From positions 21,552 through 85,551 of the forward strand of contig CAZRYF010000011.1 of assembly GCA_964604165.1 (NCBI GenBank): DNA of 64,000 bases, given 5' to 3'. The stretch is from an uncultured Enterobacterales bacterium (GTDB lineage: Bacteria; Myxococcota_A; UBA796; CAJQPC01). A model generated the notes under the pieces. That model was not told where the DNA came from. It made no database searches and saw only the letters and a program-made list of their open reading frames with translations. This document shows positions 1 to 64,000 of the stretch, piece by piece; position 1 is the first letter of the stretch, and each line of letters begins with the position of its first letter. The position numbers and the translations under genes are program-made.

Positions 1-630
1 GCCTCTCCGCCGGAGCTTCCCAGCGAGCAGGAGGCCATCGAGGCCCTCCTGCGCATCACTCTGGCCCACGGCGCTCCCATGACGGTCAATGATCTCGCCG
101 CATTCTCTGGTGTCGGAAAGAGACTTCTCAAGGGCGCCCTGGACGCGATGGGTGCGGAGTCCGTGGAGGTGGACGGGTTCAAGCACCCTGCGTTCTCCCT
201 AAAGGGACAAGCGGATGGGCTCCTGGAGGCCTCTCCACCCGCAGGGGTGCACTTCCTCCCCATCCGGGACCCGTACCTGGATGTACGGGAGAGCCTCGCG
301 TGCCTGGTCCACCCGAAATTCCACGGCCTCACCCTGGACTTGGGTCCACGGGGAGGCAAACCCCTGGGACAGACCGCCCGCATCTTCTTTCGCACCCTCT
401 TGGTGGACGGCCGAATCGTTGGGTTGTGGGAATTCGACGAAGAGACCCAGAGCGTAGCCTGGGGCCTCTTTGAATCGCTTCCAGCCAAGCGGAAAGAGCA
501 GGTAGGGAAAGAGGCAGACGCACTGGGAAAGTGGATGGCCGAGACGCTGGGCCATGCCAAGGTGTACCCGGCGGACTCCCCGCGCTACCGGGCCCAACGG
601 GTGGAGGCGGTCCAGAAGCTGGACACCTGA
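1..630 (+). CDS. Winged-helix DNA-binding protein, YcaQ/DUF1006-like (5' end outside window)
   Basis: Frame 1 is open from nt 1 (ASPPELPSEQEAIEALL...) into ORF 79..630. The C-terminal block LLVDGRIVGLWEFDEETQ...LGKWMAETLG resembles YcaQ-family wHTH proteins. The TGA stop shares 1 nt with the next ATG. Confidence 0.55.
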   Translation, partial: ASPPELPSEQEAIEALLRITLAHGAPMTVNDLAAFSGVGKRLLKGALDAMGAESVEVDGFKHPAFSLKGQADGLLEASPPAGVHFLPIRDPYLDVRESLACLVHPKFHGLTLDLGPRGGKPLGQTARIFFRTLLVDGRIVGLWEFDEETQSVAWGLFESLPAKRKEQVGKEADALGKWMAETLGHAKVYPADSPRYRAQRVEAVQKLDT

Positions 631-2012
631 TGGCACCCCGACAGCGTTTCGGCCCGCCGCGGTGGCCGAAGAAGGACTGCCCCCGTACACTCCACTTGAT
701 GCTTCTTCTCTTCGCGCTTCTACCCGCCTGCAACGAGACCAAGCTACGGGCGTTTGAGCCCTCCATCTCCGTCGCCCCCCTGGAGCGCGACTTTGGACTG
801 GTGCCCTTTGGCGAGATCGCAGAGGAGCACTTCGTGGTCTCCAACATCGGGCGCGGCACCTTGTTGGTGGAGGAGCTCGTCAGCTCTGACCCGGAGAGCT
901 GGGTGCCTTCCCTGGAGAACTGGACCATTCGACCCGGTGGTGCCGAGACCCTGGTGGTGGCCTACCACAGCGCCGAGGAGACCCTGAACCGCGGACGGGT
1001 GGAGTTGATCTCCAACGACACGGGAAACAACAAGGTCCACCTCGCCCTGCTGGCGGGCATCGCGCCTCCCTTGGCGGAGATCGAGTCCCCTTCCACAGGG
1101 AGCGTCTTCGACTTGAAGCCGATCGCGTTCGATGGGGACGTGGACGACGAGGACGACGGGCCGGAGGGGCTGGAGATCCTCTGGGAGTCCAGCCTGGACG
1201 GCATTCTCAACGGAGACGACGCCAACGAGCATGGCATGCTTGGTTTTGAACGAGGGCTCTCTCCAGGGCAGCACACCATCACCCTCTCCGCCACGGACCC
1301 AGACGGCCAGACCGCCACGGACTCTGTGGATCTTGAGATCTGTCCCTGGCTCGAGCCATTGACGTTTGAAGACCCACTGGGAGAGGGAGACTGGACCCTG
1401 ACCGGAACCGCCTTTCGCACAGAAGAGGGCTGGCTGGAGCTCACCGGCCTCGTGCAGCACGCGGTGGGTGGCGCCTTTCGAACCTCCTCTCCCGTCAGCA
1501 CGGTCGACCTGCAGGTCACAATGCGGTTCGCCACCGGGGGCGGAGAAGGCCTCGGGGCGGATGGGTTTGCCATGAGCCTGGCCCGGGAAGACAGCCCCTC
1601 CCAGCTGGGGGATGCGGGCGGGTGCCTCGGCTATGGGGCGGGGGATGGATGCAGTGAAGCAAATGGCGCCGCCATTACCGGACTTCAGGTGGAAATCGAC
1701 ACCTACCCCAACCCCTGGGACCCCAGCCCCGAGAACCACCTTGCCGTCACACTGGATGGGGAACAGTCGACGTACTTTCTCTCGGATGTGATCGACCCCA
1801 TCGAGGACTTGGAGTGGCACGACCTGACGGTACGACTCGAGGCGCCCCGGGTGCAGGTCTGGCTGGATGGGGACCTGCGCATGGACGGCGATGTGGACGG
1901 ATTCACGGATTTCACCGGCTATGTCGGTTTCACCGCCAGCACGGGCGACGACACGAACTACCACCGGATTGACGATCTACACGTTGAAACAAACTGCCCC
2001 TCCGGAAGATAA
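630..2012 (+). CDS. Lipoprotein with C-terminal L-type (legume/ConA-like) lectin domain
   Basis: ORF 531..2012 trimmed to ATG 630. The lipobox is LLLFALLPAC. The C-terminal ~230 aa (ADGFAMSL, GLQVEIDTYPNPWDP, NHLAVTLDG, YVGFTASTGDDTNYHRIDDL) look like a lectin/glucanase fold. Confidence 0.7.
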   Translation: MAPRQRFGPPRWPKKDCPRTLHLMLLLFALLPACNETKLRAFEPSISVAPLERDFGLVPFGEIAEEHFVVSNIGRGTLLVEELVSSDPESWVPSLENWTIRPGGAETLVVAYHSAEETLNRGRVELISNDTGNNKVHLALLAGIAPPLAEIESPSTGSVFDLKPIAFDGDVDDEDDGPEGLEILWESSLDGILNGDDANEHGMLGFERGLSPGQHTITLSATDPDGQTATDSVDLEICPWLEPLTFEDPLGEGDWTLTGTAFRTEEGWLELTGLVQHAVGGAFRTSSPVSTVDLQVTMRFATGGGEGLGADGFAMSLAREDSPSQLGDAGGCLGYGAGDGCSEANGAAITGLQVEIDTYPNPWDPSPENHLAVTLDGEQSTYFLSDVIDPIEDLEWHDLTVRLEAPRVQVWLDGDLRMDGDVDGFTDFTGYVGFTASTGDDTNYHRIDDLHVETNCPSGR

Positions 2013-2025
2013 ATCAATTTTGGTG

Positions 2026-2054
2026 TTGACAGGTCAAGTTTTTTCGTTCATAAG
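2026..2054 (+). promoter_or_regulatory. Sigma-70-like promoter candidate for 2087..2389
   Basis: TTGACA (2026-2031), 17 nt spacer, CATAAG (2049-2054), all in an unusually AT-rich patch. A GAGAGGGA Shine-Dalgarno lies about 8 nt before ATG 2087. Confidence 0.35.
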
Positions 2055-2086
2055 GCGTTCAACTCCAACCCGAGAGGGACGTCAAG

Positions 2087-2389
2087 ATGACCGAGCCAGC
2101 GACCATCGAGATTGAGTTTCCAACCCAAGGCCCCGCCCACACGCAGACCCTGCGGGCCATGGCCCACCTGCAACACCTGGAGGACGAGTCCTACCGGGTG
2201 GAGCCTTTGGTGCGAGCCCACGGGCGCCTGGAGGGAGCCCACTCCCCCCTGGCCGCAGATGCAGGGAGCTTTGTGCTGCGAATTCACCTGGGAGCGCTGG
2301 CCGAGCGTTCCTGGGAGATCCTCCAGCGCCGGGTGCTGGAGCCTCTCGGCGCCCTGGACGTGGAGGTCCGCCAGGTCGCCTTGGCCTAG
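2087..2389 (+). CDS. Hypothetical small protein (100 aa)
   Basis: Complete ORF with a Shine-Dalgarno and GC-rich third codon positions. No family recognised. Confidence 0.55.
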   Translation: MTEPATIEIEFPTQGPAHTQTLRAMAHLQHLEDESYRVEPLVRAHGRLEGAHSPLAADAGSFVLRIHLGALAERSWEILQRRVLEPLGALDVEVRQVALA

Positions 2390-2404
2390 GAGGCTGTAGG
2401 GCGT
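2386..2404 (+). repeat. Solo partial copy of the 22-nt arm of the 43435..43597 inverted-repeat element
   Basis: CTAGGAGGCTGTAG(G)GC(G)T matches CTAGGAGGCTGTAGCGCAT at 43435. It overlaps the TAG stop of 2087..2389. I found no inverted partner nearby. Confidence 0.5.
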
Positions 2405-2494
2405 AGAAGCTGCGATGAACTCCACAGTCAAGGGCGCAACGCCGCCAGCTTCTGGAAAGAGCGGTCTCCATCCATTCCATCATTCACCTGGAAC

Positions 2495-3547
2495 TCACGC
2501 AGAGAAGCTCGGGAGATTCCACAAATCCCTGGGAAGGGAGGGGCCCGCAACAAAGACATACTCCACGTTCTTGGTGTGGCTGACCTCTCCCACCTTTTCA
2601 CCTGCGGGATTGTGAATTCCAATTCGGGCCCCCACATACCGCCGATAAGGGAGCGCCAACACCACCACGTCGCCTCGGGGAGAGAGCATTTCCTCCATCT
2701 CCGAACGAGAAACAAAGCCCTCGTCGCTGAACGAAACCACCACATACCGTGCGCGGACCGCCTGGATCACCTCCTGCAACGCCTCCTTGGCGCCCAGCCG
2801 TGAGTTGAAGGCGGAGCGACGGTCCCGGCAGTCCACACGCTTGCAGGCCACGCCGTAGACCTCGGGCTTGTCCCACCGGACCAGGCTCTCCCACACGTGG
2901 TAATTCCCCAGGTACTTGTGCTGGTTGTAAGGAGGATCCAAATAAGCCAGGTCCACCTCCACGGAACGAGCTGCCTCCAGGGCATCCAGCTCCAGGGCCA
3001 GCCCCTTTCCGGCAGGTGCACAAGACCTCAACGCCGGCAACCGCAGCTCGAGGTCCTTGTGGGACCGCTTCGCCCACTGTTTCAGATAGGCCATTTGCAC
3101 ACCGGTGGTGGAGTCCACCCGATCCGCCGCCTCCATGAGGGACACCAACAACACAGCCTCTTCTTCTGCATCCAGGTTCAGATCTGCGATGCCCTCTCGA
3201 ATGGCGTCTACGCGGGCACCGTTGTGGGGTTGAAAGAAACGAGACTTCTCGCAAAAGGTGTGGGTGAACCAGCCAGGTTTCGGTGGAAGTCCCGACAAGT
3301 CTGCGAGCCTCTCTGTCGCCAGCGCACGGTGGTCCTCCAGGTCGGCCTGCACGTAGCACCGGGCCAGGGTGGCCGCATAGCGGTTGTGGTCGTTGGACAA
3401 GACCCGTAGCCCAGCTCCTTTCAGTGCATGGCCCACACGGGAGGTGCCACTGAAGAGGTCCAGCACGCTGGAAACATCCTCAAAAGCACCCACCAACTCC
3501 AGGAGCGCAGGGACAAGCAGGCGTTTCGAACCGAGGTACTTGATCAC
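2495..3547 (-). CDS. D12-class (Dam-like) N6-adenine DNA methyltransferase, no adjacent endonuclease
   Basis: Motifs IKYLGSKRLL, DLFSGT and the catalytic DPPY (LAYLDPPYNQHKYLG). The (SA)n N-terminal extension in the ORF track is the antisense of the Asp-Ala repeat of the divergent gene. The start is ambiguous: GTG 3547 (MIKYLGSK) is preferred, while ATG 3625 would overlap the divergent ATG 3624. Confidence 0.85.
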   Translation of the reverse strand: MIKYLGSKRLLVPALLELVGAFEDVSSVLDLFSGTSRVGHALKGAGLRVLSNDHNRYAATLARCYVQADLEDHRALATERLADLSGLPPKPGWFTHTFCEKSRFFQPHNGARVDAIREGIADLNLDAEEEAVLLVSLMEAADRVDSTTGVQMAYLKQWAKRSHKDLELRLPALRSCAPAGKGLALELDALEAARSVEVDLAYLDPPYNQHKYLGNYHVWESLVRWDKPEVYGVACKRVDCRDRRSAFNSRLGAKEALQEVIQAVRARYVVVSFSDEGFVSRSEMEEMLSPRGDVVVLALPYRRYVGARIGIHNPAGEKVGEVSHTKNVEYVFVAGPSLPRDLWNLPSFSA

Positions 3548-3623
3548 TTCTACACGCGGAACCCGCCCCCCTGTGGTTTCACCGGTTAAGCTGGCTGCCG
3601 AACCAAGGCCAAGGAGACCTTTC

Positions 3624-4649
3624 ATGCGCCCGCACCACCTCGCCCTTCTGCTCGCCCTTCCCTTTGCCATGCTTGCCTCTTGTACGGGCAAAACTGTGGA
3701 CACCGCTGACACGGAGGCAGATGCCGACACGGACGCCGACGCCGATGCCGATGCGGACGCCGATGCGGACGCGGATGCGGACGCCGATGCCGACGCCGAT
3801 GCCGATGCCGACGCCGATGCGGACCCTGCTCCCCCCACGGCCGATGCCGGTGACGATCAAACTGTGACCCTTGGCTACACGGTCCGCCTGGACGGCTCGG
3901 CAAGCTCGGATCCAAACGAGGAGGACGAGATCTCCTTCAACTGGACCCTTGTGACAGTCCCCACCGACAGCGCATTGGTGGAAGCGGACATCAACGACCC
4001 GGTAGGCGAGTTCGCGTCCTTCACCCCGGACGTCCTGGGAGACTACAGCTTCCAGTTGGAGGTCTCAGACGGCACGGCCTCGGACGCCGACACGGCCAAC
4101 GTGACCGTGGAAGCCGCCTCCACAACTGACAATGGAAGCTGCACCGGAAACGCCACGGACGGCACGGTCTTGACTATATCCACCGGCAACGATGACATGG
4201 TCTTCGACAACTTTGCCTGGACCCTCACCCAAAACGACACCCGCATTTTCTTTGTAGGATTCATGGAGGGCCAGACCGAAGATGCCTGTGCCCTGGTGCA
4301 GAGCAACCTCTCCCACGCCTACAACGCCGACTTCTACGTGTATGGCGCCCTCAAGGAAGATGAGCCCCTCTTCACCAACGGCAGCAGCATCGCGTGGTTT
4401 GAGCCGCCCTCCAGCTACCCGAGCCAGTCGGACGTGGACGGTTGGATCACCTTCGTAGATCGCGCCCTGGACACCGAGTCCCAGTCCAAGTCCGAGGGAG
4501 GAAACGGTTCCCCGGGAACCCTCTCCCTCTACACGGCTGAGGGGGAGATCCGGGTGACGGACAACACCATTGCCATGGACTCCTCCATGACCGGAACAGG
4601 TGGATTCTCAGGTTGTTACTGCGCAAACGCGGACCAAATCCTGTTTTAG
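3624..4649 (+). CDS. Lipoprotein with (Asp-Ala)n linker and PKD-like domain
   Basis: ORF 3384..4649 trimmed to ATG 3624. MRPHHLALLLALPFAMLASC is the lipobox. A long DADADA linker follows, then a PKD-like module (DAGDDQTVTLG..VRLDGSASSDP..ISFNWTL..GDYSFQLEVSDG) and about 170 aa of unknown domain. Confidence 0.75.
   Translation: MRPHHLALLLALPFAMLASCTGKTVDTADTEADADTDADADADADADADADADADADADADADADADPAPPTADAGDDQTVTLGYTVRLDGSASSDPNEEDEISFNWTLVTVPTDSALVEADINDPVGEFASFTPDVLGDYSFQLEVSDGTASDADTANVTVEAASTTDNGSCTGNATDGTVLTISTGNDDMVFDNFAWTLTQNDTRIFFVGFMEGQTEDACALVQSNLSHAYNADFYVYGALKEDEPLFTNGSSIAWFEPPSSYPSQSDVDGWITFVDRALDTESQSKSEGGNGSPGTLSLYTAEGEIRVTDNTIAMDSSMTGTGGFSGCYCANADQILF
3717..3824 (+). repeat. Coding tandem repeat, GAY-GCN period 6 nt, encoding (Asp-Ala)n
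   Basis: gcagatgccgacacggacgccgacgccgatgcc...gatgcggac read directly from the sequence. It generates spurious SA-, RI- and PM-rich ORFs in the other frames and on the other strand. Confidence 0.9.
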
Positions 4650-4660
4650 GAACCCTTGAT

Positions 4661-5128
4661 TTGCTGTATTTCGCGTATGGATCCAACACGGATCCCAAGA
4701 GAATGCAGGATCGATGCCCCGGGGCGGCGCGAGTCAGCACCGCCTGGCTGGGCCAGGTCCGGCTGACCTACGGAGGTCCGTCCAAGTCTTGGAAGGGGGG
4801 CGTCGCCACCGTGGTGGCGAGTCCCATTCGAGGCGCCCGGATCCCCGGCGTCTTGTGGGAAATCACAGATAAGCATCAACATGCCCTGGACGTCGTGGAG
4901 GGTCACCCGAACTTCTATGTGCGAAAGGACGTGACGGTGGAGGGGGAAGACGGTCCAGTACAAGCGTTTGCCTACGTGCTGGCGGGGGATGTTCCCTGGT
5001 ACCCACCCACGGTGGAATACCTGGCGGCCTTGAAGGCCGGGTATGCCGCCAACGGGTGGAACACCGCCTCCATTCCCAACCACCCTGAAAACACGGAAGA
5101 GGCGGCCCTGCGTTTTCGTCGAGACTAA
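4661..5128 (+). CDS. Gamma-glutamylcyclotransferase / AIG2-like family protein
   Basis: LYFAYGSNTDPKRM, then GVLWEI...ALDVVEGHPNFY.R..V. Start TTG 4661 chosen (MLYFAYGSN). The ORF-track start at 4613 overlaps the upstream gene. Confidence 0.7.
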   Translation: MLYFAYGSNTDPKRMQDRCPGAARVSTAWLGQVRLTYGGPSKSWKGGVATVVASPIRGARIPGVLWEITDKHQHALDVVEGHPNFYVRKDVTVEGEDGPVQAFAYVLAGDVPWYPPTVEYLAALKAGYAANGWNTASIPNHPENTEEAALRFRRD

Positions 5129-5140
5129 AGAACCTGCAAA

Positions 5141-5752
5141 ATGCGAATGAAGCGTCCCATTGACCTGCACAAGGGCCTCACGGCCCTTGTGGTGCTGTCA
5201 CTGATGGCGATCTACGACAACTTCACCCTGGGCCCCTGGGTCTACCTGGCCCTTCACGGCACTTACGGCGCCATGTGGGTCCTGAAGAGCAGAACCTTTC
5301 CGGATCCAAACTGGGAAGAGGTCGTGCCCGTGTGGAAGGGGATCGGGGTCTTCTTCGCGCTGCTGCTCTACTGGGTGGCGCCCTTTCTGCTGGTGAGCAG
5401 CGGCAAGGTCCCCTCTCCAGCCCTGGTGTGTGGTGCTGTGGCGGCCAACGCTCTCGGCACGTGCCTGCACTTTGCTTCTGACGCCCAAAAGTATTTTGTG
5501 CTCCAAGCCCGACGGGGCCTCATCACAGATGGGTTCTTTTCCCGCACAAGAAATCCAAACTACCTGGGAGAAATCCTCATCTACGGCTCATTCGCGGCTC
5601 TCTCCATGCACTGGCTCCCGTGGCTCATCTGTGCCCTGTTCTGGGGCGCCGTCTTTCTTCCAAACATGCGAAAGAAAGACCGCTCGATGTCTCGATATGA
5701 TTCCTGGAACGACTACGCCGCCCGCACGGGAATGTTGTTGCCTCGGCCATGA
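5141..5752 (+). CDS. DUF1295 / steroid-5-alpha-reductase- or ICMT-like membrane protein
   Basis: Multi-TM protein with FSRTRNPNYLGEILIY and a C-terminal RYD.W..Y motif. Confidence 0.65.
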   Translation: MRMKRPIDLHKGLTALVVLSLMAIYDNFTLGPWVYLALHGTYGAMWVLKSRTFPDPNWEEVVPVWKGIGVFFALLLYWVAPFLLVSSGKVPSPALVCGAVAANALGTCLHFASDAQKYFVLQARRGLITDGFFSRTRNPNYLGEILIYGSFAALSMHWLPWLICALFWGAVFLPNMRKKDRSMSRYDSWNDYAARTGMLLPRP

Positions 5753-6372
5753 TGGTGTGGCTCCTTGTGTCCATCTCCCTCGGGGAGACACCTCCACCTG
5801 CCAGGGGGGAGTCCGTGGGAGAGCCCGTGGGGACTCCCGTGGGGACTCCAGTAGGAAGCACCGTGGGGGAGGGGGTGGGCCTACCGGTGGAGATGACTCC
5901 AGTGATTGGCGAGCGGCTGACACCTGAGCAAGTCGTAGAAGAACCCCTGGACCTCGAACAAGCCGCCCGGCACGCGATCGAGGCCCTCTGTCACGCCCGC
6001 GACGCCACCCACATGGCCCAACTGGTGGCCCCTTTTATGGTGCGTCACTCCAATGGAGTCACCTTGGAGTCCCCCCCTTCCAGCGCCGACCTCGCGCGGC
6101 TCTACGGAGCCTTCGCCGACATCCAGGTCAATGTACACACCGTGCTGGTTGAGGCCGACCGAGTGGCATTACAGAGCACCTGGTCTGTACGCACCGACGT
6201 GGCCGCGGAGCCCGCATCCTTTAGCGTGGCGCTGACCGGTCGGTTTGAGAACGGACAGCTCGTGGAGACCTGGGAGACCTGGGACAGGTCGGTGGTGGAG
6301 ACGATCCTGGAGACTCCGGCTCCACCGTCTCGCAGGGCTATCCTCCCGCGGCGGCGATCAACAAGGCCCTGA
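5749..6372 (+). CDS. SnoaL/NTF2-like (ester cyclase-like) protein with short Pro-Val-Gly repeat N-terminus
   Basis: ATGATG overlap with the upstream stop. EPVGTPVGTPVGSTVGEGVG repeat. The C-terminal part (VRHSNG...LYGAFADIQVNVHTVLVEADRVALQSTW...FENGQLVETWETWD) looks like an NTF2-like fold. Confidence 0.55.
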   Translation: MMVWLLVSISLGETPPPARGESVGEPVGTPVGTPVGSTVGEGVGLPVEMTPVIGERLTPEQVVEEPLDLEQAARHAIEALCHARDATHMAQLVAPFMVRHSNGVTLESPPSSADLARLYGAFADIQVNVHTVLVEADRVALQSTWSVRTDVAAEPASFSVALTGRFENGQLVETWETWDRSVVETILETPAPPSRRAILPRRRSTRP

Positions 6373-7036
6373 GAGCCTCGTAGTTGGTTGCGTCTGGCAT
6401 GCCGTCTCCATCGGTGTCCTGGGTCAACTCAGTCTCCCCGAGGCTGTTTCCCGTGAGGTTGAAGACCCCCACCTGGACATTCTCACCATCGAGGATCACC
6501 ACATCCCGATAGGTGATTGCCCAGTCGTGCCAGACATCCACAGCTTCGGTGTCTTGCAGTAGTGGTAGATCGTGTTCGTCCGTGGCGAGCACCACAGCGT
6601 CCTGCTGATCAGGAGGACCGAAACCATCCTCGTTGATGGCCAGGAGGACAATGTCCAGATGAGGTCGATCCCTGGCGATCTCCTCTTGCAGAGCGTCCAG
6701 GTAGCCGAACTGGCTACGACAATACGCTCACGTGGCATGCATGAAATACCACCCGGAGACTTTTTGCATGTGATCTCGGGGGGATACAATCTGTAAATAC
6801 GTGGAAGACGTTGTGTTGAGGTCTTCCAGGCCGAAGTCCGGCATGGGGGGCTGGTTCGTGTCCGTGTCGCTGTCGGCGTCGGCGTCCGCGTCGGAATCAG
6901 CGTCCGCGTCAGTGTCGGCGTCAGAGTCGGCGTCCGCTTCTGAGCCCGTTTCGTTGGGGCGCGGCGCTTCTTTGCCTGTACAAGCCACACCAAGCCCGAA
7001 AAGTCCCATCCAGAGAAGTGGCAGCCGAACGTTCAT
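6338..7036 (-). CDS. Thioredoxin-fold (TlpA/redoxin-like) lipoprotein, candidate selenoprotein with U-x-x-C motif (in-frame TGA 6728-6730)
   Basis: ORFs 6728..7132 and 6338..6595 are in the same frame and joined by one TGA. The sequence reads ...KVSGWYFMHAT-U-AYCRSQFGYLDALQEEI...WAITYRDVVILDGENVQV. The lipobox is LFGLGVAC, followed by an acidic DA/DS/DT linker. No start codon or Shine-Dalgarno lies just after the TGA. A hairpin follows 10 nt downstream. Confidence 0.75.
6701..6730 (-). promoter_or_regulatory. UGA recoding site plus SECIS-like hairpin
   Basis: mRNA reads UGA GCGUAUUGUC GUAGCC-AGUUC-GGCUAC. It has a perfect 6-bp stem (6701-6717), a 5-nt loop with G at position 2, and the loop starts 16 nt after the UGA. 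Confidence 0.55.
6857..6940 (-). repeat. Coding acidic repeat (EADADSDADTDADADSDADADADSDTDT)
   Basis: Imperfect 6-nt periodic GAY-(GCN/TCN/ACN) array read from the sequence. Confidence 0.85.
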
Positions 7037-7830
7037 GAACGACCAGTATAGGGCCGACCCTCTCCATCCACCAGGCACAGGAAATCTCCGAACACTCTCT
7101 GGAAGGTCTTCGGGGCTTCCAGGTGGGCGCAATGTCCCGCATCCGGAATGTTCATGGCACGAGCTTGGGGGATTCTTCGCGCCATGTCCTCGGCAATGGC
7201 CCGAAACTTCCCGTCCTCCTCCCCAGAGAGAAGAAGCGTAGGCACTTCAATCCGATGGAGTTCCTTCCACACGGAAGGCATGACACCCGTTCCAACCCCC
7301 CTGAGGCTGGACGCCAATCCGCCCGCATGGTGCTCAGCCCGGCCCGCCCGCATCCTTTCCGCTGTGCCCCGGGCGATCCTCGCTTGGGACTGCACCATGG
7401 GGTGATGCCTCCACTCCCTGAGAAACGCCGCGGCCCCCAGAGACTCAATTCGATCTGCCAGAGCCCGATCAACGTCTGCTCTGGCCTGTCGTTCAAGGGG
7501 ATCTGACAGGCCGGCCGTCGCGCCCACACAGACAAGCCCAGCCAATCCCCTTGGCCGCCGGGTGGCCCAACTCAAGGCGATCCTGCCCCCGAAGGAGTAC
7601 CCCAGGACCACAAAGGCTCCCCATCCCAGCGATTCCACCTGGGCTTCCAATCCCCGGATCACAGCTTCCATTTCGACGGGGCCGTCTACAGGAACCGGCC
7701 CATGTCCCGGCAAGTCAGGGGCCACCCACTCCCTGTCCAAGTCCTCCAGCAGCGTCTGAAAGTCCGTCCCTCTTCCCGTGAAGCCATGCAGGGCCAACAC
7801 CGGCGTCCATTCCGAAGCCTCCCCCCTCAC
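7033..7830 (-). CDS. Alpha/beta hydrolase (MenH-like)
   Basis: LALHGFTGRG, the nucleophile elbow GYSFGG, and C-terminal AGHCAHLE. It has a GTGA overlap with the upstream gene and an ATGA overlap with the downstream Sec-thioredoxin gene. Confidence 0.8.
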   Translation of the reverse strand: MRGEASEWTPVLALHGFTGRGTDFQTLLEDLDREWVAPDLPGHGPVPVDGPVEMEAVIRGLEAQVESLGWGAFVVLGYSFGGRIALSWATRRPRGLAGLVCVGATAGLSDPLERQARADVDRALADRIESLGAAAFLREWRHHPMVQSQARIARGTAERMRAGRAEHHAGGLASSLRGVGTGVMPSVWKELHRIEVPTLLLSGEEDGKFRAIAEDMARRIPQARAMNIPDAGHCAHLEAPKTFQRVFGDFLCLVDGEGRPYTGRS

Positions 7831-8537
7831 CCGTCTTCCTCCCGGTACATGGGCAGGGCTTCACCATGGACCGTCGCCCGCAGCTCCTCAAAGAGGTCTT
7901 TCATGAAGCCCGTCATGTGCGTGACCTTCTCCTGGACTGCCCTGAGGTGCCACACCAGCTCCAACTCCACCACTCCCTCGTCCGCAGGCCATGCCACGAT
8001 GGACCCCTCCATCAAGGTGATGAATGCGGTGCCCTCAGTCTTGGAAAACCGCACGCCCAAGGCCTCGTGCGTTTCCTGTCCTTCCTGTTCCCTGCCCATC
8101 CGCCAGTCCACGTCAAACTCCACCGTGACCACGTCGTGCACCACGTTGTGCACCCGAAAGGACGCATCGAAACCAGGGTCCACATTGGCCACAAAAGTCC
8201 ACTCGTCCACCGCCCGACGATCGACCAGGATCTCCTCCATCTGCAAGGCCATCCAGACCTCCTCCAAGGTCGTCTGCAGGTAGCCCCGGCCATGGGCCCA
8301 GATGTAGTCCTCAGACTCGCCATCCACCAGAAGAAGCTCCTCCGGCTTGCCCTCTCCTTCCGGAACCGGAGCTGTACTGGCCTCCAGCGGCTCGAGTCCC
8401 GAGGGAAACACAACCTCCTTGTCTTTGAAGATTCCCCGGCCGTCCCCACCGTGACACCCCACCAGAAAAAACACCCAGAAGAGAGAAGAAGCCCCGGCAA
8501 GACCCAGCTCCCTCCCCCACCCTCTGTTTCGTGACAC
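7827..8537 (-). CDS. Hypothetical lipoprotein
   Basis: ORF 7827..8627 trimmed to GTG 8537 (TTG 8543 is also possible) so that it clears the divergent transporter gene. The lipobox is LFWVFFLVGC. No family recognised. Confidence 0.6.
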   Translation of the reverse strand: MSRNRGWGRELGLAGASSLFWVFFLVGCHGGDGRGIFKDKEVVFPSGLEPLEASTAPVPEGEGKPEELLLVDGESEDYIWAHGRGYLQTTLEEVWMALQMEEILVDRRAVDEWTFVANVDPGFDASFRVHNVVHDVVTVEFDVDWRMGREQEGQETHEALGVRFSKTEGTAFITLMEGSIVAWPADEGVVELELVWHLRAVQEKVTHMTGFMKDLFEELRATVHGEALPMYREEDG

Positions 8538-8638
8538 AGGCAACCGGATCCTCCTCCTCTTCCAGGGTATTCGTGCCGGCCCTCCGGGGTCCACCCTTCC
8601 ATTGCAAACGCTTCTTCTCCGGGTCACATTGGCTTCCT

Positions 8639-9601
8639 ATGCCATCGCCCCCAACCCGAACCGCCGTCCTCGCCTTGCTGGTGGTGACCGTCATCTGGGG
8701 CTGGACCTTTATCTGGATGACGGAAGCCCTGGACACGGCCCGTGCGTACATGGGCGAAGACGGCATGGTGGTGGCCGTGGGCTTGTTTATGATGGTGCGG
8801 TTCGGCATGGCCACTCTGGGGCTTCCCCTGGTGCTCCAGGCCTCACGGCTCGGCATGGGGTCCCCCGCCGTTTGGCGAGATGGAGCGCTGCTGGCTGCCA
8901 TTCTTCTGGCCGCCTTCCTGCTTCAGATGTTCGGTCTTCAAGGCGTGGGGCCTGCAGTCTCCGCCTTCCTGACCAGCCTGTACGTGGCCTTCACCGCCTT
9001 GTTCAGCCGCCTTCTTGGCCGCACCCGAGGGGGGCTCCCACTGGCGGTGGGAGTGCTGATGACAACAATCGGCGCAGGGTTCATCAGCGGACCGCCCCAG
9101 CTTGCCTTTGATCTCCCCGAGTGGCTGACGGTCCTGTGTGCTTTGTTGTTCGCGGTTCACATCCTGGCGACGGACATCATTACGCGCCGTGTCCCTCCCC
9201 TTGCGGTCAGCGTCAGCACCTTTGCTTGGGTCACCTTGGGAAGCGGGGGGACCGCCCTGGTGGGGTGGCTGCTGTACCCGGAGCTGACCGCGGACCAGCT
9301 GGTCGGGCTCCTGGGGAACCCCGGCTTCTACATTCCGGCCCTGCTTACTTCCATTCTTGGAACAGGGGTCGCGCTGACCTTGCTGAACCAATTCCAGAAG
9401 CAACTGGATCCCGTACGCGCAGCAATCTTATACGCCCTGGAGCCTGTGTGGGCTTCGCTAATCGCTCTTGCAATGGGCATGGGCAGGTTGGACCACTGGC
9501 TGGTCCTGGGGGGCGGAGCGCTTCTGGCCGGCAACCTGGTCGCAGAGCTTGGGCCCTCTCCTTCCCAATCCGATCCAGCCATCCCCGCCTCACCGGAATA
9601 A
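8639..9601 (+). CDS. DMT-superfamily (EamA-like) transporter
   Basis: ORF trimmed to ATG 8639. About 10 hydrophobic helices in two EamA-like halves. Confidence 0.8.
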   Translation: MPSPPTRTAVLALLVVTVIWGWTFIWMTEALDTARAYMGEDGMVVAVGLFMMVRFGMATLGLPLVLQASRLGMGSPAVWRDGALLAAILLAAFLLQMFGLQGVGPAVSAFLTSLYVAFTALFSRLLGRTRGGLPLAVGVLMTTIGAGFISGPPQLAFDLPEWLTVLCALLFAVHILATDIITRRVPPLAVSVSTFAWVTLGSGGTALVGWLLYPELTADQLVGLLGNPGFYIPALLTSILGTGVALTLLNQFQKQLDPVRAAILYALEPVWASLIALAMGMGRLDHWLVLGGGALLAGNLVAELGPSPSQSDPAIPASPE

Positions 9602-9611
9602 GGGGAGCGGC

Positions 9612-9926
9612 ATGCCTCGCATTCTTCTCATGGCCCTGGCCGCCTACGGCATCTTGTGGATTCTGAAGCGCGTCCTGCGAGATTCTCCAAGCGGCCGTCC
9701 CCGTCCCATTCCGGCGCCTTTGCCCTTTGAGCGGTCCCCTTACCGCATCCTCGGGGTAGAAGATGGTGCCAACCCCAAGGAAATTCGTGCGGCGATGGAA
9801 CGGATTCGGAAAGAGAACGACCCGACACGCCTTCAGGGCCTGAGTGACGAGATTCGAGACGCTGCCCACCGCCGCGTGGCCGAGGCCGAGGTGGCGCTGG
9901 CCACCCTTCTTCCCGATGAGGAGTGA
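9612..9926 (+). CDS. Small membrane-anchored J-domain-like protein (HPD replaced by NDP)
   Basis: ORF trimmed to ATG 9612. It has an N-terminal TM helix, then SPYRILGVEDGANPKEIRAAMERIRKENDP, which resembles the start of a DnaJ J-domain but lacks the HPD tripeptide. Confidence 0.55.
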   Translation: MPRILLMALAAYGILWILKRVLRDSPSGRPRPIPAPLPFERSPYRILGVEDGANPKEIRAAMERIRKENDPTRLQGLSDEIRDAAHRRVAEAEVALATLLPDEE

Positions 9927-11424
9927 GCCCCTCCAGCGTTCGGACTGCCTCGCCGCCCTCCACTGTTCCAAGCGCCTCTACCTGGCGCGAACCACGCCGG
10001 AGCTGGCGCCCCCCCGTCCTCCCCTGCTTGCGTCCCTTCGACTCGAAATGGACCGAGCGCTCGGGCTTGCCCACGAGTGGTTGGGTGCCAAGGAGACGCT
10101 GGTGGGCACCCCCTCTGAACGTGCCAAGCGCACCAGGGAGCTGCTCCGCCTCTCTGAGCCCAAGTGCCTGCGGGGTGCGGTTCTCGAAACTCCTGGTGCC
10201 CCCTTGGGGCTCCGGTGGGAGCCCGATCTTCTCAGGTGCAACGAGGCCGGGTCCTGGCAGGTCCTTGCGGTGCGATGTGCCCTGCGGGTCAAGCGAAGCA
10301 TCCTGGAGGATCTGGGTATCGCCGTCTATGTGTTGGAGCAGACAGGGGTATCTGTTGCGGAAGCCACCGTACTCCACCTCAACCCCGACTACCACAAGGG
10401 CACCGAGCCCTTGTCTGCGGATCGGCTGTTCCTACAGGTGGACGTTCTCTCCTATCTAAAGGAGATTCGGAGCCGAGCACCTTTGCTGATTCAGAAGATG
10501 GAGCACACACTCCAGCGCGACAAGGCGCCCTACGCGGACTTTGACCGGCATTGCTCCCAGCCACATCCCTGTCCATTTCTGGATCACTGTGCTCCCAATC
10601 TCCACCCCTTTCACATCAGGCGCATTCCAGACTCGGCCCGCCTGGAGAGAAAGCTGGGAGGAAAAGTGGATGACGTGCGACATCTGCCAAGCCCGATCCG
10701 GATCAACCCGCTGCAACGCCGCGCCATTCGGTGCCTTGAGACCGGAAACGACTGGGTGGCCCCGCAGCTGCTCCCCGCAATGAAGGACGTGGAGTACCCC
10801 CTTGGCTTTCTGGATTTTGAAGCCATCCAACCTGCCCTCCCAAGGTTTCCCGGCACCGGACCCTTCGAGACCCTTCCCACCCAGTGGAGCCTGCACGTGC
10901 TGCAGGAGGACGGAAGGCTCACCCACAAGGCGTTCCTACACCACGAAAACACGGACCCCCGCCCCCAGTTCCTTGCATCGCTCCTGGCTGCTGTGGGGGA
11001 GGCAGGCTCCCTGGTGGTGTACTCCAACTACGAGGCCGGCGTGTTGCGCCGCCTGGCCCGGTTCGACCCGAGACGTTCCAAAGCCATTGAAAGGGTGATT
11101 CAGCGCCTCTCGGATCTCCTCGCGATCCTCCGGCGCAACTACTACCACCCAGCCTTCAATGGCTCCTACAGCATCAAGCGAGTGCTTCCAGCCCTCGCGC
11201 CGGAGCTGGACTACGGAGACCTGGAGATTCGGGATGGCGCCACCGCGGCCGCATGCCAGCTCCGGATGATGGACCCGGAGACGCCCCCCGGTGAACGAGA
11301 GGAGATTCGCCAGGCCTTGCTGCTGTACTGCCAACGAGACACGATGGCCATGGTGGCCATTCGACGCGCCATTCTGGAAAGATGCGGCGAGGCGCAACGC
11401 CCACTCCTTCCTGTGGAAGAATGA
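9916..11424 (+). CDS. DUF2779 domain protein (PD-(D/E)XK plus exonuclease-like)
   Basis: Start ATG 9916 overlaps the upstream gene by 11 nt. Motifs include YPLGFLDFEAIQPALPRF, LVVYSNYEAGVLRRL and LLLYCQRDTMAMV, which are typical of DUF2779. Confidence 0.65.
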   Translation: MRSEPLQRSDCLAALHCSKRLYLARTTPELAPPRPPLLASLRLEMDRALGLAHEWLGAKETLVGTPSERAKRTRELLRLSEPKCLRGAVLETPGAPLGLRWEPDLLRCNEAGSWQVLAVRCALRVKRSILEDLGIAVYVLEQTGVSVAEATVLHLNPDYHKGTEPLSADRLFLQVDVLSYLKEIRSRAPLLIQKMEHTLQRDKAPYADFDRHCSQPHPCPFLDHCAPNLHPFHIRRIPDSARLERKLGGKVDDVRHLPSPIRINPLQRRAIRCLETGNDWVAPQLLPAMKDVEYPLGFLDFEAIQPALPRFPGTGPFETLPTQWSLHVLQEDGRLTHKAFLHHENTDPRPQFLASLLAAVGEAGSLVVYSNYEAGVLRRLARFDPRRSKAIERVIQRLSDLLAILRRNYYHPAFNGSYSIKRVLPALAPELDYGDLEIRDGATAAACQLRMMDPETPPGEREEIRQALLLYCQRDTMAMVAIRRAILERCGEAQRPLLPVEE

Positions 11425-11428
11425 AGCC

Positions 11429-11890
11429 ATGACCCGATTCAAGCTCAGAAAGAAGCTGAAGGGCCTTCTGGGACCCGCTCCGCAGGAGATCGTGAACCAC
11501 AGCATCACGTTCCTGCTTCCGGACGGCTCGGAGAGAGTCCTGGAAGTGGAAGAACACTACTCTCTTCTCATGGCCGCAGATGCCCATGGCATCACCATCA
11601 GTACGGGCCGACGCGCGGGGGGCACCTGTCCCGATGGTCTCTGCGGACTGTGCCGCGTGGAGCTGGTGGATGAGACAGGCATCAGCGCCCTCTCGACCTA
11701 CGAAAAGGACGCCATGGATGCCCACGTGGCTGGAGAGCCCCATGAGGGCCGTGAAAGGGCCCCTGCCCCCCCCCTCACCCCCACCACCCGCCTGGGATGC
11801 CACTCGAAAATACGGGGTCCGGGCGGAAAGGTGCGGATTCTCGAGCTCTTCGATCCCAGCTCCATCCAAGGCATGGCGGAGGAGGATTGA
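11429..11890 (+). CDS. 2Fe-2S ferredoxin-like protein
   Basis: ORF trimmed to ATG 11429. It has the C-x4-C-x2-C motif (CPDGLCGLC) plus a distal Cys (RLGCH). Confidence 0.6.
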   Translation: MTRFKLRKKLKGLLGPAPQEIVNHSITFLLPDGSERVLEVEEHYSLLMAADAHGITISTGRRAGGTCPDGLCGLCRVELVDETGISALSTYEKDAMDAHVAGEPHEGRERAPAPPLTPTTRLGCHSKIRGPGGKVRILELFDPSSIQGMAEED

Positions 11891-14148
11891 GGCCGGGCCT
11901 GGGACTTTCCCTGTGGTCGATCGGGGTCTCTATCGGGTGTGCCCGGGAAGCCCCCGCCCCACCCAACCTGTTGCTCATCACCCTGGACACGACCCGGGCC
12001 GATGTCCTCGGAGCCTACGGGGGAGACCCGGAGGCCACACCCCACCTGGATGCACTCGCCGCGGAAGGTGCGCTTTTTGAGAGGGCCTACACGGTCACCC
12101 CCCTGACCATTCCCGCCCACTCCTCCCTCTTTACGGGACAGACCCCGCCGCGCCACGGCGTGCGAGACAACGGAGACTTCTTTCTGGCGGAGGGCGCCTC
12201 CACCCTTGCCGAACAGCTGCAGGCCGGTGGGTACGCCACCATGGCGAGCGTCTCCGCTCAAGTCACCAGCCACCACTGGGGCTTTGCCCAGGGGTTTGAT
12301 GTCTTCTTCGATGATCTGCGAGCCAGCACACAGACCACCGCCAATCGCTGGGACGTGGAACGACCCGGCAGCCAGACGGTGGACGATGCACTTGGCTGGC
12401 TCCAAGACGGCCCTCGGGACGCGCCCTTCTTTTCTTGGGTCCACCTCTTCGACGCCCACGACCCCTACCGGCCGCCGGAGCCCTTTCGAAGCCGTTTTCC
12501 CGGGCAACCCTATTTGGGTGAAATCGCCTATGTCGACGCCCAGGTAGGTCGCCTCGTGTCCTGGTTGAAGGAGAGCAACCAGCTTGCAAACACCTGGGTC
12601 GTGGTCCTGGCGGATCACGGAGAGTCCCTCGGGGCTCATGGCGAGGCGACCCACGGAGTATTGCTCTACGACGAGACCATTCGGATTCCCCTGCTGATTC
12701 GACCGCCGGAAGGTGGGAGCCCAAAGCGAATCCCCCACCCCACCAGCCTGGTCGACGTGATGCCCACCCTCTTGGGAGCAGCCGGGCTGCCCATTCCTGA
12801 AGGCCTGGATGGTCGAGACCTCTCTTCTTGGATGGGGGGCGCACCCGGCGGCGATCCGGCGGTTTATGCGGAGTCGCTGTACGCCTGGCATCACTACGGC
12901 TGGGCTCCCCAAAAGGCCCTGATCACAGCCGACCACAAGCTGATTGACTCCACCACGCCAGAGCTCTACCACCGATCAGACGCCAAGGAAGCCCAGAACC
13001 TCTCCCTCCACCAGCCTGCGGTGTTGCAGGCATTGGGCACCCGCCTTCGCACCCTGGAAGCCAGCCTGCTCCCCGTGGAAATGGCCACAGAGAGAGTGGA
13101 ATTGAGCGCCGAGCGTATCGCCCAACTGGAGGCGCTCGGGTACGTGGCAGGCGCCACCGCCCACGAGGAAATCGATCCGGCCCACCCTCCGCCTGATCCC
13201 GTGCAGCGCCTTGGACTTCTGCGCCATGTCCAAGGGGCCCGTCGCTCCTTCCAGTCCGGAGATCTCCAAAGTGCACTCAAGCAGATTGAATCCGTGTTGG
13301 CGAAAGACCCTGGCCTTCTGGATTTGCGGACGCTTCATTCATCCGTTCTGTTGCGTCTCGGCCGGACCCCAGAGGCACTGGCCACCCTGGAGGCAGCCGA
13401 AGCGGTGCGGCCCTCCAGCACGACCCGGGGAGCCATCGGGCGTATCTTCTTGAGGACCGCCCCCTCCATCGCCGTGGATCACTTGTTCGAGTCCATCCAG
13501 CTGGACCCCTATGTCGCGACCCACTGGGCAGCCTACCTGCACGCCTTGTTTCTCACGAACAGTCTGGAGCAGCTGGAGCAGGAAGCCCTCCGCGCCCGGT
13601 CCCTGCTCCCGGACTTGCCCGAGGCCACGGGCATGTTGGGAGTCGCTCTGGCCGCAAGAGGGAGCTTTACGGAGGCGGAGCCCCTGCTCCGGGCAGGCAT
13701 GGAGGCCAACCCCCTTCAACCCTTTGTCCATGCTGCCCTGGCCCACCTGCTGCGTCTGCGCGGCGCCACCGAAGAGGCCGAAACCCACCTGTTGGAGGAG
13801 ATCCGGATCCAGTCCCCCGCGCTCCAGGCCCGACGCCAGCTGGTAGAGATCTACGCGGAGCAAAGGCGATACGAGGAACAGCTCCAACAGCTCGCGGCCG
13901 TCGAGGCGGTGGAGTCACCCAACCGGGCCACCGCCCACTCCAGCGCCCAGGCCCTGTTCAACCTGGAGCGCTTTGAGGAAGCACATGTCCGGGTCCAGGA
14001 ATGCCGCCAACTGGCACCGGGCTACCCCGGGTGTGCGCTTCTGGAGGCCAACGTGCTGAAAAAGCTCGGGCAAGACGCGGCAGCCCAAGCGGCCTTTGGG
14101 GCCGCCAGGGAGCTTGCAGGGTTGGGAGAAGATCCTCTCGGGGATTGA
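11887..14148 (+). CDS. Sulfatase-like hydrolase/transferase lipoprotein with C-terminal TPR repeats
   Basis: TTG 11887 (TTGA overlap with the ferredoxin stop, GGAGGAGGA upstream). The lipobox is WSIGVSIGC. Motifs include LITLDTTRADVLG and TPLTIPAHSSLFTGQ (Thr at the nucleophile position), with HLFDAHDPY and ADHGE. The C-terminal ~330 aa are TPR-like. Confidence 0.75.
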   Translation: MRPGLGLSLWSIGVSIGCAREAPAPPNLLLITLDTTRADVLGAYGGDPEATPHLDALAAEGALFERAYTVTPLTIPAHSSLFTGQTPPRHGVRDNGDFFLAEGASTLAEQLQAGGYATMASVSAQVTSHHWGFAQGFDVFFDDLRASTQTTANRWDVERPGSQTVDDALGWLQDGPRDAPFFSWVHLFDAHDPYRPPEPFRSRFPGQPYLGEIAYVDAQVGRLVSWLKESNQLANTWVVVLADHGESLGAHGEATHGVLLYDETIRIPLLIRPPEGGSPKRIPHPTSLVDVMPTLLGAAGLPIPEGLDGRDLSSWMGGAPGGDPAVYAESLYAWHHYGWAPQKALITADHKLIDSTTPELYHRSDAKEAQNLSLHQPAVLQALGTRLRTLEASLLPVEMATERVELSAERIAQLEALGYVAGATAHEEIDPAHPPPDPVQRLGLLRHVQGARRSFQSGDLQSALKQIESVLAKDPGLLDLRTLHSSVLLRLGRTPEALATLEAAEAVRPSSTTRGAIGRIFLRTAPSIAVDHLFESIQLDPYVATHWAAYLHALFLTNSLEQLEQEALRARSLLPDLPEATGMLGVALAARGSFTEAEPLLRAGMEANPLQPFVHAALAHLLRLRGATEEAETHLLEEIRIQSPALQARRQLVEIYAEQRRYEEQLQQLAAVEAVESPNRATAHSSAQALFNLERFEEAHVRVQECRQLAPGYPGCALLEANVLKKLGQDAAAQAAFGAARELAGLGEDPLGD

Positions 14149-14161
14149 CCGAGAGACTCTT

Positions 14162-14179
14162 GCGCGGACTACTCCGCGC
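14162..14179. terminator. Hairpin between convergent genes (possible bidirectional terminator)
   Basis: GCGCGG-actact-CCGCGC, a 6-bp GC stem. It lacks a clear U-tract and overlaps the last codons of the minus-strand gene. Confidence 0.25.
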
Positions 14180-15332
14180 TCAGTGTTCCGCTGCCGCTGA
14201 CCGCGTGGCTCACCACCGTTACAGCGTAGGCAGGTGCATCGTCTTCCAACAAGGTCAATGTGGGATCGGTCGTGGCACCCACGGTGAGCGAGTAGTCGCC
14301 CACGGCGCCGTTGCAGGAGCCGTAGTTCCCCACCACCACCTGGAAGGTGCCAGCCACCGCCGTCAGCGTGCCCGAGGGACACTGGTACTCGGGGGGGGGG
14401 AAGGTGCAGTCGAAGCTGTCGTCGGCGCCGTCCACCACGCAACCGGCTGTGTCATTGATCCAGAAGAAGGGGTCAAAGGCAGTCCCATCCGCCACCGTAT
14501 CCACCGTGATCGTGACATCGCCGGCCTCGGCCAGGGTAAGGGTGTACACGTCCAGGACAGCGTCTACGCTGTCGGATGAGCAGGGCAGCGAGCCGGTGGC
14601 CACATAGTCTCCGCCCAGGGCCGCCTCCCCCGCTGCGAAGGAGACATCGGCCTCCACTTCACATTCGCTGTCAGAGTAGTAGTACTCCACGTCCTCGGAC
14701 TCCTCATCGAGGGTCCAGGCGATTTCGTCTCCCGTGCGGGAGAAGCTTCCGTAGGTGCTGCCGCTGTAGGTCATTGGGGAAAAATAGGGACCGTAGTTGG
14801 AGGTATACCCGCGGTAATCCTCGCTCACTGTGTATCCAAACAAGAAGGCATCGTCGTAGCTGCCGTAGTACCCGCTGTAGCTGTCCGAGTGGGCCATGTG
14901 CAGCGCGACCTCTGTGCCCTCATCCAGCTCTTCCGGGTCCAGGTACCAGGTGTAGTACGTGCTCACATCGCAGGCTTCCGGCACCCGGGAGTCGATGGTG
15001 GCCTCAATGTCAAAGGCGAAGTCACAGTTGGGGCACTCCCCGGTGAACTTGGTGCCTGCGAGGCTCACGGTGGTCGCACAAATCGAGTTGCCTTCGATGG
15101 TGCTGTCGACGCTCACCGTCCCGGTGAAGCTGTCCCGCCACATGGAGGAGAGATCTGTGTCTTCCTCCTCCTCGTCGGTGTCGTCCGTGTCGTCCGTGTC
15201 CCCGTCCGGAATGCAGTCTCCGGTTTCTGCATCGAGAATCGTGCCTTCGTCGCACTCATCGAGGCCCTTTGAAGAATCACAAGCCATGAGACCGAGGAAT
15301 CCCAGGCAGAAAAAAGAAAAGGATGAGCGCAT
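14169..15332 (-). CDS. Hypothetical lipoprotein with acidic linker and PPC-like C-terminal domain
   Basis: ORF trimmed to ATG 15332 (MRSSFSFFCLGFLGLMAC lipobox). It has a DGDTDDTDDTDEEEEDTD linker and is rich in Cys, Tyr and Asp. It contains a C10 homopolymer (14391-14400) encoding PPP. Confidence 0.65.
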   Translation of the reverse strand: MRSSFSFFCLGFLGLMACDSSKGLDECDEGTILDAETGDCIPDGDTDDTDDTDEEEEDTDLSSMWRDSFTGTVSVDSTIEGNSICATTVSLAGTKFTGECPNCDFAFDIEATIDSRVPEACDVSTYYTWYLDPEELDEGTEVALHMAHSDSYSGYYGSYDDAFLFGYTVSEDYRGYTSNYGPYFSPMTYSGSTYGSFSRTGDEIAWTLDEESEDVEYYYSDSECEVEADVSFAAGEAALGGDYVATGSLPCSSDSVDAVLDVYTLTLAEAGDVTITVDTVADGTAFDPFFWINDTAGCVVDGADDSFDCTFPPPEYQCPSGTLTAVAGTFQVVVGNYGSCNGAVGDYSLTVGATTDPTLTLLEDDAPAYAVTVVSHAVSGSGTLSAE

Positions 15333-15440
15333 CACGTGACCTCCAATTTCGATCGGCACGCAACATAGCCCGCAACCCGAGGGGGCGGTAGCGGAATCTC
15401 GGCGATTGCGTCCCCGCGAGATACCATCTGCCAGGCAATC

Positions 15441-15629
15441 TTGTACGACGAGACCGGGGACGCCACGATCTACAACCTGGATCTGGACGGAGATCACTGG
15501 AACATCGAGGCTATAGACGAGCACGCGGAGGTTGATGGATGGAACCTGACCTTTGACTATGACATCGGCACCCGGGGGGAGGCCCCCGGGCGGAAGGGCG
15601 CATCGAATTCTTCGAGGTCAGTCCATTAG
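15441..15629 (+). CDS. Possible small acidic protein or gene remnant (62 aa, TTG start)
   Basis: The first ~45 codons have GC-rich third positions (YDETGDATIYNLDLDGDHWNIEAIDEHAEVDGWNLTFDYDIG). There is no Shine-Dalgarno, and no ATG or GTG start. Confidence 0.25.
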   Translation: MYDETGDATIYNLDLDGDHWNIEAIDEHAEVDGWNLTFDYDIGTRGEAPGRKGASNSSRSVH

Positions 15630-16136
15630 AAGGTCCCCTACCCGGGCGAAGCAAGAGATCTGATGGAAATCCGGCTCCGCGCCGGGCACCGGCTGCCAGG
15701 ACAGGAAGCGCCTGGCCTCTCCTCTCCCGCGAATGGCATAGGCATTCATGCGATGGGGACCCGGTGGCAAGAGAGCCCGATCCACGCGGGCAACCCCCCG
15801 CCAACGACCAGCGGACCTGACCACTGTGTAAACCAAGGGCAGCTCTTTTTGCACCACCTTCCTGGTGCCTCTCAGGCGCAGCACCAGGTGGTGCCCAAAG
15901 GGGCCCAACTCAATTTCCGTGTACTCGAGATTCTCCCCGGCCACAAAGACCTCCACGACCTCGTGCTCCCACAGGCCCCAGAAGGGCCCCGCAGGTCCAG
16001 GAGGCGTTGGATCCCACGGTCCCGGCGCATCCACGCGAACCTCCAGTCCCCCCTCCCAGGTCCCGAGCGCCAGATGAATGTGCTCCTCGGTCGGCACTGG
16101 CTGGCCATCCCACAAGTGGGAGAGGGTCAGCTTCAT
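15618..16136 (-). CDS. CBM9/DOMON-like carbohydrate-binding domain protein
   Basis: ORF trimmed to ATG 16136 (ATGA overlap with the upstream stop). Motifs WEHEVVEVFVAGENLEYTEIELGPFGHH and PDFHQISCF resemble CBM9-like domains. Confidence 0.45.
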   Translation of the reverse strand: MKLTLSHLWDGQPVPTEEHIHLALGTWEGGLEVRVDAPGPWDPTPPGPAGPFWGLWEHEVVEVFVAGENLEYTEIELGPFGHHLVLRLRGTRKVVQKELPLVYTVVRSAGRWRGVARVDRALLPPGPHRMNAYAIRGRGEARRFLSWQPVPGAEPDFHQISCFARVGDLLMD

Positions 16137-17326
16137 GCTGCGCGGACCGGCACACGACGCAGGTGAAGGGCAAACCTCGCGGCACAGGCAATCCACAACA
16201 CCATGGCGGAAGGCGCCCAGACAAAGGGGTCCTTGTCGGACACCGGGTGTTGGAGTCCGCTCGCCATCAGCACCCCAATGGAGAGCATCGAAAGGGGAAA
16301 GGACCAGCGAATCGGGTCCCGGGAGGCGGGCCAGCAAACCACCCACCCAATGACCGGCAGGAGCAAAACCGCCTCGTAGTTGGTGTAGCTCATGGCCCCG
16401 TTTGCGCCGAATCCTGCCAGCACCAACCCCATGGCCGCTGCATCCAGCTCCCGGTCAGGTCGCTTGCGCCAAAGAGTCAACATGGGAAGCATCGTGGCCA
16501 AGAGAAGCAGCATGCCCCGTTGACTGAAGATCCACGCAGCAGCTCCGACAATGGGTTCCGCAGGCACCCCATCCACCGTGCCAAACCGGGAATGGGCCAC
16601 CAGGGCCCGGGTGAGGCCCAAGTAACGAAAGGGGTCCCAGGAAGGCACACACCAGAACGTTCCAGCCAGCACCAGCGCCCCCACCCCGACCGCCGCAGCG
16701 AGGATTCGCCAGTGCCGACGCAAACAAACCACGGAAACAAGCACCCCCGGAAGGAGCTTTGCTGCAGCCCCAAGCGCCAAGACCACTCCAGCCGACCGAT
16801 CGCGGGAGCGAGCCACAAGCAGGAGGATCGCGCAGTTGCAGAAGACAAGCACCAGGTTGGTCTGGCCCAGGTCCAGGGAGAGGCGTGTCACGAAGAGACG
16901 GGAAAAAACCAGCAGGCTTCCCATCGCGGCCACCGCCCCCCAGGCCCGACTCCTCACCGGGACCGCAAAAGCCACCAGGGGGGCGCTTCCCACCAGAAGC
17001 ACCAGGAGCACCAGGCGCCAGGCCCTTGCGAGCACCTCAAAGGGAATCTGCCGAAACGGCATCATCAGGAAGCCCCACGTGGCCGGATAGGCGTTGTGGG
17101 AGCTCCAGTGCCGAACCCCCACCTCTCCCAGAATGCGCTGGATGTTCCCCGGGTCGTTTGGATCCACCCCTTGGGCCACGGCATGGGCCCCCGCATAGAC
17201 GGGCACCAGGTCCAGTCCCACCATCGGGGTGGTCAGGGTAGACAAGTCGGCCAGCCCCATGACCTGCCAGGCTGCAACCCCTCCAAGCACCGCCGCCAGG
17301 CACCATGGAAGGGCCTGGTACTTCAC
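16133..17326 (-). CDS. Polytopic membrane glycosyltransferase, GT87/DUF2029-like
   Basis: About 10 TM helices, with DLVPVYAGAHAVAQGVDP near the N-terminus. It has an ATGA overlap with the selD stop. Confidence 0.5.
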   Translation of the reverse strand: MKYQALPWCLAAVLGGVAAWQVMGLADLSTLTTPMVGLDLVPVYAGAHAVAQGVDPNDPGNIQRILGEVGVRHWSSHNAYPATWGFLMMPFRQIPFEVLARAWRLVLLVLLVGSAPLVAFAVPVRSRAWGAVAAMGSLLVFSRLFVTRLSLDLGQTNLVLVFCNCAILLLVARSRDRSAGVVLALGAAAKLLPGVLVSVVCLRRHWRILAAAVGVGALVLAGTFWCVPSWDPFRYLGLTRALVAHSRFGTVDGVPAEPIVGAAAWIFSQRGMLLLLATMLPMLTLWRKRPDRELDAAAMGLVLAGFGANGAMSYTNYEAVLLLPVIGWVVCWPASRDPIRWSFPLSMLSIGVLMASGLQHPVSDKDPFVWAPSAMVLWIACAARFALHLRRVPVRAA

Positions 17327-18366
17327 GGAAAACGCACCCGACTGGGCCCGGCCATGATCTCTCCAATCACGGACACCCCTTGCACGCCAGCCACAACCAG
17401 GGCTTCGGTAAGCTCCTCCACCGCCTCCGGTGCTACGGCCGCGAGCAGTCCCCCGGAGGTCTGCGCATCCGCCAACAAGAGTCGCGTGGTCTCCGGCACC
17501 TCCCCAAATTCCACCCGGTCTTCCACAGACAAAAGATTGGCCCGAGACCCCCCGGGAATACAGTTCTCGGCTGCATGGCGCCGAGCCGATTCCAGAATGG
17601 GCACCGCACCTACCTGCAGATCCGCCCCCACCCCCGAAGCCTCCAACATCTCCAACAAGTGCCCCAACAATCCAAACCCAGTCACATCCGTCAAGGCATG
17701 GACCTTCGTATGGAGCCGGGAAAAGACCTCCCCTGCAGCCCGGTTGAGGGTCGACATCAGGTTCGTGACTTCCTCCCTCTCCGCTTCCGACGCCAGCTCC
17801 CGCTTCAGCGCAGTGGTCACCACCCCGGAGCCCAACGGCTTGGTCAGGATCAAGGCATCCCCCGGTTGCGCTCCAGCATTCGCCAACACGGCGTCGGGCG
17901 AGACAGTCCCCACGACCGCGAGGCCGTACTTGGGAACCGGATCCTCAATGGAGTGACCGCCAATGACCAGCGCCCCTGCAGCATCCACGACATCGGCCCC
18001 TCCACGGAGAATCTCCCCCAAGAGATCCATGGGCAATTCCTTGGTGGGAAAGGCCACCAGGTTCAACGCCACGAGAGGCGTCGCCCCCATGGCCCAGATG
18101 TCGGACAGAGCGTTGGCGGCGGCGATTCGCCCGAAGTCATAGGCATCATCGACCACAGGGGGGAAGAAGTCGGTCGTCACCACGAGCGCGGTGGTCTCGT
18201 TCAGCAGATACACCCCTGCGTCGTCGCGGGTCGAAGAACCCACGAGCACCCTTTCATCGGTAAGGAGCGGCAACTTGCGCAGGACCTGCGCCAACTCCGC
18301 AGGGCGGAGCTTGCTCGCTCAACCAGCGCCGTGGCTGTACCTCGTGAGCTTGTGTCGATCTGACAT
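17323..18366 (-). CDS. selD: Selenide, water dikinase SelD, Sec-containing (TGA 18319-18321 read as U)
   Basis: The body matches SelD throughout (TRDDAGVY, TTDFF, DFGRIAAANALSDIWAMG, GGHSIEDP, TKPLGSG, TDVTGFGLLGHL, QTSGGLL). The frame stays open upstream across one TGA to ATG 18366, giving MSDRHKLTRYSHGAG-U-ASKL. This aligns with E. coli LTQYSHGAGCGCK, with the U at Cys17. Confidence 0.9.
18277..18321 (-). promoter_or_regulatory. UGA recoding site plus SECIS-like hairpins in selD
   Basis: The mRNA after the UGA contains AGCUCCGC-CCU-GCGGAGUU (18293-18311). It is followed by GCGCAG-GUC-CUGCGC (18277-18291), whose loop starts with G about 33 nt after the UGA. Confidence 0.55.
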
Positions 18367-18387
18367 GCCTCGGGAGTAGCCCGAGGC
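18367..18387 (-). promoter_or_regulatory. Perfect 8-bp GC hairpin abutting the selD start codon
   Basis: GCCTCGGG-agtag-CCCGAGGC lies immediately 5' of ATG 18366. It would sequester the only GAGG upstream of the start. It sits in the 62-bp divergent intergenic region shared with the HtrA gene. Confidence 0.35.
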
Positions 18388-18428
18388 CCCGTTTCCGACC
18401 ACCGCACGGCGAGGGTTATGAGGCAGTC

Positions 18429-19670
18429 ATGGGCCTTTGGTTGTTGCTTCTCCAGACCTCTCTTGCTGCGGATCGTCGAACCCCCGTGGTCCTGGCAGTC
18501 GAAGAAGCCACACCGGCTGTGCTGTCCCTCGAGATTGAACAGCCCGCCCAGCCCTCCTTCTACTACCGGTGGGAAGCCCACCCCACCACGGGCCAGGGCA
18601 GCGGGGTGGTGATCTCCCCCGAGGGCGTGGTTCTTACCAACGCCCACGTGGTGGCCGGCGCCGCAAAAATCATAGCCCACACAGGAGAGGGCAGGTCCTT
18701 TCAGGCACGGGTCATCGGCATGGACGAGGATCTCGACCTCGCCGTTCTTCGCCTGGAAGACGTGGAGTACCTCCCGTCCATCACCGTGGACTCGACCACC
18801 CCCATTCTCGGCGAGACCGTGATCGCCATCGGCAACCCCTACGGACTGGGCCTGACCGTCTCCACCGGCGTGGTGTCCTCCGTGTCCCGGGAGGTGGAGA
18901 TCAAGGAAGGAATCAAGCAGCCCTACATCCAAACGGATGCAGCCATCAATCCAGGAAACTCCGGAGGTGCCCTCGTGAATGTCGAGGGTGACCTCATCGG
19001 CATCAACACGGCCATTTTCGCCCAGGGCGAAGGCATCGGATTCGCGATTCCCGCCGAGCGAGCCATGAAGATCGCCCGGGATCTGCTGACCTATGGGTCG
19101 GTGAGAGCCCCCTGGTTGGGAGCCGACCTACAGGACATTGACCGACGAGCACTCGCGGGGACCCCCTTGGAGGAGGGCGCGGTCCGCGTGGCCGGAGTGT
19201 TCCCCGGCGGTCCGGCAGCCACCGCCGGACTTGAGAAGAAGGACCTGCTCTTCCGCGCCGACAACCGCCCGATCCGCTCCCGTGCGGATCTCAACGCCTA
19301 CCTGGCGACCCTGGAACCCGGTGCGGACATTTCCCTGTCCCTCTACCGGAACACCCAGTCAATTGTGCTCTCCCTGCCTTCCATGGCCATCCCACAAGAC
19401 CTGGGAAGCCGGGTACTTCACAAGACCCTGGGTATCTCCGTGCAGCCACGCAGTGGCGGACTCACGGTCACGGCCGCGAGCCCGACGGGCACATGGGTGC
19501 GGTCACGCCTTCGGGTGGGAGACCGAATCGTGGCAATCAACGGGGAGCGAATTCAAACGGAGAAGGAGCTGGCCGATGCCCTCACCCGCGCCAAGGCAGC
19601 CCATCGACCAAGCGCCCTGTTCACCGTGACCCGGGGACGGTCCCAGGGGACGCTGGTGGTTTCGATCTAG
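18429..19670 (+). CDS. HtrA/DegP-family periplasmic serine protease with two PDZ domains
   Basis: TNAHVV, DLAVL and the catalytic GNSGGAL, followed by two PDZ-like segments. It has a short signal peptide and a GAGG Shine-Dalgarno 5 nt upstream. Confidence 0.9.
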   Translation: MGLWLLLLQTSLAADRRTPVVLAVEEATPAVLSLEIEQPAQPSFYYRWEAHPTTGQGSGVVISPEGVVLTNAHVVAGAAKIIAHTGEGRSFQARVIGMDEDLDLAVLRLEDVEYLPSITVDSTTPILGETVIAIGNPYGLGLTVSTGVVSSVSREVEIKEGIKQPYIQTDAAINPGNSGGALVNVEGDLIGINTAIFAQGEGIGFAIPAERAMKIARDLLTYGSVRAPWLGADLQDIDRRALAGTPLEEGAVRVAGVFPGGPAATAGLEKKDLLFRADNRPIRSRADLNAYLATLEPGADISLSLYRNTQSIVLSLPSMAIPQDLGSRVLHKTLGISVQPRSGGLTVTAASPTGTWVRSRLRVGDRIVAINGERIQTEKELADALTRAKAAHRPSALFTVTRGRSQGTLVVSI

Positions 19671-19748
19671 AAGTCCTCAAGAGAGCCCTTGGGCCGCTGC
19701 AAACGCGGACAATTGCCATCCCTGCCCACCGGTGCTACATCTGCGCCC

Positions 19749-19991
19749 ATGAAGACGCACTGGGAATTGTCACAAAACGGCCGCACGTCGGTCTTGGATG
19801 TCAACGAGTCAGAGGTCTGTGTGGGCAGCACCTGCGGTCCTGCCGGCTCCATGGTGGGCAACGTGGTCAGCCACGCCGAGTTTCTGGAGGGCCGATACCA
19901 CGAGGTGGTGCTCAAGGTCTTCGGCCAGGAGACCCTGGACGAGATGATCGCCGCGGTGAGCTCCCATAACGGGGCAAGTTCCCAGAGATGA
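19749..19991 (+). CDS. Hypothetical small protein translationally coupled to a DNA methyltransferase
   Basis: It has GC-rich third positions and an ATGA overlap with the methyltransferase start. The start is uncertain (ATG 19749 or TTG 19689). No family recognised. Confidence 0.5.
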   Translation: MKTHWELSQNGRTSVLDVNESEVCVGSTCGPAGSMVGNVVSHAEFLEGRYHEVVLKVFGQETLDEMIAAVSSHNGASSQR

Positions 19992-21082
19992 AGACCCTTC
20001 ACCAGCTGTTTCCGGGTGATGCCCGGGACTTGGGAAGAATCGAGGATGCTTCGATCCACCTGGTGGTGACCTCCCCTCCCTACCCCATGATCGCCATGTG
20101 GGACGAGGCCTTCTCCACCATGAGCGCCGAGGCCAAAGCCGCCCTGGAGGCCGAGAACGGGCCAGCCGCCTTTTCGGCCATGCACAAGGAGTTGGACCGG
20201 GTTTGGGCCGAGTGCTTCCGTGTGCTGGTCCCCGGCGGATTCGCCTGCATCAACATCGGCGACGCCACGCGGACCACCGGCGGGGCGTTTCGCCTCTTCC
20301 ACAACCATGCACGAGTGTTGTCCGGGGCCGTGGACTGCGGATTCACAGTGCTTCCCGACATTCTGTGGCGCAAACCCACCAACGCCCCCAACAAGTTCAT
20401 GGGTTCGGGCATGTTGCCCGCCGGAGCGTATGTGACCTACGAGCACGAGTACATTCTCGTGCTTCGAAAAGGCGGGAAACGGGTCTTTACCGGGGAATCG
20501 AGGGAGAGGCGCACCCGAAGCGCCTTCTTCTGGGAGGAGCGAAACGCCTGGTTTTCAGATGTCTGGGAGAACCTTGGAAGCGCCCGACAAGTCATGAAGT
20601 CGGGCTCCCGGTCCCGCAGCGGCGCGTTTCCAGTGGCGCTTCCCTATCGCTTGATCCAGATGTACTCCCTGTATGGAGAGCGCGTGCTGGATCCCTTCGC
20701 CGGAACCGGCACAACGGCGGCTGCAGCCGTCATGAGCGGGCGCGCAAGCACAAGTGTGGACCTGGACTCCGCCCTTCTAAACAACATCCCGTCCCGGCTG
20801 CTGGCAGCAGTGGAGGAAGGACAAGCCACGGTGCGCCAACGCTTGGAAGCGCACCAAGCCTTTGTGGACGAGCGCCAATCCATGGGAAAAACCCTGAAAC
20901 ACGAAAACGGACCCCATAAGCTGCCCGTCATGACCCGCCAGGAGACGACGCTGGAGCTGTTGGCTCCTGTGGGCTGTCGCTCCGTCGGCCCGGGCCAGCA
21001 CGAGGCCGATCACGCTTCCCTTCCGCCTAGGCCGCAGCAAGCATTTTCTTTTGCATCCGAAGACGCCGTACGTAGCCCATAG
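19988..21082 (+). CDS. Beta-class N4/N6 DNA methyltransferase (SPPY motif), no adjacent endonuclease
   Basis: HLVVTSPPYP (motif IV) precedes the SAM-binding VLDPFAGTGTT, which is the beta-class order. Motifs ACINIGD and AFPVALPYRLI also fit. It carries a C-terminal extension of about 100 aa. Confidence 0.85.
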   Translation: MKTLHQLFPGDARDLGRIEDASIHLVVTSPPYPMIAMWDEAFSTMSAEAKAALEAENGPAAFSAMHKELDRVWAECFRVLVPGGFACINIGDATRTTGGAFRLFHNHARVLSGAVDCGFTVLPDILWRKPTNAPNKFMGSGMLPAGAYVTYEHEYILVLRKGGKRVFTGESRERRTRSAFFWEERNAWFSDVWENLGSARQVMKSGSRSRSGAFPVALPYRLIQMYSLYGERVLDPFAGTGTTAAAAVMSGRASTSVDLDSALLNNIPSRLLAAVEEGQATVRQRLEAHQAFVDERQSMGKTLKHENGPHKLPVMTRQETTLELLAPVGCRSVGPGQHEADHASLPPRPQQAFSFASEDAVRSP

Positions 21083-21596
21083 CGCACCACAGACCGAGGG
21101 CCCCGGTCAGCCAGGTCAACGGTTCAGCCACAGACCTCCACCCAAGCAGGCTCGCGAGAAAAGCCCCCCCCAGGGACCAACTGGTGGCTTTCCCCATAGA
21201 ACTGGCGTGTTGGGCCGCCACCTCCCCTCGCACATAGGGACCGGCCAAGAAGGGAATCGAGGGGAAGTGGATGATCTCCCGGCTGAACCAGAGCAGCATC
21301 CACCACCCGGGAATAATCCCCGCCAACACCATGGACCAGGCAGCGTTGACATGAAAGGCCTTGTCCAACCAACCATCCGCAACGGCACCCGTGAATGTCA
21401 CCTGGTTCATGTGACGCGCGATCATCCCGTCCAGGAAGTCGCTCAACATCGCCACGGCATATACAGCCAGAGCCAGCCGGGTGTTGTAGACCACCAGGGG
21501 GAACACCACGGCCAGGGGCAACCGCACCAGGGTCACAAACCCCGCAGGGCAAGCCAAATCCCCCCATCGAAGCCGTCCCGGGACAAGCTGCTCCAT
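21027..21596 (-). CDS. CDP-alcohol phosphatidyltransferase family protein
   Basis: Motif SDFLDGMIAR....G...D in a multi-TM protein. It has a convergent 56-nt overlap with the methyltransferase gene. Confidence 0.75.
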   Translation of the reverse strand: MEQLVPGRLRWGDLACPAGFVTLVRLPLAVVFPLVVYNTRLALAVYAVAMLSDFLDGMIARHMNQVTFTGAVADGWLDKAFHVNAAWSMVLAGIIPGWWMLLWFSREIIHFPSIPFLAGPYVRGEVAAQHASSMGKATSWSLGGAFLASLLGWRSVAEPLTWLTGALGLWCAMGYVRRLRMQKKMLAAA

Positions 21597-21605
21597 GGAG
21601 ACCGC

Positions 21606-21989
21606 TTATCGCGTTGTACGCAAGGCCAACTGAAGCTCCTGGAGAGGAACCCCTCCGCACTGGGCTACCAGCTCCTGGAGACTGTCTGCGAAGTCCTGCA
21701 CCGACGTGCCGCCCCTCTTTGCCACCAGGGCAATCCCCTGGGCCTCCAGCGCCGAGTGAAGCGCATGGGCAGTTTCAAGGGCAAACGCCCGGCGCCCCTC
21801 AGACAAGGCCGCCCGGGCCACGGCCAGCTCGTGGTTCATCCAGGACCACTGGTCCCGGGGAGCATCAAGAGTCCCCAGCCCCACCCGGTGAAAACTGGCG
21901 GGCAGGCCACAGTCATCCAGACCACAAGCAAGGGAGGGGGTTGAAATCCCCCAGAGCACCCCAAGAGCCCAGATTCGGTTTGGTTTCAC
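21606..21989 (-). CDS. Hypothetical lipoprotein
   Basis: ORF trimmed to GTG 21989 (AAGGA Shine-Dalgarno 8 nt upstream). MKPNRIWALGVLWGISTPSLAC is the lipobox. Its stop lies 9 nt upstream of the next gene's start. Confidence 0.55.
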   Translation of the reverse strand: MKPNRIWALGVLWGISTPSLACGLDDCGLPASFHRVGLGTLDAPRDQWSWMNHELAVARAALSEGRRAFALETAHALHSALEAQGIALVAKRGGTSVQDFADSLQELVAQCGGVPLQELQLALRTTR

Positions 21990-22212
21990 GACATTATCCT
22001 TTGGTAAGGACAGGTGGGCCGCGACGCCGAAAAAAGGCTGTTGGCACAAGCCAAAAACCTCCACCGCGGAGAACCCACGGAGGCACGTGATACCGTCTGC
22101 CAGACGAACGGAGCCCGGCGGTTAACCGTGCGCCGCTGCTTGTCAATGGCCCTTTGCTTTCCCGACCGTCCACACCTGATCTACACTTGGCCAGAAGAAG
22201 GAAAGACGCCCC

Positions 22213-22926
22213 ATGGCCAAGCTGGTCATTCAGCGAAAGGGCAAGCCCTCCAAGACCTACCTGGTCGAGTACCGGAACGTTCTCATTGGGAGGGGAAAGG
22301 ACACCCAGCTCCTGCTTCCGGACATTTCCGTGAGCCGACACCACGCGCGCCTGGTTCGCCGAGAGCTGGGGTACGTCTTGATGGACCTGGGCAGCCAGAA
22401 CGGCACCACCGTCAACGGCCAGCGCATCACGGAACACACACTCAAACCCGGTGATGAGATTCAGCTGGGGAAGTTCCTCCTGATCTTTCACGACACAGAG
22501 TCCGGCCTGGCCACAGACGACTACAACCTGACGGGCCGGGTCGAGTTCTTGAAGAAGGTCACCGCACTGACTGGGGAGAATGCCCACTCCACAACCCATC
22601 TCTCCAAGTCCGAGCTGAGCGATGTACGCAGCGCAGTGCGCATCCGGGACCTTGCCCGGGTGGTCTCACTAGAAGACCCGGAGGCCCACTGGTTCCCGGG
22701 AGAGATGGGCATCCGCTTTGGCGACAAGGGCATCCCCGCCCAAGGTCTGGGCAAAGCCAACGTGGTGATTGCCTGGGACCAGACGGCGCATGTCCTGCTG
22801 AAGCGTTCCGGACTGCTGGTGCCCGTGAAGGTCGGTGGCAAGTCGACGAAGCGCCACCTGTTGAGAGATGGCGACACGATTCAGGTGGGAAAGAGCACGT
22901 TCCGCTACGAGATCGAGTCCCTCTGA
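22213..22926 (+). CDS. FHA domain protein (N-terminal FHA plus degenerate C-terminal FHA-like module)
   Basis: Motifs LIGRGKDTQLLLPDISVSRHHARL, GSQNGTTVNG and GDEIQLGKF. The C-terminus has RDGDTIQVGKSTFRYE. Confidence 0.85.
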   Translation: MAKLVIQRKGKPSKTYLVEYRNVLIGRGKDTQLLLPDISVSRHHARLVRRELGYVLMDLGSQNGTTVNGQRITEHTLKPGDEIQLGKFLLIFHDTESGLATDDYNLTGRVEFLKKVTALTGENAHSTTHLSKSELSDVRSAVRIRDLARVVSLEDPEAHWFPGEMGIRFGDKGIPAQGLGKANVVIAWDQTAHVLLKRSGLLVPVKVGGKSTKRHLLRDGDTIQVGKSTFRYEIESL

Positions 22927-25475
22927 GCGTCCACTCGCAAGACTTCTCGCACCGCCTTGACCAGGAGTTCAGGAGCAAAGGGCTTGGTGAGACAGACCCA
23001 GCCGTGCTCCAAAGACGGCGAGTCCTCTGGAATCCAGCCGCTCACCACAACCACTGAGAGATGAGGGTTTCGGCGGCTCATGTCCCGGGCAAGGTCCAGA
23101 CCCGATCGTCCTGGCAGCGCCACATCGGTCACCAACAAGACCGCCCGACCGGCTTCCGGGTCCTGCAGCGCGGCCTCCGCCGTTCCATAGCCTCGGGCAT
23201 GCATCCCCTCCTCCCGCAGCAGATGCAACACCAGCTCCAAGATGACGGGATCATCTTCCACCACCACAACTGGAAGTCCGCCCAACCCCTCCTCGCCTGC
23301 TCCCAACGCCGTTCCTACGTGAATGGGCAGGTCCACCTCAAACCGCGCCCCCGACCCTGACAGTGGTTCCGCCGTACGGAGCCGCGCTCCATGGGATCGA
23401 GCCACCTGGGAGACAGCCGACAGGCCCAGCCCGGTTCCACGCCCGGCCGGCTTGGTGGTGAAGAAGGGCTCCCAGATTCGTTCCATCAACTCTGCCGGAA
23501 TGCCGGGCCCGGTGTCTTCAATGGCCAGGCGAAGCCAATCCGGTTCATCGTGGATTCTCTGGACGGACACCCGAATGATCCCTCCGTCGACCCCCATGGC
23601 ATCCCGTGCGTTGAGGAGCAGGTTCACCAGCAGCTGCTCCAGCTCCACCCTTCTGCCTTGAACGGGTGGCAACCCCTCAGCATTCTCAAGAACAATCCTG
23701 ATCTGCCTGGGCATCATGGTAGAGGCCAGCTCCACCGCAGACGCGACGCCTTCCCCCAGGTACACAGGCGAAGCGGTCTCGCTGCCCCCCCGAGAGACCG
23801 TAAGGAGGCGCCGAGACAAGTGGGCCGCACCGAGCACGATGGTCTCCATCTGGTCCACGCGCTTTTCACGAGGCTCATCCATTCCCCGACCGCGAAGCAA
23901 GGAGAGATGGCCCATGAGGGCCGTCAAGGTGTTGTTCAGGTCATGGGCCACCACCCCCGCCAGTCGTCCCACCACCTCCAGGCGAGCCGACTGGACAAAA
24001 CGGGACTCATCCGCCCGTCGCTCCGTGATGTCCCGCATGACCAGCAGCACCCTCCCATCCGGCAGTGGTTCTGCCATGCTCTCCACCCAGACCTCTCCAT
24101 GTGCAGCCTGGACCTGAAACTCCATTCTCCGGTACATGGGGGCACAATCCAGGTGTGCAGACAGGTCCTCCACCTTCTCCGAATAGGCTTGATCCTGGAG
24201 CATCCCCCCTGCCAGGTCTCTCCCAAACAGAGCCTCGGCTGCGGGGTTGCACTCCCGAATGCGGCCATTGGTCTCCACCGCGAGAACCGCATCCCTCGCC
24301 CGGGCCAGGAGCTGGTCATACCGGCTGCTCACGTCTGAAAACCGGGTCACCAGGGTGACCGATGCGCAACAGGTGAACACGCAGAAGCCTGGCGCCAGCC
24401 AGGGATTTGAAACCGCATAGGCATGCTGCCAGGCGACTTCCCACCCGGCCCCAAATGCCAGGCAGAGCCCCCCAACCAGGAGAGGAGTGATCTCCTTCAC
24501 CCCGGCCTTGACCCCCGCCAGGAGCAGGTGGGTGCACCAGGCCGCAACGAACAAGGACAGGAGATCCAAAAGCCGCTTTCCCGGGCCCAGCGCGATGGGA
24601 TCAGGCCAAACCAGAAGCACGCCCCCAAGCCCCAACAAAACAGGAGCTGCCCAGGTGGACACCTTTTCCTCTGGACTTCGAGCCAAGTGGGCGCACATCT
24701 TCAACGTAGCCGCCAGGCTGAAAGCCGAGGCAGCCACCAGCAGCCTCATGCGCCAGGTGACATCGTGAAAAAGCTCCCACCCTGCGCTTGAGACCATGAA
24801 AGGGTACACGCCAAGGGAACCGGTAAAGGCCGAGGTCCAGAAGAACTCCCGAATTCCTGGCCGTACGACCACGATGAACATGCCCATGATCGAGCCGGTC
24901 AGGAGCAGAACCGTCATGAACAACCAGCGGTTGTTCAGCTTGTGATACAGGTGGTTCAAGTCCAAATGCGACCCCAACCAGATGGTTCCCAGGGTCCCCC
25001 CCATGTCCATGGCCCCCTGCACCCGGACCTGTAGCAGGTGGGAGCCCGCTCCTGTCGAATCCGGCGGGAGCCGCGCCAAGAGAGCCTGAAAGCCGGACCC
25101 CCACGCCCCTTCCGCACCGAAATTCCCTTCCTGCGCGACCGTCACACCGTCCCAGACAATCTCCGAGGAAAAGAGGGGTCTCTCCAACAGCACCCCGCTT
25201 GTTTCCAAAGTGCCGTCCAGGGTCACGGGAATGCTCCAGGTGACACGGGCGTGGGGCGAGATTCCTACTTTCTTGAACCTCACAGGATAGGGCAGCAACC
25301 GCTGAGTGGTGCTGCCCTTGAATTCAACGGTGGCGGGCCAGGTACCCGCAAGGGAGTGGGCCACTCCAGAACGTGGCCCGGCCACCAGAAAGGTGAGAAT
25401 CGCTCCCGAGAGAAGGCAGAGGCCCAACACAGCGATGGCACGGCGAGTCAGTTTCTTCCAATCCTTGCCCTTCAT
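22905..25475 (-). CDS. Hybrid sensor histidine kinase/response regulator (7TM sensor, PAS, HisKA, HATPase, REC)
   Basis: An extracytoplasmic domain and about 7 TM helices come first, followed by a PAS-like segment. Then come the H-box VVAHDLNNTL, N/G boxes (LLLNARDAM, DTGPGI, GTGLGL) and a C-terminal receiver (VVVEDD...LLVTDVALPG...TKPF). Confidence 0.9.
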   Translation of the reverse strand: MKGKDWKKLTRRAIAVLGLCLLSGAILTFLVAGPRSGVAHSLAGTWPATVEFKGSTTQRLLPYPVRFKKVGISPHARVTWSIPVTLDGTLETSGVLLERPLFSSEIVWDGVTVAQEGNFGAEGAWGSGFQALLARLPPDSTGAGSHLLQVRVQGAMDMGGTLGTIWLGSHLDLNHLYHKLNNRWLFMTVLLLTGSIMGMFIVVVRPGIREFFWTSAFTGSLGVYPFMVSSAGWELFHDVTWRMRLLVAASAFSLAATLKMCAHLARSPEEKVSTWAAPVLLGLGGVLLVWPDPIALGPGKRLLDLLSLFVAAWCTHLLLAGVKAGVKEITPLLVGGLCLAFGAGWEVAWQHAYAVSNPWLAPGFCVFTCCASVTLVTRFSDVSSRYDQLLARARDAVLAVETNGRIRECNPAAEALFGRDLAGGMLQDQAYSEKVEDLSAHLDCAPMYRRMEFQVQAAHGEVWVESMAEPLPDGRVLLVMRDITERRADESRFVQSARLEVVGRLAGVVAHDLNNTLTALMGHLSLLRGRGMDEPREKRVDQMETIVLGAAHLSRRLLTVSRGGSETASPVYLGEGVASAVELASTMMPRQIRIVLENAEGLPPVQGRRVELEQLLVNLLLNARDAMGVDGGIIRVSVQRIHDEPDWLRLAIEDTGPGIPAELMERIWEPFFTTKPAGRGTGLGLSAVSQVARSHGARLRTAEPLSGSGARFEVDLPIHVGTALGAGEEGLGGLPVVVVEDDPVILELVLHLLREEGMHARGYGTAEAALQDPEAGRAVLLVTDVALPGRSGLDLARDMSRRNPHLSVVVVSGWIPEDSPSLEHGWVCLTKPFAPELLVKAVREVLRVDAQRDSIS

Positions 25476-25529
25476 CTTGAGAGCCTACCGCCCCCAGGGC
25501 CTCAACACCAGCGAACGCCGACTCCCCCT

Positions 25530-26369
25530 TCACTCCCAGGGTTCATCCGGAATCTCCACCGGTTCCATGTTCGGCGGATCGGGTACCGGCCACCAGCTGC
25601 CCCACAGGGTCTTTCCCCCGTCCACCGTGAGCACCGTGCCCGTCACGTAGTCCCCCGCATCCGAGGCCAGGTACGCGACCGCCCAGGCCACCTCTTCACA
25701 GCGAGCGAGGCGCTTGGCCGGCACGACGCTCTGGAGCTGGGAGAGAAAGTCCAACCCGGCTGGGTAGGTCTTGAGGCCGCTGGAAGCCACGAGCCCTGGC
25801 GCCACGCAATTCACTTGGATGTTCCGTGTGGCCCACTCCAGAGCCAGGGTTCGGGTCATGGCTTCCACCCCTCCACGTGCTGCCACCGAGTGGGCCATGC
25901 CGGGAAAGGCTCCGGTGGTGAGCATGGTGATGTTCACAATGCGTCCGCCGTGCTCCAACATCCAGGCGTCTGCCACCGCCCGGGTCATGTTCCAGGTGCC
26001 GGTCAGGTTGGTCTGGACCACCGCATCCCACCCCCCGGGACTGATACCCTCAGCAGGGGAGAGAAACTGCCCTCCCCCGTTGTTGACCAGCACATCGATG
26101 CGCCCAAAACGCTCCACCACCCGTGCAGCCAATGCGGTGACACTCTCCCGGTCGCGAATGTCCACGGTCTCCCCCACGACCTCTCGCCCCACCAACTCGG
26201 TCAGCCCCGCCGCCGCCGGCTGAATGTGCTCAGACTTGCGGGAGGCAACGACCACGTCCGCACCGAGGCTTCCCAGCTCCTGGGCCACCACGGCACCAAT
26301 GCCCGTGCCTCCGCCGGTGACCAGGCAGACCTTTCCAGCGAACAGGTCTCCTCGAAACACGGAACTCAC
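25530..26369 (-). CDS. SDR-family oxidoreductase (enoyl/dienoyl-CoA reductase-like)
   Basis: Motifs TGGGTGIG, NNGGGQF and the SVAARGG..A...LA.EW pattern. Confidence 0.85.
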   Translation of the reverse strand: MSSVFRGDLFAGKVCLVTGGGTGIGAVVAQELGSLGADVVVASRKSEHIQPAAAGLTELVGREVVGETVDIRDRESVTALAARVVERFGRIDVLVNNGGGQFLSPAEGISPGGWDAVVQTNLTGTWNMTRAVADAWMLEHGGRIVNITMLTTGAFPGMAHSVAARGGVEAMTRTLALEWATRNIQVNCVAPGLVASSGLKTYPAGLDFLSQLQSVVPAKRLARCEEVAWAVAYLASDAGDYVTGTVLTVDGGKTLWGSWWPVPDPPNMEPVEIPDEPWE

Positions 26370-26635
26370 TCGACGGTGTCCTCAAATTCATGGGAGCACT
26401 CGAGAATGCCGAACGTGTCGCACTCAATAGACTCCACGCAGGCAAGGTGGCCGTCCACGTCGTAGGTCTCCTCCTCAGTGGCAAAAGCGCAGCCCTCCCA
26501 ACAGGAGGTCAGTGAAGGGTAGGCCGAGTAGTCGCAGTCGTTGACCAGCACGTCACAGAGGTCCTGGCACGCGCTGTTTTCAGCACGTTCGCCCACGCAC
26601 CCGGAACTCAACAGCATCAAAAGGGAAAAAAGCAT
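26366..26635 (-). CDS. Small Cys-rich lipoprotein (89 aa)
   Basis: MLFSLLMLLSSGC is the lipobox. The mature part has 9 further Cys. It has an ATGA overlap with the SDR gene. Confidence 0.6.
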   Translation of the reverse strand: MLFSLLMLLSSGCVGERAENSACQDLCDVLVNDCDYSAYPSLTSCWEGCAFATEEETYDVDGHLACVESIECDTFGILECSHEFEDTVE

Positions 26636-26645
26636 CTTGCACTTC

Positions 26646-27821
26646 CTAGGGGGTCACAAGGGCGGTTCCCACAAAACCAAGCAAGGCAATCCCCTCCAGG
26701 GCGCTGCCATTGTCCGGTCGGGTGGAGGAACTCTGGACAAATCTCATTATCTGGACAATGGCAATGCTGCCCGTGGGCAAGCCAGAGAGAACGGTGGAAG
26801 GCACCGTCAAGCTGCCGTGGTTCGTGTCGTGGCACACGACGGTGCCCAGGGTCTGCCCGGACATGTCTCCGAAGATCATCTGAACCAGCACTTGCTCCCC
26901 GCCACCGCTGGGGGACCAGGAGAAGGAGATTCCGGTGCTGCGGCTGACCTGGGCGGAGTACGCGTAGGGCGTGTCCATCAACAGGCTCTGGGGAGCAAAG
27001 GACACCCAGCCCTGGGGGGTGGAGATCACATCCTCCACCTGGAAAGCCGCCGTGGAGCCGCTTCCCGGGACCGAGAGGTCGTAGGAGGTGTTGGAGACAA
27101 AGTCCGCTGCCGATAGATTTGCACCCTCGTACCAGGTGCCCGTGCTGTCCACGATGCGCTGCAATCCCACTGTTCGTTGCCCGGCGAGGAGGTGCACGTA
27201 ATCTCCAACCCCATCCAGGGTGACCGACGGCGTGGAGGCCGTGTGATCCCGGATGCAGGTGCCCGTGGCGGGAAGCCACGAGAGCCAAGAGTCCTGCACC
27301 GGCGTGTGAAACTGGGCCATGGCCGTGGCGGACAAGTCGCTTGCAAGACCGAAACAACTTGGGCAGGCATACTGAACGAAGGAGAGCTCCACGTACCCCC
27401 CCGTGCCCCCTGTCGATGAAGTGCCTCCAGTGTCATCGTTGCCGGTGTCCGGGGGAGGACCCGAGTCCGAATAATGGTAGCCGTTCTCCAGGACGGCCTC
27501 TCCAAGGTCGCTGGTGACCGTGAGGTCGACGCTGCCCTCAAACCCAAGGGCCGGACTGGCGACGATGATCTCGTCTGGACCCACCCGGGTGACGTCCACC
27601 TCGGCCCGACCAAAGGAGACGGTCATGTCTCCTTCAAAGCCCGTCCCCAGGAGGGTCACAATGGTCCCCCCCTCGGTGGGTCCCCAGTCCGGGTCCACGG
27701 ACTGGATCTCCACGGTGGCCCCCTCCCCGCCGGAGTCCCCATTCAAGTCATCCAGCCCGAGCTTTCCCTGGCAAGACACCAGAACCCACCCCCAGGCGAG
27801 GGCTTGAAGCGTGCGCCTCAC
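26646..27821 (-). CDS. IPT/TIG domain lipoprotein
   Basis: The lipobox is WVLVSC. VEIQSVDPDWGPTEGGTIVTLLGTGFEG is an IPT/TIG signature. The remainder is unknown. Confidence 0.7.
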   Translation of the reverse strand: MRRTLQALAWGWVLVSCQGKLGLDDLNGDSGGEGATVEIQSVDPDWGPTEGGTIVTLLGTGFEGDMTVSFGRAEVDVTRVGPDEIIVASPALGFEGSVDLTVTSDLGEAVLENGYHYSDSGPPPDTGNDDTGGTSSTGGTGGYVELSFVQYACPSCFGLASDLSATAMAQFHTPVQDSWLSWLPATGTCIRDHTASTPSVTLDGVGDYVHLLAGQRTVGLQRIVDSTGTWYEGANLSAADFVSNTSYDLSVPGSGSTAAFQVEDVISTPQGWVSFAPQSLLMDTPYAYSAQVSRSTGISFSWSPSGGGEQVLVQMIFGDMSGQTLGTVVCHDTNHGSLTVPSTVLSGLPTGSIAIVQIMRFVQSSSTRPDNGSALEGIALLGFVGTALVTP

Positions 27822-28963
27822 TCGCCGGTGTCCTCGGTTCGGTTTGGATCAAACAGAAAGTACCCTACAGCTCCTTCCCCTTCGTAGTTGTCCGTGATCC
27901 ACAGGTGAATGCGGGAGCCGACGGTACTGGCCGCTACCGCTCGCACCACGCCCCCATCCGCCGGATCCACGTCCAGGGGAATGTAGGTGGACTCTTTCTC
28001 CCAGATGTCGCTGCCCCGATCCCCTATTTCAGTGGCCATACCCAGGTGCACGTTGGTCGCGGAAATAAAGGTGCTTCCGGGCACCTCGGTCCAACCCGAA
28101 AAGCCCACATAGAACATGTACCGCTGACCCTCCAGTTCCGCGACGGCGATGTCCGTGAAGCCGCTGTCATCCCAGTCCCCCGACTCTCCCGCCGGCAGGA
28201 TCTTCTGGTCTGTGAAGCTCCAGCTGTTCACGTTCCGGGCAGCCACCTTGTAGGCCTCGCAAGCCGGGTACAGCTCCCCGTTCAGGATGTCGTCAATGGT
28301 CATCTCTTCCGCCCCGGCCACGTACCCGGTGTAGCCTTCCACGTTGCCCAGGTTTAGATCCAGCGGCCAGCACCAGCTCTGCACCGACCCCACGGTGGAC
28401 ATCATGTCCATGACCGGGTTTTCGGGCATGCGGGTCCAATCCTGACCATCTGGAGAAGTGGCAACCCCGAGTCCCACCGAGCTCGTGCTGTAGTTGATTC
28501 CCTGGTACATCATGACGTACTGCTCGGAGTAAGGGTCCCAGAGCACGCTCAAGCCATCCATGGAATCCCCGTCCCAGGCGCTCCCTCCCGGGGTGTCCAA
28601 GATGGGATTCGCCTCCAGGGTCTCCCAGTCCGTGCCCTCTGGGCTCACGGCATAGCCGAGCTTCATGGAGGAGCTGCCGTTGACTTCCCGGTACCCGGTG
28701 TACCAGAGCTGGTAGAAGGGATGCCCCAGCACCTGCGTCACCAGGAATGCCGTGCCGCCCACAGACTCGGCCCACTGCTCATTTGTGGTGCTGAAGACCG
28801 GGTTGCAGTCGTAGCGGTAGAAGTCCGTGTCTTCCACCTGGGTAAAGTCGCAGTCCGTGACCTCTCCTGGATCCACGTCCACAGGGCCCTTGGAGAGTTC
28901 GTAGTCCTGCGTGCACGCCCAGAGGGCCGCTGGAATCAAAAGAAGGGGGGTCATTCGCCGCAT
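27818..28963 (-). CDS. Lipoprotein, beta-propeller glycoside-hydrolase-like (GH43/32/68 clan-like)
   Basis: ORF trimmed to ATG 28963 (MRRMTPLLLIPAALWAC). It has recurrent blade-like motifs (LWYTGY, MMYQG, MFYVGF, LWITD). The family call is tentative. Confidence 0.45.
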   Translation of the reverse strand: MRRMTPLLLIPAALWACTQDYELSKGPVDVDPGEVTDCDFTQVEDTDFYRYDCNPVFSTTNEQWAESVGGTAFLVTQVLGHPFYQLWYTGYREVNGSSSMKLGYAVSPEGTDWETLEANPILDTPGGSAWDGDSMDGLSVLWDPYSEQYVMMYQGINYSTSSVGLGVATSPDGQDWTRMPENPVMDMMSTVGSVQSWCWPLDLNLGNVEGYTGYVAGAEEMTIDDILNGELYPACEAYKVAARNVNSWSFTDQKILPAGESGDWDDSGFTDIAVAELEGQRYMFYVGFSGWTEVPGSTFISATNVHLGMATEIGDRGSDIWEKESTYIPLDVDPADGGVVRAVAASTVGSRIHLWITDNYEGEGAVGYFLFDPNRTEDTGE

Positions 28964-29079
28964 GGGACTCTCTCCTGGAAGGATCGAGTCAGTGTATTGG
29001 CCAGCGGGGTAGGCCGCCACGAGAGGCGTCGCGTCCGGCTGTTCTTCTTGACAGGCCTGGCAGGTCATCGCCACAGGGT

Positions 29080-30027
29080 TCAGGGTGCAAACTCCAAGCC
29101 TGCTGCTCTCACCTCGGCCTCCACCTCACGAATCACGTCATAGTGGCTGTCATCCACAGGCATGAAGCCATTCAATCGCAACAACGGCGCCAACAGCCGC
29201 CGCCCCTGGGCTGTGGCCGTGGAGATCTCAGAAAGCGCCCGTCCCATGGCCTCCGATGCAACCGGGGGGAAGCCGTCCCTCACTGCATAGGCCTCATGTG
29301 GCACCCGGTGTGCCTTTGCCACCACCCGCAGCATCACCGCTGCATCCGGATCGCGCATCCGTCCTTCCCCAAGGGCTCCTTCATAGGTGGCACCCGCATC
29401 AAACCTACGATCCAAAACCGCCTGAAACACCTCTGTATGAGAGCCAAGGAACCGTGGATGCACATCTCGGGCCGGGTGGATTCCCTCCTCCAACATGCGA
29501 GCCGCGGGAAACAGCCAACCAGACGTGGACCGGCGGTCCACAAAGGCAAACGTGCGGTTCACGAGGTCACTGATGGATTCAATTCCCGACTCCTCGTGGG
29601 TGATGATGTAGGCCCCGTACCGCTCGCTCCCCTGGGCAATGTGGGAGGCAAAGACCTCGATACCCGGCTCGCTCGCCTTGGCCCGCACATAGCTGTACGG
29701 ACTGATAATGGCGGCATCGACCTGTCCCTGGACAAGGCGGGTCTCAAGGTCTGCGTAGTCATCCCCCACCAACAGCTCCACGGGTACCCCCACCCTGGCC
29801 TCCACGTAGGACAGGATGGGACCGTAGTTCTCCACCAGGGTCTCCACGTCCAGGTACGGCGTCAAGCCCCACTTGATCCGGTCGATATTCGCTTCTTTCA
29901 GCGCTTCAGCAGCCCTGGAAAAGAGATCCTCCGACGGCACAACCGGCGCGGGGTCTGGCAATTCCGGTGCTTCCGGCGCCTTGCAGCCAAGCGCAAAGAC
30001 GCAAACCAGGAGCAGTGACCTTCTCAC
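29080..30027 (-). CDS. PhnD-like (phosphate/phosphonate ABC-type) periplasmic binding lipoprotein
   Basis: The lipobox is VFALGC. Motifs GLTPY, GQVDAAIISPYSY, FVDRRSTSGWLFP and RVPHEAY fit the family. It has an ATGA-type 4-nt overlap with the upstream GGDEF gene. Confidence 0.75.
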   Translation of the reverse strand: MRRSLLLVCVFALGCKAPEAPELPDPAPVVPSEDLFSRAAEALKEANIDRIKWGLTPYLDVETLVENYGPILSYVEARVGVPVELLVGDDYADLETRLVQGQVDAAIISPYSYVRAKASEPGIEVFASHIAQGSERYGAYIITHEESGIESISDLVNRTFAFVDRRSTSGWLFPAARMLEEGIHPARDVHPRFLGSHTEVFQAVLDRRFDAGATYEGALGEGRMRDPDAAVMLRVVAKAHRVPHEAYAVRDGFPPVASEAMGRALSEISTATAQGRRLLAPLLRLNGFMPVDDSHYDVIREVEAEVRAAGLEFAP

Positions 30028-31376
30028 TTCTTTACCTCGCTGCAGGACACCACCACGTTCCGCCCCGCTTCTTTGGCAAGGTACAAGGCCTGGTCCGCCA
30101 TGGAGACAAGGCCCGTCGCTGCACGGGCATCAAGGGGATGACTGGCCAAGCCCAAGGAGATCGTGACCCGCACCCCCGCCGCACCTTCCTCTGGCAGCTC
30201 GAAAGTGTGGCCGGCGATCCGTTGCCGCAGCTTCTCAGCCACCTCCCGCGCATCCTCCGGCGTCGTGTCCACCAGGATCACCGAGAACTCCTCCCCCCCG
30301 TAGCGGGCCACAATGTCGCTGGTCCTCAAGCTGTCTTCCAAGAGGCCAGCCAGGGTCACCAGCACACGATCCCCCGCGGGATGTCCGTGGGCATCGTTGT
30401 AGCGCTTGAAGTGATCCACATCCAGCATGATCAGGGTCAGCTCCGCCCCTGTCCGGTTGGCTCGACGAATCTCTGCCGCAAGGGACTTCTGAAAGGCCCG
30501 GTGGTTCAACAGGCCCGTCAGCCCGTCGGTGCGGGCCATGTGCTCCAGCTTGCCCACCGCCCCTTCCAGCTCGCTGTTGGCAACCTCCAGCTGGGCATTG
30601 GCCTTCTTCAGCTCCTCTGTTCGCCTTGCAACCCGTCCCTCCAGGTCCCGGGTGTACTCCTGGAGCTCCCCTGCCATTTCATTGAACACCCTGGACACGA
30701 CCCCAAATTCGTCCCGGCCCTTTTCCCCGGGCATGCGCGCATCCAGGTTGCCATCGGCGATACGGCGAGCCGTGACGGAGAGCAGCTCCATGGGCCGCAA
30801 AACCATGCGAGACAAGAGGATGCCCAGCACCAGTCCCGCGAGGAGAGCGCCGCCCAAGGAAGAGAGGATGACCTCCCTTCGGCGCTGCAGAATGCGGGCA
30901 TCGACCCGCTCAAGGGACATGGTGGCTGTGGCGGTGCCCCACCTGAGTCCTGAAACAATCGGCATGGACAACAAGAGGCGGGCCCCGTCTGCATCTCGCA
31001 CTTCTTCCACCAACGGACGCGCACTTCCCAGCGCCCGCATGGTGAAGGGATCCGAGAACCGACGCCCGAAAAGCTGGGGCTCGGTGTGGGCCACAACCCT
31101 TCCTGCCGTATCCAGAATCGCAAGGCCCAGCAGGTCCAGGTCAGCCCCCTCTTCCTCCGCGAACCGGGCCACCACTGCATCCAGCGTCTCCATCTCCCGG
31201 TTGGCCAGGGCGACAGAGCACGGCACAGCCAAGGCTCGCTGCACCTGCTGTCCCCGGGAAATAGCCTCGGCGAAGAGCAGCTGCCCTTCCGTGCGCACTT
31301 CTCTCCACCCACCCACAAGCTGAATGCCAGCCACGGTGCCTGCCACCGCCAGAATCGCCTTTCTGCGAATGCCCAC
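30024..31376 (-). CDS. Diguanylate cyclase with periplasmic sensor region, HAMP and GGDEF domains
   Basis: A HAMP-like segment (RPMELLSVTARRIADGNLDAR), a coiled coil, then DGLTGLLNHR and the RYGGEEF active site. Confidence 0.9.
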   Translation of the reverse strand: MGIRRKAILAVAGTVAGIQLVGGWREVRTEGQLLFAEAISRGQQVQRALAVPCSVALANREMETLDAVVARFAEEEGADLDLLGLAILDTAGRVVAHTEPQLFGRRFSDPFTMRALGSARPLVEEVRDADGARLLLSMPIVSGLRWGTATATMSLERVDARILQRRREVILSSLGGALLAGLVLGILLSRMVLRPMELLSVTARRIADGNLDARMPGEKGRDEFGVVSRVFNEMAGELQEYTRDLEGRVARRTEELKKANAQLEVANSELEGAVGKLEHMARTDGLTGLLNHRAFQKSLAAEIRRANRTGAELTLIMLDVDHFKRYNDAHGHPAGDRVLVTLAGLLEDSLRTSDIVARYGGEEFSVILVDTTPEDAREVAEKLRQRIAGHTFELPEEGAAGVRVTISLGLASHPLDARAATGLVSMADQALYLAKEAGRNVVVSCSEVKK

Positions 31377-31379
31377 GGC

Positions 31380-32243
31380 TCAGGACACCATCGAGGGCTG
31401 TCGCCTGTCCAGCCAGGGCGTCCACCAGCCCACCGTCAACGGAAGGTAGAACACCATCATGCCGACGGAGAACATACCCAGCTTCATGCTCCAGGCGATC
31501 CCTACGTGCAACACCATAATCGGCGGAATCCAGTAGCGACTCCAGCGCGTAAGAAGGAGGAAGGCGGAGAGCTCCAACGCAATGGTTCCCCAGCCCAGCG
31601 CACGCAGCAGCCACCACCAGGGGGCAGCGGCGAGAGGATCCAGGCTTGATGCCATGGGATCTGCCAGGATGCGGTAGAGAACGGGCATGCCACTCACCGC
31701 GAGCCAGCCCGGCTGTTGGGCCAGCTTGGCGACACCTGCGGACGTGTAAACAAGGACCAACATCCATCGGAGCAGAATCAAGGGCCAAGCCCCCACCTGG
31801 TCGGCCGGCGCCCCCGGGGCAAAGGACCACCTCCTGTGGCTGCCCGAGAAGAGAAGAAAGAGCAGCACCGTTCGCAGCATCCGGTCAATGCCGCGATCCC
31901 CTGGTGGGTACAAGTGCCCCAGTTGGGCCCACAGCAGCACTGAGATCAGAATGGCCGGCCGGGTGCCCACCCCCAAAAGCACGCAAACAAGGGCCCCGAG
32001 GGTCAGGAAAAAGACCGGCGGCCCCATGGTGGCCGGGTCAATCCAAAGAGACGGATCGGAGAAACCGGAGAGCCCCCCGGCTGCAAAACTCCTGTACATC
32101 ACGTCCACCCAACCCAGGTGGGCCACCCGTGCCAGGTCCAGAATCGCCACCAATGCCACCGCAATGCGCAGGGCGGCCAAGGCCCGGGCATCCACGGTCC
32201 GCCCACATCGCTCCACCCAGAGCTGCCAGGCCCGGAGAATCAT
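31380..32243 (-). CDS. HTTM-domain (vitamin K-dependent gamma-carboxylase-like; SdpB-family fold) membrane protein
   Basis: ORF trimmed to ATG 32243 (ATGA overlap with the upstream stop). It has VDARALAALRIAVALVAILDL at the N-terminus and is a polytopic, Trp-rich membrane protein. Confidence 0.65.
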   Translation of the reverse strand: MILRAWQLWVERCGRTVDARALAALRIAVALVAILDLARVAHLGWVDVMYRSFAAGGLSGFSDPSLWIDPATMGPPVFFLTLGALVCVLLGVGTRPAILISVLLWAQLGHLYPPGDRGIDRMLRTVLLFLLFSGSHRRWSFAPGAPADQVGAWPLILLRWMLVLVYTSAGVAKLAQQPGWLAVSGMPVLYRILADPMASSLDPLAAAPWWWLLRALGWGTIALELSAFLLLTRWSRYWIPPIMVLHVGIAWSMKLGMFSVGMMVFYLPLTVGWWTPWLDRRQPSMVS

Positions 32244-32830
32244 GGCATCCTCACAAGCCAAAGAGGTTCTTGGGCCACAATGCGATGGGACTCCTCCATG
32301 CGAGTTCCGGGAAAGTCCCCCACGAGAAACAACAACGCCACCTCTTCCGCCTGGGGATAATCCTCCCGAGCCTTCTCCACGATGTATCTGGAGATCCCCT
32401 TCCAGTTTCGGGAACGGCGAGACCGGGTGGTGGTCTCCAGCACTGGCCGGATCTTGCGGCTGCCAAGCTGTGGCCCAAGCCACTGCAACACCGGGTCACC
32501 CGTGCGGTAGACCGGCACCCCGTCGACCTGGATCTCCATGCGGCGCACCCGCCTGGGCCCATCCCGGTAGAGGTTCCAGGTCTGTGCGATGCGAAAGGGC
32601 TTCTGAATCGGCTCCAACAAGCGCACCAGGGGCATGCGAATGCGACGGTTGAAGCCGTAGACTCCCTCCGCCACGCGCATCCCCGCTGCGCCCACGCGCT
32701 CCTCCACCCGGTCTCGATCCCGCTGACTCTTCAAGGCGTTGGAGGGAATGAAATCCAGTCCGGGGGTGGCGAGGATGCCCATCGCCACCGCCACACACCC
32801 TACAAGTGCTGCGCGCAGCTCCGGCCTCAT
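32240..32830 (-). CDS. Hypothetical membrane-anchored protein coupled to the HTTM protein
   Basis: ORF trimmed to ATG 32830. It has one N-terminal TM helix, and the rest is basic. No family recognised; whether it is SdpA-like is untested. Confidence 0.55.
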   Translation of the reverse strand: MRPELRAALVGCVAVAMGILATPGLDFIPSNALKSQRDRDRVEERVGAAGMRVAEGVYGFNRRIRMPLVRLLEPIQKPFRIAQTWNLYRDGPRRVRRMEIQVDGVPVYRTGDPVLQWLGPQLGSRKIRPVLETTTRSRRSRNWKGISRYIVEKAREDYPQAEEVALLFLVGDFPGTRMEESHRIVAQEPLWLVRMP

Positions 32831-32867
32831 GGAAGACACTGCCGCAAATTGGCCCCGTGACTCAGGG

Positions 32868-33344
32868 TCAGGCGACGCCGAGCAGCTGACCCTGAAGCTC
32901 GCTGCCAACCGGAACCACCGCCGCGGAGGCGTTGTAGGTCACCAACCCAAGGGCCGCGTCCCGGATGGCCTCCATCAACCTGCTCGGCGGCATTCCATCC
33001 AGCACCCCAGTGGCCTCTTCGGTCAGACCCACGAGTGGTCCCAGGGAAAACGCCGGCGAGCTGCTGCTCTCCGCCCCACCCAGAACCCCCGTGTCCTTGC
33101 CGGTGGAAGAGCCCTCCATGCCCGCAAATGCGCCGGAGACCTGCCCGGTGGTAGAGCCTTCCATACCCGCGAAGATCCCTCGCCCGCCTTCTTGCAGAGA
33201 GCTCGCGCCGGCGTTCGAGTCGGCCCGCGCCGAAGAGCCCGTTTGCGAAGCTCCACCGCCCAGTCCCATCAGGCCTGCGCCCGCAGCGGACGCCGCCATG
33301 CCTATGCCCATCGCAGCCACGATGAGATGTTCCCACCCAACCAC
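32868..33344 (-). CDS. Gly/Ser-rich hypothetical protein with N-terminal hydrophobic segment and internal FAGMEGS(T/S)TG repeat
   Basis: GTG start at 33344. Third positions are moderately GC-rich. The competing ORFs (32965..33360 on plus, 32827..33450 on minus) are Pro/Arg-rich shadow-type. Confidence 0.45.
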   Translation of the reverse strand: MVGWEHLIVAAMGIGMAASAAGAGLMGLGGGASQTGSSARADSNAGASSLQEGGRGIFAGMEGSTTGQVSGAFAGMEGSSTGKDTGVLGGAESSSSPAFSLGPLVGLTEEATGVLDGMPPSRLMEAIRDAALGLVTYNASAAVVPVGSELQGQLLGVA

Positions 33345-33398
33345 TTGTTTTCACAAGTAATTTGTTCTTAACTGGCCTTGAGGATCTCTTCATATCCC

Positions 33399-34154
33399 TC
33401 ACCTGCGGTGTGCCAGGTGCGAGGCACAGATTCGGGAGTGCTCTTCCCACACGGGCCAGCCCGTTATTTGGATTTCTTCAGGTAGTTCCTTGGTTTTCAC
33501 CCCTGAAGGCGCACGCGAAGGCTCACAGATCCTCCGGCCCAGCACCTCCATTTCCTGCCCAAGCTTCGACAGAAACAGCGCAAAAGACCGGGGCCCCACT
33601 CCCTGGAATTCTCCTGGCAGATGGGTAAAGTCCGTGGATCCACTGACAATTCGCAGGGATCCCTCTGCCCCATGCAGGTCCAACACCCCCACCCGCCTCT
33701 CCCGGCCTTCGTGCCGCACAGCCCCCGTCTTGCGAAAGGAGCGCTCCCGCCGCGCATGGTGACGATAGCGACGAATGACGACGGTTCCAGGAAGCGCCAG
33801 GGAGAAGGACGCCAGACGGCCCTCCACCCACTCCACCTCTTGTTCCTCCCCCTGCCATCCGGGCCCCGCAAGGCACCAGCGCCCATCTTCCCCCGCCCCC
33901 AGCAGCCCTCGGGGAGACTCCCCCTGGGCGAGATCCGCCGTCGCCAGCACGCTCACCCGAAGCCCCGTGGCAGCACGGGTGCGTTCGGCCATCTCTTCGA
34001 GCTCCTCACGGGACTCCCCGCCACGGGCGACCCGCCACCAGCTCGAACTCGCCACGAACCGCGCGGTGACCCCATCAAGCTGAAGGGAGCGGACCAAAGC
34101 CTGTACCTGCGCCTCTCCACCCCCAGCATCCACCACCAACAAGAAGGGCAACAC
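33399..34154 (-). CDS. Hypothetical protein (N-terminal SPOR-like segment?)
   Basis: ORF trimmed to GTG 34154, which shares 1 nt with the upstream TAG stop. LLVVDAGGGEAQVQALVRSLQLDG...WWRV.. is SPOR-like. The rest is unknown. Confidence 0.5.
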   Translation of the reverse strand: MLPFLLVVDAGGGEAQVQALVRSLQLDGVTARFVASSSWWRVARGGESREELEEMAERTRAATGLRVSVLATADLAQGESPRGLLGAGEDGRWCLAGPGWQGEEQEVEWVEGRLASFSLALPGTVVIRRYRHHARRERSFRKTGAVRHEGRERRVGVLDLHGAEGSLRIVSGSTDFTHLPGEFQGVGPRSFALFLSKLGQEMEVLGRRICEPSRAPSGVKTKELPEEIQITGWPVWEEHSRICASHLAHRR

Positions 34155-35125
34155 TAGTGACCCCGCTCCCCCGCATGGTTCACCAGATCGATCACCGTGT
34201 CCCGCAGAGTCTCCAATGGATCTCGGGGCACCCATCCGAGCTCCCTCCGGGCCCGAGACGAGTCGACGTACCAGGTGTGGCAGCCCATCACCACCTCTTC
34301 CCGTGGAATCTTGGCGCCGAACCCGAGCCCCTCGTCCTTACCCAGATCCGGCAGAAAGGAGAGCACATTCCGGGTAAAGCGCGGCATCTTCATGCGCACC
34401 GGTGGCTTGTTGGAGATGCGGGCCAGGCGACTGTAGAACGCCTCGAACGTCATGTTGGCGGCCCCCAGCAGATACCGCCGACCGCTCATTTCCCCCTCCA
34501 CGGCGGCAGCGACAGCTTCTGCCACATCGCGCACATCCACAAAAGACAGGCCTCCGGAGGGAATCGCGGTGAGTTTGTCCTCCAGGAAGTACCGCACGGT
34601 TTGCGTGGCACCTCCGGTTTCATCCCCCGGCCCCAGGAGCAGTGAGGGGTTGATGCTGATGACCTCCAGATCCTGGGCCGCCAAAACTGCCTGCTCGCTG
34701 AAGAGCTTGGATCGGTAGTAAGGCCAGGATCCGATGAGGGAGAGTGGAGGCGGAGAGTCCTCGGTGGCGACGAAGTCCGCGTCCTCCGAGCAGGCCACCG
34801 TACCGGAGCTCGATATGTGCACCAGACGCTTGACCCCGGCCTCGCGGCACGCAGCCAGGACATTCTCGGTGCCCAACACATGGACCTTCCACATTTCCTG
34901 GGCGTCCACTGGCTCGTGGCTGACCCGGCCCGCCGCGTGAACCACCACCTCCACGCCGCCCATCGCTTTGACCAGGGCGTCCTTGTCCAGGACATCCCCG
35001 GAGGCGGTCTCCACGCCCAGCTCCACGGGCCGCCGTACCAGGGCCACCAGATCATGGTCCCCATCGAGCCGCGCGAGAAGGCGACGCCCCAAGAACCCCG
35101 TGGCACCGGTCACAAGTATCTTCAT
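34154..35125 (-). CDS. NAD-dependent epimerase/dehydratase family protein
   Basis: MKILVTGATGFLG, plus YYRSK (the YxxxK motif). It has an ATGA overlap with the megasynthase stop. Confidence 0.85.
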   Translation of the reverse strand: MKILVTGATGFLGRRLLARLDGDHDLVALVRRPVELGVETASGDVLDKDALVKAMGGVEVVVHAAGRVSHEPVDAQEMWKVHVLGTENVLAACREAGVKRLVHISSSGTVACSEDADFVATEDSPPPLSLIGSWPYYRSKLFSEQAVLAAQDLEVISINPSLLLGPGDETGGATQTVRYFLEDKLTAIPSGGLSFVDVRDVAEAVAAAVEGEMSGRRYLLGAANMTFEAFYSRLARISNKPPVRMKMPRFTRNVLSFLPDLGKDEGLGFGAKIPREEVVMGCHTWYVDSSRARRELGWVPRDPLETLRDTVIDLVNHAGERGH

Positions 35126-38100
35126 GGCCGCCGAGCCTCATCGGAAGGGCCAAAGCTGAACACCTTGGACAACTCCATCAGGAGCGGGATCTCGTTGGTC
35201 TTGATCTTGCCTGACACAAACTCTGGGACCGAAGGCACATAAGCCTCCCGCACGATGCGCATCAGCATGTCCGGGGTGGTCTTGACCACGCAGTCCGCGC
35301 GACCTCCCTTGGGCCGCCCGCGCCAGACCTCGCAGCCATCTTGCTCCACGCTGACGGTCCACTTGCCGCTGTCTGCACCTCCAGAGGCACCGTTCTGGCC
35401 CTCCAAGGAGAAGTACCAGGACAAGGGCTTCTCCACCGCCTCGGGCTGAAAGCGCCCCTCAAACTCCTCAAAGAGCGCCTGGACCCCATCATCGTGGTCC
35501 TCCTCGACCGGCCCATCCTGCGGTTCCAGGGTACTCACATCCAGCACCGAGCCCTCTCGCAAGGTGGCCACAGCCTGGCGTAGCAGCCGGGATGCCTCCC
35601 GGGCGGAGTCCGCTGCACGCATGCCTTCGGTGAGGCGGTGCAGCTCGCTCGCCAGGACAGGCGCCCCGATGCGTACCGTGACCGCCCGGCCCCGGGGAAC
35701 AATCGCCCCCTTGGGCAGCACCTCAAAGGTGCCATCCAAAAAGATGGGGAGCACATCGACCCCTGTCTCCAGGGCCAGCTTGCCCACGAGGGGCTTGAAG
35801 GTTCCCAGGGTGCCGTCCAGACGGCGCGTACCTTCCGGGAACAGGAGCACCACGTTGCCCCCGTCGATGACCTCGCGGGCTTCCTCAAAGCTCCTGCGGA
35901 AGCTGCCGGAGCGATCCACCGGTTGGAGGTTGGTCAGCTGCTCGAAATAGGCCACCACCCACTTGTTGCCCTCAAAGAAGTAGTCCTTCGCCGCCAGTGC
36001 CACGAGCTTCTTTCCGTAGGCGCCCAGCGCGTACTTCACCAGCCCCATGTCCAAGTGAGAGCAGTGGTTTGAAACCACGATGACCGGGCGGTTCTGGGGA
36101 ATGAAGGCCCGACCGGTCACCTGGGTCCTGAGCAACTTCCCGTAGAGTTCCCGTTGGCTGGTTCGCAAAACGGTGCGGAGTGGCTGCACGAGGGGAGCAA
36201 AGATCTTGACCGTCTCCCGCACGTCTTCCTCGACCACGATCTGGGGCCGAGGCGCAGCCACGAGCGCCTCCACATCCGCCACGGTCTCGCATCCCCCCAG
36301 CTCCTCCACCGAAGGCATGCCTTCAGTGACGCCATCCAATGCTGCTGAAAGCTCCACCCACATCAGGGAGTCAAAGCCCAGGTCGGCCTGCATGCCAGTG
36401 CCCTCTTGCACCATGGAGAGATCCACTCCAGCCACCTTTGCGATGGCACCCCGCACAGGACCCGACCCCGCGCGCACGCCGGCGACCGGCTGGTTGGCGC
36501 TGGCGATGCGCTCGAGGATCTTCTTCACGTCGTTCCGCTTGACCTTCCTCGTGGCGGTCCTCGGCAGATCTGCGTCCACCATGTGGACCACAGCGGGCCG
36601 GAAGGTGACGGGCAGCTTGGCGATGGCGTTCTTCAAATTCTCCCGCGCCCGTGCGTGCACCGTGTGGCGATCCAGGTCCTCCTCTGTGCCCGGCACAGCA
36701 AGGAGCCCCAACCGCTCTCCTCCGCGGGGGTCCTCGATGCCCACCAGGGAGTACTCCTCCACATACTCCACGGTGCCCAAAAGGGTCTCCACATCGTCCA
36801 GGTAGATGTTCTCCCCGCTGGAGGTCACCACCACGTCCTTGGCGCGGCCCACAATGCACAGGCGCCCCTTGTGGTCCAGGCGCCCCAAGTCACCTGTCAA
36901 GAGCCAGCCATCCGCATCGATCACCGCATCGGTGGCCTCGGCGTTTCCGTAGTAGCCCTTCATCACGTTGGGCCCCTTGGCCACCACCTCACCCACCCCG
37001 TGTTCATCCGGATCGCGCACCTCGAGGGTTACCCCGGGAATGGCCTTTCCCACGTGCCCCAACTGGCTGCCGGGATGGGCCTGGGCCACAGTCAACACGG
37101 GCGCAGCCTCCGTAAGGCCATAGCCCTCGGAGAGGTGGAGCCCGAGCCCCTGGAACAGCTCCTGGGTGTCCTTGGGCAAGGCCGCCCCCCCGGAGATCAG
37201 AAACCGAATGTTCCCCCCCAGGCGACCGTGCACGGACCCAAAGAGGATCTTGCCCACATCCAGACCGGTCTTCTTGCCGAGCATGCGGTTCAACGCCGTT
37301 CCCATGTCGAAGGCAAGCTGGAAAGCCGGCCCCTTGTCCTTGACCTGCCCCAGAATACGGCGCTCCAAGAGCTGCCAAAGAGCAGGGACCCCCACCATTC
37401 CCGTGATGCGCCCCTCCTTGAGGCCCCGGGTCAGGCTGTCACCGGTGAGCTCATCCAGGTACAGAATCCGGACCCCCCGGGACAAGGGCAGCAACAGGCC
37501 GCAGGTGAACTCAAAGGTGTGGTGCAAGGGAAGGACCGAGAGCATGCGGTCGTCTTCCTTGAGCTCAAACAAAGTACCCAGGCTCGCGATGAGGGCCGTG
37601 AGGTTGCCGTGGGTCAGCATGACCCCCTTCGGCAGCCCGGTGGTGCCGGACGTAAACAAGATGCTGGCCACGTCCTGGGAGGTCGCTTTCCGGGCGGGCA
37701 GTCCGTCGGTGGGTCCTTCCGCAGCGACCACGTGCATGTCCAGCATCCGGCCTGTCACCACATCCCCAAAGGCATCCCGGGCCTCTGCATCCAACAGCGC
37801 TCCCCAGATGGAGGCAGCGGCAGCAATGTTGGCAGCCTGCCCCTCCGAGAGTGTGGTCTCCACAGGCACCACCACCCCGCCGGCCAACAGGACCCCAAAC
37901 CAGCACACCACCCAGTCTGGATGGTTGAGACCCGACAGCATCACCCGGTCCCCGTCCGAGAGTCCCGCTTCCTGCAATCGGACCGCGGCCGCCCGCGCAC
38001 GCCCCCGAAGGGCCCCGAAAGACATGCGGGAGAGGCCATCGGACTGCACCTGCATCAGGGCTGGTGAGTGCTCGTAGCGCTCCGCAATCTCATCCAGGAA

Positions 38101-39792
38101 GCTCAACAGGTCGTCGTAACTCCGGAGGGCCTTGGATGGACGATCGAGCTTCTCCTCGATCAAGGGAATCACGTGGCGCTCAATGCCTGGGACATGAACC
38201 TCCATGGTCCAGTGCCGCCAGTCGATCTCCTCCGGGTTCCAGACCAGCTTCTCCCTGTCGGCATCATTCAGCCGAGCGAAGGCCGACCGGGTATTGGCCG
38301 CGGAGAAACGGTAGTTGTGGGTGGCCATGAACGGCACAAACTGGTCCATAATGAACGCGGTCTTTTCGTTGGCCTTGCCAAACCCCTTCAAGATGCGGGA
38401 GGAGGGCTCCAACAGAGGCTTGAGGGCCAACACCTCCGCACCCACATCGTCCAGCACCTCGCTGACCCCAAAGGCCGTCTCCGCCATCCACCGGGGGCCC
38501 CACTTGTAGTAGAGGTCCGGAGAAATCGGCGTCGGCCCGTAGTGCATCTGCACCCAGTTTCCCAGGGGGCTGCCGGTGCCCTTGTTCTTGAAGTAGCGGC
38601 GCTTGTACAGGGAGACCAACTCGATGAACCGGTAGGTAAAGAACGGGTTCGAATCTGAGCTTCCAAACTGGTAGACCGGCTTGGCTGTGCCCTCGAGAAG
38701 CTCCGCCATCGCCAGCATCATGCCGGAACAGACCAGATCCACGGGGATGACATCCAGGACCGCATCCGGGTGGGATGGGTAGGCCAACAGCCCCTCCATG
38801 CCCATGTAGATCAGCGGAGCCGAGGTGTTGATTCCCTCGTTCCACCCGGGAAAAGGAAAGGCCAGGGAGGACTCAATGACCGCCGGCCGCACAATGGTGC
38901 AGGGCAGCCCCGATGCACAGAGCACCTGCTCGCCGATGGACTTGGTGTAGGTATAGACGTTGTGCCAGCCCCAGAACTGTGCACGCTCCAGACCCGCCGC
39001 GATCAGGCGATCCGACTCGTAGCGCCGGCGCACCTTGGCCAGCTCATCCTCAAGGGCGGTGCCCCGTGCCGGCTCGTCACTGGCCAGGAGGTTCTTCTTT
39101 GCATCCGCAAGAAACTGGGACTCCCGGAAGGAGTCCCGAGAGCGGTGGCGCACATTCTCCACGAGATCGACGCACTCGGCGATCTCCTGGTCGGCGCTCC
39201 AGTGCTTTGGATCAAGGTCCCCAGCCTTTGGAAAGGGAAACTCGTAGGGATGGACCTCGTCGATCTGGCCGGTACGATCCCCCGCCACGTAGCAGGTGCT
39301 CGTGTGCAGAAAGGCGATGTCCCCCAGGTCCTTGGCCAGAGCGACCAAAGACTGCATCCCAAAGGCGTTGACCTTCAGGGCTTCATCCAGGGGCGGGTTG
39401 AAATCCACAATCCCCGCGGAGTTGACCAGCACGTCCACGCGGCCCCGGAGCTTTTCTCGAAGCGCCTCGGAGACACCGGCGAACTCCTGGGACACGTCCC
39501 CGGCGATGGCGGTCACCTTCTCCTTCAGGAACGCCTCGTAGGCGGCCCCTGGATACCGCACCCGCAAAGGCTCAAAAACCCCCGCCGGGGCCACATCCGC
39601 CCAGAACCGCGCCTCAGAGTCCTGGTCCTTGCGGGGGCGCACCATGAGCCAGACATGGCCGATCTGCGGATAGTGGGTGAGCAGCATGGAGAGCCAGGTC
39701 TTTCCCAGAAAGCCCGTGCCTCCCACGACCAGAAGCTCCTTGCCTTCCAGCAGGGCGCCGACATCGAGTCGGCCTGTGCCGTTCCCGCTCAC
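35122..39792 (-). CDS. Multidomain lipid megasynthase, ElbD-like: FAR-type reductase / fatty-acyl-AMP ligase / ACP / PlsC-type acyltransferase / SCP2
   Basis: N-terminal VVGGTGFLGK marks the NAD_binding_4 reductase. FTSGTTGLPKG marks the adenylation domain and LGFDSLMWVEL the phosphopantetheine site. NHCSHLD plus FPEGTRR mark the AGPAT domain. The C-terminus ADCVVKTTPDMLMRIV...GKIKTNEIPLLMEL is SCP2-like. It has a GTGA overlap with the upstream gene. Confidence 0.85.
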   Translation of the reverse strand: MSGNGTGRLDVGALLEGKELLVVGGTGFLGKTWLSMLLTHYPQIGHVWLMVRPRKDQDSEARFWADVAPAGVFEPLRVRYPGAAYEAFLKEKVTAIAGDVSQEFAGVSEALREKLRGRVDVLVNSAGIVDFNPPLDEALKVNAFGMQSLVALAKDLGDIAFLHTSTCYVAGDRTGQIDEVHPYEFPFPKAGDLDPKHWSADQEIAECVDLVENVRHRSRDSFRESQFLADAKKNLLASDEPARGTALEDELAKVRRRYESDRLIAAGLERAQFWGWHNVYTYTKSIGEQVLCASGLPCTIVRPAVIESSLAFPFPGWNEGINTSAPLIYMGMEGLLAYPSHPDAVLDVIPVDLVCSGMMLAMAELLEGTAKPVYQFGSSDSNPFFTYRFIELVSLYKRRYFKNKGTGSPLGNWVQMHYGPTPISPDLYYKWGPRWMAETAFGVSEVLDDVGAEVLALKPLLEPSSRILKGFGKANEKTAFIMDQFVPFMATHNYRFSAANTRSAFARLNDADREKLVWNPEEIDWRHWTMEVHVPGIERHVIPLIEEKLDRPSKALRSYDDLLSFLDEIAERYEHSPALMQVQSDGLSRMSFGALRGRARAAAVRLQEAGLSDGDRVMLSGLNHPDWVVCWFGVLLAGGVVVPVETTLSEGQAANIAAAASIWGALLDAEARDAFGDVVTGRMLDMHVVAAEGPTDGLPARKATSQDVASILFTSGTTGLPKGVMLTHGNLTALIASLGTLFELKEDDRMLSVLPLHHTFEFTCGLLLPLSRGVRILYLDELTGDSLTRGLKEGRITGMVGVPALWQLLERRILGQVKDKGPAFQLAFDMGTALNRMLGKKTGLDVGKILFGSVHGRLGGNIRFLISGGAALPKDTQELFQGLGLHLSEGYGLTEAAPVLTVAQAHPGSQLGHVGKAIPGVTLEVRDPDEHGVGEVVAKGPNVMKGYYGNAEATDAVIDADGWLLTGDLGRLDHKGRLCIVGRAKDVVVTSSGENIYLDDVETLLGTVEYVEEYSLVGIEDPRGGERLGLLAVPGTEEDLDRHTVHARARENLKNAIAKLPVTFRPAVVHMVDADLPRTATRKVKRNDVKKILERIASANQPVAGVRAGSGPVRGAIAKVAGVDLSMVQEGTGMQADLGFDSLMWVELSAALDGVTEGMPSVEELGGCETVADVEALVAAPRPQIVVEEDVRETVKIFAPLVQPLRTVLRTSQRELYGKLLRTQVTGRAFIPQNRPVIVVSNHCSHLDMGLVKYALGAYGKKLVALAAKDYFFEGNKWVVAYFEQLTNLQPVDRSGSFRRSFEEAREVIDGGNVVLLFPEGTRRLDGTLGTFKPLVGKLALETGVDVLPIFLDGTFEVLPKGAIVPRGRAVTVRIGAPVLASELHRLTEGMRAADSAREASRLLRQAVATLREGSVLDVSTLEPQDGPVEEDHDDGVQALFEEFEGRFQPEAVEKPLSWYFSLEGQNGASGGADSGKWTVSVEQDGCEVWRGRPKGGRADCVVKTTPDMLMRIVREAYVPSVPEFVSGKIKTNEIPLLMELSKVFSFGPSDEARRP

Positions 39793-41414
39793 TTGGAGGC
39801 CTCCGCTTCAATGGCTGCGGGCACCGGATCCGGCGTCACATCCGCAATGAAGACCGGTGGCAGGTGCAGGCAGGTGATGTCCGGATCCTCCGGCGCAGTC
39901 TCCTTGGCCATGCGCAGCGCCTCGTCAAAGTTGCGAGCGGTCTCATAGCCCAGGATGCCCGGGATGTACTCGTTGTCCGCCCCCACCACGATCACACGCC
40001 CCAGGTGTTGGCGACCGTTCTCGCCCCAGTACCACATGTAGAAGGGGTGGGCCGGATGGTAGGCGTTCCCGGTCCGGTACATCTGGACGAAGGCCGGGTT
40101 CTTGGCGAACTCGCGCTCAAAGCGCTTGTGCAGCTCCATGGCATCCCGGGTCTGGGTGAGGAACTTGTGGAAGAACTCCACGTAGGCCGGGTGCTGCTCC
40201 CGATCGAACTTGTCCGTGCAGGGGTGAAAGATGATCAGCGTCCCGCCCTTTCGAACTACCGGCGCCCCTCGATGCAGGTTGTAGAGGTAGCCCTCTGCCA
40301 TGACCGCCACCAGGAGCGGATTCAGGACGCTGTTCACGTTGTAGGGACTGATGTAGGGGATGCCGGAGATCATGATGTCGCACTGGCCCTCAATGGGCAC
40401 CAGGTACTGGTCGTAGGCCTTCTTCATTGTGTGTTCGTGGACGGCTTCCGTCTCGCCGGCAAACACGCCCGTCACGCCGTAGGGGGCGGGGACCTTCGAG
40501 AAGATGGCCTGTCGAGCGGGGGCCGGCAGAATGCCAAGGGTCCGCACCAGTCCCTTGAGGGCGCGCTCTTCGGCAGCGCTCAAGTCATCTTCATTCTTGG
40601 AGAGGAACTCCAGTGGCTTGTCGAACATGCGGTTGTTGACCGTGGTCTCCACCGTGAACACCTTGCAGTGGCGGTTCACCAGCTTCCCCATGCGCACGAT
40701 GCGGGTGTTCAGCTCGGAATCGTCCGGATCCATGTACGTACCGCTCTTGCGGATGGCCTCTGGGGTGTGGTGGGCGCACAGGCTTCGATACCCGCAAAGC
40801 CCCACCGCCACTGACTTGTGGCCGCCATCCATGGGGACGAAGTTGAGGTTCACGTAGATGATGAGGTCGCTCTCCGCCGCCCTGCGGCTGATCTCCACCT
40901 CTTCGCCTTCCTCGGTGGTGCCCAGGAAGGTCATGCCATCAGGCTTCTCAGCGTCGTGGTTGTAGAGGCGATCCGGCCAATAGTCATCAAAGATCTTCTT
41001 GCCGGTGATGTGCTTGACCTCGGGACCGGTCATGGGCCGGTGCAAGGAGGTGGCAATCACCATGTGGATGTCCGTGACCGCGTAGTCGGCCAGCTGCTCC
41101 AACACGACCTCCAACACCCGCTGCCGAATGTCCGGCTTCTTCATGGGGGGAAGCGGCAAGGAGATGTCATCCATGGCGATGGTGACCTTCATGCCTGGCT
41201 TCAACAGCGCGTGCAGTGGCTCGCAGCCGTAGGGGTGATCGATGGCATACCGAATGGCTGCATCCACGTCTTCAAGAGGGGCAAGGGGGGGCTTCGGGTA
41301 GATCACCCGGGTGCCCACCGGCAAGTCCACCTCCACCAGCTGGGTCCCGGAAAAAAGGACCCGCGGCTTGGAGCGGTGATCGGTCGTGATGACACAGGGA
41401 TGCGGCGTGCTCAT
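39789..41414 (-). CDS. LarA-N (lactate racemase N-terminal, DUF2088) domain protein
   Basis: 541 aa. The KVTIAMDDISLPLP and GGHKSVAVG regions resemble the LarA-like fold. This assignment is from memory of the family. Confidence 0.55.
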   Translation of the reverse strand: MSTPHPCVITTDHRSKPRVLFSGTQLVEVDLPVGTRVIYPKPPLAPLEDVDAAIRYAIDHPYGCEPLHALLKPGMKVTIAMDDISLPLPPMKKPDIRQRVLEVVLEQLADYAVTDIHMVIATSLHRPMTGPEVKHITGKKIFDDYWPDRLYNHDAEKPDGMTFLGTTEEGEEVEISRRAAESDLIIYVNLNFVPMDGGHKSVAVGLCGYRSLCAHHTPEAIRKSGTYMDPDDSELNTRIVRMGKLVNRHCKVFTVETTVNNRMFDKPLEFLSKNEDDLSAAEERALKGLVRTLGILPAPARQAIFSKVPAPYGVTGVFAGETEAVHEHTMKKAYDQYLVPIEGQCDIMISGIPYISPYNVNSVLNPLLVAVMAEGYLYNLHRGAPVVRKGGTLIIFHPCTDKFDREQHPAYVEFFHKFLTQTRDAMELHKRFEREFAKNPAFVQMYRTGNAYHPAHPFYMWYWGENGRQHLGRVIVVGADNEYIPGILGYETARNFDEALRMAKETAPEDPDITCLHLPPVFIADVTPDPVPAAIEAEASK

Positions 41415-41423
41415 GAAGGCTTC

Positions 41424-42101
41424 CTACTGACCGGGGGTGGGGCGATCCACATTCAGAATGGGCCACTGGTAGGCCAGCGCCAGGCGGCGCAGCTTCTTGT
41501 CGGGATTGATGCATTGGGGGTGGCCCACCACCGAGAGCATGGGCACATCGGAAAAGGAGTCGGAGTAGGCCTGGCAGTGGGCAAGATCTTCCCCGTGTTC
41601 CCGGGCGTCGTCCGCCAGAATGCGGGCCTTGGTGGGACCGGCCACCACAGGGCGAAGGAGCTTTCCGGTGGCGTAGCCATCCTTCATCTCCAGGCGGTTG
41701 GTGATGGCATCATCCGCCCCCAGGTACCGGGCCAGGGGGGTCACCGTGACGTCCAGGGAGCCGGTGACCAGGACAATGCGGTATCCAGCGATCTTGCACT
41801 TCTCGATGAGGTCCACGGTTCCCCGAAAAATGCGGGGGCGAATCACCGCTTCAAAGACATCTTCCGAGAGGAGCACCATGCGGTCCTCGCTCATGCCCTT
41901 GTAATGGGAAAAGAGCATCTCGTTGAAGAGGCGCCGATCCCGAAGCTCGGCCGCCGCCATCAAAGGAGCCCAGATGGCGGCCCGACCCATGCGCCGCAGG
42001 CTGTCCATGGGGGACGACTGGTTCGCCAGGTACATGATCGTCGGGTGCACCAGATTGGTGCCGACCAAAGTCCCGTCGACATCGAAGTAGGCTGCGGGCA
42101 C
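41424..42101 (-). CDS. HAD-IB family hydrolase (SerB-like phosphatase)
   Basis: ORF trimmed to GTG 42101 (GGAGG 4 nt upstream), giving MPAAYFDVDGTLV. Later motifs are VTGSLD and YSDSFSDVPML. Confidence 0.8.
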   Translation of the reverse strand: MPAAYFDVDGTLVGTNLVHPTIMYLANQSSPMDSLRRMGRAAIWAPLMAAAELRDRRLFNEMLFSHYKGMSEDRMVLLSEDVFEAVIRPRIFRGTVDLIEKCKIAGYRIVLVTGSLDVTVTPLARYLGADDAITNRLEMKDGYATGKLLRPVVAGPTKARILADDAREHGEDLAHCQAYSDSFSDVPMLSVVGHPQCINPDKKLRRLALAYQWPILNVDRPTPGQ

Positions 42102-42195
42102 TCTGCCTCCAAGGCGCGGGCGAGTAACCCGCCACCCCACCCCCTTCCACATGTGGGGGGCGGGGCCGGGCTACCCTTTCGAGGAGGAACTCTCC

Positions 42196-43428
42196 GTGCA
42201 GCTCACCTTTACTTTCGACGTCGTCTGCCCCTACGCCTACCTGGCCTCAACCCAGGTGGAGGCCCTGGCCAAGCGGGCAGGTGCATCCCTTTCGTGGCAG
42301 CCCGTCTTGTTGGGAGGACTCTTCAACCTCTTGGACGGCCCCTCCAGCCCCGCGGATTCCTGGCCCGTCGGCAAGCGGGAGCACAACCTAAGAGATCTTG
42401 CCCGCCAGGCAGAGTTGTTGGGCCATCCCTTGTCTCCTCCCCCGGAGCATCCCCGGCGAACCGTCGGGGCCATGCGCTTGTTGGTGGCAGCCAATCCTGA
42501 AACCCGTCCCGCCCTCGCCCACCGTCTGTTCGAAGCCTATTGGAAGCACGGCGAGGACATTTCAGATGGGGAGGTCCTCGACCGGTACGCCACCGAGGCA
42601 GGAGTGGACCCGGCGTGCAGGGAAGAGCCCGCCGTGAAAGAGGCGCTTCGTCAACGCACCCAGGATGCGTTCGACCAAGGCATATTCGGGGTGCCCACCC
42701 TTGGGGTGGGAGACGAGTGGTGGTGGGGTGCTGACCGCCTGGACCAGGTCGCGGCTGCCTTGGGGCTGACCCCGACGCCGCCTACACCCTCGGCACAAAC
42801 CGGTCGCAGGCTGCGCTTCTTCCACGACTTCTCAAGCCCCTTTGCCTTCCTGGCCTCCCAGCAGGTGGATCGAATCGCGGCTGCACACGGAGCCAAACTG
42901 GAGCACGTTCCCATCCTGCTTGGCGCGCTCTTTCAAGAGATAGGCACCCCCATGATTCCCCTGTTTGAAATGAGCGAATCCCGACGAAACTGGATGTCCA
43001 GGGATCTTCACAGGTGGGCATCCTGGTGGAAGGTGCCCTTTCAATTCGCATCGGTCTTTCCCTTGCGCACCGTCGCGCCCCTGCGGGTCTCACTCCTGGA
43101 GCCCGCCGCAGTAGACTGCATGTACAGGGCCGCCTGGCAAGACGACCGAGACATTGGTGAGCCCGGGGTGTTGGTGGAGGTTCTGAACGCCTCAGGGTTT
43201 GACGGGCAAGCGCTGATGGAGGGCACGCAAGCCCCAGCGATCAAGGCACGACTTCGGGAGAACACCGCGCTGGCCGCCGGTCTTGGCGTCTGCGGCGTGC
43301 CCACCTTTCAAGTGGACGACGGGCCCTTGTTCTGGGGACAGGACCGGCTCCACATGGTGGAGCGCGCCCTCCAGGGATGGGTACCCAAGATCGACGAGGA
43401 GCGGGGGCCTGTGGGAAGATTCCTTTAG
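42196..43428 (+). CDS. Tandem DsbA-like / 2-hydroxychromene-2-carboxylate isomerase (kappa-GST-like) fusion
   Basis: GTG 42196 (GAGGAGGA upstream). Domain 1 has FTFDVVCPYAY...FGVPTL. Domain 2 has FFHDFSSPFAF...CGVPTF. Confidence 0.75.
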   Translation: MQLTFTFDVVCPYAYLASTQVEALAKRAGASLSWQPVLLGGLFNLLDGPSSPADSWPVGKREHNLRDLARQAELLGHPLSPPPEHPRRTVGAMRLLVAANPETRPALAHRLFEAYWKHGEDISDGEVLDRYATEAGVDPACREEPAVKEALRQRTQDAFDQGIFGVPTLGVGDEWWWGADRLDQVAAALGLTPTPPTPSAQTGRRLRFFHDFSSPFAFLASQQVDRIAAAHGAKLEHVPILLGALFQEIGTPMIPLFEMSESRRNWMSRDLHRWASWWKVPFQFASVFPLRTVAPLRVSLLEPAAVDCMYRAAWQDDRDIGEPGVLVEVLNASGFDGQALMEGTQAPAIKARLRENTALAAGLGVCGVPTFQVDDGPLFWGQDRLHMVERALQGWVPKIDEERGPVGRFL

Positions 43429-43434
43429 CCCGGG

Positions 43435-43597
43435 CTAGGAGGCTGTAGCGCATTGCTCCCGTCGACTGGCTTGCCCACGCAATTCCAGACACTTCCGCTC
43501 GTCGGTCACATGTCCAGACATGTTCCCTCCTCCCGTAAGCACCTGTAATCACATGTGCGGAGCCATTCTCGGTCCGCAATGCGCTACAGCCTCCTAG
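43435..43597. repeat. 163-bp element bounded by perfect 22-bp inverted repeats (MITE-like or structured leader)
   Basis: CTAGGAGGCTGTAGCGCATTGC (43435-43456) is the exact reverse complement of 43576-43597. The interior carries three ACATGT palindromes (43508, 43518, 43551). The right arm overlaps the AGGAG Shine-Dalgarno of the next gene. Confidence 0.8.
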
Positions 43598-43609
43598 GAG
43601 AAGACGGAC

Positions 43610-44440
43610 TTGCTGGTACTCCAACGCACGTACAAGGACGGCGTACCCGGCCCCTTGAACCTCTTCTTGGAGGGGATTCTCGTGGCCCTGCTCGGGGCGA
43701 CCTTTGCGGGCTGGCTCTTTCCCGATGAAGCCAGTCTCCTGGCCGTTTTTCTGGCCGCAGTATCCACCACGGACTCCATGGAGCGTCTGCTCCTTTGGAA
43801 CCGAGACCAGATCTTCGACCAACAGCGCCCCCCGCGTGAAGCCAACATCGAGCTCGCCTTGTTCCTGCTCGTCCTGTTCGCAGGAACGACCACGGGATTC
43901 TCGATCCTGGCCCTCGGTCTCCCCCTGGATGCTGCCGAGTTCCTCTTCGACCACCAGCTGAAGGACTACGGCGGACAGAGCATCAAGGACCTCACCTTTG
44001 GCACCCCCGTGGCGCTGCTCCTCCACAACACCTACGTGGTGCTGTTCTTCTTCATCCTGGCCATTCCCTTCCGCCAGGGAGGCATCATGCTGGCCGTGGC
44101 CTGGAACGCCTCGGTCTGGGCTGCAGCCTTTTCCACCATGGCGCGGAACTGGTCTGCCACGGATGGCCCCGGATTGATCGAGGCCTATGTTCGAATTCTC
44201 GGAGCCTGCGCCCCCCACATGGCCCTGGAAGCGGCCGCCTATTGTCTCGCCGGTCTGGCAGGGGTTTTTCTCTCCAAGGCCCTGCTGAAATACAGCCTGG
44301 AGTCCAAGGAGCTGGGATCTGTGCTGAATTCGGTCGGTTTAATGCTGGCATTGGCAGGGTTTCTGGTAGTGTCAGGAGCCCTCTGGGAGGGTTTCGTCGC
44401 CCCACGATTGCTTTCCGTTCTCGTGGGTTCGCCCGTTTGA
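43610..44440 (+). CDS. SpoIIM-like (DUF95) integral membrane protein
   Basis: TTG start 9 nt after AGGAG. It is polytopic and has the HNTYVVLFFFILAIPF and AAAYCLAG segments typical of the family. Confidence 0.55.
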   Translation: MLVLQRTYKDGVPGPLNLFLEGILVALLGATFAGWLFPDEASLLAVFLAAVSTTDSMERLLLWNRDQIFDQQRPPREANIELALFLLVLFAGTTTGFSILALGLPLDAAEFLFDHQLKDYGGQSIKDLTFGTPVALLLHNTYVVLFFFILAIPFRQGGIMLAVAWNASVWAAAFSTMARNWSATDGPGLIEAYVRILGACAPHMALEAAAYCLAGLAGVFLSKALLKYSLESKELGSVLNSVGLMLALAGFLVVSGALWEGFVAPRLLSVLVGSPV

Positions 44441-44690
44441 TTCCCAATTTTGTTTCCGCTCTAAAGGTTGCTGTGAGCATTTTTTCTGCCTGGAGGCCGA
44501 AGTGAATCGTCGCATTCTTGTCCCTCTTGTTGTCCTGGTTGGCCTCATCGGCGTCGGAAGTCTCCTCGAATACACCGGCCGCATGGGGTCTCGCTCCGGC
44601 ACCGGATGAGCCGCGGGACTCTCCGGGTACGCCGGCGGATGCGCGGGAAGCATCGGCGATCTGCCTGCGGAGCTCCCGGAAGACATTGAG

Positions 44691-46358
44691 TTGGGTTTGG
44701 CCCTGCCCAAGAGCACAGGGGGAGACGCTCCTGAGATTGACATCGACGCGGATGTGATCCCCGGCCAGTTCACCATCAAGTTCAGGGATCGAGCCTCCCT
44801 CCCAGACCTGGCCAGAATCGGAGCCGCCGCGAGGCTTGGTACCGGCAACGATGATCTGGACGTTGTCCTCGTAGACCTGCCGGGATTTCACATGCAGGGG
44901 CTGCTGGAAGACAAGGCGGATGATCTGCAGCCTGGACAGGACTTTGGGCTGGAGCGAGCCTTCTTGCTGGAGACAGATCTCGATGCAAAGGATGTGTTCC
45001 AGCAGCTGAACCGCTTCCAGGAGATCGAGTGGATCGAACCCGTACGCCAGGTGCAAGCTCTGGGTTCGGCCCCCAACGATCCCTACTACGGATTCCAGTG
45101 GAACATGTCGCTTCAGGGCGTTTCGACGGCCTGGGACAACAGCAGAGGCGACGGGGCAGTCGTGGCCGTGATTGACACGGGAGTCACCTCGGGACCCGAC
45201 GGAATCTCCAACCTGCTGGCCGGCTACGACTTTGTCGATAATGACACCGATGCATCCGACGAAAACGGGCATGGCACCCACGTGGCGGGCACCATTGCCC
45301 AGAACACAAACAACGGGGTCGGCGTCGCAGGCATGGCGCCGGACGCCTCGATTCTTCCAGTGCGCGTACTGGATGCGGACGGAGTGGGCAGCACAGCTGG
45401 CGTGGCCCAGGGCGTTCTTTGGGCCGCAAGCCAAGGCGCACACATCATCAATTTGAGCCTTGGGGGCGACAGCTACTCCCAAGTGTTGGCGGACGCCATT
45501 GATGACGTCACAGCCATGGGCGTCTTGGTGGTCGCAGCCACCGGAAACGAGGACTACCAGAACTTTGTCGCCTTTCCAGGCTCCTTGTCCAACACCTTGG
45601 CAGTGGGCGCAACCGGTCTGAACCAGACCCGGGCGCCCTACAGCAACCGGGGCCCGGAGATTGAATTGAGCGCCCCGGGGGGAGACTTGACTGTGGATGC
45701 AGACGGCGATGGCTACCCAGACGGAATCCTTCAAGAAACCACTGTCGACGGCCAGACCAGCTACTGGTTCTTTGAAGGCACGTCCATGGCCACTCCCCAT
45801 GTGTCCGCAGCAGCCGCCCTGCTGTACGGCCAGGGCATGACCCACCCGGACGAGATTCGTTCCTTGCTCATCAGCAGTGCTGACGACCTGGCCGGTGCAG
45901 GGTGGGACTCAGGAACGGGCTTCGGGGGCCTGAACGTCATGAGCGCCATGGAGGCGGCCATCGCCCAACAGGAACAGGCCGAAGAGGAGGTGGATGAGGA
46001 GGTGGATGAAGAAGAAGAGGAAGCCTCCCAAGACCCGGAGACCGAAGCCCCCCTGCCCGGCGAACCCACCAAAGGAAGTGAGGGAGAGATCTGGAAGGTG
46101 CGGGTCCACCTGCTGAACCCCTACACCGCGGCGGTCCGCTGGATGACCACAATGCCCGGGACGACCGAGTACAGTGGTCTTGACGGCATCACCGTTGTGA
46201 GCAAGGAGCGTTCGCGCATCCACAAGGTGCTGGTCAAGGTAGAAGAGGATGTCGGTGAGGAGATCACGGTGATCTCCAGGTTCAACTCGCCCCCAAACAC
46301 CATGGCCACCGCTACCCGAGAAATCCACTTTGGAGGGGAACAAACCGAGAGCGAGTAG
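44691..46358 (+). CDS. Subtilisin-like S8 serine protease (body; a signal peptide lies upstream across an in-frame TGA at 44607-44609, so the possible full gene is 44502..46358)
   Basis: Catalytic triad motifs VAVIDTG, HGTHVAG and GTSMATPHV, with an I9-like propeptide. The listed ORF has no signal peptide. GTG 44502 (GGAGG 5 nt upstream) encodes MNRRILVPLVVLVGLIGVGSLL in the same frame. Confidence 0.85.
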   Translation: MGLALPKSTGGDAPEIDIDADVIPGQFTIKFRDRASLPDLARIGAAARLGTGNDDLDVVLVDLPGFHMQGLLEDKADDLQPGQDFGLERAFLLETDLDAKDVFQQLNRFQEIEWIEPVRQVQALGSAPNDPYYGFQWNMSLQGVSTAWDNSRGDGAVVAVIDTGVTSGPDGISNLLAGYDFVDNDTDASDENGHGTHVAGTIAQNTNNGVGVAGMAPDASILPVRVLDADGVGSTAGVAQGVLWAASQGAHIINLSLGGDSYSQVLADAIDDVTAMGVLVVAATGNEDYQNFVAFPGSLSNTLAVGATGLNQTRAPYSNRGPEIELSAPGGDLTVDADGDGYPDGILQETTVDGQTSYWFFEGTSMATPHVSAAAALLYGQGMTHPDEIRSLLISSADDLAGAGWDSGTGFGGLNVMSAMEAAIAQQEQAEEEVDEEVDEEEEEASQDPETEAPLPGEPTKGSEGEIWKVRVHLLNPYTAAVRWMTTMPGTTEYSGLDGITVVSKERSRIHKVLVKVEEDVGEEITVISRFNSPPNTMATATREIHFGGEQTESE

Positions 46359-46404
46359 GCTCAAGTATTGCACGAGGGGTCCGTATTCAAACACGGAGGT
46401 TCCC

Positions 46405-47802
46405 GTGCACCGCATTTCCCTGTGCACCATTGCCCGGGATGAAGAACAGCTTCTTCCCGCATGTCTCGCCTCGGTCAAGGAGGCCGTGGACGAGATGATT
46501 GTGGTGGACACGGGCAGCCAGGACGCCACCGTCGCAGTGGCCATAGAGTCGGGTGCCGTTGTGGTGCACCACCTCTGGCGCGACGACCCTGCGGCAGCCC
46601 GCAATGCCGCCCTGGATGCTGCAAGCAGCGACTGGATCCTGGTGTTGGATGCGGATGAGGCCCTGGCACCCGGCGCAGCGGTCACCCTGCGGGAGGCAGT
46701 CGCCTCGGAAACCCTGGTGTGCGGCCTGCTGCCAGTCATCGAGTCAGACTCCCTGGAGGCAAGCATGGAAGATGTGCTCCAGGGAAACGCCGAAATGGGT
46801 GTCCCCACCTATCTTCCCCGCCTCTTTCGACGGGTCAACGACCTTCACTGGGTCGACGGCACACAGCAGCCCCTTGCAGAGTGGCTGGAGAAGCACGCCC
46901 TACGGACCCAGCGAATTGCCGCCCCCATCGTGCACTACGGATGGGCTCGGGATCGAAACCTCGGCCATGAGGAGGACGGAAACATCCGTGACCTTCAAAA
47001 GGAAGTGCAACGACGCCCCCAGGAGTGGCTTCCCCGCGCCCACCTGGCAGAGGCCCTCTTCGATCAGGGCCTCATCCGAGAGGCAAGCGCTGAGATCGAT
47101 ATCTCCTGGACTCTGCTCCAGACCGCCTGGAGGCTCCGCCACAACCAGGCCTCCACCCCAAGGGGAACCACCAAAGTCTCTCACCTGCGGGCTGCAGTCC
47201 AGCTTCAACAGGGAGAATGCGCAGTGGCCCTGGAGACCCTGCGGGAGGCCAGGAAGATGGGGGCTATCCACCCGAACCTGGACTTCCTGTACGCCCTCGC
47301 CCACGAGCAGCTTGCTCGCTGGGCTGTACTCCCGTCCGCCCGTCAAGATCACCTTGCCAACGCCCGAGAGCGGTTTGTGGCCGCCATTTCACAGCACGGG
47401 AGAAGCTACGCTGAGCCCCTTCAGCACGGCGTCACCAGCTGGAGCGCAGGAACCCGCCTGGGGACAGTACTGTTGCAGGAAGGACAGGTAGACCGGGCCA
47501 GGCGCTGCTTCAAGGCAGCCGCACGACGCTCCCCCGATCCCCTGGACGCCATGCTGGGCCTCTCCGAGGCGCTCCTGGACCTGGATCGTCCCCAGGAAGC
47601 CCTGGATGCACTTGCACCCTACCTGAACCAGGACACTGCAGACGCCTGGCTGCTGGCAGCGGACGCCTATCTTCGCCTGGGGCAACAGGACGAATTCAGC
47701 AACTGCTTGTCCGAAGCCTGGAAGCTGGCAGACACAAGCCTCCGAGCCCTGCATCGAATGGAGCGGTTGGAAGCGCTCACGGACACGCCCAAGGCGAGCT
47801 GA
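46405..47802 (+). CDS. Family-2 glycosyltransferase fused to TPR repeats
   Basis: GTG 46405 (GGAGG upstream). Motifs ISLCTIARDEE, IVVDTGSQD and LDADE mark GT2. The C-terminal half is TPR-like. Confidence 0.75.
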   Translation: MHRISLCTIARDEEQLLPACLASVKEAVDEMIVVDTGSQDATVAVAIESGAVVVHHLWRDDPAAARNAALDAASSDWILVLDADEALAPGAAVTLREAVASETLVCGLLPVIESDSLEASMEDVLQGNAEMGVPTYLPRLFRRVNDLHWVDGTQQPLAEWLEKHALRTQRIAAPIVHYGWARDRNLGHEEDGNIRDLQKEVQRRPQEWLPRAHLAEALFDQGLIREASAEIDISWTLLQTAWRLRHNQASTPRGTTKVSHLRAAVQLQQGECAVALETLREARKMGAIHPNLDFLYALAHEQLARWAVLPSARQDHLANARERFVAAISQHGRSYAEPLQHGVTSWSAGTRLGTVLLQEGQVDRARRCFKAAARRSPDPLDAMLGLSEALLDLDRPQEALDALAPYLNQDTADAWLLAADAYLRLGQQDEFSNCLSEAWKLADTSLRALHRMERLEALTDTPKAS

Positions 47803-48756
47803 TCACCGGGCGCGGGCCACCACGGTCAGGATGTCCCCTCCCCCCGCACGGTTCAGCAGAGGCGCCAGCAGAATGTCGAGCGCTGCTGCAACCGGCAGGA
47901 AGGCCAATCCCAGGCACACGACGGGCAACCTGACCCCCCAGTTCCGGGCGTGTCGACTTTGGCTCCCCACCGTGTGTCGCACCAGGAGGATCAGGGTCGC
48001 AAGCCACGTGGCCGGGTAGCCAGACGTGTGTTGGGACACCACATCGAATCCGTGCTGCTCCAGGAGAACCTGAAGGCCCTCCCTGGAGAACAACTGAAGA
48101 TGCTGAGGCGGAAGGTGCGGCCAATACCATCTTCCAAACAAGCGCCGCGCCCAGCCATCCAAGCGCGGAACCTCCACCTGGAGAACCCCCCCCACGGACA
48201 ACAGCGCGTGGGCTTTGGACAGGAATGCACCCGGATCAGGCAGGTGCTCCAGCAGGTGGTTCATGGAGAGCAGATCGACCGAACCCGCATCCTGCTCCAG
48301 GTCTTCAAACGGCTGGGCCAGAATTCGAACGCCTTGCTTCTTTGCGGCCTCAGCGGCCTGGGGCGAGGTGTCTACCCCGATGGCTTCCGCATCTGGAAAG
48401 GCCGCAGCCAACCTGGCCAGGTAGAATCCCAGGCCCGCCCCCACATCCATGACCCTGGAGGGGACCCCCTCCAAGGCACGTCGAATGGCCCGGACCCGCC
48501 GCTTCTGCAGCCTCTGCTCAAAGGCGCTCTCCCCGACCCGGCGCATGATCTCCGTGTTCTGCGGCGTGTAGAGCGCAGCGTAGAAGGCAGCAAGGGCGGC
48601 GTTCGTCGGACGTGGATCCAGGTAGCCATGGCCGCAGGCAACACAGCAGACAAAGGGCCACTCCCCTTTCTCGCCCAGGACCAGGTCTCGCACCGGGTAC
48701 AGCGGGCGGGATGCGGTCCCCTGGCAGACCGCACAGGTGGCGGGTTGGGTGTCCAC
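47803..48756 (-). CDS. Class I SAM-dependent methyltransferase with N-terminal Cys4 knuckle
   Basis: CAVC...CCVAC at the N-terminus, then VMDVGAGLGFY (motif I) and LSMNHLLEHLPDP. Confidence 0.8.
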   Translation of the reverse strand: MDTQPATCAVCQGTASRPLYPVRDLVLGEKGEWPFVCCVACGHGYLDPRPTNAALAAFYAALYTPQNTEIMRRVGESAFEQRLQKRRVRAIRRALEGVPSRVMDVGAGLGFYLARLAAAFPDAEAIGVDTSPQAAEAAKKQGVRILAQPFEDLEQDAGSVDLLSMNHLLEHLPDPGAFLSKAHALLSVGGVLQVEVPRLDGWARRLFGRWYWPHLPPQHLQLFSREGLQVLLEQHGFDVVSQHTSGYPATWLATLILLVRHTVGSQSRHARNWGVRLPVVCLGLAFLPVAAALDILLAPLLNRAGGGDILTVVARAR

Positions 48757-48763
48757 CTTCTTC

Positions 48764-51328
48764 CTAGGGGTTCATCCCTTCATCGATCCAGGTGGAGATC
48801 ATATCCAGCTCTGACTGGCTGAAAGTGCTGCTGGCGTTTTTTGGCATCTGGGTTCCAGCACTGGTCCCTTCCAGCTTCAACCAGAGCAGGCTGGTCTCAT
48901 GGCATCCCACGTCCACGCGACTCGAAAGCTCCGTGAATGCATCGGAGGAGGATCCGGACAAGGTCAACCCGCCGCTTGTCCCGTGGCAGGACGCCGTGCA
49001 GCTGGCCGCGCTGTTGTTCGACCAGAGACTGTGGATATCGGAGGCATAGCTGTAGGTGGGCGTACTGGAGGTACAAGCTGCGTTGGCGGCTCCGGGGGTG
49101 CCAAGGTCGCCGCTTCCAATGTCAGCGTCCGCATCGCACCAGCTGTCGTAGCTGTCGTTGTCTGCAGCCGTAAGAAGCGTCACATCCAGTGCCATGGCCG
49201 CCCCTGGCGCACTTCGAAATCCCCCGCACTCCCAGCTGACCGAGTCGATGTCGATGGACCCGTTGTTCAGGGTCAAGTCGTCTCCTGAGTTCACAAGGTT
49301 GCTGAAAGCGCTGCCGTACTCGTAGTCCACGGTGACGCCACCGTTGGTCGCTGCATCCGCGTTGTTGCCCAAGACCACGTACCCGCCGTCCACAAGGGAG
49401 AGCGCCCCGCTCACGGTGAACGAGGTGGCCGTGCTGACGGTGCTGCTCACCACCAGTCCGTCCAGGTCCACATCCGCCCCGCTGGCGTTGTAGATTTCGA
49501 ACCACTCCCCGTCGGAGTTGTTGACCGCCGATGGATCCGACATCACCTCGGTGATGACCAGATCGCCTGTGGTGAGATCTGAGACCCCGTTGAGCGCATC
49601 CGAACCCGAGCAGTCCTCGTCAACCCCATTCTGCGGAATGTCCGTGTTCCCGGGGAATTGGTTCGCGCCCCCGTTGCTTGGGTCATCGTTGCAGTCCGTG
49701 TTGTCCGCCACGGTGCCCGAGGGCTGCTCACACGACGCCTGGCCCGGGTCTGTCTCATCGCCAAACCCATCCACATCCGCATCCGGGTACCAGTCGGTGG
49801 TGCCGGTCACGCCGGCGTCGTTGTCGTCCGCTGCGCCGCTACAGTCCTCGTCGGTATCCAGTGCGTCGCAGACCTCCGCCGCGCTCGGGTTGACCCCTGT
49901 GGCCTGGTCATTACAGTCGTTCGCGTTGGCCACGTAGCCGCTGGGAGCGGAAGAATCGCAGTTGTCCAGGGTACTTACTGGGTCTCCGTAGCCATCCCCA
50001 TCAGAATCCTCGTACCAGGTGGTTCCCAGGTAGGTGGTCCCATCTGCGGGATCGATGTCCACGAGTCCATCGCAGTCGTTGTCGATGCCGTCGCAGACCT
50101 CTGTGGCGTCTGGCTTCACGTTGGCGTCTGTGTCGTCGCACTCCTCGCAGGCAAAGTAGCCATCTGAATCACCGTCCACACTCCCCGAGCTTCCGTCACA
50201 GTTGTAGTCGCCGGGATCCCCACAGGTCTCAGGAGCGCCTGGGTAGTAACTGGCGCCATCGTTGCTGGGATCGTCGTTGCAATCCGTGTTGTCCGCAACC
50301 GTTCCGGAAGGGGCCGCACAAGCAGAAGAGGAGACCGCAGAGTCCCCGAAACCATCGCCGTCTGCATCCGCGTAAAAGGTGCTGTAGGAAGTGACATCCA
50401 CCCCGGCGTCCGCATCGTCTGCTGACCCGTTGCAGTCGTTGTCCACGCCACCATCACAGACCTCCGTGGCGCTGGGGCTGATGTCTGCCAAGCCATCGTT
50501 GCAGTCGTCGCCCCCCTGGGCATCGCTGTCGTGGCCGTCGGCATCCGCGTCATTGTCCGAGAGCCCATCGCAGTCGGAGTCGACTCCGTCATACCAAATC
50601 TCTGCCGCGTCCGGGTTGACCGCTGCATCCGCGTCATCACAGTCGGTGCCATCGCTGGCCTCCGCTGCGCTGTCGAACCCATCCGAATCCGCATCGAATT
50701 CATTTCCCTCGTAGCAGTCCTGGTCAATGCCGTCGTACCAGGTCTCCGGGGCAGCCGGGTAGACATCCGCCGCTGCATCGTCGCAGTCCTCATCCACCGG
50801 AAAGCCATCCGCGTCCGCGTCGTCGTCATCTCCACCGTCACAGTCCTGGTCGATTCCGTCGTACCAGATCTCGTCCACGCTCGGGCTGAACGCAGGATCC
50901 GTGTCATCACAGTCATCCCCGTCATGGTCCTCGCTGTCGTGGCCATCCCCGTCCATGTCGAAGTCCGAGTTTCCTCCGCAGTCCGTGTCCTCGCCGTCGT
51001 ACCAGGTGTCCTCGGCGTCCGGGTTCACATCGGCATTGGCGTCGTCACAGTCTCCTCCCTCCCCGTAGTCGCTGGAGTCGTGACCGTCTCCATCCGCATC
51101 ATAGTCGGAGTCAAAGGCGCAGTCCGAGTCCACGCCGTCGTACCAGGTGTCCTCGGCGTCCGGGTGAATGTCGGCATTTGCATCGTCGCAATCACCGTCC
51201 TCCACGGTCCAGCCATCTTCGTCTGCATCCGCAACAGGATCGCTCTTGCCCGGACCCGGCTCAAGCGTCTGAGGGCAACCAAAAAGAGTGAGCGAAAGAC
51301 CGAGAACAACGAGAGAATGGGCACGCAT
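48764..51328 (-). CDS. Large lipoprotein: MopE-type Cys/Asp metal-binding repeats, lamin-tail domain, PSCyt-like C-terminus
   Basis: The lipobox is LTLFGC. It has many D.DGDG......DC(D/N)D....(V/I).P.A.E.(W/C).DG.D.DC modules. A GEWFEIYN lamin-tail domain follows. The C-terminus is CTASCHG...GGLTL...MP...L...ISTWI. Confidence 0.8.
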   Translation of the reverse strand: MRAHSLVVLGLSLTLFGCPQTLEPGPGKSDPVADADEDGWTVEDGDCDDANADIHPDAEDTWYDGVDSDCAFDSDYDADGDGHDSSDYGEGGDCDDANADVNPDAEDTWYDGEDTDCGGNSDFDMDGDGHDSEDHDGDDCDDTDPAFSPSVDEIWYDGIDQDCDGGDDDDADADGFPVDEDCDDAAADVYPAAPETWYDGIDQDCYEGNEFDADSDGFDSAAEASDGTDCDDADAAVNPDAAEIWYDGVDSDCDGLSDNDADADGHDSDAQGGDDCNDGLADISPSATEVCDGGVDNDCNGSADDADAGVDVTSYSTFYADADGDGFGDSAVSSSACAAPSGTVADNTDCNDDPSNDGASYYPGAPETCGDPGDYNCDGSSGSVDGDSDGYFACEECDDTDANVKPDATEVCDGIDNDCDGLVDIDPADGTTYLGTTWYEDSDGDGYGDPVSTLDNCDSSAPSGYVANANDCNDQATGVNPSAAEVCDALDTDEDCSGAADDNDAGVTGTTDWYPDADVDGFGDETDPGQASCEQPSGTVADNTDCNDDPSNGGANQFPGNTDIPQNGVDEDCSGSDALNGVSDLTTGDLVITEVMSDPSAVNNSDGEWFEIYNASGADVDLDGLVVSSTVSTATSFTVSGALSLVDGGYVVLGNNADAATNGGVTVDYEYGSAFSNLVNSGDDLTLNNGSIDIDSVSWECGGFRSAPGAAMALDVTLLTAADNDSYDSWCDADADIGSGDLGTPGAANAACTSSTPTYSYASDIHSLWSNNSAASCTASCHGTSGGLTLSGSSSDAFTELSSRVDVGCHETSLLWLKLEGTSAGTQMPKNASSTFSQSELDMISTWIDEGMNP

Positions 51329-51411
51329 GAATCAAAAACCTCTGTGACAAAAGCAGGTGGGGGATTTCAACACACCTTGGGCACAGGCGCAAGCGCCTGC
51401 CGGCCCTCGAT

Positions 51412-52575
51412 TCAAGGCGCACTGGACAACACGATCTCAGTAATCTCGGCGGGGGCCCCCAGGCGTATAGGCGGACCCCAGTACCCGGTCCCACAGCTCA
51501 CGTAGACCTGGAGATTTCCTGTGCGGCCCAGGCCGGCCCGAAAGGGCTGCTGGAGGGGCACAAGCAGGTGAAAGGGAAAAACCTGCCCCCCATGGGTGTG
51601 ACCTGAGAGCTGCAGGTGAAAGCCAGCGGCCCGTGCAGCCTCCGCCGTCCGGGGTTGGTGGGCCAGGAGAATTCTAGGACAGTCCCGCGGCGCCCCGTCC
51701 AGAGCTCTCGCGGGATCACAGTGGTGGTGGGGCACAAAGCGTTCCGACTCGTGATCCGGCACGCCAGCCACCACCAACCGGCCCTCTCCCCGGGCGAGGG
51801 TGCGATGTTCCGTGGTCAACACCTCCAGCCCCAAGCGCTCTACCTCGGCACACCACTGCTCGGCTCCGTAGTAGTACTCGTGGTTTCCGGTAATGAAGAA
51901 GACCCCCTCGGCCGCTCGCAGCCCACCCAGAGGGGCCACCAGGCTCCGAAGCTCTCGCGCTGGGCCATCCGCCAGATCGCCTGTGACGACCAAGAGATCG
52001 GGGGCAAGGCTGTTTGCCCTCTCCACCACCTTTTCCAGGCGGTCAGCGCCGACGGTCAGCCCCACGTGCAGATCGCTAAGCTGGACGATTCGAAACCCCT
52101 CCAGGTCTGCATGCAGCCCGGGCAACGTCACTCGCACACGCTTGACCCCCGGCACCCGGCGAGCGTTGAAGATCCCTCTCACCAGGGACACACCCACCCC
52201 AATCAGAACAACGATCGTCGAGAGGTTCTCCCAGTCCGCCCAATTCCGCGCCGGATCAAGAACCTTCAGGCCCCACCACAGCCCGTCTCGCAGAAAGAAC
52301 CCAACGGTCAGCAGCCAGACTGCCCCCAAACCCACATACGCAACCCAGTGCAGGCCCACGGCCGCCCGGGAGTGCCCCCCGTACCTGGAGGCCACAAAAG
52401 TCATGGGCAACAGCAGAAAATGCAGGCCCAGGCAGCCTTGAAGGACCAGCCCCATCGCCCCCCCAAGCCCGCTCCCAATGCGGAAACCCGCAAACCCGTA
52501 CAACAAAGCCGCCAGAGACAGCACAAAGCAGGCGAACAAAACCAAGAGAAACGGCGGTCGGTTCGTAGTCGCCAT
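51412..52575 (-). CDS. Membrane-anchored metallophosphoesterase
   Basis: N-terminal TM helices, then VQLSDLHVG, VTGDLADG, GNHEYY and LSGHTHGGQ. Confidence 0.85.
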   Translation of the reverse strand: MATTNRPPFLLVLFACFVLSLAALLYGFAGFRIGSGLGGAMGLVLQGCLGLHFLLLPMTFVASRYGGHSRAAVGLHWVAYVGLGAVWLLTVGFFLRDGLWWGLKVLDPARNWADWENLSTIVVLIGVGVSLVRGIFNARRVPGVKRVRVTLPGLHADLEGFRIVQLSDLHVGLTVGADRLEKVVERANSLAPDLLVVTGDLADGPARELRSLVAPLGGLRAAEGVFFITGNHEYYYGAEQWCAEVERLGLEVLTTEHRTLARGEGRLVVAGVPDHESERFVPHHHCDPARALDGAPRDCPRILLAHQPRTAEAARAAGFHLQLSGHTHGGQVFPFHLLVPLQQPFRAGLGRTGNLQVYVSCGTGYWGPPIRLGAPAEITEIVLSSAP

Positions 52576-52611
52576 TTGCGCCTCCTATCCGAATCCCCGT
52601 TAGAAGGACCC

Positions 52612-52890
52612 ATGACCTCCCCAAACCAACACGCCCAGCGAATCAAGAGACTGGTGGCCGAGTACGGCCCCGTGGCCATTGGGGTCTACCTTGTGCTGTG
52701 GGCAGCGGTGCTGCTTTGCTTTGGAGGGGCCCTTCTGCTTGGATTTGAGCCGGAAGGCGCATCGGGTGCTGGCGGCATTTTGTTTGCATCCTGGGTCGCC
52801 GTCAAGCTCACACAGCCGGCCCGCATTGCCTTGACCGCAGTGCTTACTCCCGTGGTTGCGCGCTGGCTGCCATCGTCTCGTCCAAGGTAG
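52612..52890 (+). CDS. Small membrane protein (DUF1279-like)
   Basis: Only the last 93 codons of ORF 51616..52890 are used; the rest is antisense to the phosphoesterase gene. It has the EYGPVAIGVYLVLW motif and two TM segments. Confidence 0.5.
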   Translation: MTSPNQHAQRIKRLVAEYGPVAIGVYLVLWAAVLLCFGGALLLGFEPEGASGAGGILFASWVAVKLTQPARIALTAVLTPVVARWLPSSRPR

Positions 52891-52899
52891 ACTCCAGGC

Positions 52900-54234
52900 G
52901 TGCGATGGAAAGCACTCCCATTGGGCTCGCTCTGGATAATGCTCGGACTCTGGGCACCCCGGGCCGAGGCCGCACAAGATCTGGTTCCGCTCAACGGTCC
53001 TGGGCATATCCGCGTGTCCCCGCCGAACGAAGATGCAGCGATTTTCTACCCGGTGGATCCAGGAGCTGATCTTCAGTACGCGTTCACGGGTCCCGGAAAG
53101 GTGGTGATCTGGGTACGAAGCACACGCCCCCCGGACCAACCCTGGATCTACGGCCCCTACCTCCAGATGCCGGTCAAAGCCGATGGCTGGTCTCTCCTGG
53201 AACTGGTGCTTCGACCTCGGCTGACCCCCATGGGAATGGTGGACGGCGAGGGCACTCCCTTCCCCCCCCTCGCCAAGGCGATGCAGATCGATGTGACCGG
53301 GCCTTGTAGCTCCCTGGGCGTAATGGCACCGGGCAATGGTCCCTCGCTGCTCGTACGCGTGGTGGAGGTGGATCCAGGCGATGCACTTCTGGCACAGTCC
53401 AAGCCAGTGACCCCCACGCCCGAAGCCCCCCTAGAAACCCAGGAGCCAGCCGTCGCGGAGGAAGACCCCGACCTCTGGGAGGCCGAAGACACCCTCGCGG
53501 TTTCGATCTTCGAGGAAGAGGATCCCCCCTCGGAGGAAGACGAGGTGACCATCGCTCTTGGAGTGGAGGAGGAGGCGCCCGCAGAGGAGGAATCCGCCGA
53601 TGCCAATGCGCCCCCGCCGGTTCCCCTCGAGCTTCCCGACCTGACCTTTGCCTACCGCCTGGAGCAGACCCTGAACACGGCGCGGGGGGGCGTGCGCCTC
53701 GGACTGGGTGCCCCCATGCGGGGCAACCGGGTCAGCCCCTACATCGGCGGTATCTACAACGTGGATGCCCTGCCCATTCTCTGGGATGGATGGAAAGAAG
53801 CCTGGGGCACAGTAGGGCTCCAGCTGGGGGTGGGCTGGTACCGGGTACGCGTGGTGGACGAGCTGTATTGGCAAGACCCCTACTCCGGGCCGGTCACACT
53901 GGACATCGACTACGCCACAGACGTGGCACCGCTTCAGCTGGACCTTGTGTGGGCGGTGCCCTATTCCTTTCAGGGAGTCACGCCCCAGGTGAGCGCGGGG
54001 GCCAACGTGCTCTACGCCCGCCGCATCGAAGACAAAACCATCCACACAGGCTTCAGCGGAGGAGGGCAGTTCGCTGTCGGTGCCTTCATGAAAGCCGGTC
54101 CGGGGGAGGCTGCTGCAAACATCTGCTGGACGGGCGCCCGCCAGGAATTTGGATTGGTGGATGACTCAGGTGAAATTGCCCGGGAAGGGCTGGGTGTTCT
54201 CAGGTTGGATGCTTCCTTCTTGATCCCATTCTAG
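52900..54234 (+). CDS. Secreted protein, probable outer-membrane beta-barrel
   Basis: GTG start. The signal peptide is ...LWAPRAEAAQD. It has an acidic mid-region. The C-terminal half has alternating beta-strand pattern and ends in ...ASFLIPF (a terminal Phe). Confidence 0.55.
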   Translation: MRWKALPLGSLWIMLGLWAPRAEAAQDLVPLNGPGHIRVSPPNEDAAIFYPVDPGADLQYAFTGPGKVVIWVRSTRPPDQPWIYGPYLQMPVKADGWSLLELVLRPRLTPMGMVDGEGTPFPPLAKAMQIDVTGPCSSLGVMAPGNGPSLLVRVVEVDPGDALLAQSKPVTPTPEAPLETQEPAVAEEDPDLWEAEDTLAVSIFEEEDPPSEEDEVTIALGVEEEAPAEEESADANAPPPVPLELPDLTFAYRLEQTLNTARGGVRLGLGAPMRGNRVSPYIGGIYNVDALPILWDGWKEAWGTVGLQLGVGWYRVRVVDELYWQDPYSGPVTLDIDYATDVAPLQLDLVWAVPYSFQGVTPQVSAGANVLYARRIEDKTIHTGFSGGGQFAVGAFMKAGPGEAAANICWTGARQEFGLVDDSGEIAREGLGVLRLDASFLIPF

Positions 54235-54254
54235 GCCCCTTGACTGTAGGACCC

Positions 54255-55391
54255 ATGATGACCGCACGCACGCTCTTGATGCTCCCCTTGGTAGCGCTCC
54301 TGTCCTGCTCCCCCACCCGGGTGGTGCAGCCCGTGCTGTCTATCGTCAATATCTCCCCTTCAGGAGGCGCCACGGGGGTGGCCCTGGATGTGGTGGTTTC
54401 CGTGACGTTTACCAACGCGTTGATGGCCGACACAATCACCCCGAACGCGGTCCAACTCCTGGATGCAGCGGAAGAACCGGTGCCAGCCGACGTGACCTAT
54501 GTCTCTGAGAGTCAAGCGGTGCTGGTGTCCCCCACCGACCCCCTGGAGCTGGCCTCAGACTATGTCCTCGTGTTGAGCACAGACCTTGAGTCCAGCACTG
54601 GATCTGCCCTGGTCACAGAGATTCGCTCCACCTTCCGCACCACCGGCGACGCCCCCTCCAACGAGCTTCCCATCGCAGATGCCGGCTCCACCCAGACTGT
54701 GGCGGTGGGGGCGACCGTTCTGCTGGATGGAACTGGAAGCATGGACCCGGAAGGAGCCTCGCTTGACTACACCTGGACACTGCAGACCGTTCCCGACGGC
54801 AGCGTGGCCACCGTCGCGGCTGCTGACGCTGCCAACGCCTCGTTCCAAGCCGACCTGCCCGGAAACTACCTGGTCTCCCTGGTGGTCTCCGATGGCATCG
54901 ACGACTCCAGCCCCGCCTACGCCCAGATTTCAGCTTCTGACGAACCGGTGGACACGGGAGACACAGGCGACACGGGAGACACGGGAGAGGCAGGCACCTA
55001 CGAAGGGACCTTCAGCGGCCCAATCCTGGTCAACGTAAAGGAGGAGCAGGTGCTCTGGGCGGAGGACATCTGCACTGGCACCTTGACGATGACCGTAAAC
55101 CTGACATCCAACCCACCCATTTCCGGCAACTGGAGCTGCAACTTCACCCCGACGGGACCGTTTACCCAGTTCTGGCCCTCGCTTTCAGGCACCGTGGACG
55201 GCACCTTCACCAGCGGGGACAACATTGCGGGCACCCTGACCGTGGAGGGAAGCGACGCCTCCTGGAGCGGCCAGTTTGCATCGTACAACAGCTTGAGCGG
55301 CTCGGTTCCCGAGAGCCGGGTGGACGTGGAGGTCGGCGGCGTCATTCTGGACGTCGGCTACGACGCTAACTTTACCGCCACGCGCCAGTAG
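54255..55391 (+). CDS. Lipoprotein with Ig-like (SbsA/Big_5-type) and PKD-like domains
   Basis: The lipobox is LVALLSC. SIVNISPSGGATGV marks the Ig-like domain. The PKD-like module is IADAGSTQTVAVGATVLLDGTGSMDP..LDYTWTL..GNYLVSLVVSDG. A DTGDTGDTGDTGE repeat follows. Confidence 0.7.
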   Translation: MMTARTLLMLPLVALLSCSPTRVVQPVLSIVNISPSGGATGVALDVVVSVTFTNALMADTITPNAVQLLDAAEEPVPADVTYVSESQAVLVSPTDPLELASDYVLVLSTDLESSTGSALVTEIRSTFRTTGDAPSNELPIADAGSTQTVAVGATVLLDGTGSMDPEGASLDYTWTLQTVPDGSVATVAAADAANASFQADLPGNYLVSLVVSDGIDDSSPAYAQISASDEPVDTGDTGDTGDTGEAGTYEGTFSGPILVNVKEEQVLWAEDICTGTLTMTVNLTSNPPISGNWSCNFTPTGPFTQFWPSLSGTVDGTFTSGDNIAGTLTVEGSDASWSGQFASYNSLSGSVPESRVDVEVGGVILDVGYDANFTATRQ

Positions 55392-55393
55392 CA

Positions 55394-57067
55394 TTAGCCT
55401 CCCTCTTTCAGACGTGCCTCGAACAAGGCTGCCCGCACCAGATCGTCGTTGTGACGGAAATAGTAGGACCGGAAAGAGGCATATTCGCTTCGGACCTTCT
55501 CCACAGGCATTTCGTCCACCTCGGCCAGGTAGTCGTCCAAAAAGGACGGAAAGTCCACAAACCTCGCGCCGCGACGGGCGAGAACCTCCATCACCTCTCG
55601 GCGGTAGGTCAAAATGCGTCCCGTGACCCCCACTCCGAAGTCGATGGCAGTGAGGTGCGTGACCGGCTGCTCCAGCCGATAGTCCAAGCGCAAGTCGATG
55701 CCTCGAGACCGCAGGTAGGGCAAGTCGGCCTTCACCCCGTGCCCCAGCCGCATGCCCTCTTCCGGTGCCATGCGGGCCAATTCCCGGTCCGTCAGACCCA
55801 CGTGGGCCTCCAGCGCATACGGCACCTTCGCGTAGTAGGCCAGCATGGCCTGTGTTCCATGAAACGCCAGTCGAAGGTCCGTGCCCTCCGCCGCTGCGGA
55901 CACCACCCTCCCCCATCGCTCAGCCTCGTCGACCCACTCTGCCGGATACCAGCTCCGCTCCTCCACCACCCCGGCCACGCCCACGTCCTCCGTGGAGTGA
56001 GAGTCCAAATCCGCGGGCGCCCTGGCCAGCAGCAGCCCTCCAAGGGCCACCCCACAGAAGGCAATGAAGGGCACCCGGTCTTGAGAGCGCCCCCAACTCT
56101 CCAGCGCGAGCAAGGCCAGTGGAGAAATCGGAAGCAGGAAGCGGGCAAACATGAAATCCCCCCCCACCCGGGCGAGGTACACGCAAGTCCCGACGAAAAA
56201 CGCAGAGAGAATCCAGCCCGTTCGCCGGGTTCGCCAGCTGCCGCCGGACTCCCCTCTCCAGGCCAACACAAGGGCAGCCAAGACCCCAACCACCAGCACC
56301 CAGTACGTGCGACCGTACAACCAAAGGTAGCTCCACCCCTCCCCCCAGCGAGGGCCGTGCCCGGCCTTTGCATAGAACGTGTTTGGAACCAGGCCCCCAA
56401 ACCACCACAGCTTCCAGACGGCGACCGGCAGGAGAAGAAGGACTCCGGGAAAGACAGCCGACTTCAAGGCCTGTCCCCGCATCGAAGAGGCCAAAGCCGC
56501 TGCCAAGGCGATTCCATAGAACAGGGCTCCATCGGGCCTTGTCAGGACCGCAAGCGCCCCCCAGACCCCCACTCTTCTCCAATCGGAGCTCTCCTTGGCC
56601 TCCACAGCAGCCACCCCTACCCCGGTCACCAGCAGCACAAAAAGGGGCGTCTCCAAGCCACTGGTTGCGAACACCCGGGCGTGGGCGTGAATGCACCAGG
56701 CGATGGCTGCCAGGGGCACAAAGACCCCCGACTCCTTTGGAGGTCGCGCAAACCCAAGGGAGGTTCGGATGAGCAGCCCCAGGCAGCCGGCGTAGCAAGC
56801 GATGCCCAGCCCTTCTGTGAACACCACCGGATCCACCCCAAGTCGCATGGCACCGGCTGTCAGCAGCGTCCAGGAGAAGTTCGTGAACCCCTCCACCCGC
56901 TCCCCTTCGTTGAACACCAGCCCCAGTCCATTGACCAGGTTTTCCGCGTAGCGGAAAGAGATGAAAGCGTCGTCACTCACCCAGCGCAGCTCGAATGCAC
57001 TGTAGAGCGCAGCGAGCACCGCAACCACCGTCGCCCAAGCGCCCATCCCTGCAAACCGGTTTCGCAT
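55394..57067 (-). CDS. Polytopic GT-C-type membrane glycosyltransferase (arabinofuranosyl/ArnT-like)
   Basis: ORF trimmed to ATG 57067. DDAFISFRYAENLVNGLGLVFNEGERVEGFTNFSW is the N-terminal motif. More than 10 TM helices precede a soluble C-terminal domain. Confidence 0.6.
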   Translation of the reverse strand: MRNRFAGMGAWATVVAVLAALYSAFELRWVSDDAFISFRYAENLVNGLGLVFNEGERVEGFTNFSWTLLTAGAMRLGVDPVVFTEGLGIACYAGCLGLLIRTSLGFARPPKESGVFVPLAAIAWCIHAHARVFATSGLETPLFVLLVTGVGVAAVEAKESSDWRRVGVWGALAVLTRPDGALFYGIALAAALASSMRGQALKSAVFPGVLLLLPVAVWKLWWFGGLVPNTFYAKAGHGPRWGEGWSYLWLYGRTYWVLVVGVLAALVLAWRGESGGSWRTRRTGWILSAFFVGTCVYLARVGGDFMFARFLLPISPLALLALESWGRSQDRVPFIAFCGVALGGLLLARAPADLDSHSTEDVGVAGVVEERSWYPAEWVDEAERWGRVVSAAAEGTDLRLAFHGTQAMLAYYAKVPYALEAHVGLTDRELARMAPEEGMRLGHGVKADLPYLRSRGIDLRLDYRLEQPVTHLTAIDFGVGVTGRILTYRREVMEVLARRGARFVDFPSFLDDYLAEVDEMPVEKVRSEYASFRSYYFRHNDDLVRAALFEARLKEGG

Positions 57068-57117
57068 CCCAGGGACAATACGATGTTCCTCCCGATTCTT
57101 TCGGTTAGGCCTCGGAA

Positions 57118-58920
57118 GTGATCCAGAAGCCTCTTGATGTACACACCATTTCGCCACCGCCGCCGGAAAAGCGGGTGCGGCGCAATGCGCAGTGGCCGGC
57201 GCCCGATACGCGCCCAAACCGGTACACACTGCCCTCCACATTGCAGTCCGGATCCCCCGTGGGATACCGGACCCGGCAAGCCCTGACCCAGGAAGAGGCG
57301 CGTGCCGCCATGGTACTGCTCTCCCTGCCCAGGCCGGAGGGCTTTGTTTCCTCCGGTTCCGTAGAGGAACAGGCCCTTTTTGATGAGTGCTCCCTGGGGG
57401 TCCTTTCCTCTCGCCAGTCCACGAACTTCCGAGGACACCGACAGGTGACCCTGGGCCCCGAAGACTCCAAAGAGGTCGCTGCGCTGCTTGGGGAGATGAG
57501 CAGCCTGGAGTCCACGGTTCTGGACGGCGCCTGCCACACCCACGTGGTCCTGACCCGCCCGTACCGGACCTCCTTTACGCTGCTTTTGACCTTTGTCGGT
57601 CACCTTCCAATCGTAAGCTTGCTCACCGTTGGATGGCGCGCCCTGCGAAAACGTTTCGCCCACGCGGATGACATACCCACCATCGGGTTCCTGCAGCACC
57701 TGCACCTTGGCATCCTGGCTGAGGCCATGGAGCGAGCAGCGGTCTTGGCTTCCGACGGTCAAAGGGGCGCACAGATCTTTCAGGGGCCCTTTTCGGACCC
57801 CAACACCCGATCCGTCAACCAGGCAGCGATCGGCCGCTTGGAATCTCTCTGCGGCGTGACCACCCACCAGCGAGCCAAAGGTTGGCGGATTGGCCTGGTG
57901 GCCCAGGTGGGACGGCTTCACCAACCCCACCGGATCTCCCGGGCCTTGTGCAGAAAGATCGGCGCCAACCTCCTGGCGTTTCGAAGCGAGAGAATCCAAC
58001 CGGGTGTCAACGCAGAAGAGAAGGCACCGGCGCAATACCAGGTCCGCCAGGAAATGCATGTGCCCGACGACCTGGCCATCATGGCTGGACGGGCGGGGTA
58101 CAACGCCTTTCATCACTGGACAGGGTGCGATCGAGAGCGAGCCAAAGATCTCTTGCTCCTGGAACGAATTGATGTCCTGAGCCCCCATGGAAAGGAGAGG
58201 CTTCGGGAGATTCGACTGCAACTTGGTGAGATCACTGATCGCCTGATCAAGGCCATGCCAAAGTGGGTGGACTGGCCCACCGGCATGGCTTTCTCCCGCA
58301 ACGCCAACCGAGGCAGGAAAGCCTTTGCCCTTGCTGGGCAGCGCATCTACGTCAGCGGCCTCTCCCGTCGGGAGATCGCCGAAGAGGGCATTGCATGGGA
58401 GCTGGCGGTTCGCGGGCTGGGTGCTGGTGCCGCGAGAGGTGCCCTCTACTGCGAGCTCATGGGGTGCGTGGACCTCCCCTCGGACTGCGACCTATTGGCT
58501 GGAATCTGCCTCATGGCGGGCCCTGTCAACCAGAATGACATCGGCAAGAGCTTCTACGGGTACGCGGACTTGATGGCGCCTGCCTTTGGGGATCGGGACC
58601 CGACCTCCCTCTTGGTCTGGGCCCTTAAAGCCAAGACCGTCAGCGACCCCATTGGAAACGAAGAGCAGCTGCTCAACGCCGCCCGAAAGGGAGTGTTGGT
58701 GGACCTTCGCCCGGCCCCCCACGACGTTGTCTCCACCCGGGTAAAGGGCCGCCTCGCCCCCCTGCGCAAGCGCCATGGACGCACCAACGGCGAGCGGGCC
58801 TTCTCAGAAATCGGCAATTTCGTGACCAGCCCACAAGGAGAGCCGGTGCCGGGCAACATGGGCTCCTTGTGGCCACGGGCCTGGCGCGAGGCCCCGGTTT
58901 GGCCAGGAGAAGCAACATGA
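57118..58920 (+). CDS. Large hypothetical protein (up to 600 aa), family not recognised
   Basis: Third positions are GC-rich across the whole frame, while the competing minus-strand ORF 56977..58221 is shadow-like. The start is uncertain (GTG 57118 or ATG 57310). The stop overlaps the next start (ATGA). Confidence 0.6.
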   Translation: MIQKPLDVHTISPPPPEKRVRRNAQWPAPDTRPNRYTLPSTLQSGSPVGYRTRQALTQEEARAAMVLLSLPRPEGFVSSGSVEEQALFDECSLGVLSSRQSTNFRGHRQVTLGPEDSKEVAALLGEMSSLESTVLDGACHTHVVLTRPYRTSFTLLLTFVGHLPIVSLLTVGWRALRKRFAHADDIPTIGFLQHLHLGILAEAMERAAVLASDGQRGAQIFQGPFSDPNTRSVNQAAIGRLESLCGVTTHQRAKGWRIGLVAQVGRLHQPHRISRALCRKIGANLLAFRSERIQPGVNAEEKAPAQYQVRQEMHVPDDLAIMAGRAGYNAFHHWTGCDRERAKDLLLLERIDVLSPHGKERLREIRLQLGEITDRLIKAMPKWVDWPTGMAFSRNANRGRKAFALAGQRIYVSGLSRREIAEEGIAWELAVRGLGAGAARGALYCELMGCVDLPSDCDLLAGICLMAGPVNQNDIGKSFYGYADLMAPAFGDRDPTSLLVWALKAKTVSDPIGNEEQLLNAARKGVLVDLRPAPHDVVSTRVKGRLAPLRKRHGRTNGERAFSEIGNFVTSPQGEPVPGNMGSLWPRAWREAPVWPGEAT

Positions 58921-59768
58921 TGGAAATCCTCCACCTCACCGAACCTCCCAAGGTGAGCCTGCTCAAGATCCTTGCCTCGAGAAAGCCCGGACTGGCACCC
59001 GGAGAGACAATTCCCCCCATTGCGGTTCAGCTGGATGGAATCCAGCCCCGCGACGTGGACGCTTATGCCCGCGTCTGCGGCTTTCCCGCCGAGGACAGCT
59101 TGCCCCTCCCCCTGCCCCACATCCTGGCAGCCCCCCTTCACCTGGCCATCGCCACCCACCGGGACTTCCCCTTGCCCGCCATGGGGCTGGTCCACGTTTC
59201 GAATTCCATTCTGCAGCACCGCCCCATCGGCCGAGACGAGACCCTGTCCATTCTCTGCCGAGGGGGCGGCCACCGCCCACACCCAAGGGGTGCACTGGTG
59301 GACCTGGAAACGGAGGTCTTCTCAGGAGACGAGCGGGTCTGGCAGAGCAGCACAACGGCGCTCTCCACCGCCGCCCCCAGGGAGGGGGAGAAGGTCCCGC
59401 GGCCGGAGGTCGAACCCCTGATCCCGGAACGGTCCACCAGCTGGCACTTGCCCTCAGACCTGGGGCGGCGCTACGGCGCCATCTCCCGCGATCGAAACCC
59501 GATCCACATGTACCGGTGGACCGCAAAGATCTTTGGCTTCAAGTCCCACATTATCCACGGCATGTGGCTCCTGGCGCGCTCCCTCTCCGAGCTGGACCTG
59601 GCCATGGGGGAGGCTCCGACCCAAGTAGACATCGACTTTCTGCGACCGGTGTTCCTGCCCGGCAGTGTGCTCTTCGCATCGGGTCCCCAGGGGGATGCCC
59701 TCGGGTTCTGCCTGACCCACCCCAAGAGCGGAAAAACCCACGCTACCGGCCTGGTGCGGCGGTTCTGA
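58917..59768 (+). CDS. MaoC-like double hot-dog (R)-specific enoyl-CoA hydratase/dehydratase
   Basis: ORF trimmed to ATG 58917. ISRDRNPIHMYRWTAKIFGFKSHIIHGMW lies in the C-terminal hot-dog, preceded by a degenerate N-terminal hot-dog. Confidence 0.75.
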   Translation: MMEILHLTEPPKVSLLKILASRKPGLAPGETIPPIAVQLDGIQPRDVDAYARVCGFPAEDSLPLPLPHILAAPLHLAIATHRDFPLPAMGLVHVSNSILQHRPIGRDETLSILCRGGGHRPHPRGALVDLETEVFSGDERVWQSSTTALSTAAPREGEKVPRPEVEPLIPERSTSWHLPSDLGRRYGAISRDRNPIHMYRWTAKIFGFKSHIIHGMWLLARSLSELDLAMGEAPTQVDIDFLRPVFLPGSVLFASGPQGDALGFCLTHPKSGKTHATGLVRRF

Positions 59769-59770
59769 TC

Positions 59771-60697
59771 TCAAGTGGGTGGGGCGAACGAGAAGCGACC
59801 CGCAAACGCCCGTAGCTGATCCACAAAGTCCCCGGACTCGAAAAGCTCCATCGCCTCCAGGCGCGGATCCGGTCCGAGCAACAGGTTGCGCAAGCGCATG
59901 TCCTGCTCAATGAAGAGCAGCTCCAAATCCGGGTAGACCTCCCCCACCGCCTGGGCCACCTGGAGGATGGTCATGTTTCGCTCCACCAGGTGGTAGGTGC
60001 CCGCCGGAACACCACCCAAAACCACCGCGGTGAAGACCCGCACCGCATTCTCTACGTGGACAAAAGCCCGGTGCTGCTCGCCGCTTCCATGCACCGTCAG
60101 GCGCCGATTGAACTGGGCGTCAAAGAGGTAGCGGTTGATGACCGCCTCAAAGCGCATGCTCCGAGAGTACCCGTACACGTTCGCACAGCGCAGGATAACG
60201 CAGTCTGTCTCCGGGCCGGCCGCAGCAAGGGCCTGCTCCCCGCGCCACTTGGAGACGCCATAGGCGGTCTTCGGCTGGGGAACCGAGTCATGGTCGAGCA
60301 GGGACTCGGACGCCCCGTACACCGAGGCGCTGCTCACATACAAAAGCCGCTTTCCCGGGTGTTCCCGCAGCAGGTAGGCCAGCTCCGCGGTGCCCCAGTG
60401 GTTGACCTGGTCGAGCCCGTGAAAATCCGCATCTGCAAAGGGGGTCGTCACCCGCGCAGCCAGGTGCACCACCACATCCGAATCCGCGACCAGCTTGCCC
60501 AGGGTGCGGGTGTCCAGGATGTCCCCCTGGACAAACCGAATCGGCTTCTCTGGCAGACCTCGTCCGAGGAAAAGGTTGTGGTTGGGACGAGAGAGGTTGT
60601 CGTAGATCACGATCTTCGACACCTCTTCCTCGGCAGCCAGGGCACCGACCAATTCGGTGCCCAGGTAGCCGGCTCCCCCCGTGATGAGGACCTTCAT
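59771..60697 (-). CDS. NAD-dependent epimerase/dehydratase (SDR) family protein
   Basis: ORF trimmed to ATG 60697 (MKVLITGGAGYLG). It has YGVSK (YxxxK). There is an ATGA overlap with the cysH stop. Confidence 0.85.
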   Translation of the reverse strand: MKVLITGGAGYLGTELVGALAAEEEVSKIVIYDNLSRPNHNLFLGRGLPEKPIRFVQGDILDTRTLGKLVADSDVVVHLAARVTTPFADADFHGLDQVNHWGTAELAYLLREHPGKRLLYVSSASVYGASESLLDHDSVPQPKTAYGVSKWRGEQALAAAGPETDCVILRCANVYGYSRSMRFEAVINRYLFDAQFNRRLTVHGSGEQHRAFVHVENAVRVFTAVVLGGVPAGTYHLVERNMTILQVAQAVGEVYPDLELLFIEQDMRLRNLLLGPDPRLEAMELFESGDFVDQLRAFAGRFSFAPPT

Positions 60698-61374
60698 CCG
60701 CTCTTCTCCACGCCGAGGTGCAGGCCGCACTCGGTCTTGTTCATGCCAAACCAACGCCCGGTGCGATCATCACTCCCCACAGCGGTGGGCCGCCGGGTGC
60801 AGGGCATACACCCCATGGAGAAGTAGCCCTGGGACTCCAGGGGGTGACGCGGCAGGTCATGCTGCTCAATGTAGTGGTGGACCATACGGGCATCCCAGCC
60901 CATGAGCGGGTGGTAGCGCAGGGTGCCTCCCCTTCCCGTGGCCTCCCGACCCATGGCCGCCCGGTTGGCACTCTGGGCGCCTCGCACCCCGCTGATCCAG
61001 AGGTCATGTGCTGCAAGCACCGGGTCCAGGGGAAGCATCTTGTTGAGCTCACAGCACCGATCCGGATCTGAGGCGAAAAGAAGTCGGCCCTTGGGATCAC
61101 GCTGCTCGATGCGGGAGAACGCGGAGCGCAGGTTTCGAAACTCCAAGCCAAACCGGCTCGCCAGGGTCTCACGAAACGCGAGGGTCTCGGGAAAGTGGTA
61201 GCCCGTGTCCAGGAAGTAGACCGGGACCGCCGGCGCAAGCTCCGAGAGAATGTGCAGGAGCACCACGCTGTTGGTCTGAAACGAGGAAGTGCTGAACATG
61301 CGGAGACCCCGGGATCGGTAGTCCCGGATCTCCCTGTCGATCATCGCGATCGGGTCGCTGAAGTCGATGCTCAT
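60694..61374 (-). CDS. cysH: Phosphoadenylyl/adenylyl-sulfate reductase (thioredoxin-dependent; Fe-S type Cys pairs present)
   Basis: ORF trimmed to ATG 61374. It has FLDTGYHFPET, the CC pair (DRCCELNK), a CxxC (GCMPCT) and the catalytic KTECGLH. Confidence 0.85.
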   Translation of the reverse strand: MSIDFSDPIAMIDREIRDYRSRGLRMFSTSSFQTNSVVLLHILSELAPAVPVYFLDTGYHFPETLAFRETLASRFGLEFRNLRSAFSRIEQRDPKGRLLFASDPDRCCELNKMLPLDPVLAAHDLWISGVRGAQSANRAAMGREATGRGGTLRYHPLMGWDARMVHHYIEQHDLPRHPLESQGYFSMGCMPCTRRPTAVGSDDRTGRWFGMNKTECGLHLGVEKSG

Positions 61375-61537
61375 GTCTTCTTTGCCCCGTGAGACCGCCA
61401 GATAACCCGGAGAAGCAGCCCCGGTCCGGGGGGACGACCCCCGCGTTGCCCTCCTCACCGCGCACCTGCTCCACCTCCGGGGAACCAGGGATCGTTCTCG
61501 GACAAACCGTCTAATATGATACAGAGGCCCTTCCCCA

Positions 61538-62065
61538 ATGAACCTCTCCACCCTTGCTCCCTTCTTTTCCGGCGTTCCCACGGAGGCGATGAAGGAGCTT
61601 GCCCAAGCCTGTGAGACCGTGCGCTTTTCTCCCGCAGACCTGGTCTACCAGCAGGGCGACCCGGGGGAGACGGGCTTGCTTCTCCTGGAGGGTCTGCTCG
61701 AGGTGTCCGCTGAGACGGACCGGCGGGTAAGGCATCTCGGCCTCATCCACCCGGGGGAGATCGTGGGGGAGCAGTGCCTGTTCATGGACGGGATTCACCG
61801 ATCTGCCACCGTCCAGGCGAACCAGGCCAGCGCCGCGCTCGTCCTGGACCCGACGATCCTCTCCCGACTGGCCGAAAACCCGGCAATGGCGGTGCTCGAG
61901 CTTCATCTTCTCGCCACCCTTGGACGCAGGATTCGACAAACCAACCTTGTGATTCAGACTGCGTGGAAGGTTCCTTTGGCCCCACCGGCGTCCCCCAAAG
62001 CCCCCACCTTCTCCCAGCGGCTGCGCAACCTGCTCGGCTCCAGGGACACCGGCCCTACCGAATGA
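61538..62065 (+). CDS. Cyclic-nucleotide-binding domain protein
   Basis: F.G........L........F...D.V..QGD.G....LL.G...V pattern, followed by GEIVGE and RSATV. Confidence 0.75.
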   Translation: MNLSTLAPFFSGVPTEAMKELAQACETVRFSPADLVYQQGDPGETGLLLLEGLLEVSAETDRRVRHLGLIHPGEIVGEQCLFMDGIHRSATVQANQASAALVLDPTILSRLAENPAMAVLELHLLATLGRRIRQTNLVIQTAWKVPLAPPASPKAPTFSQRLRNLLGSRDTGPTE

Positions 62066-62655
62066 AGAGAGAACACCTCCTCCCCATCGCATCCACCCTC
62101 TTGGCCGCCCACAACGTGCGGGGTGCGCAACCCGGCGACCTGGCCGCCTCCCTGGAGGTCTGCAAGCCAAGACACCTGGACCCGGACGAGCTCTTGTGCC
62201 AGGAGGGCGCCGTACCCACCGAGATGTTCCTCCTGGTGGAGGGGGAGATCCGGGTCACCCGACTGGACAAGTCCGGCGCCCCCCACGAGCTTGCCCATCT
62301 TTCGGCCCCGGCATTGGTGGGCCACATGGGGTTGGTGGACCGATCCCCTCGACGCGCGACCTGCGCCGCCAGTGGAGAAGCCATTGTCCTGTCTGTTGAT
62401 TTGGAGGCCTGCCGTGCCCACATGACCCTTCCCACACCGGAGGCAGCCGCCTTGCGCCGCCTCCTCCTGGCGAGCCTCTCCAGGCAGCTCGCCGATGCCA
62501 ACGGCCAGATCCGCCGCTTGCTCCATGCCGGGGAGATCAAGACGGGACTCGAGCCCACCAAGGAGGCCCCCGGCCCCGTAGAGCGCGAGCTGACCCTGGC
62601 GGACGTCTCCCGCCTCGCTGCCGTGCTTGAGGGTTGGACTCCTCCCGAGAAGTAG
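62062..62655 (+). CDS. Cyclic-nucleotide-binding domain protein (second, translationally coupled)
   Basis: ATGA overlap at 62062. Motifs LLCQEGAVPTEMFLLVEGEIRV, LVGHMGL and RRATC. Confidence 0.7.
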   Translation: MKREHLLPIASTLLAAHNVRGAQPGDLAASLEVCKPRHLDPDELLCQEGAVPTEMFLLVEGEIRVTRLDKSGAPHELAHLSAPALVGHMGLVDRSPRRATCAASGEAIVLSVDLEACRAHMTLPTPEAAALRRLLLASLSRQLADANGQIRRLLHAGEIKTGLEPTKEAPGPVERELTLADVSRLAAVLEGWTPPEK

Positions 62656-62720
62656 TTTCCCGGGTCCCTGGGGAATCCACTGCAACTTCTTCTACGATGG
62701 GTCTCCAAATAGGAGTTCCC

Positions 62721-62905
62721 ATGCGCCTCTTTCTCCTGCTGCCCGTCACTGGTTGCGACGACACCAAGATTGTGGAGGACGCCGATGGAGACAGGTACGG
62801 AGACGCCGGCGCAAGCGTCACCTTGTGCAACCAGCCCAGAGGTGGACGGTCCCCAGAGACGGGACCTACACCGTGGTGGCGGCAACGCCCAGGATGGCAA
62901 CGTGA
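62721..62905 (+). pseudogene. Possible degenerate or frameshifted MopE-type lipoprotein gene
   Basis: An AGGAG Shine-Dalgarno lies 5 nt before ATG 62721. MRLFLLLPVTGC is the lipobox, followed by DADGDRYGDAGASVTLCNQP (one MopE-like half-module). The frame then turns Arg/Pro/Trp-rich and runs into the response-regulator gene. The other frames stop near 62905. Confidence 0.3.
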
Positions 62906-63066
62906 CCGTAACCCTCCAATGAGCCTCGCCCCGGGGACTTGGAGCAGGAGACGCAACGCCTGTCACGGCCTCCGAACACTCCGTGCTTCGGTGAGCTGCG
63001 GCGTTCCCTGCCAGGCGCTTCCCACCCGAGCGGTGCCCGGGTTACATCTCTCCCAGGATCGCGTCC

Positions 63067-63765
63067 ATGGCTCACCGAATCCTCATTGTAGAAGACGAGA
63101 AAGGTCTCGCCACCACCTTGTCTCTGAGCTTGCAGGTGGACGGCTACGCCGTGACCGCCGTGCACAATGGCCGGGAGGCCCTGGTCCAGCTCTTTCACGA
63201 GGAGGTCCCCGACCTGGTGGTGCTGGACCTCGTGCTTCCGGATCTGCAGGGCGAGGATCTCTGCCGCCGCATTCGCTCCCATGGAAGAACCGCCCAGGTG
63301 CCGGTCATGATGCTCTCGGCGAAGGGAGACGAGAGGGTTCGCATCCAGGGGTTTGAGGCCGGCGCGGACGACTTCATGGAGAAACCCTTCAACTTGCGGG
63401 AATTCAAGCTTCGCCTCCAGGCCATTCTCCGGCGTTGCTCCCAGCAACAGGCCCTCGCCGATTCCGTCTTGTTGGTGGGCGAGCTGCGCCTGGACACCGG
63501 GGCCCACCGTGCCTGGGTAGGGGCCACGGAGCTGGAGCTCACGGCCCTGGAGTTCAAGCTGCTCACCACCCTCATGCAGCGACAGGGCCGGGTGCAGAGT
63601 CGGCAACAGCTCCTGCAGGACGTGTGGCACTACAACGAAGGGGTGACCACCCGCACCGTGGACACCCACGTGCGCCGACTGCGCAGCAAGCTGCTCACGT
63701 CCCGGGACAAGCTGGAGACCGTGCGCGGTGTGGGCTACCGCTTTCAGGATCACGTCCAGAATTAG
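63067..63765 (+). CDS. OmpR/PhoB-family response regulator
   Basis: The receiver has ILIVEDE, DLVVLDLVLPD and KPF. The winged-helix output has LTALEFKLL, TVDTHVRRLRSKL and VRGVGYRF. Confidence 0.9.
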   Translation: MAHRILIVEDEKGLATTLSLSLQVDGYAVTAVHNGREALVQLFHEEVPDLVVLDLVLPDLQGEDLCRRIRSHGRTAQVPVMMLSAKGDERVRIQGFEAGADDFMEKPFNLREFKLRLQAILRRCSQQQALADSVLLVGELRLDTGAHRAWVGATELELTALEFKLLTTLMQRQGRVQSRQQLLQDVWHYNEGVTTRTVDTHVRRLRSKLLTSRDKLETVRGVGYRFQDHVQN

Positions 63766-63867
63766 GCACAGGGGACGGGGTGTTTCCCCTGCGCCACAGA
63801 TCTGTCACTTTCCCGTCACACGGCTTCCATAGATTGGCACTCGACTCCCACTCCAACGGAGGAGAAC

Positions 63868-64000
63868 ATGGTGCCTCGAAACGGATCCACACTCGTCCTC
63901 GCCGGCCTCTTGGGCCTGGGTCTTACCCACCCAGCCCACGCAGAAGAGGCCGAGGAGAGTCTTCAGCTGGGTGGCTTGATCTACGGTCACTGGGGGGCCG
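63868..64000 (+). CDS. Secreted protein, 5' fragment (continues beyond window)
   Basis: GGAGGAG Shine-Dalgarno, ATG 63868, and signal peptide MVPRNGSTLVLAGLLGLGLTHPAHAEE. The frame is open to the window end. Confidence 0.5.
   Translation, partial: MVPRNGSTLVLAGLLGLGLTHPAHAEEAEESLQLGGLIYGHWGA

Follow-up and report, generated by a model that had tools for sequence, protein, structure and literature searches.

A TGA-interrupted reading frame encodes a probable lipid-anchored selenoprotein of the thioredoxin-fold family NF053656

Introduction

In the 64,000-nucleotide stretch of DNA analysed here (the window), two open reading frames of the minus strand lie in the same frame and are parted by a single TGA at 6728-6730, which raises the question of whether this codon ends a gene or is read within one. 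The first-pass annotation, made from the DNA letters and their translations, had proposed a secreted selenoprotein with the TGA inside a U-x-x-C redox motif, and the two frames, their register and the TGA are all as it described them. We conclude that the split frames are one genuine selenocysteine (Sec)-encoding gene of a thioredoxin-like redox protein that is predicted to be exported and lipid-anchored. We give a probability of about 0.87 to the full reading, in which 7036..6338 is a single 232-residue gene of family NF053656, its UGA is decoded as Sec by means of a SECIS element, and its product is exported, lipid-anchored and equipped with a U-x-x-C redox centre. The features on which the argument draws are the following.

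7036..6338, minus strand: complete selenoprotein gene, ATG start at 7036, 232 codons, TAG stop at 6338-6340
6980..7036, minus strand: predicted lipoprotein signal peptide MNVRLPLLWMGLFGLGVA-C19, with basic n-region, hydrophobic core and lipobox L-G-V-A-C (from the sequence)
6857..6943, minus strand: acidic low-complexity D/A/S/T linker S32-T60, between lipid anchor and redox domain (from the sequence)
6356..6844, minus strand: thioredoxin-fold redox domain of the ResA/TlpA/AhpC-TSA superfamily, residues 65-227 (NF053656, profile, AF2 model of a homologue)
6728..6730, minus strand: in-frame UGA, most probably read as selenocysteine U103 (translation, aligned homologues)
6719..6730, minus strand: redox motif U-A-Y-C (U103...C106) within T-U-A-Y-C-R (translation, family alignment)
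6701..6717, minus strand: probable SECIS hairpin, 6-bp stem GUAGCC/GGCUAC, loop AGUUC (folding, covariation, bSECIS criteria)
6386..6427, minus strand: 14-residue DxDxDG-type insertion LTQDTDGDGMPDAT (L204-T217), ahead of the C-terminal helix (alignment)
7033..7830, minus strand: alpha/beta hydrolase (MenH-like), upstream neighbour (TIGR03695, 206.6 bits against a cut-off of 208.55)
17323..18366, minus strand: selD (selenophosphate synthetase), in-frame UGA 18319-18321 (TIGR00476, E = 3.6e-111 for the portion 3' of the UGA)

Results and discussion

Homologous sites across the TGA

The 232-codon frame contains this one internal TGA, with 102 codons on its 5' side and 129 on its 3' side, and its translation around the codon reads GWYFMHAT-U-AYC-RSQFGY. 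An error of assembly is excluded, the 699-nt gene being present, TGA included, as identical copies in six independent assemblies. The 129 stop-free codons had been offered as evidence of read-through; the run is real, but taken alone it is only mildly improbable at 63% GC (about 3% by our estimate), so that the weight of the case has to come from homology and not from ORF length.

With U entered as C, residues 65-227 of the protein match NCBIfam NF053656.1 (E = 1.1e-52, 177.8 bits for a cut-off of 100, model positions 1-144 of 146), which is named redoxin_TUGYCR, 'TUGYCR motif thioredoxin fold (seleno)protein'. A contig scan of one genome per species, complemented by two metagenome look-ups, recovered homologous sites from Planctomycetota, Myxococcota, Eisenbacteria and others; the aligned codon is TGA in 75 distinct sites and encodes Cys in 6. 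Whether orthologues stop at this point, or lack Cys or Sec there, is thereby answered: the 75 sites read through the TGA and the six others have Cys. The family consensus at the active site is WYFGHAT-U-GYC-RSQFGY, with invariant and nearly invariant columns on either side of the UGA. The window motif, T-U-A-Y-C-R, agrees with the T-U-G-Y-C-R of the family at 5 of 6 positions, and the Gly is replaced by A, S, P, V and others in further members. Homologues in the databases are broken at the same point, the N-terminal fragments ending in ...WYFAHAT and the C-terminal ones beginning just past the motif. In a neighbour-joining tree (unsupported), two Cys clades are nested among the Sec forms. The label 'uncultured Enterobacterales' on the closest deposited relative seems doubtful to us in view of its gene content and of 63% GC.

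The window gene therefore joins, as a new member, a family of selenoproteins already in the NCBI catalogue, which makes our result a correction of annotation and not a discovery. It has the U-x-Y-C-R motif and the Sec/Cys dimorphism in common with the family, and differs in having Ala for Gly, a lipoprotein leader, an acidic linker and the 14-residue DxDxDG insertion. A literature search did not find the family name 'TUGYCR', and NF053656 is absent from a 2026 selenoproteome review.

Export, anchor and accessory segments

The lipobox and the acidic D/A/S/T linker of the first-pass annotation are both present in the protein. The N-terminus agrees with a PROSITE-type lipobox rule applied by hand ([LVI..][ASTVI][GAS]-C within the first 15-35 residues), with R4 as its basic residue and 0 charged residues in the 6 positions ahead of L-G-V-A-C. 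Most short-form homologues carry a signal of this sort, 26 scoring as lipobox proteins and 15 as signal-peptide-like, and other members of the family have PEP-CTERM or dockerin-like ends. Considering these motifs and the family-wide export and anchor signals, the signal peptide would direct export of the product, with acylation of Cys19, and the linker may keep the redox domain away from the membrane. Profile searches gave only spurious low-complexity matches to the linker. In the closest relative (L005) it is much longer, with a (DA)n run, and P0002, P0007 and others have linkers of this kind.

The segment TQDTDGDGMPD, earlier described as a C-terminal tail, is instead part of the L204-T217 insertion, which precedes the last helix and is common only to the window protein and L005. 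No Pfam model matches this insertion, which, judging by its motif, looks calcium-binding.

Calling an extracytoplasmic lipid-anchored selenoprotein unusual was too strong, given a family curated in NCBIfam and earlier predictions of UxxC Prx-like, DsbA-like, DsbG-like and lipoprotein selenoproteins (PMC1088965, PMC13188914, 10.1101/2022.07.06.499078). SaoB and SaoC of the SAO system, likewise predicted to be exported selenoproteins and often lipoproteins, provide a precedent for Sec outside the cytoplasm, although they have unrelated folds and motifs (a CU dipeptide) and belong to a conserved nine-gene operon of anaerobic Firmicutes (Haft, bioRxiv 10.1101/2022.07.06.499078).

Fold and redox chemistry

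On its own the window protein has only a spurious acidic-repeat match in Pfam, and its domain has no match in a sequence search of the PDB; since the structure modelled is that of a homologue, the fold rests on homologues. The family profile, compared with PDB sequences, aligns with ResA (E = 3.8e-4), U coinciding with the first cysteine of CEPC. For P0001, a homologue with Cys, the AF2 model predicted from an alignment that included the window fragments has a pLDDT of 83-95 over the domain, and Foldseek matches it with ResA, DsbE and Etrx2, with TM(target) values of 0.66-0.82 among them. The thioredoxin fold is thus established for the family, through the predicted structure of P0001 and the family profile, and both bear out the proposed TlpA/redoxin-type layout with the TGA in the place of the first Cys of CxxC. 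The ResA/TlpA-like domain would accordingly carry a U-x-x-C centre with Sec in the nucleophilic first-Cys place; from this position, the centre most likely cycles between selenolate/thiol and selenenylsulfide. The protein may serve as an extracytoplasmic thiol-disulfide reductase or as a peroxide-reducing enzyme.

The best profile and structural matches are with the group of ResA, TlpA, CcmG (DsbE) and pneumococcal Etrx1-2, which are similarly membrane- or lipid-anchored, face the periplasm or the cell surface and have their active site at the N-terminus of the first long helix, and which, unlike the window protein, use Cys-x-x-Cys without Sec. These reductases have a cis-Pro where the NF053656 family appears to have Y-R-D, the Tyr presumably taking the place of the Pro, and their genes usually lie beside cytochrome c maturation, CcdA/DsbD or Msr genes. 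Such linkage is not seen at NF053656 loci: neither the window nor the 10-kb flanks on either side of it on the source contig yielded CcdA or DsbD, no ccm genes occur in the window, and none of these genes is conserved near the 80 homologous loci. The active-site position fits the ResA/TlpA/CcmG class and the gene context does not; the window protein probably works like these reductases, yet we do not file it as one of them.

The same Sec-decoding gene could instead encode an enzyme with peroxiredoxin-like chemistry, in which peroxides react with the selenolate, the resulting selenenic acid is resolved by C106 and the Arg of Y-R-D is the catalytic Arg; we regard this as a serious possibility, though one that we favour less than a reductase. 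Pfam matches among 35 family members include AhpC-TSA in 20, SCO1-SenC in 8 and Redoxin in 6, the window protein not being among those that match AhpC-TSA. R177 and D178 (R115 and D116 in domain numbering) vary hardly or not at all in the family, and the seeming exchange of the ResA/TlpA cis-Pro for Tyr would fit such a chemistry as well. For the C-terminal half, Tpx thiol peroxidases give the best alignment, a weak one, in which the family Arg falls on the Arg of 'tAR.VVVLD', which we take to be the catalytic Arg of Tpx; this similarity is not significant (E = 0.2-0.5). The motif itself, T-U-x-x-C as opposed to the P-x-x-x-T/S-x-x-C(U) of peroxiredoxins, puts U at the nucleophile position of thioredoxins and not at the T-x-x-U peroxidatic position, and it is disulfide reductases (ResA, DsbE, Etrx2) that the profile and the model match best. 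Selenoproteins of the 'Prx-like (thiol:disulfide oxidoreductase)' UxxC type are described as distant AhpC/TSA relatives with a thioredoxin-like UxxC in place of TxxU (Kryukov/Zhang/Gladyshev; PMC1088965; PMC13188914 Table 1, PF00578), which fits a family in which 20/35 members match PF00578; this likeness is one of description, and export signals are not described in PMC1088965 or PMC13188914.

It is improbable that the U-x-x-C of this selenoprotein binds a metal without redox turnover, as in a Sco/TlpA-type copper handler or a mercury or copper scavenger. The metal site of Sco consists of a CxxxC motif and a distal His, a spacing unlike the U-x-x-C of the family, and SCO1-SenC is matched weakly, with E = 4.5e-5 at best. 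Metal binding is known for CxxC and UxxC motifs as well (PMC1088965), and a MopE-type copper-binding repeat protein is encoded in the window, about 42 kb away; across the 80 loci, neither cytochrome oxidase genes nor copper genes show a conserved linkage.

Decoding of the UGA

The preferred reading, a Sec-containing redox enzyme, requires that the UGA be decoded. Compared with L005, the codons after the UGA show 32 synonymous and 20 non-synonymous changes, and the differences by codon position are 9/13/40; this third-position bias indicates that coding selection goes on 3' of the UGA.

The hairpin GUAGCC-AGUUC-GGCUAC reported earlier does begin 10 nt past the UGA, at 6717..6701, and spans 17 nt, with a loop that begins 16 nt past the UGA. 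Folded alone it has an energy of -9.2 kcal/mol (z = -4.2; 0/200 shuffles fold as well), and the stability of the surrounding 71 nt is not unusual (z = -0.2). In the 75 distinct Sec-form rows, 95.8% of stem cells are paired and 5 of the 6 stem pairs show compensatory changes, with 61 double changes; none of 500 shuffles reaches the Sec-form level of pairing, and slid controls give 25-52%. The loop of the Sec forms is AGUUY. Sec forms keep a mean of 5.75 of the 6 stem pairs, compared with 3-4 in the Cys forms. Published bSECIS criteria (PMC13188914) are an apical loop of 3-9 nt, an upper stem of 4-16 bp, a G at loop position 1 or 2, a UGA-to-loop distance of 16-37 nt and an MFE <= -7.5 kcal/mol; the hairpin has a 5-nt loop whose second and third nucleotides are GU, a 6-bp stem, a distance of 16 nt and -9.2 kcal/mol. 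From the covariation in Sec forms, the decay in Cys forms and the agreement with these values we infer that the hairpin is a bacterial SECIS. Rfam gave no relevant match to it, whether for the whole window at the gathering threshold or for 6600-6800 at E <= 10, and no general bacterial SECIS family was seen among the Rfam matches. The element resembles the SECIS of the Escherichia coli fdhF type in being a small stem-loop directly 3' of the UGA within the coding region, with an apical G(U) and a loop at 16-37 nt. It differs in its unrelated sequence, its 6-bp stem and its origin from codons of the conserved peptide R-S-Q-F-G-Y, where the constraints on RNA and on protein consequently overlap. 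The covariation suggests that this stem-loop serves SelB and Sec-tRNA(Sec) in decoding the UGA at 6728-6730 as Sec.

The same window was said to encode a Sec-containing SelD, and its in-frame TGA at 18319-18321 is confirmed, within YSHGAG-U-ASKL. A hairpin, GCGCAG-GUC-CUGCGC, follows, with its loop 33 nt past the UGA. SelD is listed among selenoprotein families (PMC1088965), and a SelD that itself has an in-frame UGA implies that the organism decodes UGA as Sec. A search that took in the window and, with its 10-kb flanks, roughly 84 kb of the 95-kb source contig turned up no gene for SelA, SelB or tRNA-Sec, so the Sec machinery is deduced from the Sec-containing SelD. Of the 30 family-supported genes in the window, 17 end in an ordinary TGA stop, which argues that the code is not reassigned.

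That the TGA is a true stop, leaving a pseudogene or two small genes, one for a lipoprotein stub of 102 aa and one of 85 aa that restarts at GTG 6595, seems very improbable to us. Gene callers do annotate two products, of 102 aa and of 84/85 aa, in every assembly examined; at 63% GC it is not rare for some 130 codons to pass without a stop, and termination at the UGA probably competes with Sec insertion. Against a stop stand the TGA at one column in 75 distinct sites from several phyla with Cys in 6, the strong protein conservation and third-position bias beyond it, and hairpin covariation in TGA forms only. As the earlier annotation foresaw, a restart would also damage the fold: GTG 6595 is codon 148, past the active-site helix and the strand that follows, so that the helix would be lost.

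Exchange of Sec and Cys at a catalytic position is a classic selenoprotein signature. Read-through with another residue, by a near-cognate Trp or Cys tRNA or in a reassigned code, fits the failure to see selA, selB and selC in the DNA covered but is just as improbable as a stop, in view of the 17/30 genes that end in TGA, the catalytic Cys position with its Cys orthologues, the SECIS-like hairpin with GU in its loop at canonical distance and the well-known Sec site of SelD.

A crude scan of the window for in-frame TGA with a redox-type motif, which is blind to sites of other kinds and missed that of SelD, returned 7 sites, the target among them. The stretch enclosing the TGA at 31647(+), 31553-33151(+), translates as Arg/Pro-rich junk, and the one around 63807(-) lies opposite a response-regulator gene, 63067-63765(+), and does not look coding; both were rejected. 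Three further sites are antisense to family-supported genes. The site at 49124(-) is on the same strand as, and within the span of, a copper-repeat gene, 48764-51331(-).

Significance

In the public assemblies examined, gene calling breaks the window gene and most of its homologues into two pieces without meaning. Reading the UGA as Sec gives back an exported redox enzyme in full and marks the organism as a user of Sec. The family also amounts to a clean natural experiment, in which the SECIS, made from the codons of a conserved peptide, covaries in Sec forms and decays in Cys clades. UxxC thioredoxin-fold selenoproteins are the commonest predicted kind; with NF053656 already curated, no new category is created. 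Almost all members have export or anchor signals, which points to a use of selenium in the cell envelope of Planctomycetota and Myxococcota, whose cell-envelope selenoproteins have, to our knowledge, hardly been studied experimentally.

We put forward, tentatively, a broader proposal: in mostly aerobic Planctomycetota, Myxococcota and relatives, the TUGYCR proteins may form a large and essentially unstudied class of selenoproteins of the cell envelope, held by lipid, PEP-CTERM or dockerin-like anchors. Their catalyst would be a thioredoxin/peroxiredoxin hybrid (U-x-x-C with a peroxiredoxin-type Arg), its selenolate exposed to the oxidising extracytoplasmic space without the usual CcdA/DsbD-linked supply of electrons. 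If this were so, either electrons would reach these proteins by an extracytoplasmic reductant pathway that is new, or the proteins would act stoichiometrically, in a 'sacrificial' or a sensing role.

Gene neighbourhood

The stop codon of the alpha/beta hydrolase overlaps the start of the selenoprotein gene as ATGA, an arrangement also found in L005, and the hydrolase is thus translationally coupled to it as a local neighbour and not as a conserved partner. The tightly coupled trio described earlier, formed with the two upstream genes through ATGA and GTGA overlaps, is real but local, its first gene being absent in L005. Outside the window, the hydrolase adjoins the redoxin gene only in L005; in L030 it lies about 5 kb off, on the other strand. 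No conserved gene neighbourhood was found across the 80 homologous loci, where the second largest 'cluster' of neighbours is noise from antisense ORFs. Sulfatases recur in 8 planctomycete loci.

A predicted selenoprotein gene of the TUGYCR family

The first-pass annotation had interpreted two ORFs on the minus strand (6728..7132 and 6338..6595) as a single gene split by a TGA. The split is real: both ORFs lie in the frame of a 232-codon gene, in which GTG 6595 is codon 148, and the only TGA falls in the peptide ...VSGWYFMHAT-U-AYC-RSQFGYLD.... The features concerned are:

7036..6338 (minus): predicted selenoprotein gene, ATG 7036 to TAG 6338-6340, 232 codons, single internal TGA at 6728-6730
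6717..6701 (minus): predicted SECIS hairpin GUAGCC-AGUUC-GGCUAC, beginning 10 nt past the UGA
18366..17323 (minus): selD, in-frame TGA at 18319-18321 in HGAG-U-ASKL

An assembly error does not account for the TGA, as the same 699 nt, TGA included, occur in six independent assemblies among the 15 contigs bearing the gene. Of the 30 family-supported genes of the window, 17 stop at TGA, so the genetic code is standard and recoding of UGA is site-specific. The nearest relative, L005, is about 82% identical in nucleotides and syntenic across 12.5 kb; relative to it, the 129-codon stretch past the UGA has 32 synonymous and 20 non-synonymous changes, with 9, 13 and 40 differences at first, second and third codon positions.

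With Cys in place of U, residues 65-227 of the protein match NCBIfam NF053656.1, "TUGYCR motif thioredoxin fold (seleno)protein" (E 1.1e-52; 177.8 bits for a cut-off of 100 bits). No match to the window protein was found in Pfam, nor in the PDB by a search with this single sequence. Score, motif and fold all place the gene in NF053656. Its relatives in a collection of 5.8 billion proteins are mostly fragments: the N-terminal ones end at ...WYFAHAT and the C-terminal ones start directly past the motif, while full-length Cys forms are few (for example P0001, with GCAGCR). The contigs behind three of the fragments carry an in-frame TGA at the same column, in the motifs T-U-R-G-C-T and L-U-G-Y-C-S. 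In a scan of one genome per species (80 loci), completed by two metagenome loci with distinct copies, WYFGHAT-U-GYC-RSQFGY carries TGA at 75 distinct sites and Cys at six; homologues thus neither end at the TGA nor lack Sec or Cys there. Taken together, the family match, the Sec/Cys sites, the identical assemblies and the covarying hairpin described below support decoding of the UGA as Sec.

The homologues are labelled as Pirellulaceae and other Planctomycetota, as Polyangia, Nannocystis, Plesiocystis and other Myxococcota, and as Eisenbacteria, Gemmatimonadota and Verrucomicrobiota. The Cys forms fall into two clades embedded among the Sec forms when a neighbour-joining tree is computed without support values, which suggests two replacements of Sec by Cys. 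Several genomes have two TUGYCR paralogues close together on one contig, each with its own UGA and hairpin:

L001: TGA at 1167 and 1960 (directly adjacent genes)
L013: TGA at 5276 and 6115
L061: TGA at 6115 and 6877

No paper in the literature searched uses the family name, and NF053656 is absent from the table of a 2026 selenoproteome review; although curated, the family thus has essentially no published description. The window gene is similar to the "Prx-like" UxxC selenoproteins on record since 2004-2005 (PMC1088965; PMC13188914), with which its family may be identical.

A covarying hairpin downstream of the UGA

The predicted hairpin is present. Alone, it has a folding energy of -9.2 kcal/mol (z = -4.2); the stability of the wider 71 nt is not unusual, so stability by itself is insufficient to argue for a SECIS element. 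In 76 Sec forms, the 45 nt counted from the UGA give a gap-free alignment, with columns 14-19 paired to 30-25 and the loop reading AGUUY throughout. Pairing is found in 95.8% of stem cells, with two-sided changes in five of the six pairs (61 cells), a statistic reached by none of 500 shuffles, and it falls to 25-52% when the 3' arm is slid by 1-3 nt. Sec forms keep on average 5.75 of the six stem pairs and the six Cys forms 3-4. The published bacterial SECIS model calls for a loop of 3-9 nt with a G in its first two positions, a stem of 4-16 bp, a distance of 16-37 nt from the UGA and an MFE <= -7.5 kcal/mol (PMC13188914); the window hairpin (5 nt, A-G-U..., 6 bp, 16 nt, -9.2 kcal/mol) lies within all these bounds. 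The stem is built from the codons of R-S and G-Y, and the residue past Gly (Y, F, H, S, R or L) varies jointly with the R/S codons, so that conservation of the motif peptide is in part an RNA constraint.

The Sec-containing SelD noted previously was confirmed by its in-frame TGA and by the match of the portion past it to TIGR00476 (E 3.6e-111). Two hairpins follow the selD UGA, the second of which (GCGCAG-GUC-CUGCGC, GU of the loop 33 nt past the UGA) fits bSECIS spacing. A search of the window and of 10 kb on either side of it in the 95-kb source contig found no selA, selB or tRNA-Sec, and no CcdA or DsbD.

Predicted fold and activity

A profile of 35 family members matched ResA in the PDB (E 3.8e-4), placing the family U/C on the first Cys of CEPC, and Pfam matches among these members were to AhpC-TSA (20), SCO1-SenC (8) and Redoxin (6). 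The AlphaFold model of P0001, built from an alignment that included the window fragments, has a pLDDT of 83-95 over the domain; its Foldseek matches were TlpA-like proteins such as ResA, DsbE/CcmG and the pneumococcal surface lipoprotein Etrx2, with TM scores to target of 0.66-0.82 in this group. The profile and model matches bear out the TlpA/redoxin layout proposed earlier, with the TGA at the first Cys of CxxC. The C-terminal half contains a nearly invariant Y-R-D and has a weak, non-significant likeness to Tpx peroxidases (E 0.2), in which the family Arg falls on the Arg of "tAR.VVVLD", which we take to be catalytic. Sec thus occupies the place of the thioredoxin nucleophile, within a domain that also holds a peroxiredoxin-like Arg.

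We assign the protein as a predicted extracytoplasmic selenolate/selenenylsulfide oxidoreductase. Its activity would more probably be disulfide than peroxide reduction, at odds of about 55 to 30, with metal handling as a distant third reading. The protein would work like ResA, TlpA and Etrx, but it is not filed under them because its gene is not linked to maturation genes and their cis-Pro is apparently missing.

Predicted export and gene neighbourhood

The N-terminus, MNVRLPLLWMGLFGLGVA-C19, is consistent with the lipobox rule and is followed by an acidic D/A/S/T linker. Most short family forms have a lipobox or signal peptide, and in planctomycete forms the C-terminus is extended at length by dockerin-like repeats or a PEP-CTERM end; export would therefore be a family trait. 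An extracytoplasmic selenoprotein had been considered unusual; however, exported DsbA-like and DsbG-like forms (PMC1088965) and SaoB/SaoC (10.1101/2022.07.06.499078) have already been predicted. Planctomycete members (e.g. L009, L010, L031, L038, L041, L058) have in common an N-terminal LE-x-R-x-(M/L)-L motif where a classical lipobox would stand, and in two Cys forms the domain ends proteins of about 1,650 residues. In the window the linker (6857-6943, minus) consists of a short repeat of hexanucleotide type, against a far longer (DA)n run in the 82%-identical L005 (about 5800-6000), so its length is hypervariable.

Of the tightly coupled trio proposed for this locus, the ATGA coupling of alpha/beta hydrolase and redoxin genes stands, being common to the window and L005, but the trio is not a conserved set: its first gene (7827-8627, minus), a putative lipoprotein without family match, is missing from the otherwise syntenic L005. 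The hydrolase adjoins the redoxin gene only in these two loci (L030 has one about 5 kb off on the other strand), and no neighbour gene is conserved across the 80 loci. L005 has an EamA-type transporter gene directly flanking the hydrolase and, on the downstream side of the selenoprotein gene, an additional 288-aa gene (6523-7389). Beside a planctomycete TUGYCR gene, L003 carries a 43-aa call (5771-5902, minus) matching Pfam Rdx (SelW/SelT-like), probably a further selenoprotein cut off at its own UGA.

Other genes of the window and possible host

35122-39807 (minus): 1,561-aa multidomain enzyme with fatty-acyl reductase, AMP-binding, carrier protein and acyltransferase
39789-41423 (minus): LarA-N-like protein, following this enzyme
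41424-42170 (minus): HAD hydrolase, next in order
42091-43428 (plus): protein of 445 aa containing DSBA-like thioredoxin domains twice in tandem (PF01323, E 1e-67), a second thiol-disulfide protein of the window, Cys-only
48764-51331 (minus): protein of 855 aa that combines a lamin-tail domain with six putative copper-binding repeats of the MopE type (E 1e-52)

The closest relatives (L005, CAZSZE010000086.1; L007, L030, L047, L063) were deposited as "uncultured Enterobacterales" or "Rickettsiales" MAGs, labels that look unreliable given the 63% GC and the gene content (FHA, TPR-sulfatase, PKD/TIG, GT87). The domain set of the 1,561-aa enzyme resembles that of the myxobacterial ether-lipid enzyme ElbD; if this likeness holds, it would hint at a Myxococcota-like host.

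Follow-up and report, generated by a model that had tools for sequence, protein, structure and literature searches.

Selenophosphate synthetases (SelD) that themselves contain selenocysteine (Sec) have been documented in many phyla over two decades, and the SelD of Haemophilus influenzae is the classical example. In E. coli SelD, which has Cys at the catalytic position, the loop carrying Cys17 and Lys20 is essential. Among bacterial selenoproteins, SelD and FdhA have the widest distribution (PMC1794560, PMC9312934), and Sec-containing SelD is listed for many Deltaproteobacteria, Clostridia and Actinobacteria (PMC1794560, Table 3). Bacterial SECIS elements have been modelled (bSECIS) as hairpins with a loop of 3-9 nt, a stem of 4-16 bp and a G in the first two loop positions, located 16-37 nt from the UGA and with an MFE of -7.5 kcal/mol or lower (PMC13188914, Fig. 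2). Where Sec has been converted to Cys, SECIS-like remnants have been described 3' of the Cys codon (PMC1794560, Fig. 4). Here we analysed a selD gene in a 64 kb window, meaning the whole stretch of DNA under study. Its sequence and that of its relatives suggest that 17323-18366 is very probably a functional selD in which the UGA at 18319-18321 encodes Sec at catalytic residue 16.

The selD gene and its in-frame UGA

The gene comprises the following features:

17323-18366, minus strand: full-length selD, 347 codons plus stop; selenide, water dikinase with Sec predicted at residue 16
18364-18366, minus strand: ATG start codon of selD, positionally conserved in all ten Sec-type relatives
18319-18321, minus strand: in-frame UGA (TGA), codon 16 of selD, aligned with E. 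coli Cys17
18292-18294, minus strand: TTG, the mechanical ORF start (323 aa), an artefact of gene callers stopping at the UGA
17323-17325, minus strand: stop codon of selD

The initial annotation had noted that the ORF track begins selD at TTG 18294 and that the frame extends past the TGA to ATG 18366, and these coordinates were reproduced. Translated from the ATG, the gene reads MSDRHKLTRYSHGAG*ASKLRPAELAQVLRKLP..., with 15 codons preceding the TGA. The proposed SelD membership was borne out by TIGR00476, which matched the full-length product at 392 bits against a cutoff of 125 (profile positions 1-310 on residues 6-315); NF002098 gave 374.8 bits against a cutoff of 299. E. coli SelD (PDB 3u0o) was matched at E = 8e-79 (query 5-338 on chain 6-335) with an ungapped N-terminus, and the motifs TRDDA, TTDFF, SDI.AMG and TDVTGFG of the two proteins were aligned. 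A two-domain PurM-like architecture, PF00586 (AIRS) followed by PF02769 (AIRS_C), is recorded for the identical stored product P0001. By family, the product of 17323-18366 is selenide, water dikinase SelD, a predicted selenophosphate synthetase.

In the 3u0o alignment codon 16 (UGA) fell on Cys17, as had been claimed, and K19 on Lys20 (HGAG-U-ASK against HGAG-C-GCK). The glycine-rich catalytic loop exists only when the UGA is read through. The truncated ORF scored 363 bits and entered the TIGR00476 profile only from position 20, in agreement with the earlier statement that the loop is lost without the extension. Taken alone, the 24 residues upstream of the TTG matched only SelD models among 18,950 NCBIfam families (NF002098, E = 3e-4, profile positions 4-24), and the upstream codons aligned to SelD N-termini. 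The codon-usage score of the 15-codon extension was -0.13 but carries little information over so short a stretch.

Intermediate relatives were gathered by protein search and contig look-ups, since contig scans alone gave one or two close relatives. In ten relatives (L001 and L157-L165, 65-88% amino acid identity), we observed an ATG, the conserved N-terminus and a TGA at the same codon, with no frame disruption. The ATG lies 13-15 codons ahead of the TGA in these Sec-type relatives, and the length of the N-terminus equals that of E. coli SelD. The catalytic codon is also TGA in L005, L081, L083, Clostridia and Fermentibacteria loci, and is TGC or TGT in L002-L004, L009, L082, L115 and L166-L169. 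Sec and Cys thus alternate at one codon across loci, more distant lineages included. The same TGA of selD is present in independent JGI, ENA, NCBI and Logan assemblies, which makes a misread or misassembled TGC or TGT a practically negligible possibility.

We also considered that the UGA is a true stop, leaving a selD pseudogene or only a truncated protein made from TTG 18294. The gene callers do give exactly this 323-aa product and Sec machinery was not found in the window, but ten relatives, down to 65% identity, keep the ATG, the TGA and the 15 codons ahead of it in an undisrupted frame, which argues strongly the other way, as does the match of the extension alone to SelD profiles. The truncated product would lack the loop with Sec/Cys17 and Lys20, and GGAG directly adjoins the TTG with zero spacer, which is a poor ribosome-binding arrangement. 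A true stop is therefore extremely unlikely.

Public annotation has nevertheless followed the truncated call. The stored product P0001 is 323 aa long, the same as the TTG-started ORF, and in the four closest clusters every one of the 16 stored members is at most 323 aa long, i.e. truncated, as known Sec-type SelD genes typically are by gene callers. Without its catalytic loop, the protein as annotated would pass for an inactive or unusual enzyme. The corrected call would restore a 347-residue selenoprotein, where the stored product and the 16 stored relatives are without the loop.

Hairpins downstream of the UGA

Over the whole gene, selD and its L001 counterpart differ by 92 synonymous and 41 non-synonymous codon changes. 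Gene nt 16-105, which hold the UGA and both hairpins listed below, are 100% identical between the two, a 90-nt run with P of about 4e-6. Among the ten clade members, the fraction of synonymous differences was 0.15 in codons 11-20 and 0.22 in codons 21-30, the two lowest 10-codon blocks of selD, compared to 0.52 gene-wide. This trough in synonymous divergence around the UGA indicates an overlapping RNA element. Two hairpins lie within it:

18293-18311, minus strand: hairpin 1, AGCUCCGC-CCU-GCGGAGUU, +8 to +26 after the UGA, loop at +16 to +18
18277-18291, minus strand: hairpin 2, GCGCAG-GUC-CUGCGC, +28 to +42 after the UGA, loop at +34 to +36; candidate SelB-binding SECIS apex

The initial annotation had described two GC hairpins after the UGA, the second with its loop about 33 nt downstream and starting with G, and had called the latter SECIS-like. 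The description was confirmed, and the likeness agrees with the bSECIS model, to which hairpin 2 conforms with a 3-nt loop GUC (G-U-N, or G-GUC-C), a 6-bp stem, a spacing of 33 nt and an energy of -8.0 kcal/mol. The margins are slim, as -8.0 stands against a threshold of -7.5 kcal/mol and 33 nt is at the long end of the range. Compliance was scored using our own simplified scanner rather than bSECISearch, and 114 of the 1,441 TGAs in the GC-rich window (~8%) also pass it. Hairpin 1 does not conform to the model, its spacing of 15 nt being just outside the range and its loop CCU being without a G.

Pairing in hairpin 2 was 100% in every Sec-type clade member and its breaks were confined to one Cys-type gene. 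The third loop nucleotide was the only freely varying synonymous site, and no covariation was seen in this hairpin across the relatives compared. In the hairpin region as a whole 96-97% of positions were paired, and none of 500 shuffles scored as high in pairing or in covariation. The 48 nt following the catalytic codon were more structured than the rest of the gene, and more so in Sec-type SelDs (mean z -1.56) than in distant Cys-type SelDs (mean z -0.73). The published model and the intact pairing in Sec-type members point to hairpin 2 as the most likely SelB-binding apex.

In a second reading, SelB recognises hairpin 1 or a composite two-hairpin (three-way-junction) fold, and hairpin 2 is a by-product of the GC-rich codons for A-Q-V-L-R. 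Other Sec-type SelD lineages have a single SECIS hairpin with its loop at +17 to +25, which is where hairpin 1 sits. Hairpin 1 is also the more stable of the two (-10.8 kcal/mol) and the only one with compensatory double changes, which affect two of its pairs across Sec-type and Cys-type relatives (95.5% of cells paired). In the MFE fold both hairpins are enclosed by an outer stem beginning immediately past the UGA, and AQVLR together with most of hairpin 2 also occurs in Cys-type genes; GC-rich genomes naturally encode this peptide as a palindrome. Set against this are the non-conforming loop and spacing of hairpin 1 (PMC13188914) and the breakage of its top two pairs in L161, L163 and L164, while hairpin 2 stays intact in all Sec-type members and breaks only in a Cys-type gene. 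The 5' arm of hairpin 1 begins 8 nt past the UGA and would probably be melted inside the ribosome with the UGA in the A site, and the upkeep of this hairpin in Cys-type genes argues against a Sec-specific role. We regard recognition of hairpin 1 or of a composite fold as possible but doubtful.

The Cys-type relatives L166, L167 and L169 (TGC codon) largely keep both hairpins, and the structure is therefore not confined to Sec decoding. In these genes the hairpins are either SECIS remnants or serve a second function. Hairpin 1 is kept through compensatory, amino-acid-changing substitutions, which hints at continuing selection rather than mere decay. The idea that the conservation of ELAQVLR is purely RNA-driven was ruled out, the peptide being common to Cys-type relatives. 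We also rejected an alternative hairpin, CCUGCG-GAGUUGG-CGCAGG (spacing 21, -9.5 kcal/mol), whose 5' arm is not conserved in L005 and which excludes both conserved hairpins. Rfam gave no match to SECIS or any other family in the window at the gathering threshold, and at E <=10 only a chance snoRNA match in 18100-18500. This null result carries no information, since models cover bacterial SECIS elements poorly and their diversity is too great for a single one (PMC12013277, PMC13188914).

With Sec at residue 16 and hairpin 2 as the SelB-binding apex, translation would begin at ATG 18366 and a SECIS RNA within ~45 nt of coding sequence past the UGA would recruit SelB and Sec-tRNA(Sec). Sec would then be inserted at the UGA in place of termination, and the selenophosphate synthetase so made would have 347 residues and a complete glycine-rich loop, HGAG-U-ASK. 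Hairpin 2, with its loop 33 nt past the UGA, would be the SelB apex, and hairpin 1, lying between, would form a conserved part of the element.

Leader, neighbouring gene and Sec machinery

Two further features flank the coding sequence:

18367-18387, minus strand: 5' leader hairpin GCCUCGGG-CUACU-CCCGAGGC, ending directly at the AUG
16133-17326, minus strand: GT87-family membrane glycosyltransferase gene, downstream of selD (Pfam PF09594, 62.8 bits)

The leader hairpin is identical in L001, whereas the sequence further upstream is unrelated, and at this position L165 carries a hairpin of 8 bp whose sequence is unrelated. A putative role in translational control is possible. The GT87 gene also follows selD in L157, L158, L159 and L160. 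The GTG start of the GT87 gene overlaps the selD stop (GTGA), suggesting that the two genes are probably co-transcribed. The RNA near the selD start might be more than a SECIS, with hairpin 1, the hairpin adjoining the AUG and hairpin 2 acting as a translational control element on selD mRNA, e.g. through SelB- or selenium-responsive autoregulation, and with hairpin 2 alone serving Sec insertion. Such an element would resemble the SECIS-like element of the E. coli selAB leader, which acts in autoregulation. We consider this proposal unlikely.

Profile, Pfam, Rfam and tRNA scans did not detect selA, selB or selC in the 64 kb window or in ~150 kb of the relatives' flanks. The tRNA scans of the window and of 12 relatives' loci found no tRNA of any kind and thus no selC. 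Since these genes are in neither the window nor the fetched flanks, we infer that the genome has all three; the insertion of Sec at the UGA and the choice of hairpin by SelB are likewise inferred. The earlier view that the selD UGA establishes a Sec-decoding trait therefore stands in part. A Sec-type SelD implies that the lineage decodes UGA as Sec, but 'establishes' is too strong for what is an implication.

Should the lineage read UGA as Sec, further in-frame TGAs of the genome would be worth checking by homology. When TGAs were screened for coding signal both before and after them, only 31380 (minus strand) and 44607 (plus strand) stood out. The former, considered as a Sec codon, was rejected as a plain gene boundary; for the latter, a homology search with the subtilase N-terminus read through the TGA returned no homologues. 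No second convincing selenoprotein gene was found in the 64 kb window, and no other selenoprotein gene was found in the relatives' flanks.

Read-through of the UGA might instead proceed without Sec machinery, by near-cognate insertion of Trp or Cys or under a reassigned code, and it speaks for this that the Sec machinery of the genome is implied rather than observed. However, TGA terminates at least 14 family-supported ORFs in the window, so the genetic code is not reassigned. The UGA coincides exactly with the catalytic Cys/Sec position, and the hairpin that follows it is conserved, complies with the model and is under synonymous constraint, an arrangement predicted by SelB-dependent decoding and not by leaky read-through. 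Decoding without Sec machinery is thus very unlikely.

Comparison with known SelD proteins and SECIS elements

The selD gene of the window shares with known Sec-type bacterial SelD genes the UGA at the Cys17 equivalent in the glycine-rich loop, the hairpin-rich sequence just downstream and the PurM-like AIRS/AIRS_C fold. It differs in coming from an uncultured, sparsely sampled clade, where the nearest reference genome match is 88% identical and the next 62%, and in having two tandem hairpins with the compliant loop at the long spacing of 33 nt. Its downstream partner is a GT87 glycosyltransferase gene and not selU/ybbB. Since Sec-containing SelD is long and widely documented, the locus represents an annotation fix that leaves current understanding unchanged. 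For the variation and decay of bacterial SECIS elements, the pair of hairpins and its partial survival in Cys-type relatives are a minor addition to the data.

E. coli SelD (3u0o) aligns end to end and shares LT.YSHGAG-C/U-..K, TRDDA, TTDFF, SDI.AMG and TDVTGFGL, but it has Cys instead of Sec and no SECIS requirement. The apex of the E. coli fdhF SECIS, the archetypal bacterial SECIS, is GCA-GGUC-UGC and thereby close to that of hairpin 2 (GCAG-GUC-CUGC). In fdhF the loop lies about 18 nt from the UGA, compared to 33 nt in selD, where an extra conserved hairpin lies between and there is no bulged U. The selD element agrees with the fdhF SECIS and the bSECIS consensus in being a coding-sequence stem-loop just 3' of the UGA with a small apical loop of G then U (PMC13188914, Fig. 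2). Like the SECIS-like remnants known from Sec-to-Cys conversion, L166, L167 and L169 retain hairpins 1 and 2 after TGC; unlike those remnants, hairpin 1 in the Cys-type genes is maintained by compensatory substitutions that change amino acids.

The selD reading frame and its in-frame TGA

Translation of the window selD across its TGA gives MSDRHKLTRYSHGAG*ASKLRPAELAQVLRKLP..., identical to the N-terminus in the initial annotation, which had called the gene a selenoprotein gene. The frame is laid out as follows.

18366-18364, minus strand: start codon ATG, followed by 14 sense codons before the TGA
18321-18319, minus strand: in-frame TGA, codon 16 (gene nt 46-48)
17325-17323, minus strand: selD stop, with the frame open from the TGA to here

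The nearest in-frame stop upstream of the ATG is 20 codons away, and the mechanical ORF list starts selD at TTG 18294 (323 aa). The 347-residue product, with the TGA taken as C, matched the SelD equivalogs TIGR00476 (392 bits, cutoff 125; profile 1-310 against residues 6-315) and NF002098 (375 bits, cutoff 299). The best solved-structure match was E. coli SelD 3u0o (E = 8e-79; 5-338 against 6-335), and its gap-free N-terminal alignment places codon 16 at Cys17 and K19 at Lys20. In the truncated ORF the SelD profile match begins at position 20 and scores 29 bits lower than full-length. Failure of the upstream codons to align had been set beforehand as the test of their SelD identity; searched alone against 18,950 families, the 24 residues 5' of the TTG matched only SelD models (NF002098, E = 3e-4, profile positions 4-24), also when the Sec position was given as X.

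The closest locus in the one-genome-per-species references (L001, 88% aa identity) shares the window's ATG, N-terminus and TGA. Stored calls for most relatives at 60-88% identity are 307-326 aa long, and the matches of 345-358 aa are Cys-type. DNA was retrieved for nine short-call relatives (L157, L158, L159, L160, L161, L162, L163, L164 and L165; 65-86% identity), and in all nine an ATG opens a conserved N-terminus and the in-frame TGA falls on the same codon. SelDs of Acidimicrobiia, Clostridia and Fermentibacteria also carry TGA at the Cys17-equivalent codon; others have TGC or TGT. Elsewhere in the window TGA is an ordinary stop, terminating at least 14 family-supported ORFs. Taken together, the conserved ATG, N-terminus and TGA, the uniformly truncated calls in the closest clusters and the ordinary TGA stops rule out that the gene is a pseudogene, that the TGA is a sequencing error or that the code is reassigned. 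By every testable criterion of membership, the gene is a SelD and a bacterial selenoprotein gene.

A large protein collection stores the window product solely as a truncated 323-aa entry (P0001). In the four closest clusters (P0001-P0004), 16/16 stored proteins are N-terminally truncated (≤323 aa) and 0/16 are annotated as full length; the Sec-containing N-terminus is absent from all public calls of this clade's selD (JGI, NCBI, ENA, Logan). In a collection of 5.8 billion proteins, most matches at 60-88% identity bear the same truncation signature. The Sec-type call is thus a correct and useful annotation fix, though no surprise to specialists.

Two other TGAs and one taxonomic label were noted. 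TGA 31380-31382 (minus strand), a read-through candidate from the stop-to-stop ORF scan, ends an HTTM-domain protein gene; a HAMP/GGDEF diguanylate cyclase gene in the same frame starts at a GTG two codons on, making this an ordinary gene boundary. In region 44502-46358 (plus strand), a 35-codon ORF (GTG 44502, GGAGG 5 nt upstream) with a signal-peptide-like product, RRILVPLVVLVGLIGVG..., stops at TGA 44607-44609, in frame with a Peptidase_S8 subtilase ORF (PF00082, 193 bits) that is without its own signal peptide and has its first possible start at TTG 44691. After this TGA we found no model-compliant SECIS, the sole hairpin there having 4 bp and -5.5 kcal/mol, and a homology search with the N-terminus gave no matches. 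Gene disruption, an error or recoding could each account for the arrangement. L001 (CAZSZE010000093.1) is labelled 'uncultured Enterobacterales bacterium'; its selD is 88% identical to that of the 63% GC window, its ORFs around selD match the window in size and order (412, 323, 397 aa), and the labels of the other relatives are Deltaproteobacteria, Myxococcales or Acidimicrobiia. This MAG's taxonomic label looks unreliable.

RNA-level constraint and the two hairpins

Between the window selD and L001, 92 codons differ synonymously and 41 non-synonymously (85% nt identity). Gene nt 16-105, spanning the UGA and both downstream hairpins, are 100% identical, the longest such run in selD (P about 4e-6, given third-position divergence in the rest of the gene). 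When ten clade members were aligned by codon, the fraction of synonymous differences fell to 0.15 in codons 11-20 and 0.22 in codons 21-30, the lowest two 10-codon blocks, against 0.52 overall. Such low divergence is the signature expected if a functional RNA element overlaps a recoding site.

Hairpins in the selD coding sequence (minus strand), positions counted after the UGA
Hairpin 1: +8 to +26; AGCUCCGC-CCU-GCGGAGUU; -10.8 kcal/mol
Hairpin 2: +28 to +42; GCGCAG-GUC-CUGCGC; -8.0 kcal/mol

In the bacterial SECIS (bSECIS) model (PMC13188914, Fig. 2 legend), a stem of 4-16 bp carries a loop of 3-9 nt with G in its first two positions (usually N1-G-[G/U]-N-N2), UGA and loop are 16-37 nt apart and the MFE is -7.5 kcal/mol or lower. 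Scored with our own simplified scanner, hairpin 2 agrees with the model on 4/4 points (loop GUN, or G-GUC-C with closing G-C; spacing 33 nt). The hairpin singled out as SECIS-like in the initial annotation is the best fit to the published model. Compliance is weakly specific, since 114/1,441 window TGAs and 23/110 Cys-type SelDs also pass the scan; 9/15 Sec-type SelDs do.

In every Sec-type clade member, hairpin 2 is 100% paired. Its stems are invariant save for C to U (giving G·U) in L165 and another Sec-type locus, L005, and its third loop nucleotide (C, U or G) is the sole freely varying synonymous site. Hairpin 1 is 95.5% paired, with its top two pairs broken in L161, L163 and L164. When three Cys-type sequences were added, compensatory double changes appeared at two of its pairs, where four sequences carry G-C and one carries A-U in place of C-G. 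Of 500 shuffles, none reached the alignment's own pairing or covariation score, a result to which the tool's caveat on related sequences applies. Other Sec-type SelD lineages have a single hairpin with its loop at +17 to +25 (CGGGU, GGU or GGC), the position of hairpin 1. This shared position and the double changes would suit binding of SelB to hairpin 1 instead of hairpin 2, but hairpin 1 departs from the published model on two points, having a loop (CCU) that lacks G and a spacing of 15 nt, and we consider such binding the less likely alternative.

Sec machinery and the selD neighbourhood

No tRNA gene (tRNA scan) and no Rfam match was found in the window, and selA, selB, selU and yedE/yedF were absent among the about 45 window ORFs scanned. 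In the relatives' flanks, the same Sec genes were absent from the Pfam lists and the tRNA scan found no tRNA. From the conserved, constrained UGA we strongly infer that the organism would decode Sec; the initial annotation had taken this trait as established, but with no Sec machinery in the window or flanks it falls short of demonstration. The two selenoprotein families with the widest distribution in bacteria are SelD and FdhA, and Sec-decoding organisms without FdhA all have Sec-type SelD (PMC1794560; PMC9312934). The host lineage is sparsely sampled, uncultured and GC-rich, and the window selD has a two-hairpin post-UGA element and an atypical downstream partner.

16133-17326, minus strand: GT87-family (PF09594) membrane glycosyltransferase gene; its GTG start overlaps the selD stop (GTGA)
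Within 18367-18403, minus strand: 5' leader hairpin, 8-bp GCCUCGGG-CUACU-CCCGAGGC, abutting the AUG

The usual neighbour of selD is selU/ybbB, and a GT87 partner is unusual; to our knowledge, the GT87 gene has no selenium link. The order selD, GT87, ~175-aa ORF is conserved in L157, L158, L159 and L160 and, judged from ORF sizes, in L001. The leader hairpin includes the sole SD-like GAGG, 1 nt from the selD start. It is identical in L001, where sequence farther upstream is unrelated, and in L165 an 8-bp hairpin unrelated in sequence takes the same position. Leader blocks GGUGGUC (18397-18403) and GGCUAC (18376-18381) are conserved in L001, L157, L158, L160 and L162; the leader had no Rfam match. 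The hairpin and blocks may serve translational control, or be a promoter for a short-leader mRNA.

Post-UGA structure across SelD lineages and Cys-type relatives

Sec-type selD genes of the Fermentibacteria type (L011-L013, L085-L088, L110) have a different single SECIS hairpin, CCCGCCA-GGC-UGGCGGG; its loop lies 22 nt past the UGA, and it has the compensatory variants CCCGCAA/UUGCGGG and CCUGCCA/UGGCAGG. Nearer the window's clade, the Sec-type loci L081 and L083 each carry a single hairpin of their own, with loops GGU and CGGGU. The differing hairpins therefore indicate that SECIS architecture has been remodelled repeatedly within SelD.

The hairpin 2-encoding peptide ...ELAQVLR is also present in many Cys-type relatives. 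In DNA from three of these, both hairpins follow a TGC codon, in regions encoding ...GAGCACKLG..ELAQVLRH.

L166:1043-1108: Cys-type hairpin region
L167:1058-1123: Cys-type hairpin region
L169:1037-1102: Cys-type hairpin region

Compensation that alters the protein keeps hairpin 1 there: for CGC/GCG of the window, L166 has GGA/UCC and both L167 and L169 have GGC/GCC, encoding Gly...Ser or Ala where the window has Arg...Ala. Hairpin 2 is intact in L169, closes with G·U in L167 and is two pairs short in L166. Excess structure in the 48 nt after the codon, relative to the rest of the same gene, averaged z -1.56 in Sec-type SelDs (60% below -1.5) and -0.73 in 103 distant Cys-type SelDs (21% below -1.5); the three Cys-type relatives gave -0.9 to -1.3. 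This control tempers the SECIS reading of the hairpins and would allow hairpin 1 a role apart from Sec. The Cys-type hairpins are either remnants of Sec ancestors or structure with a Sec-independent function. Remnant SECIS-like structures are known to persist after Sec-to-Cys conversion (PMC1794560), and the hairpins that follow TGC in these three relatives are consistent with such remnants.
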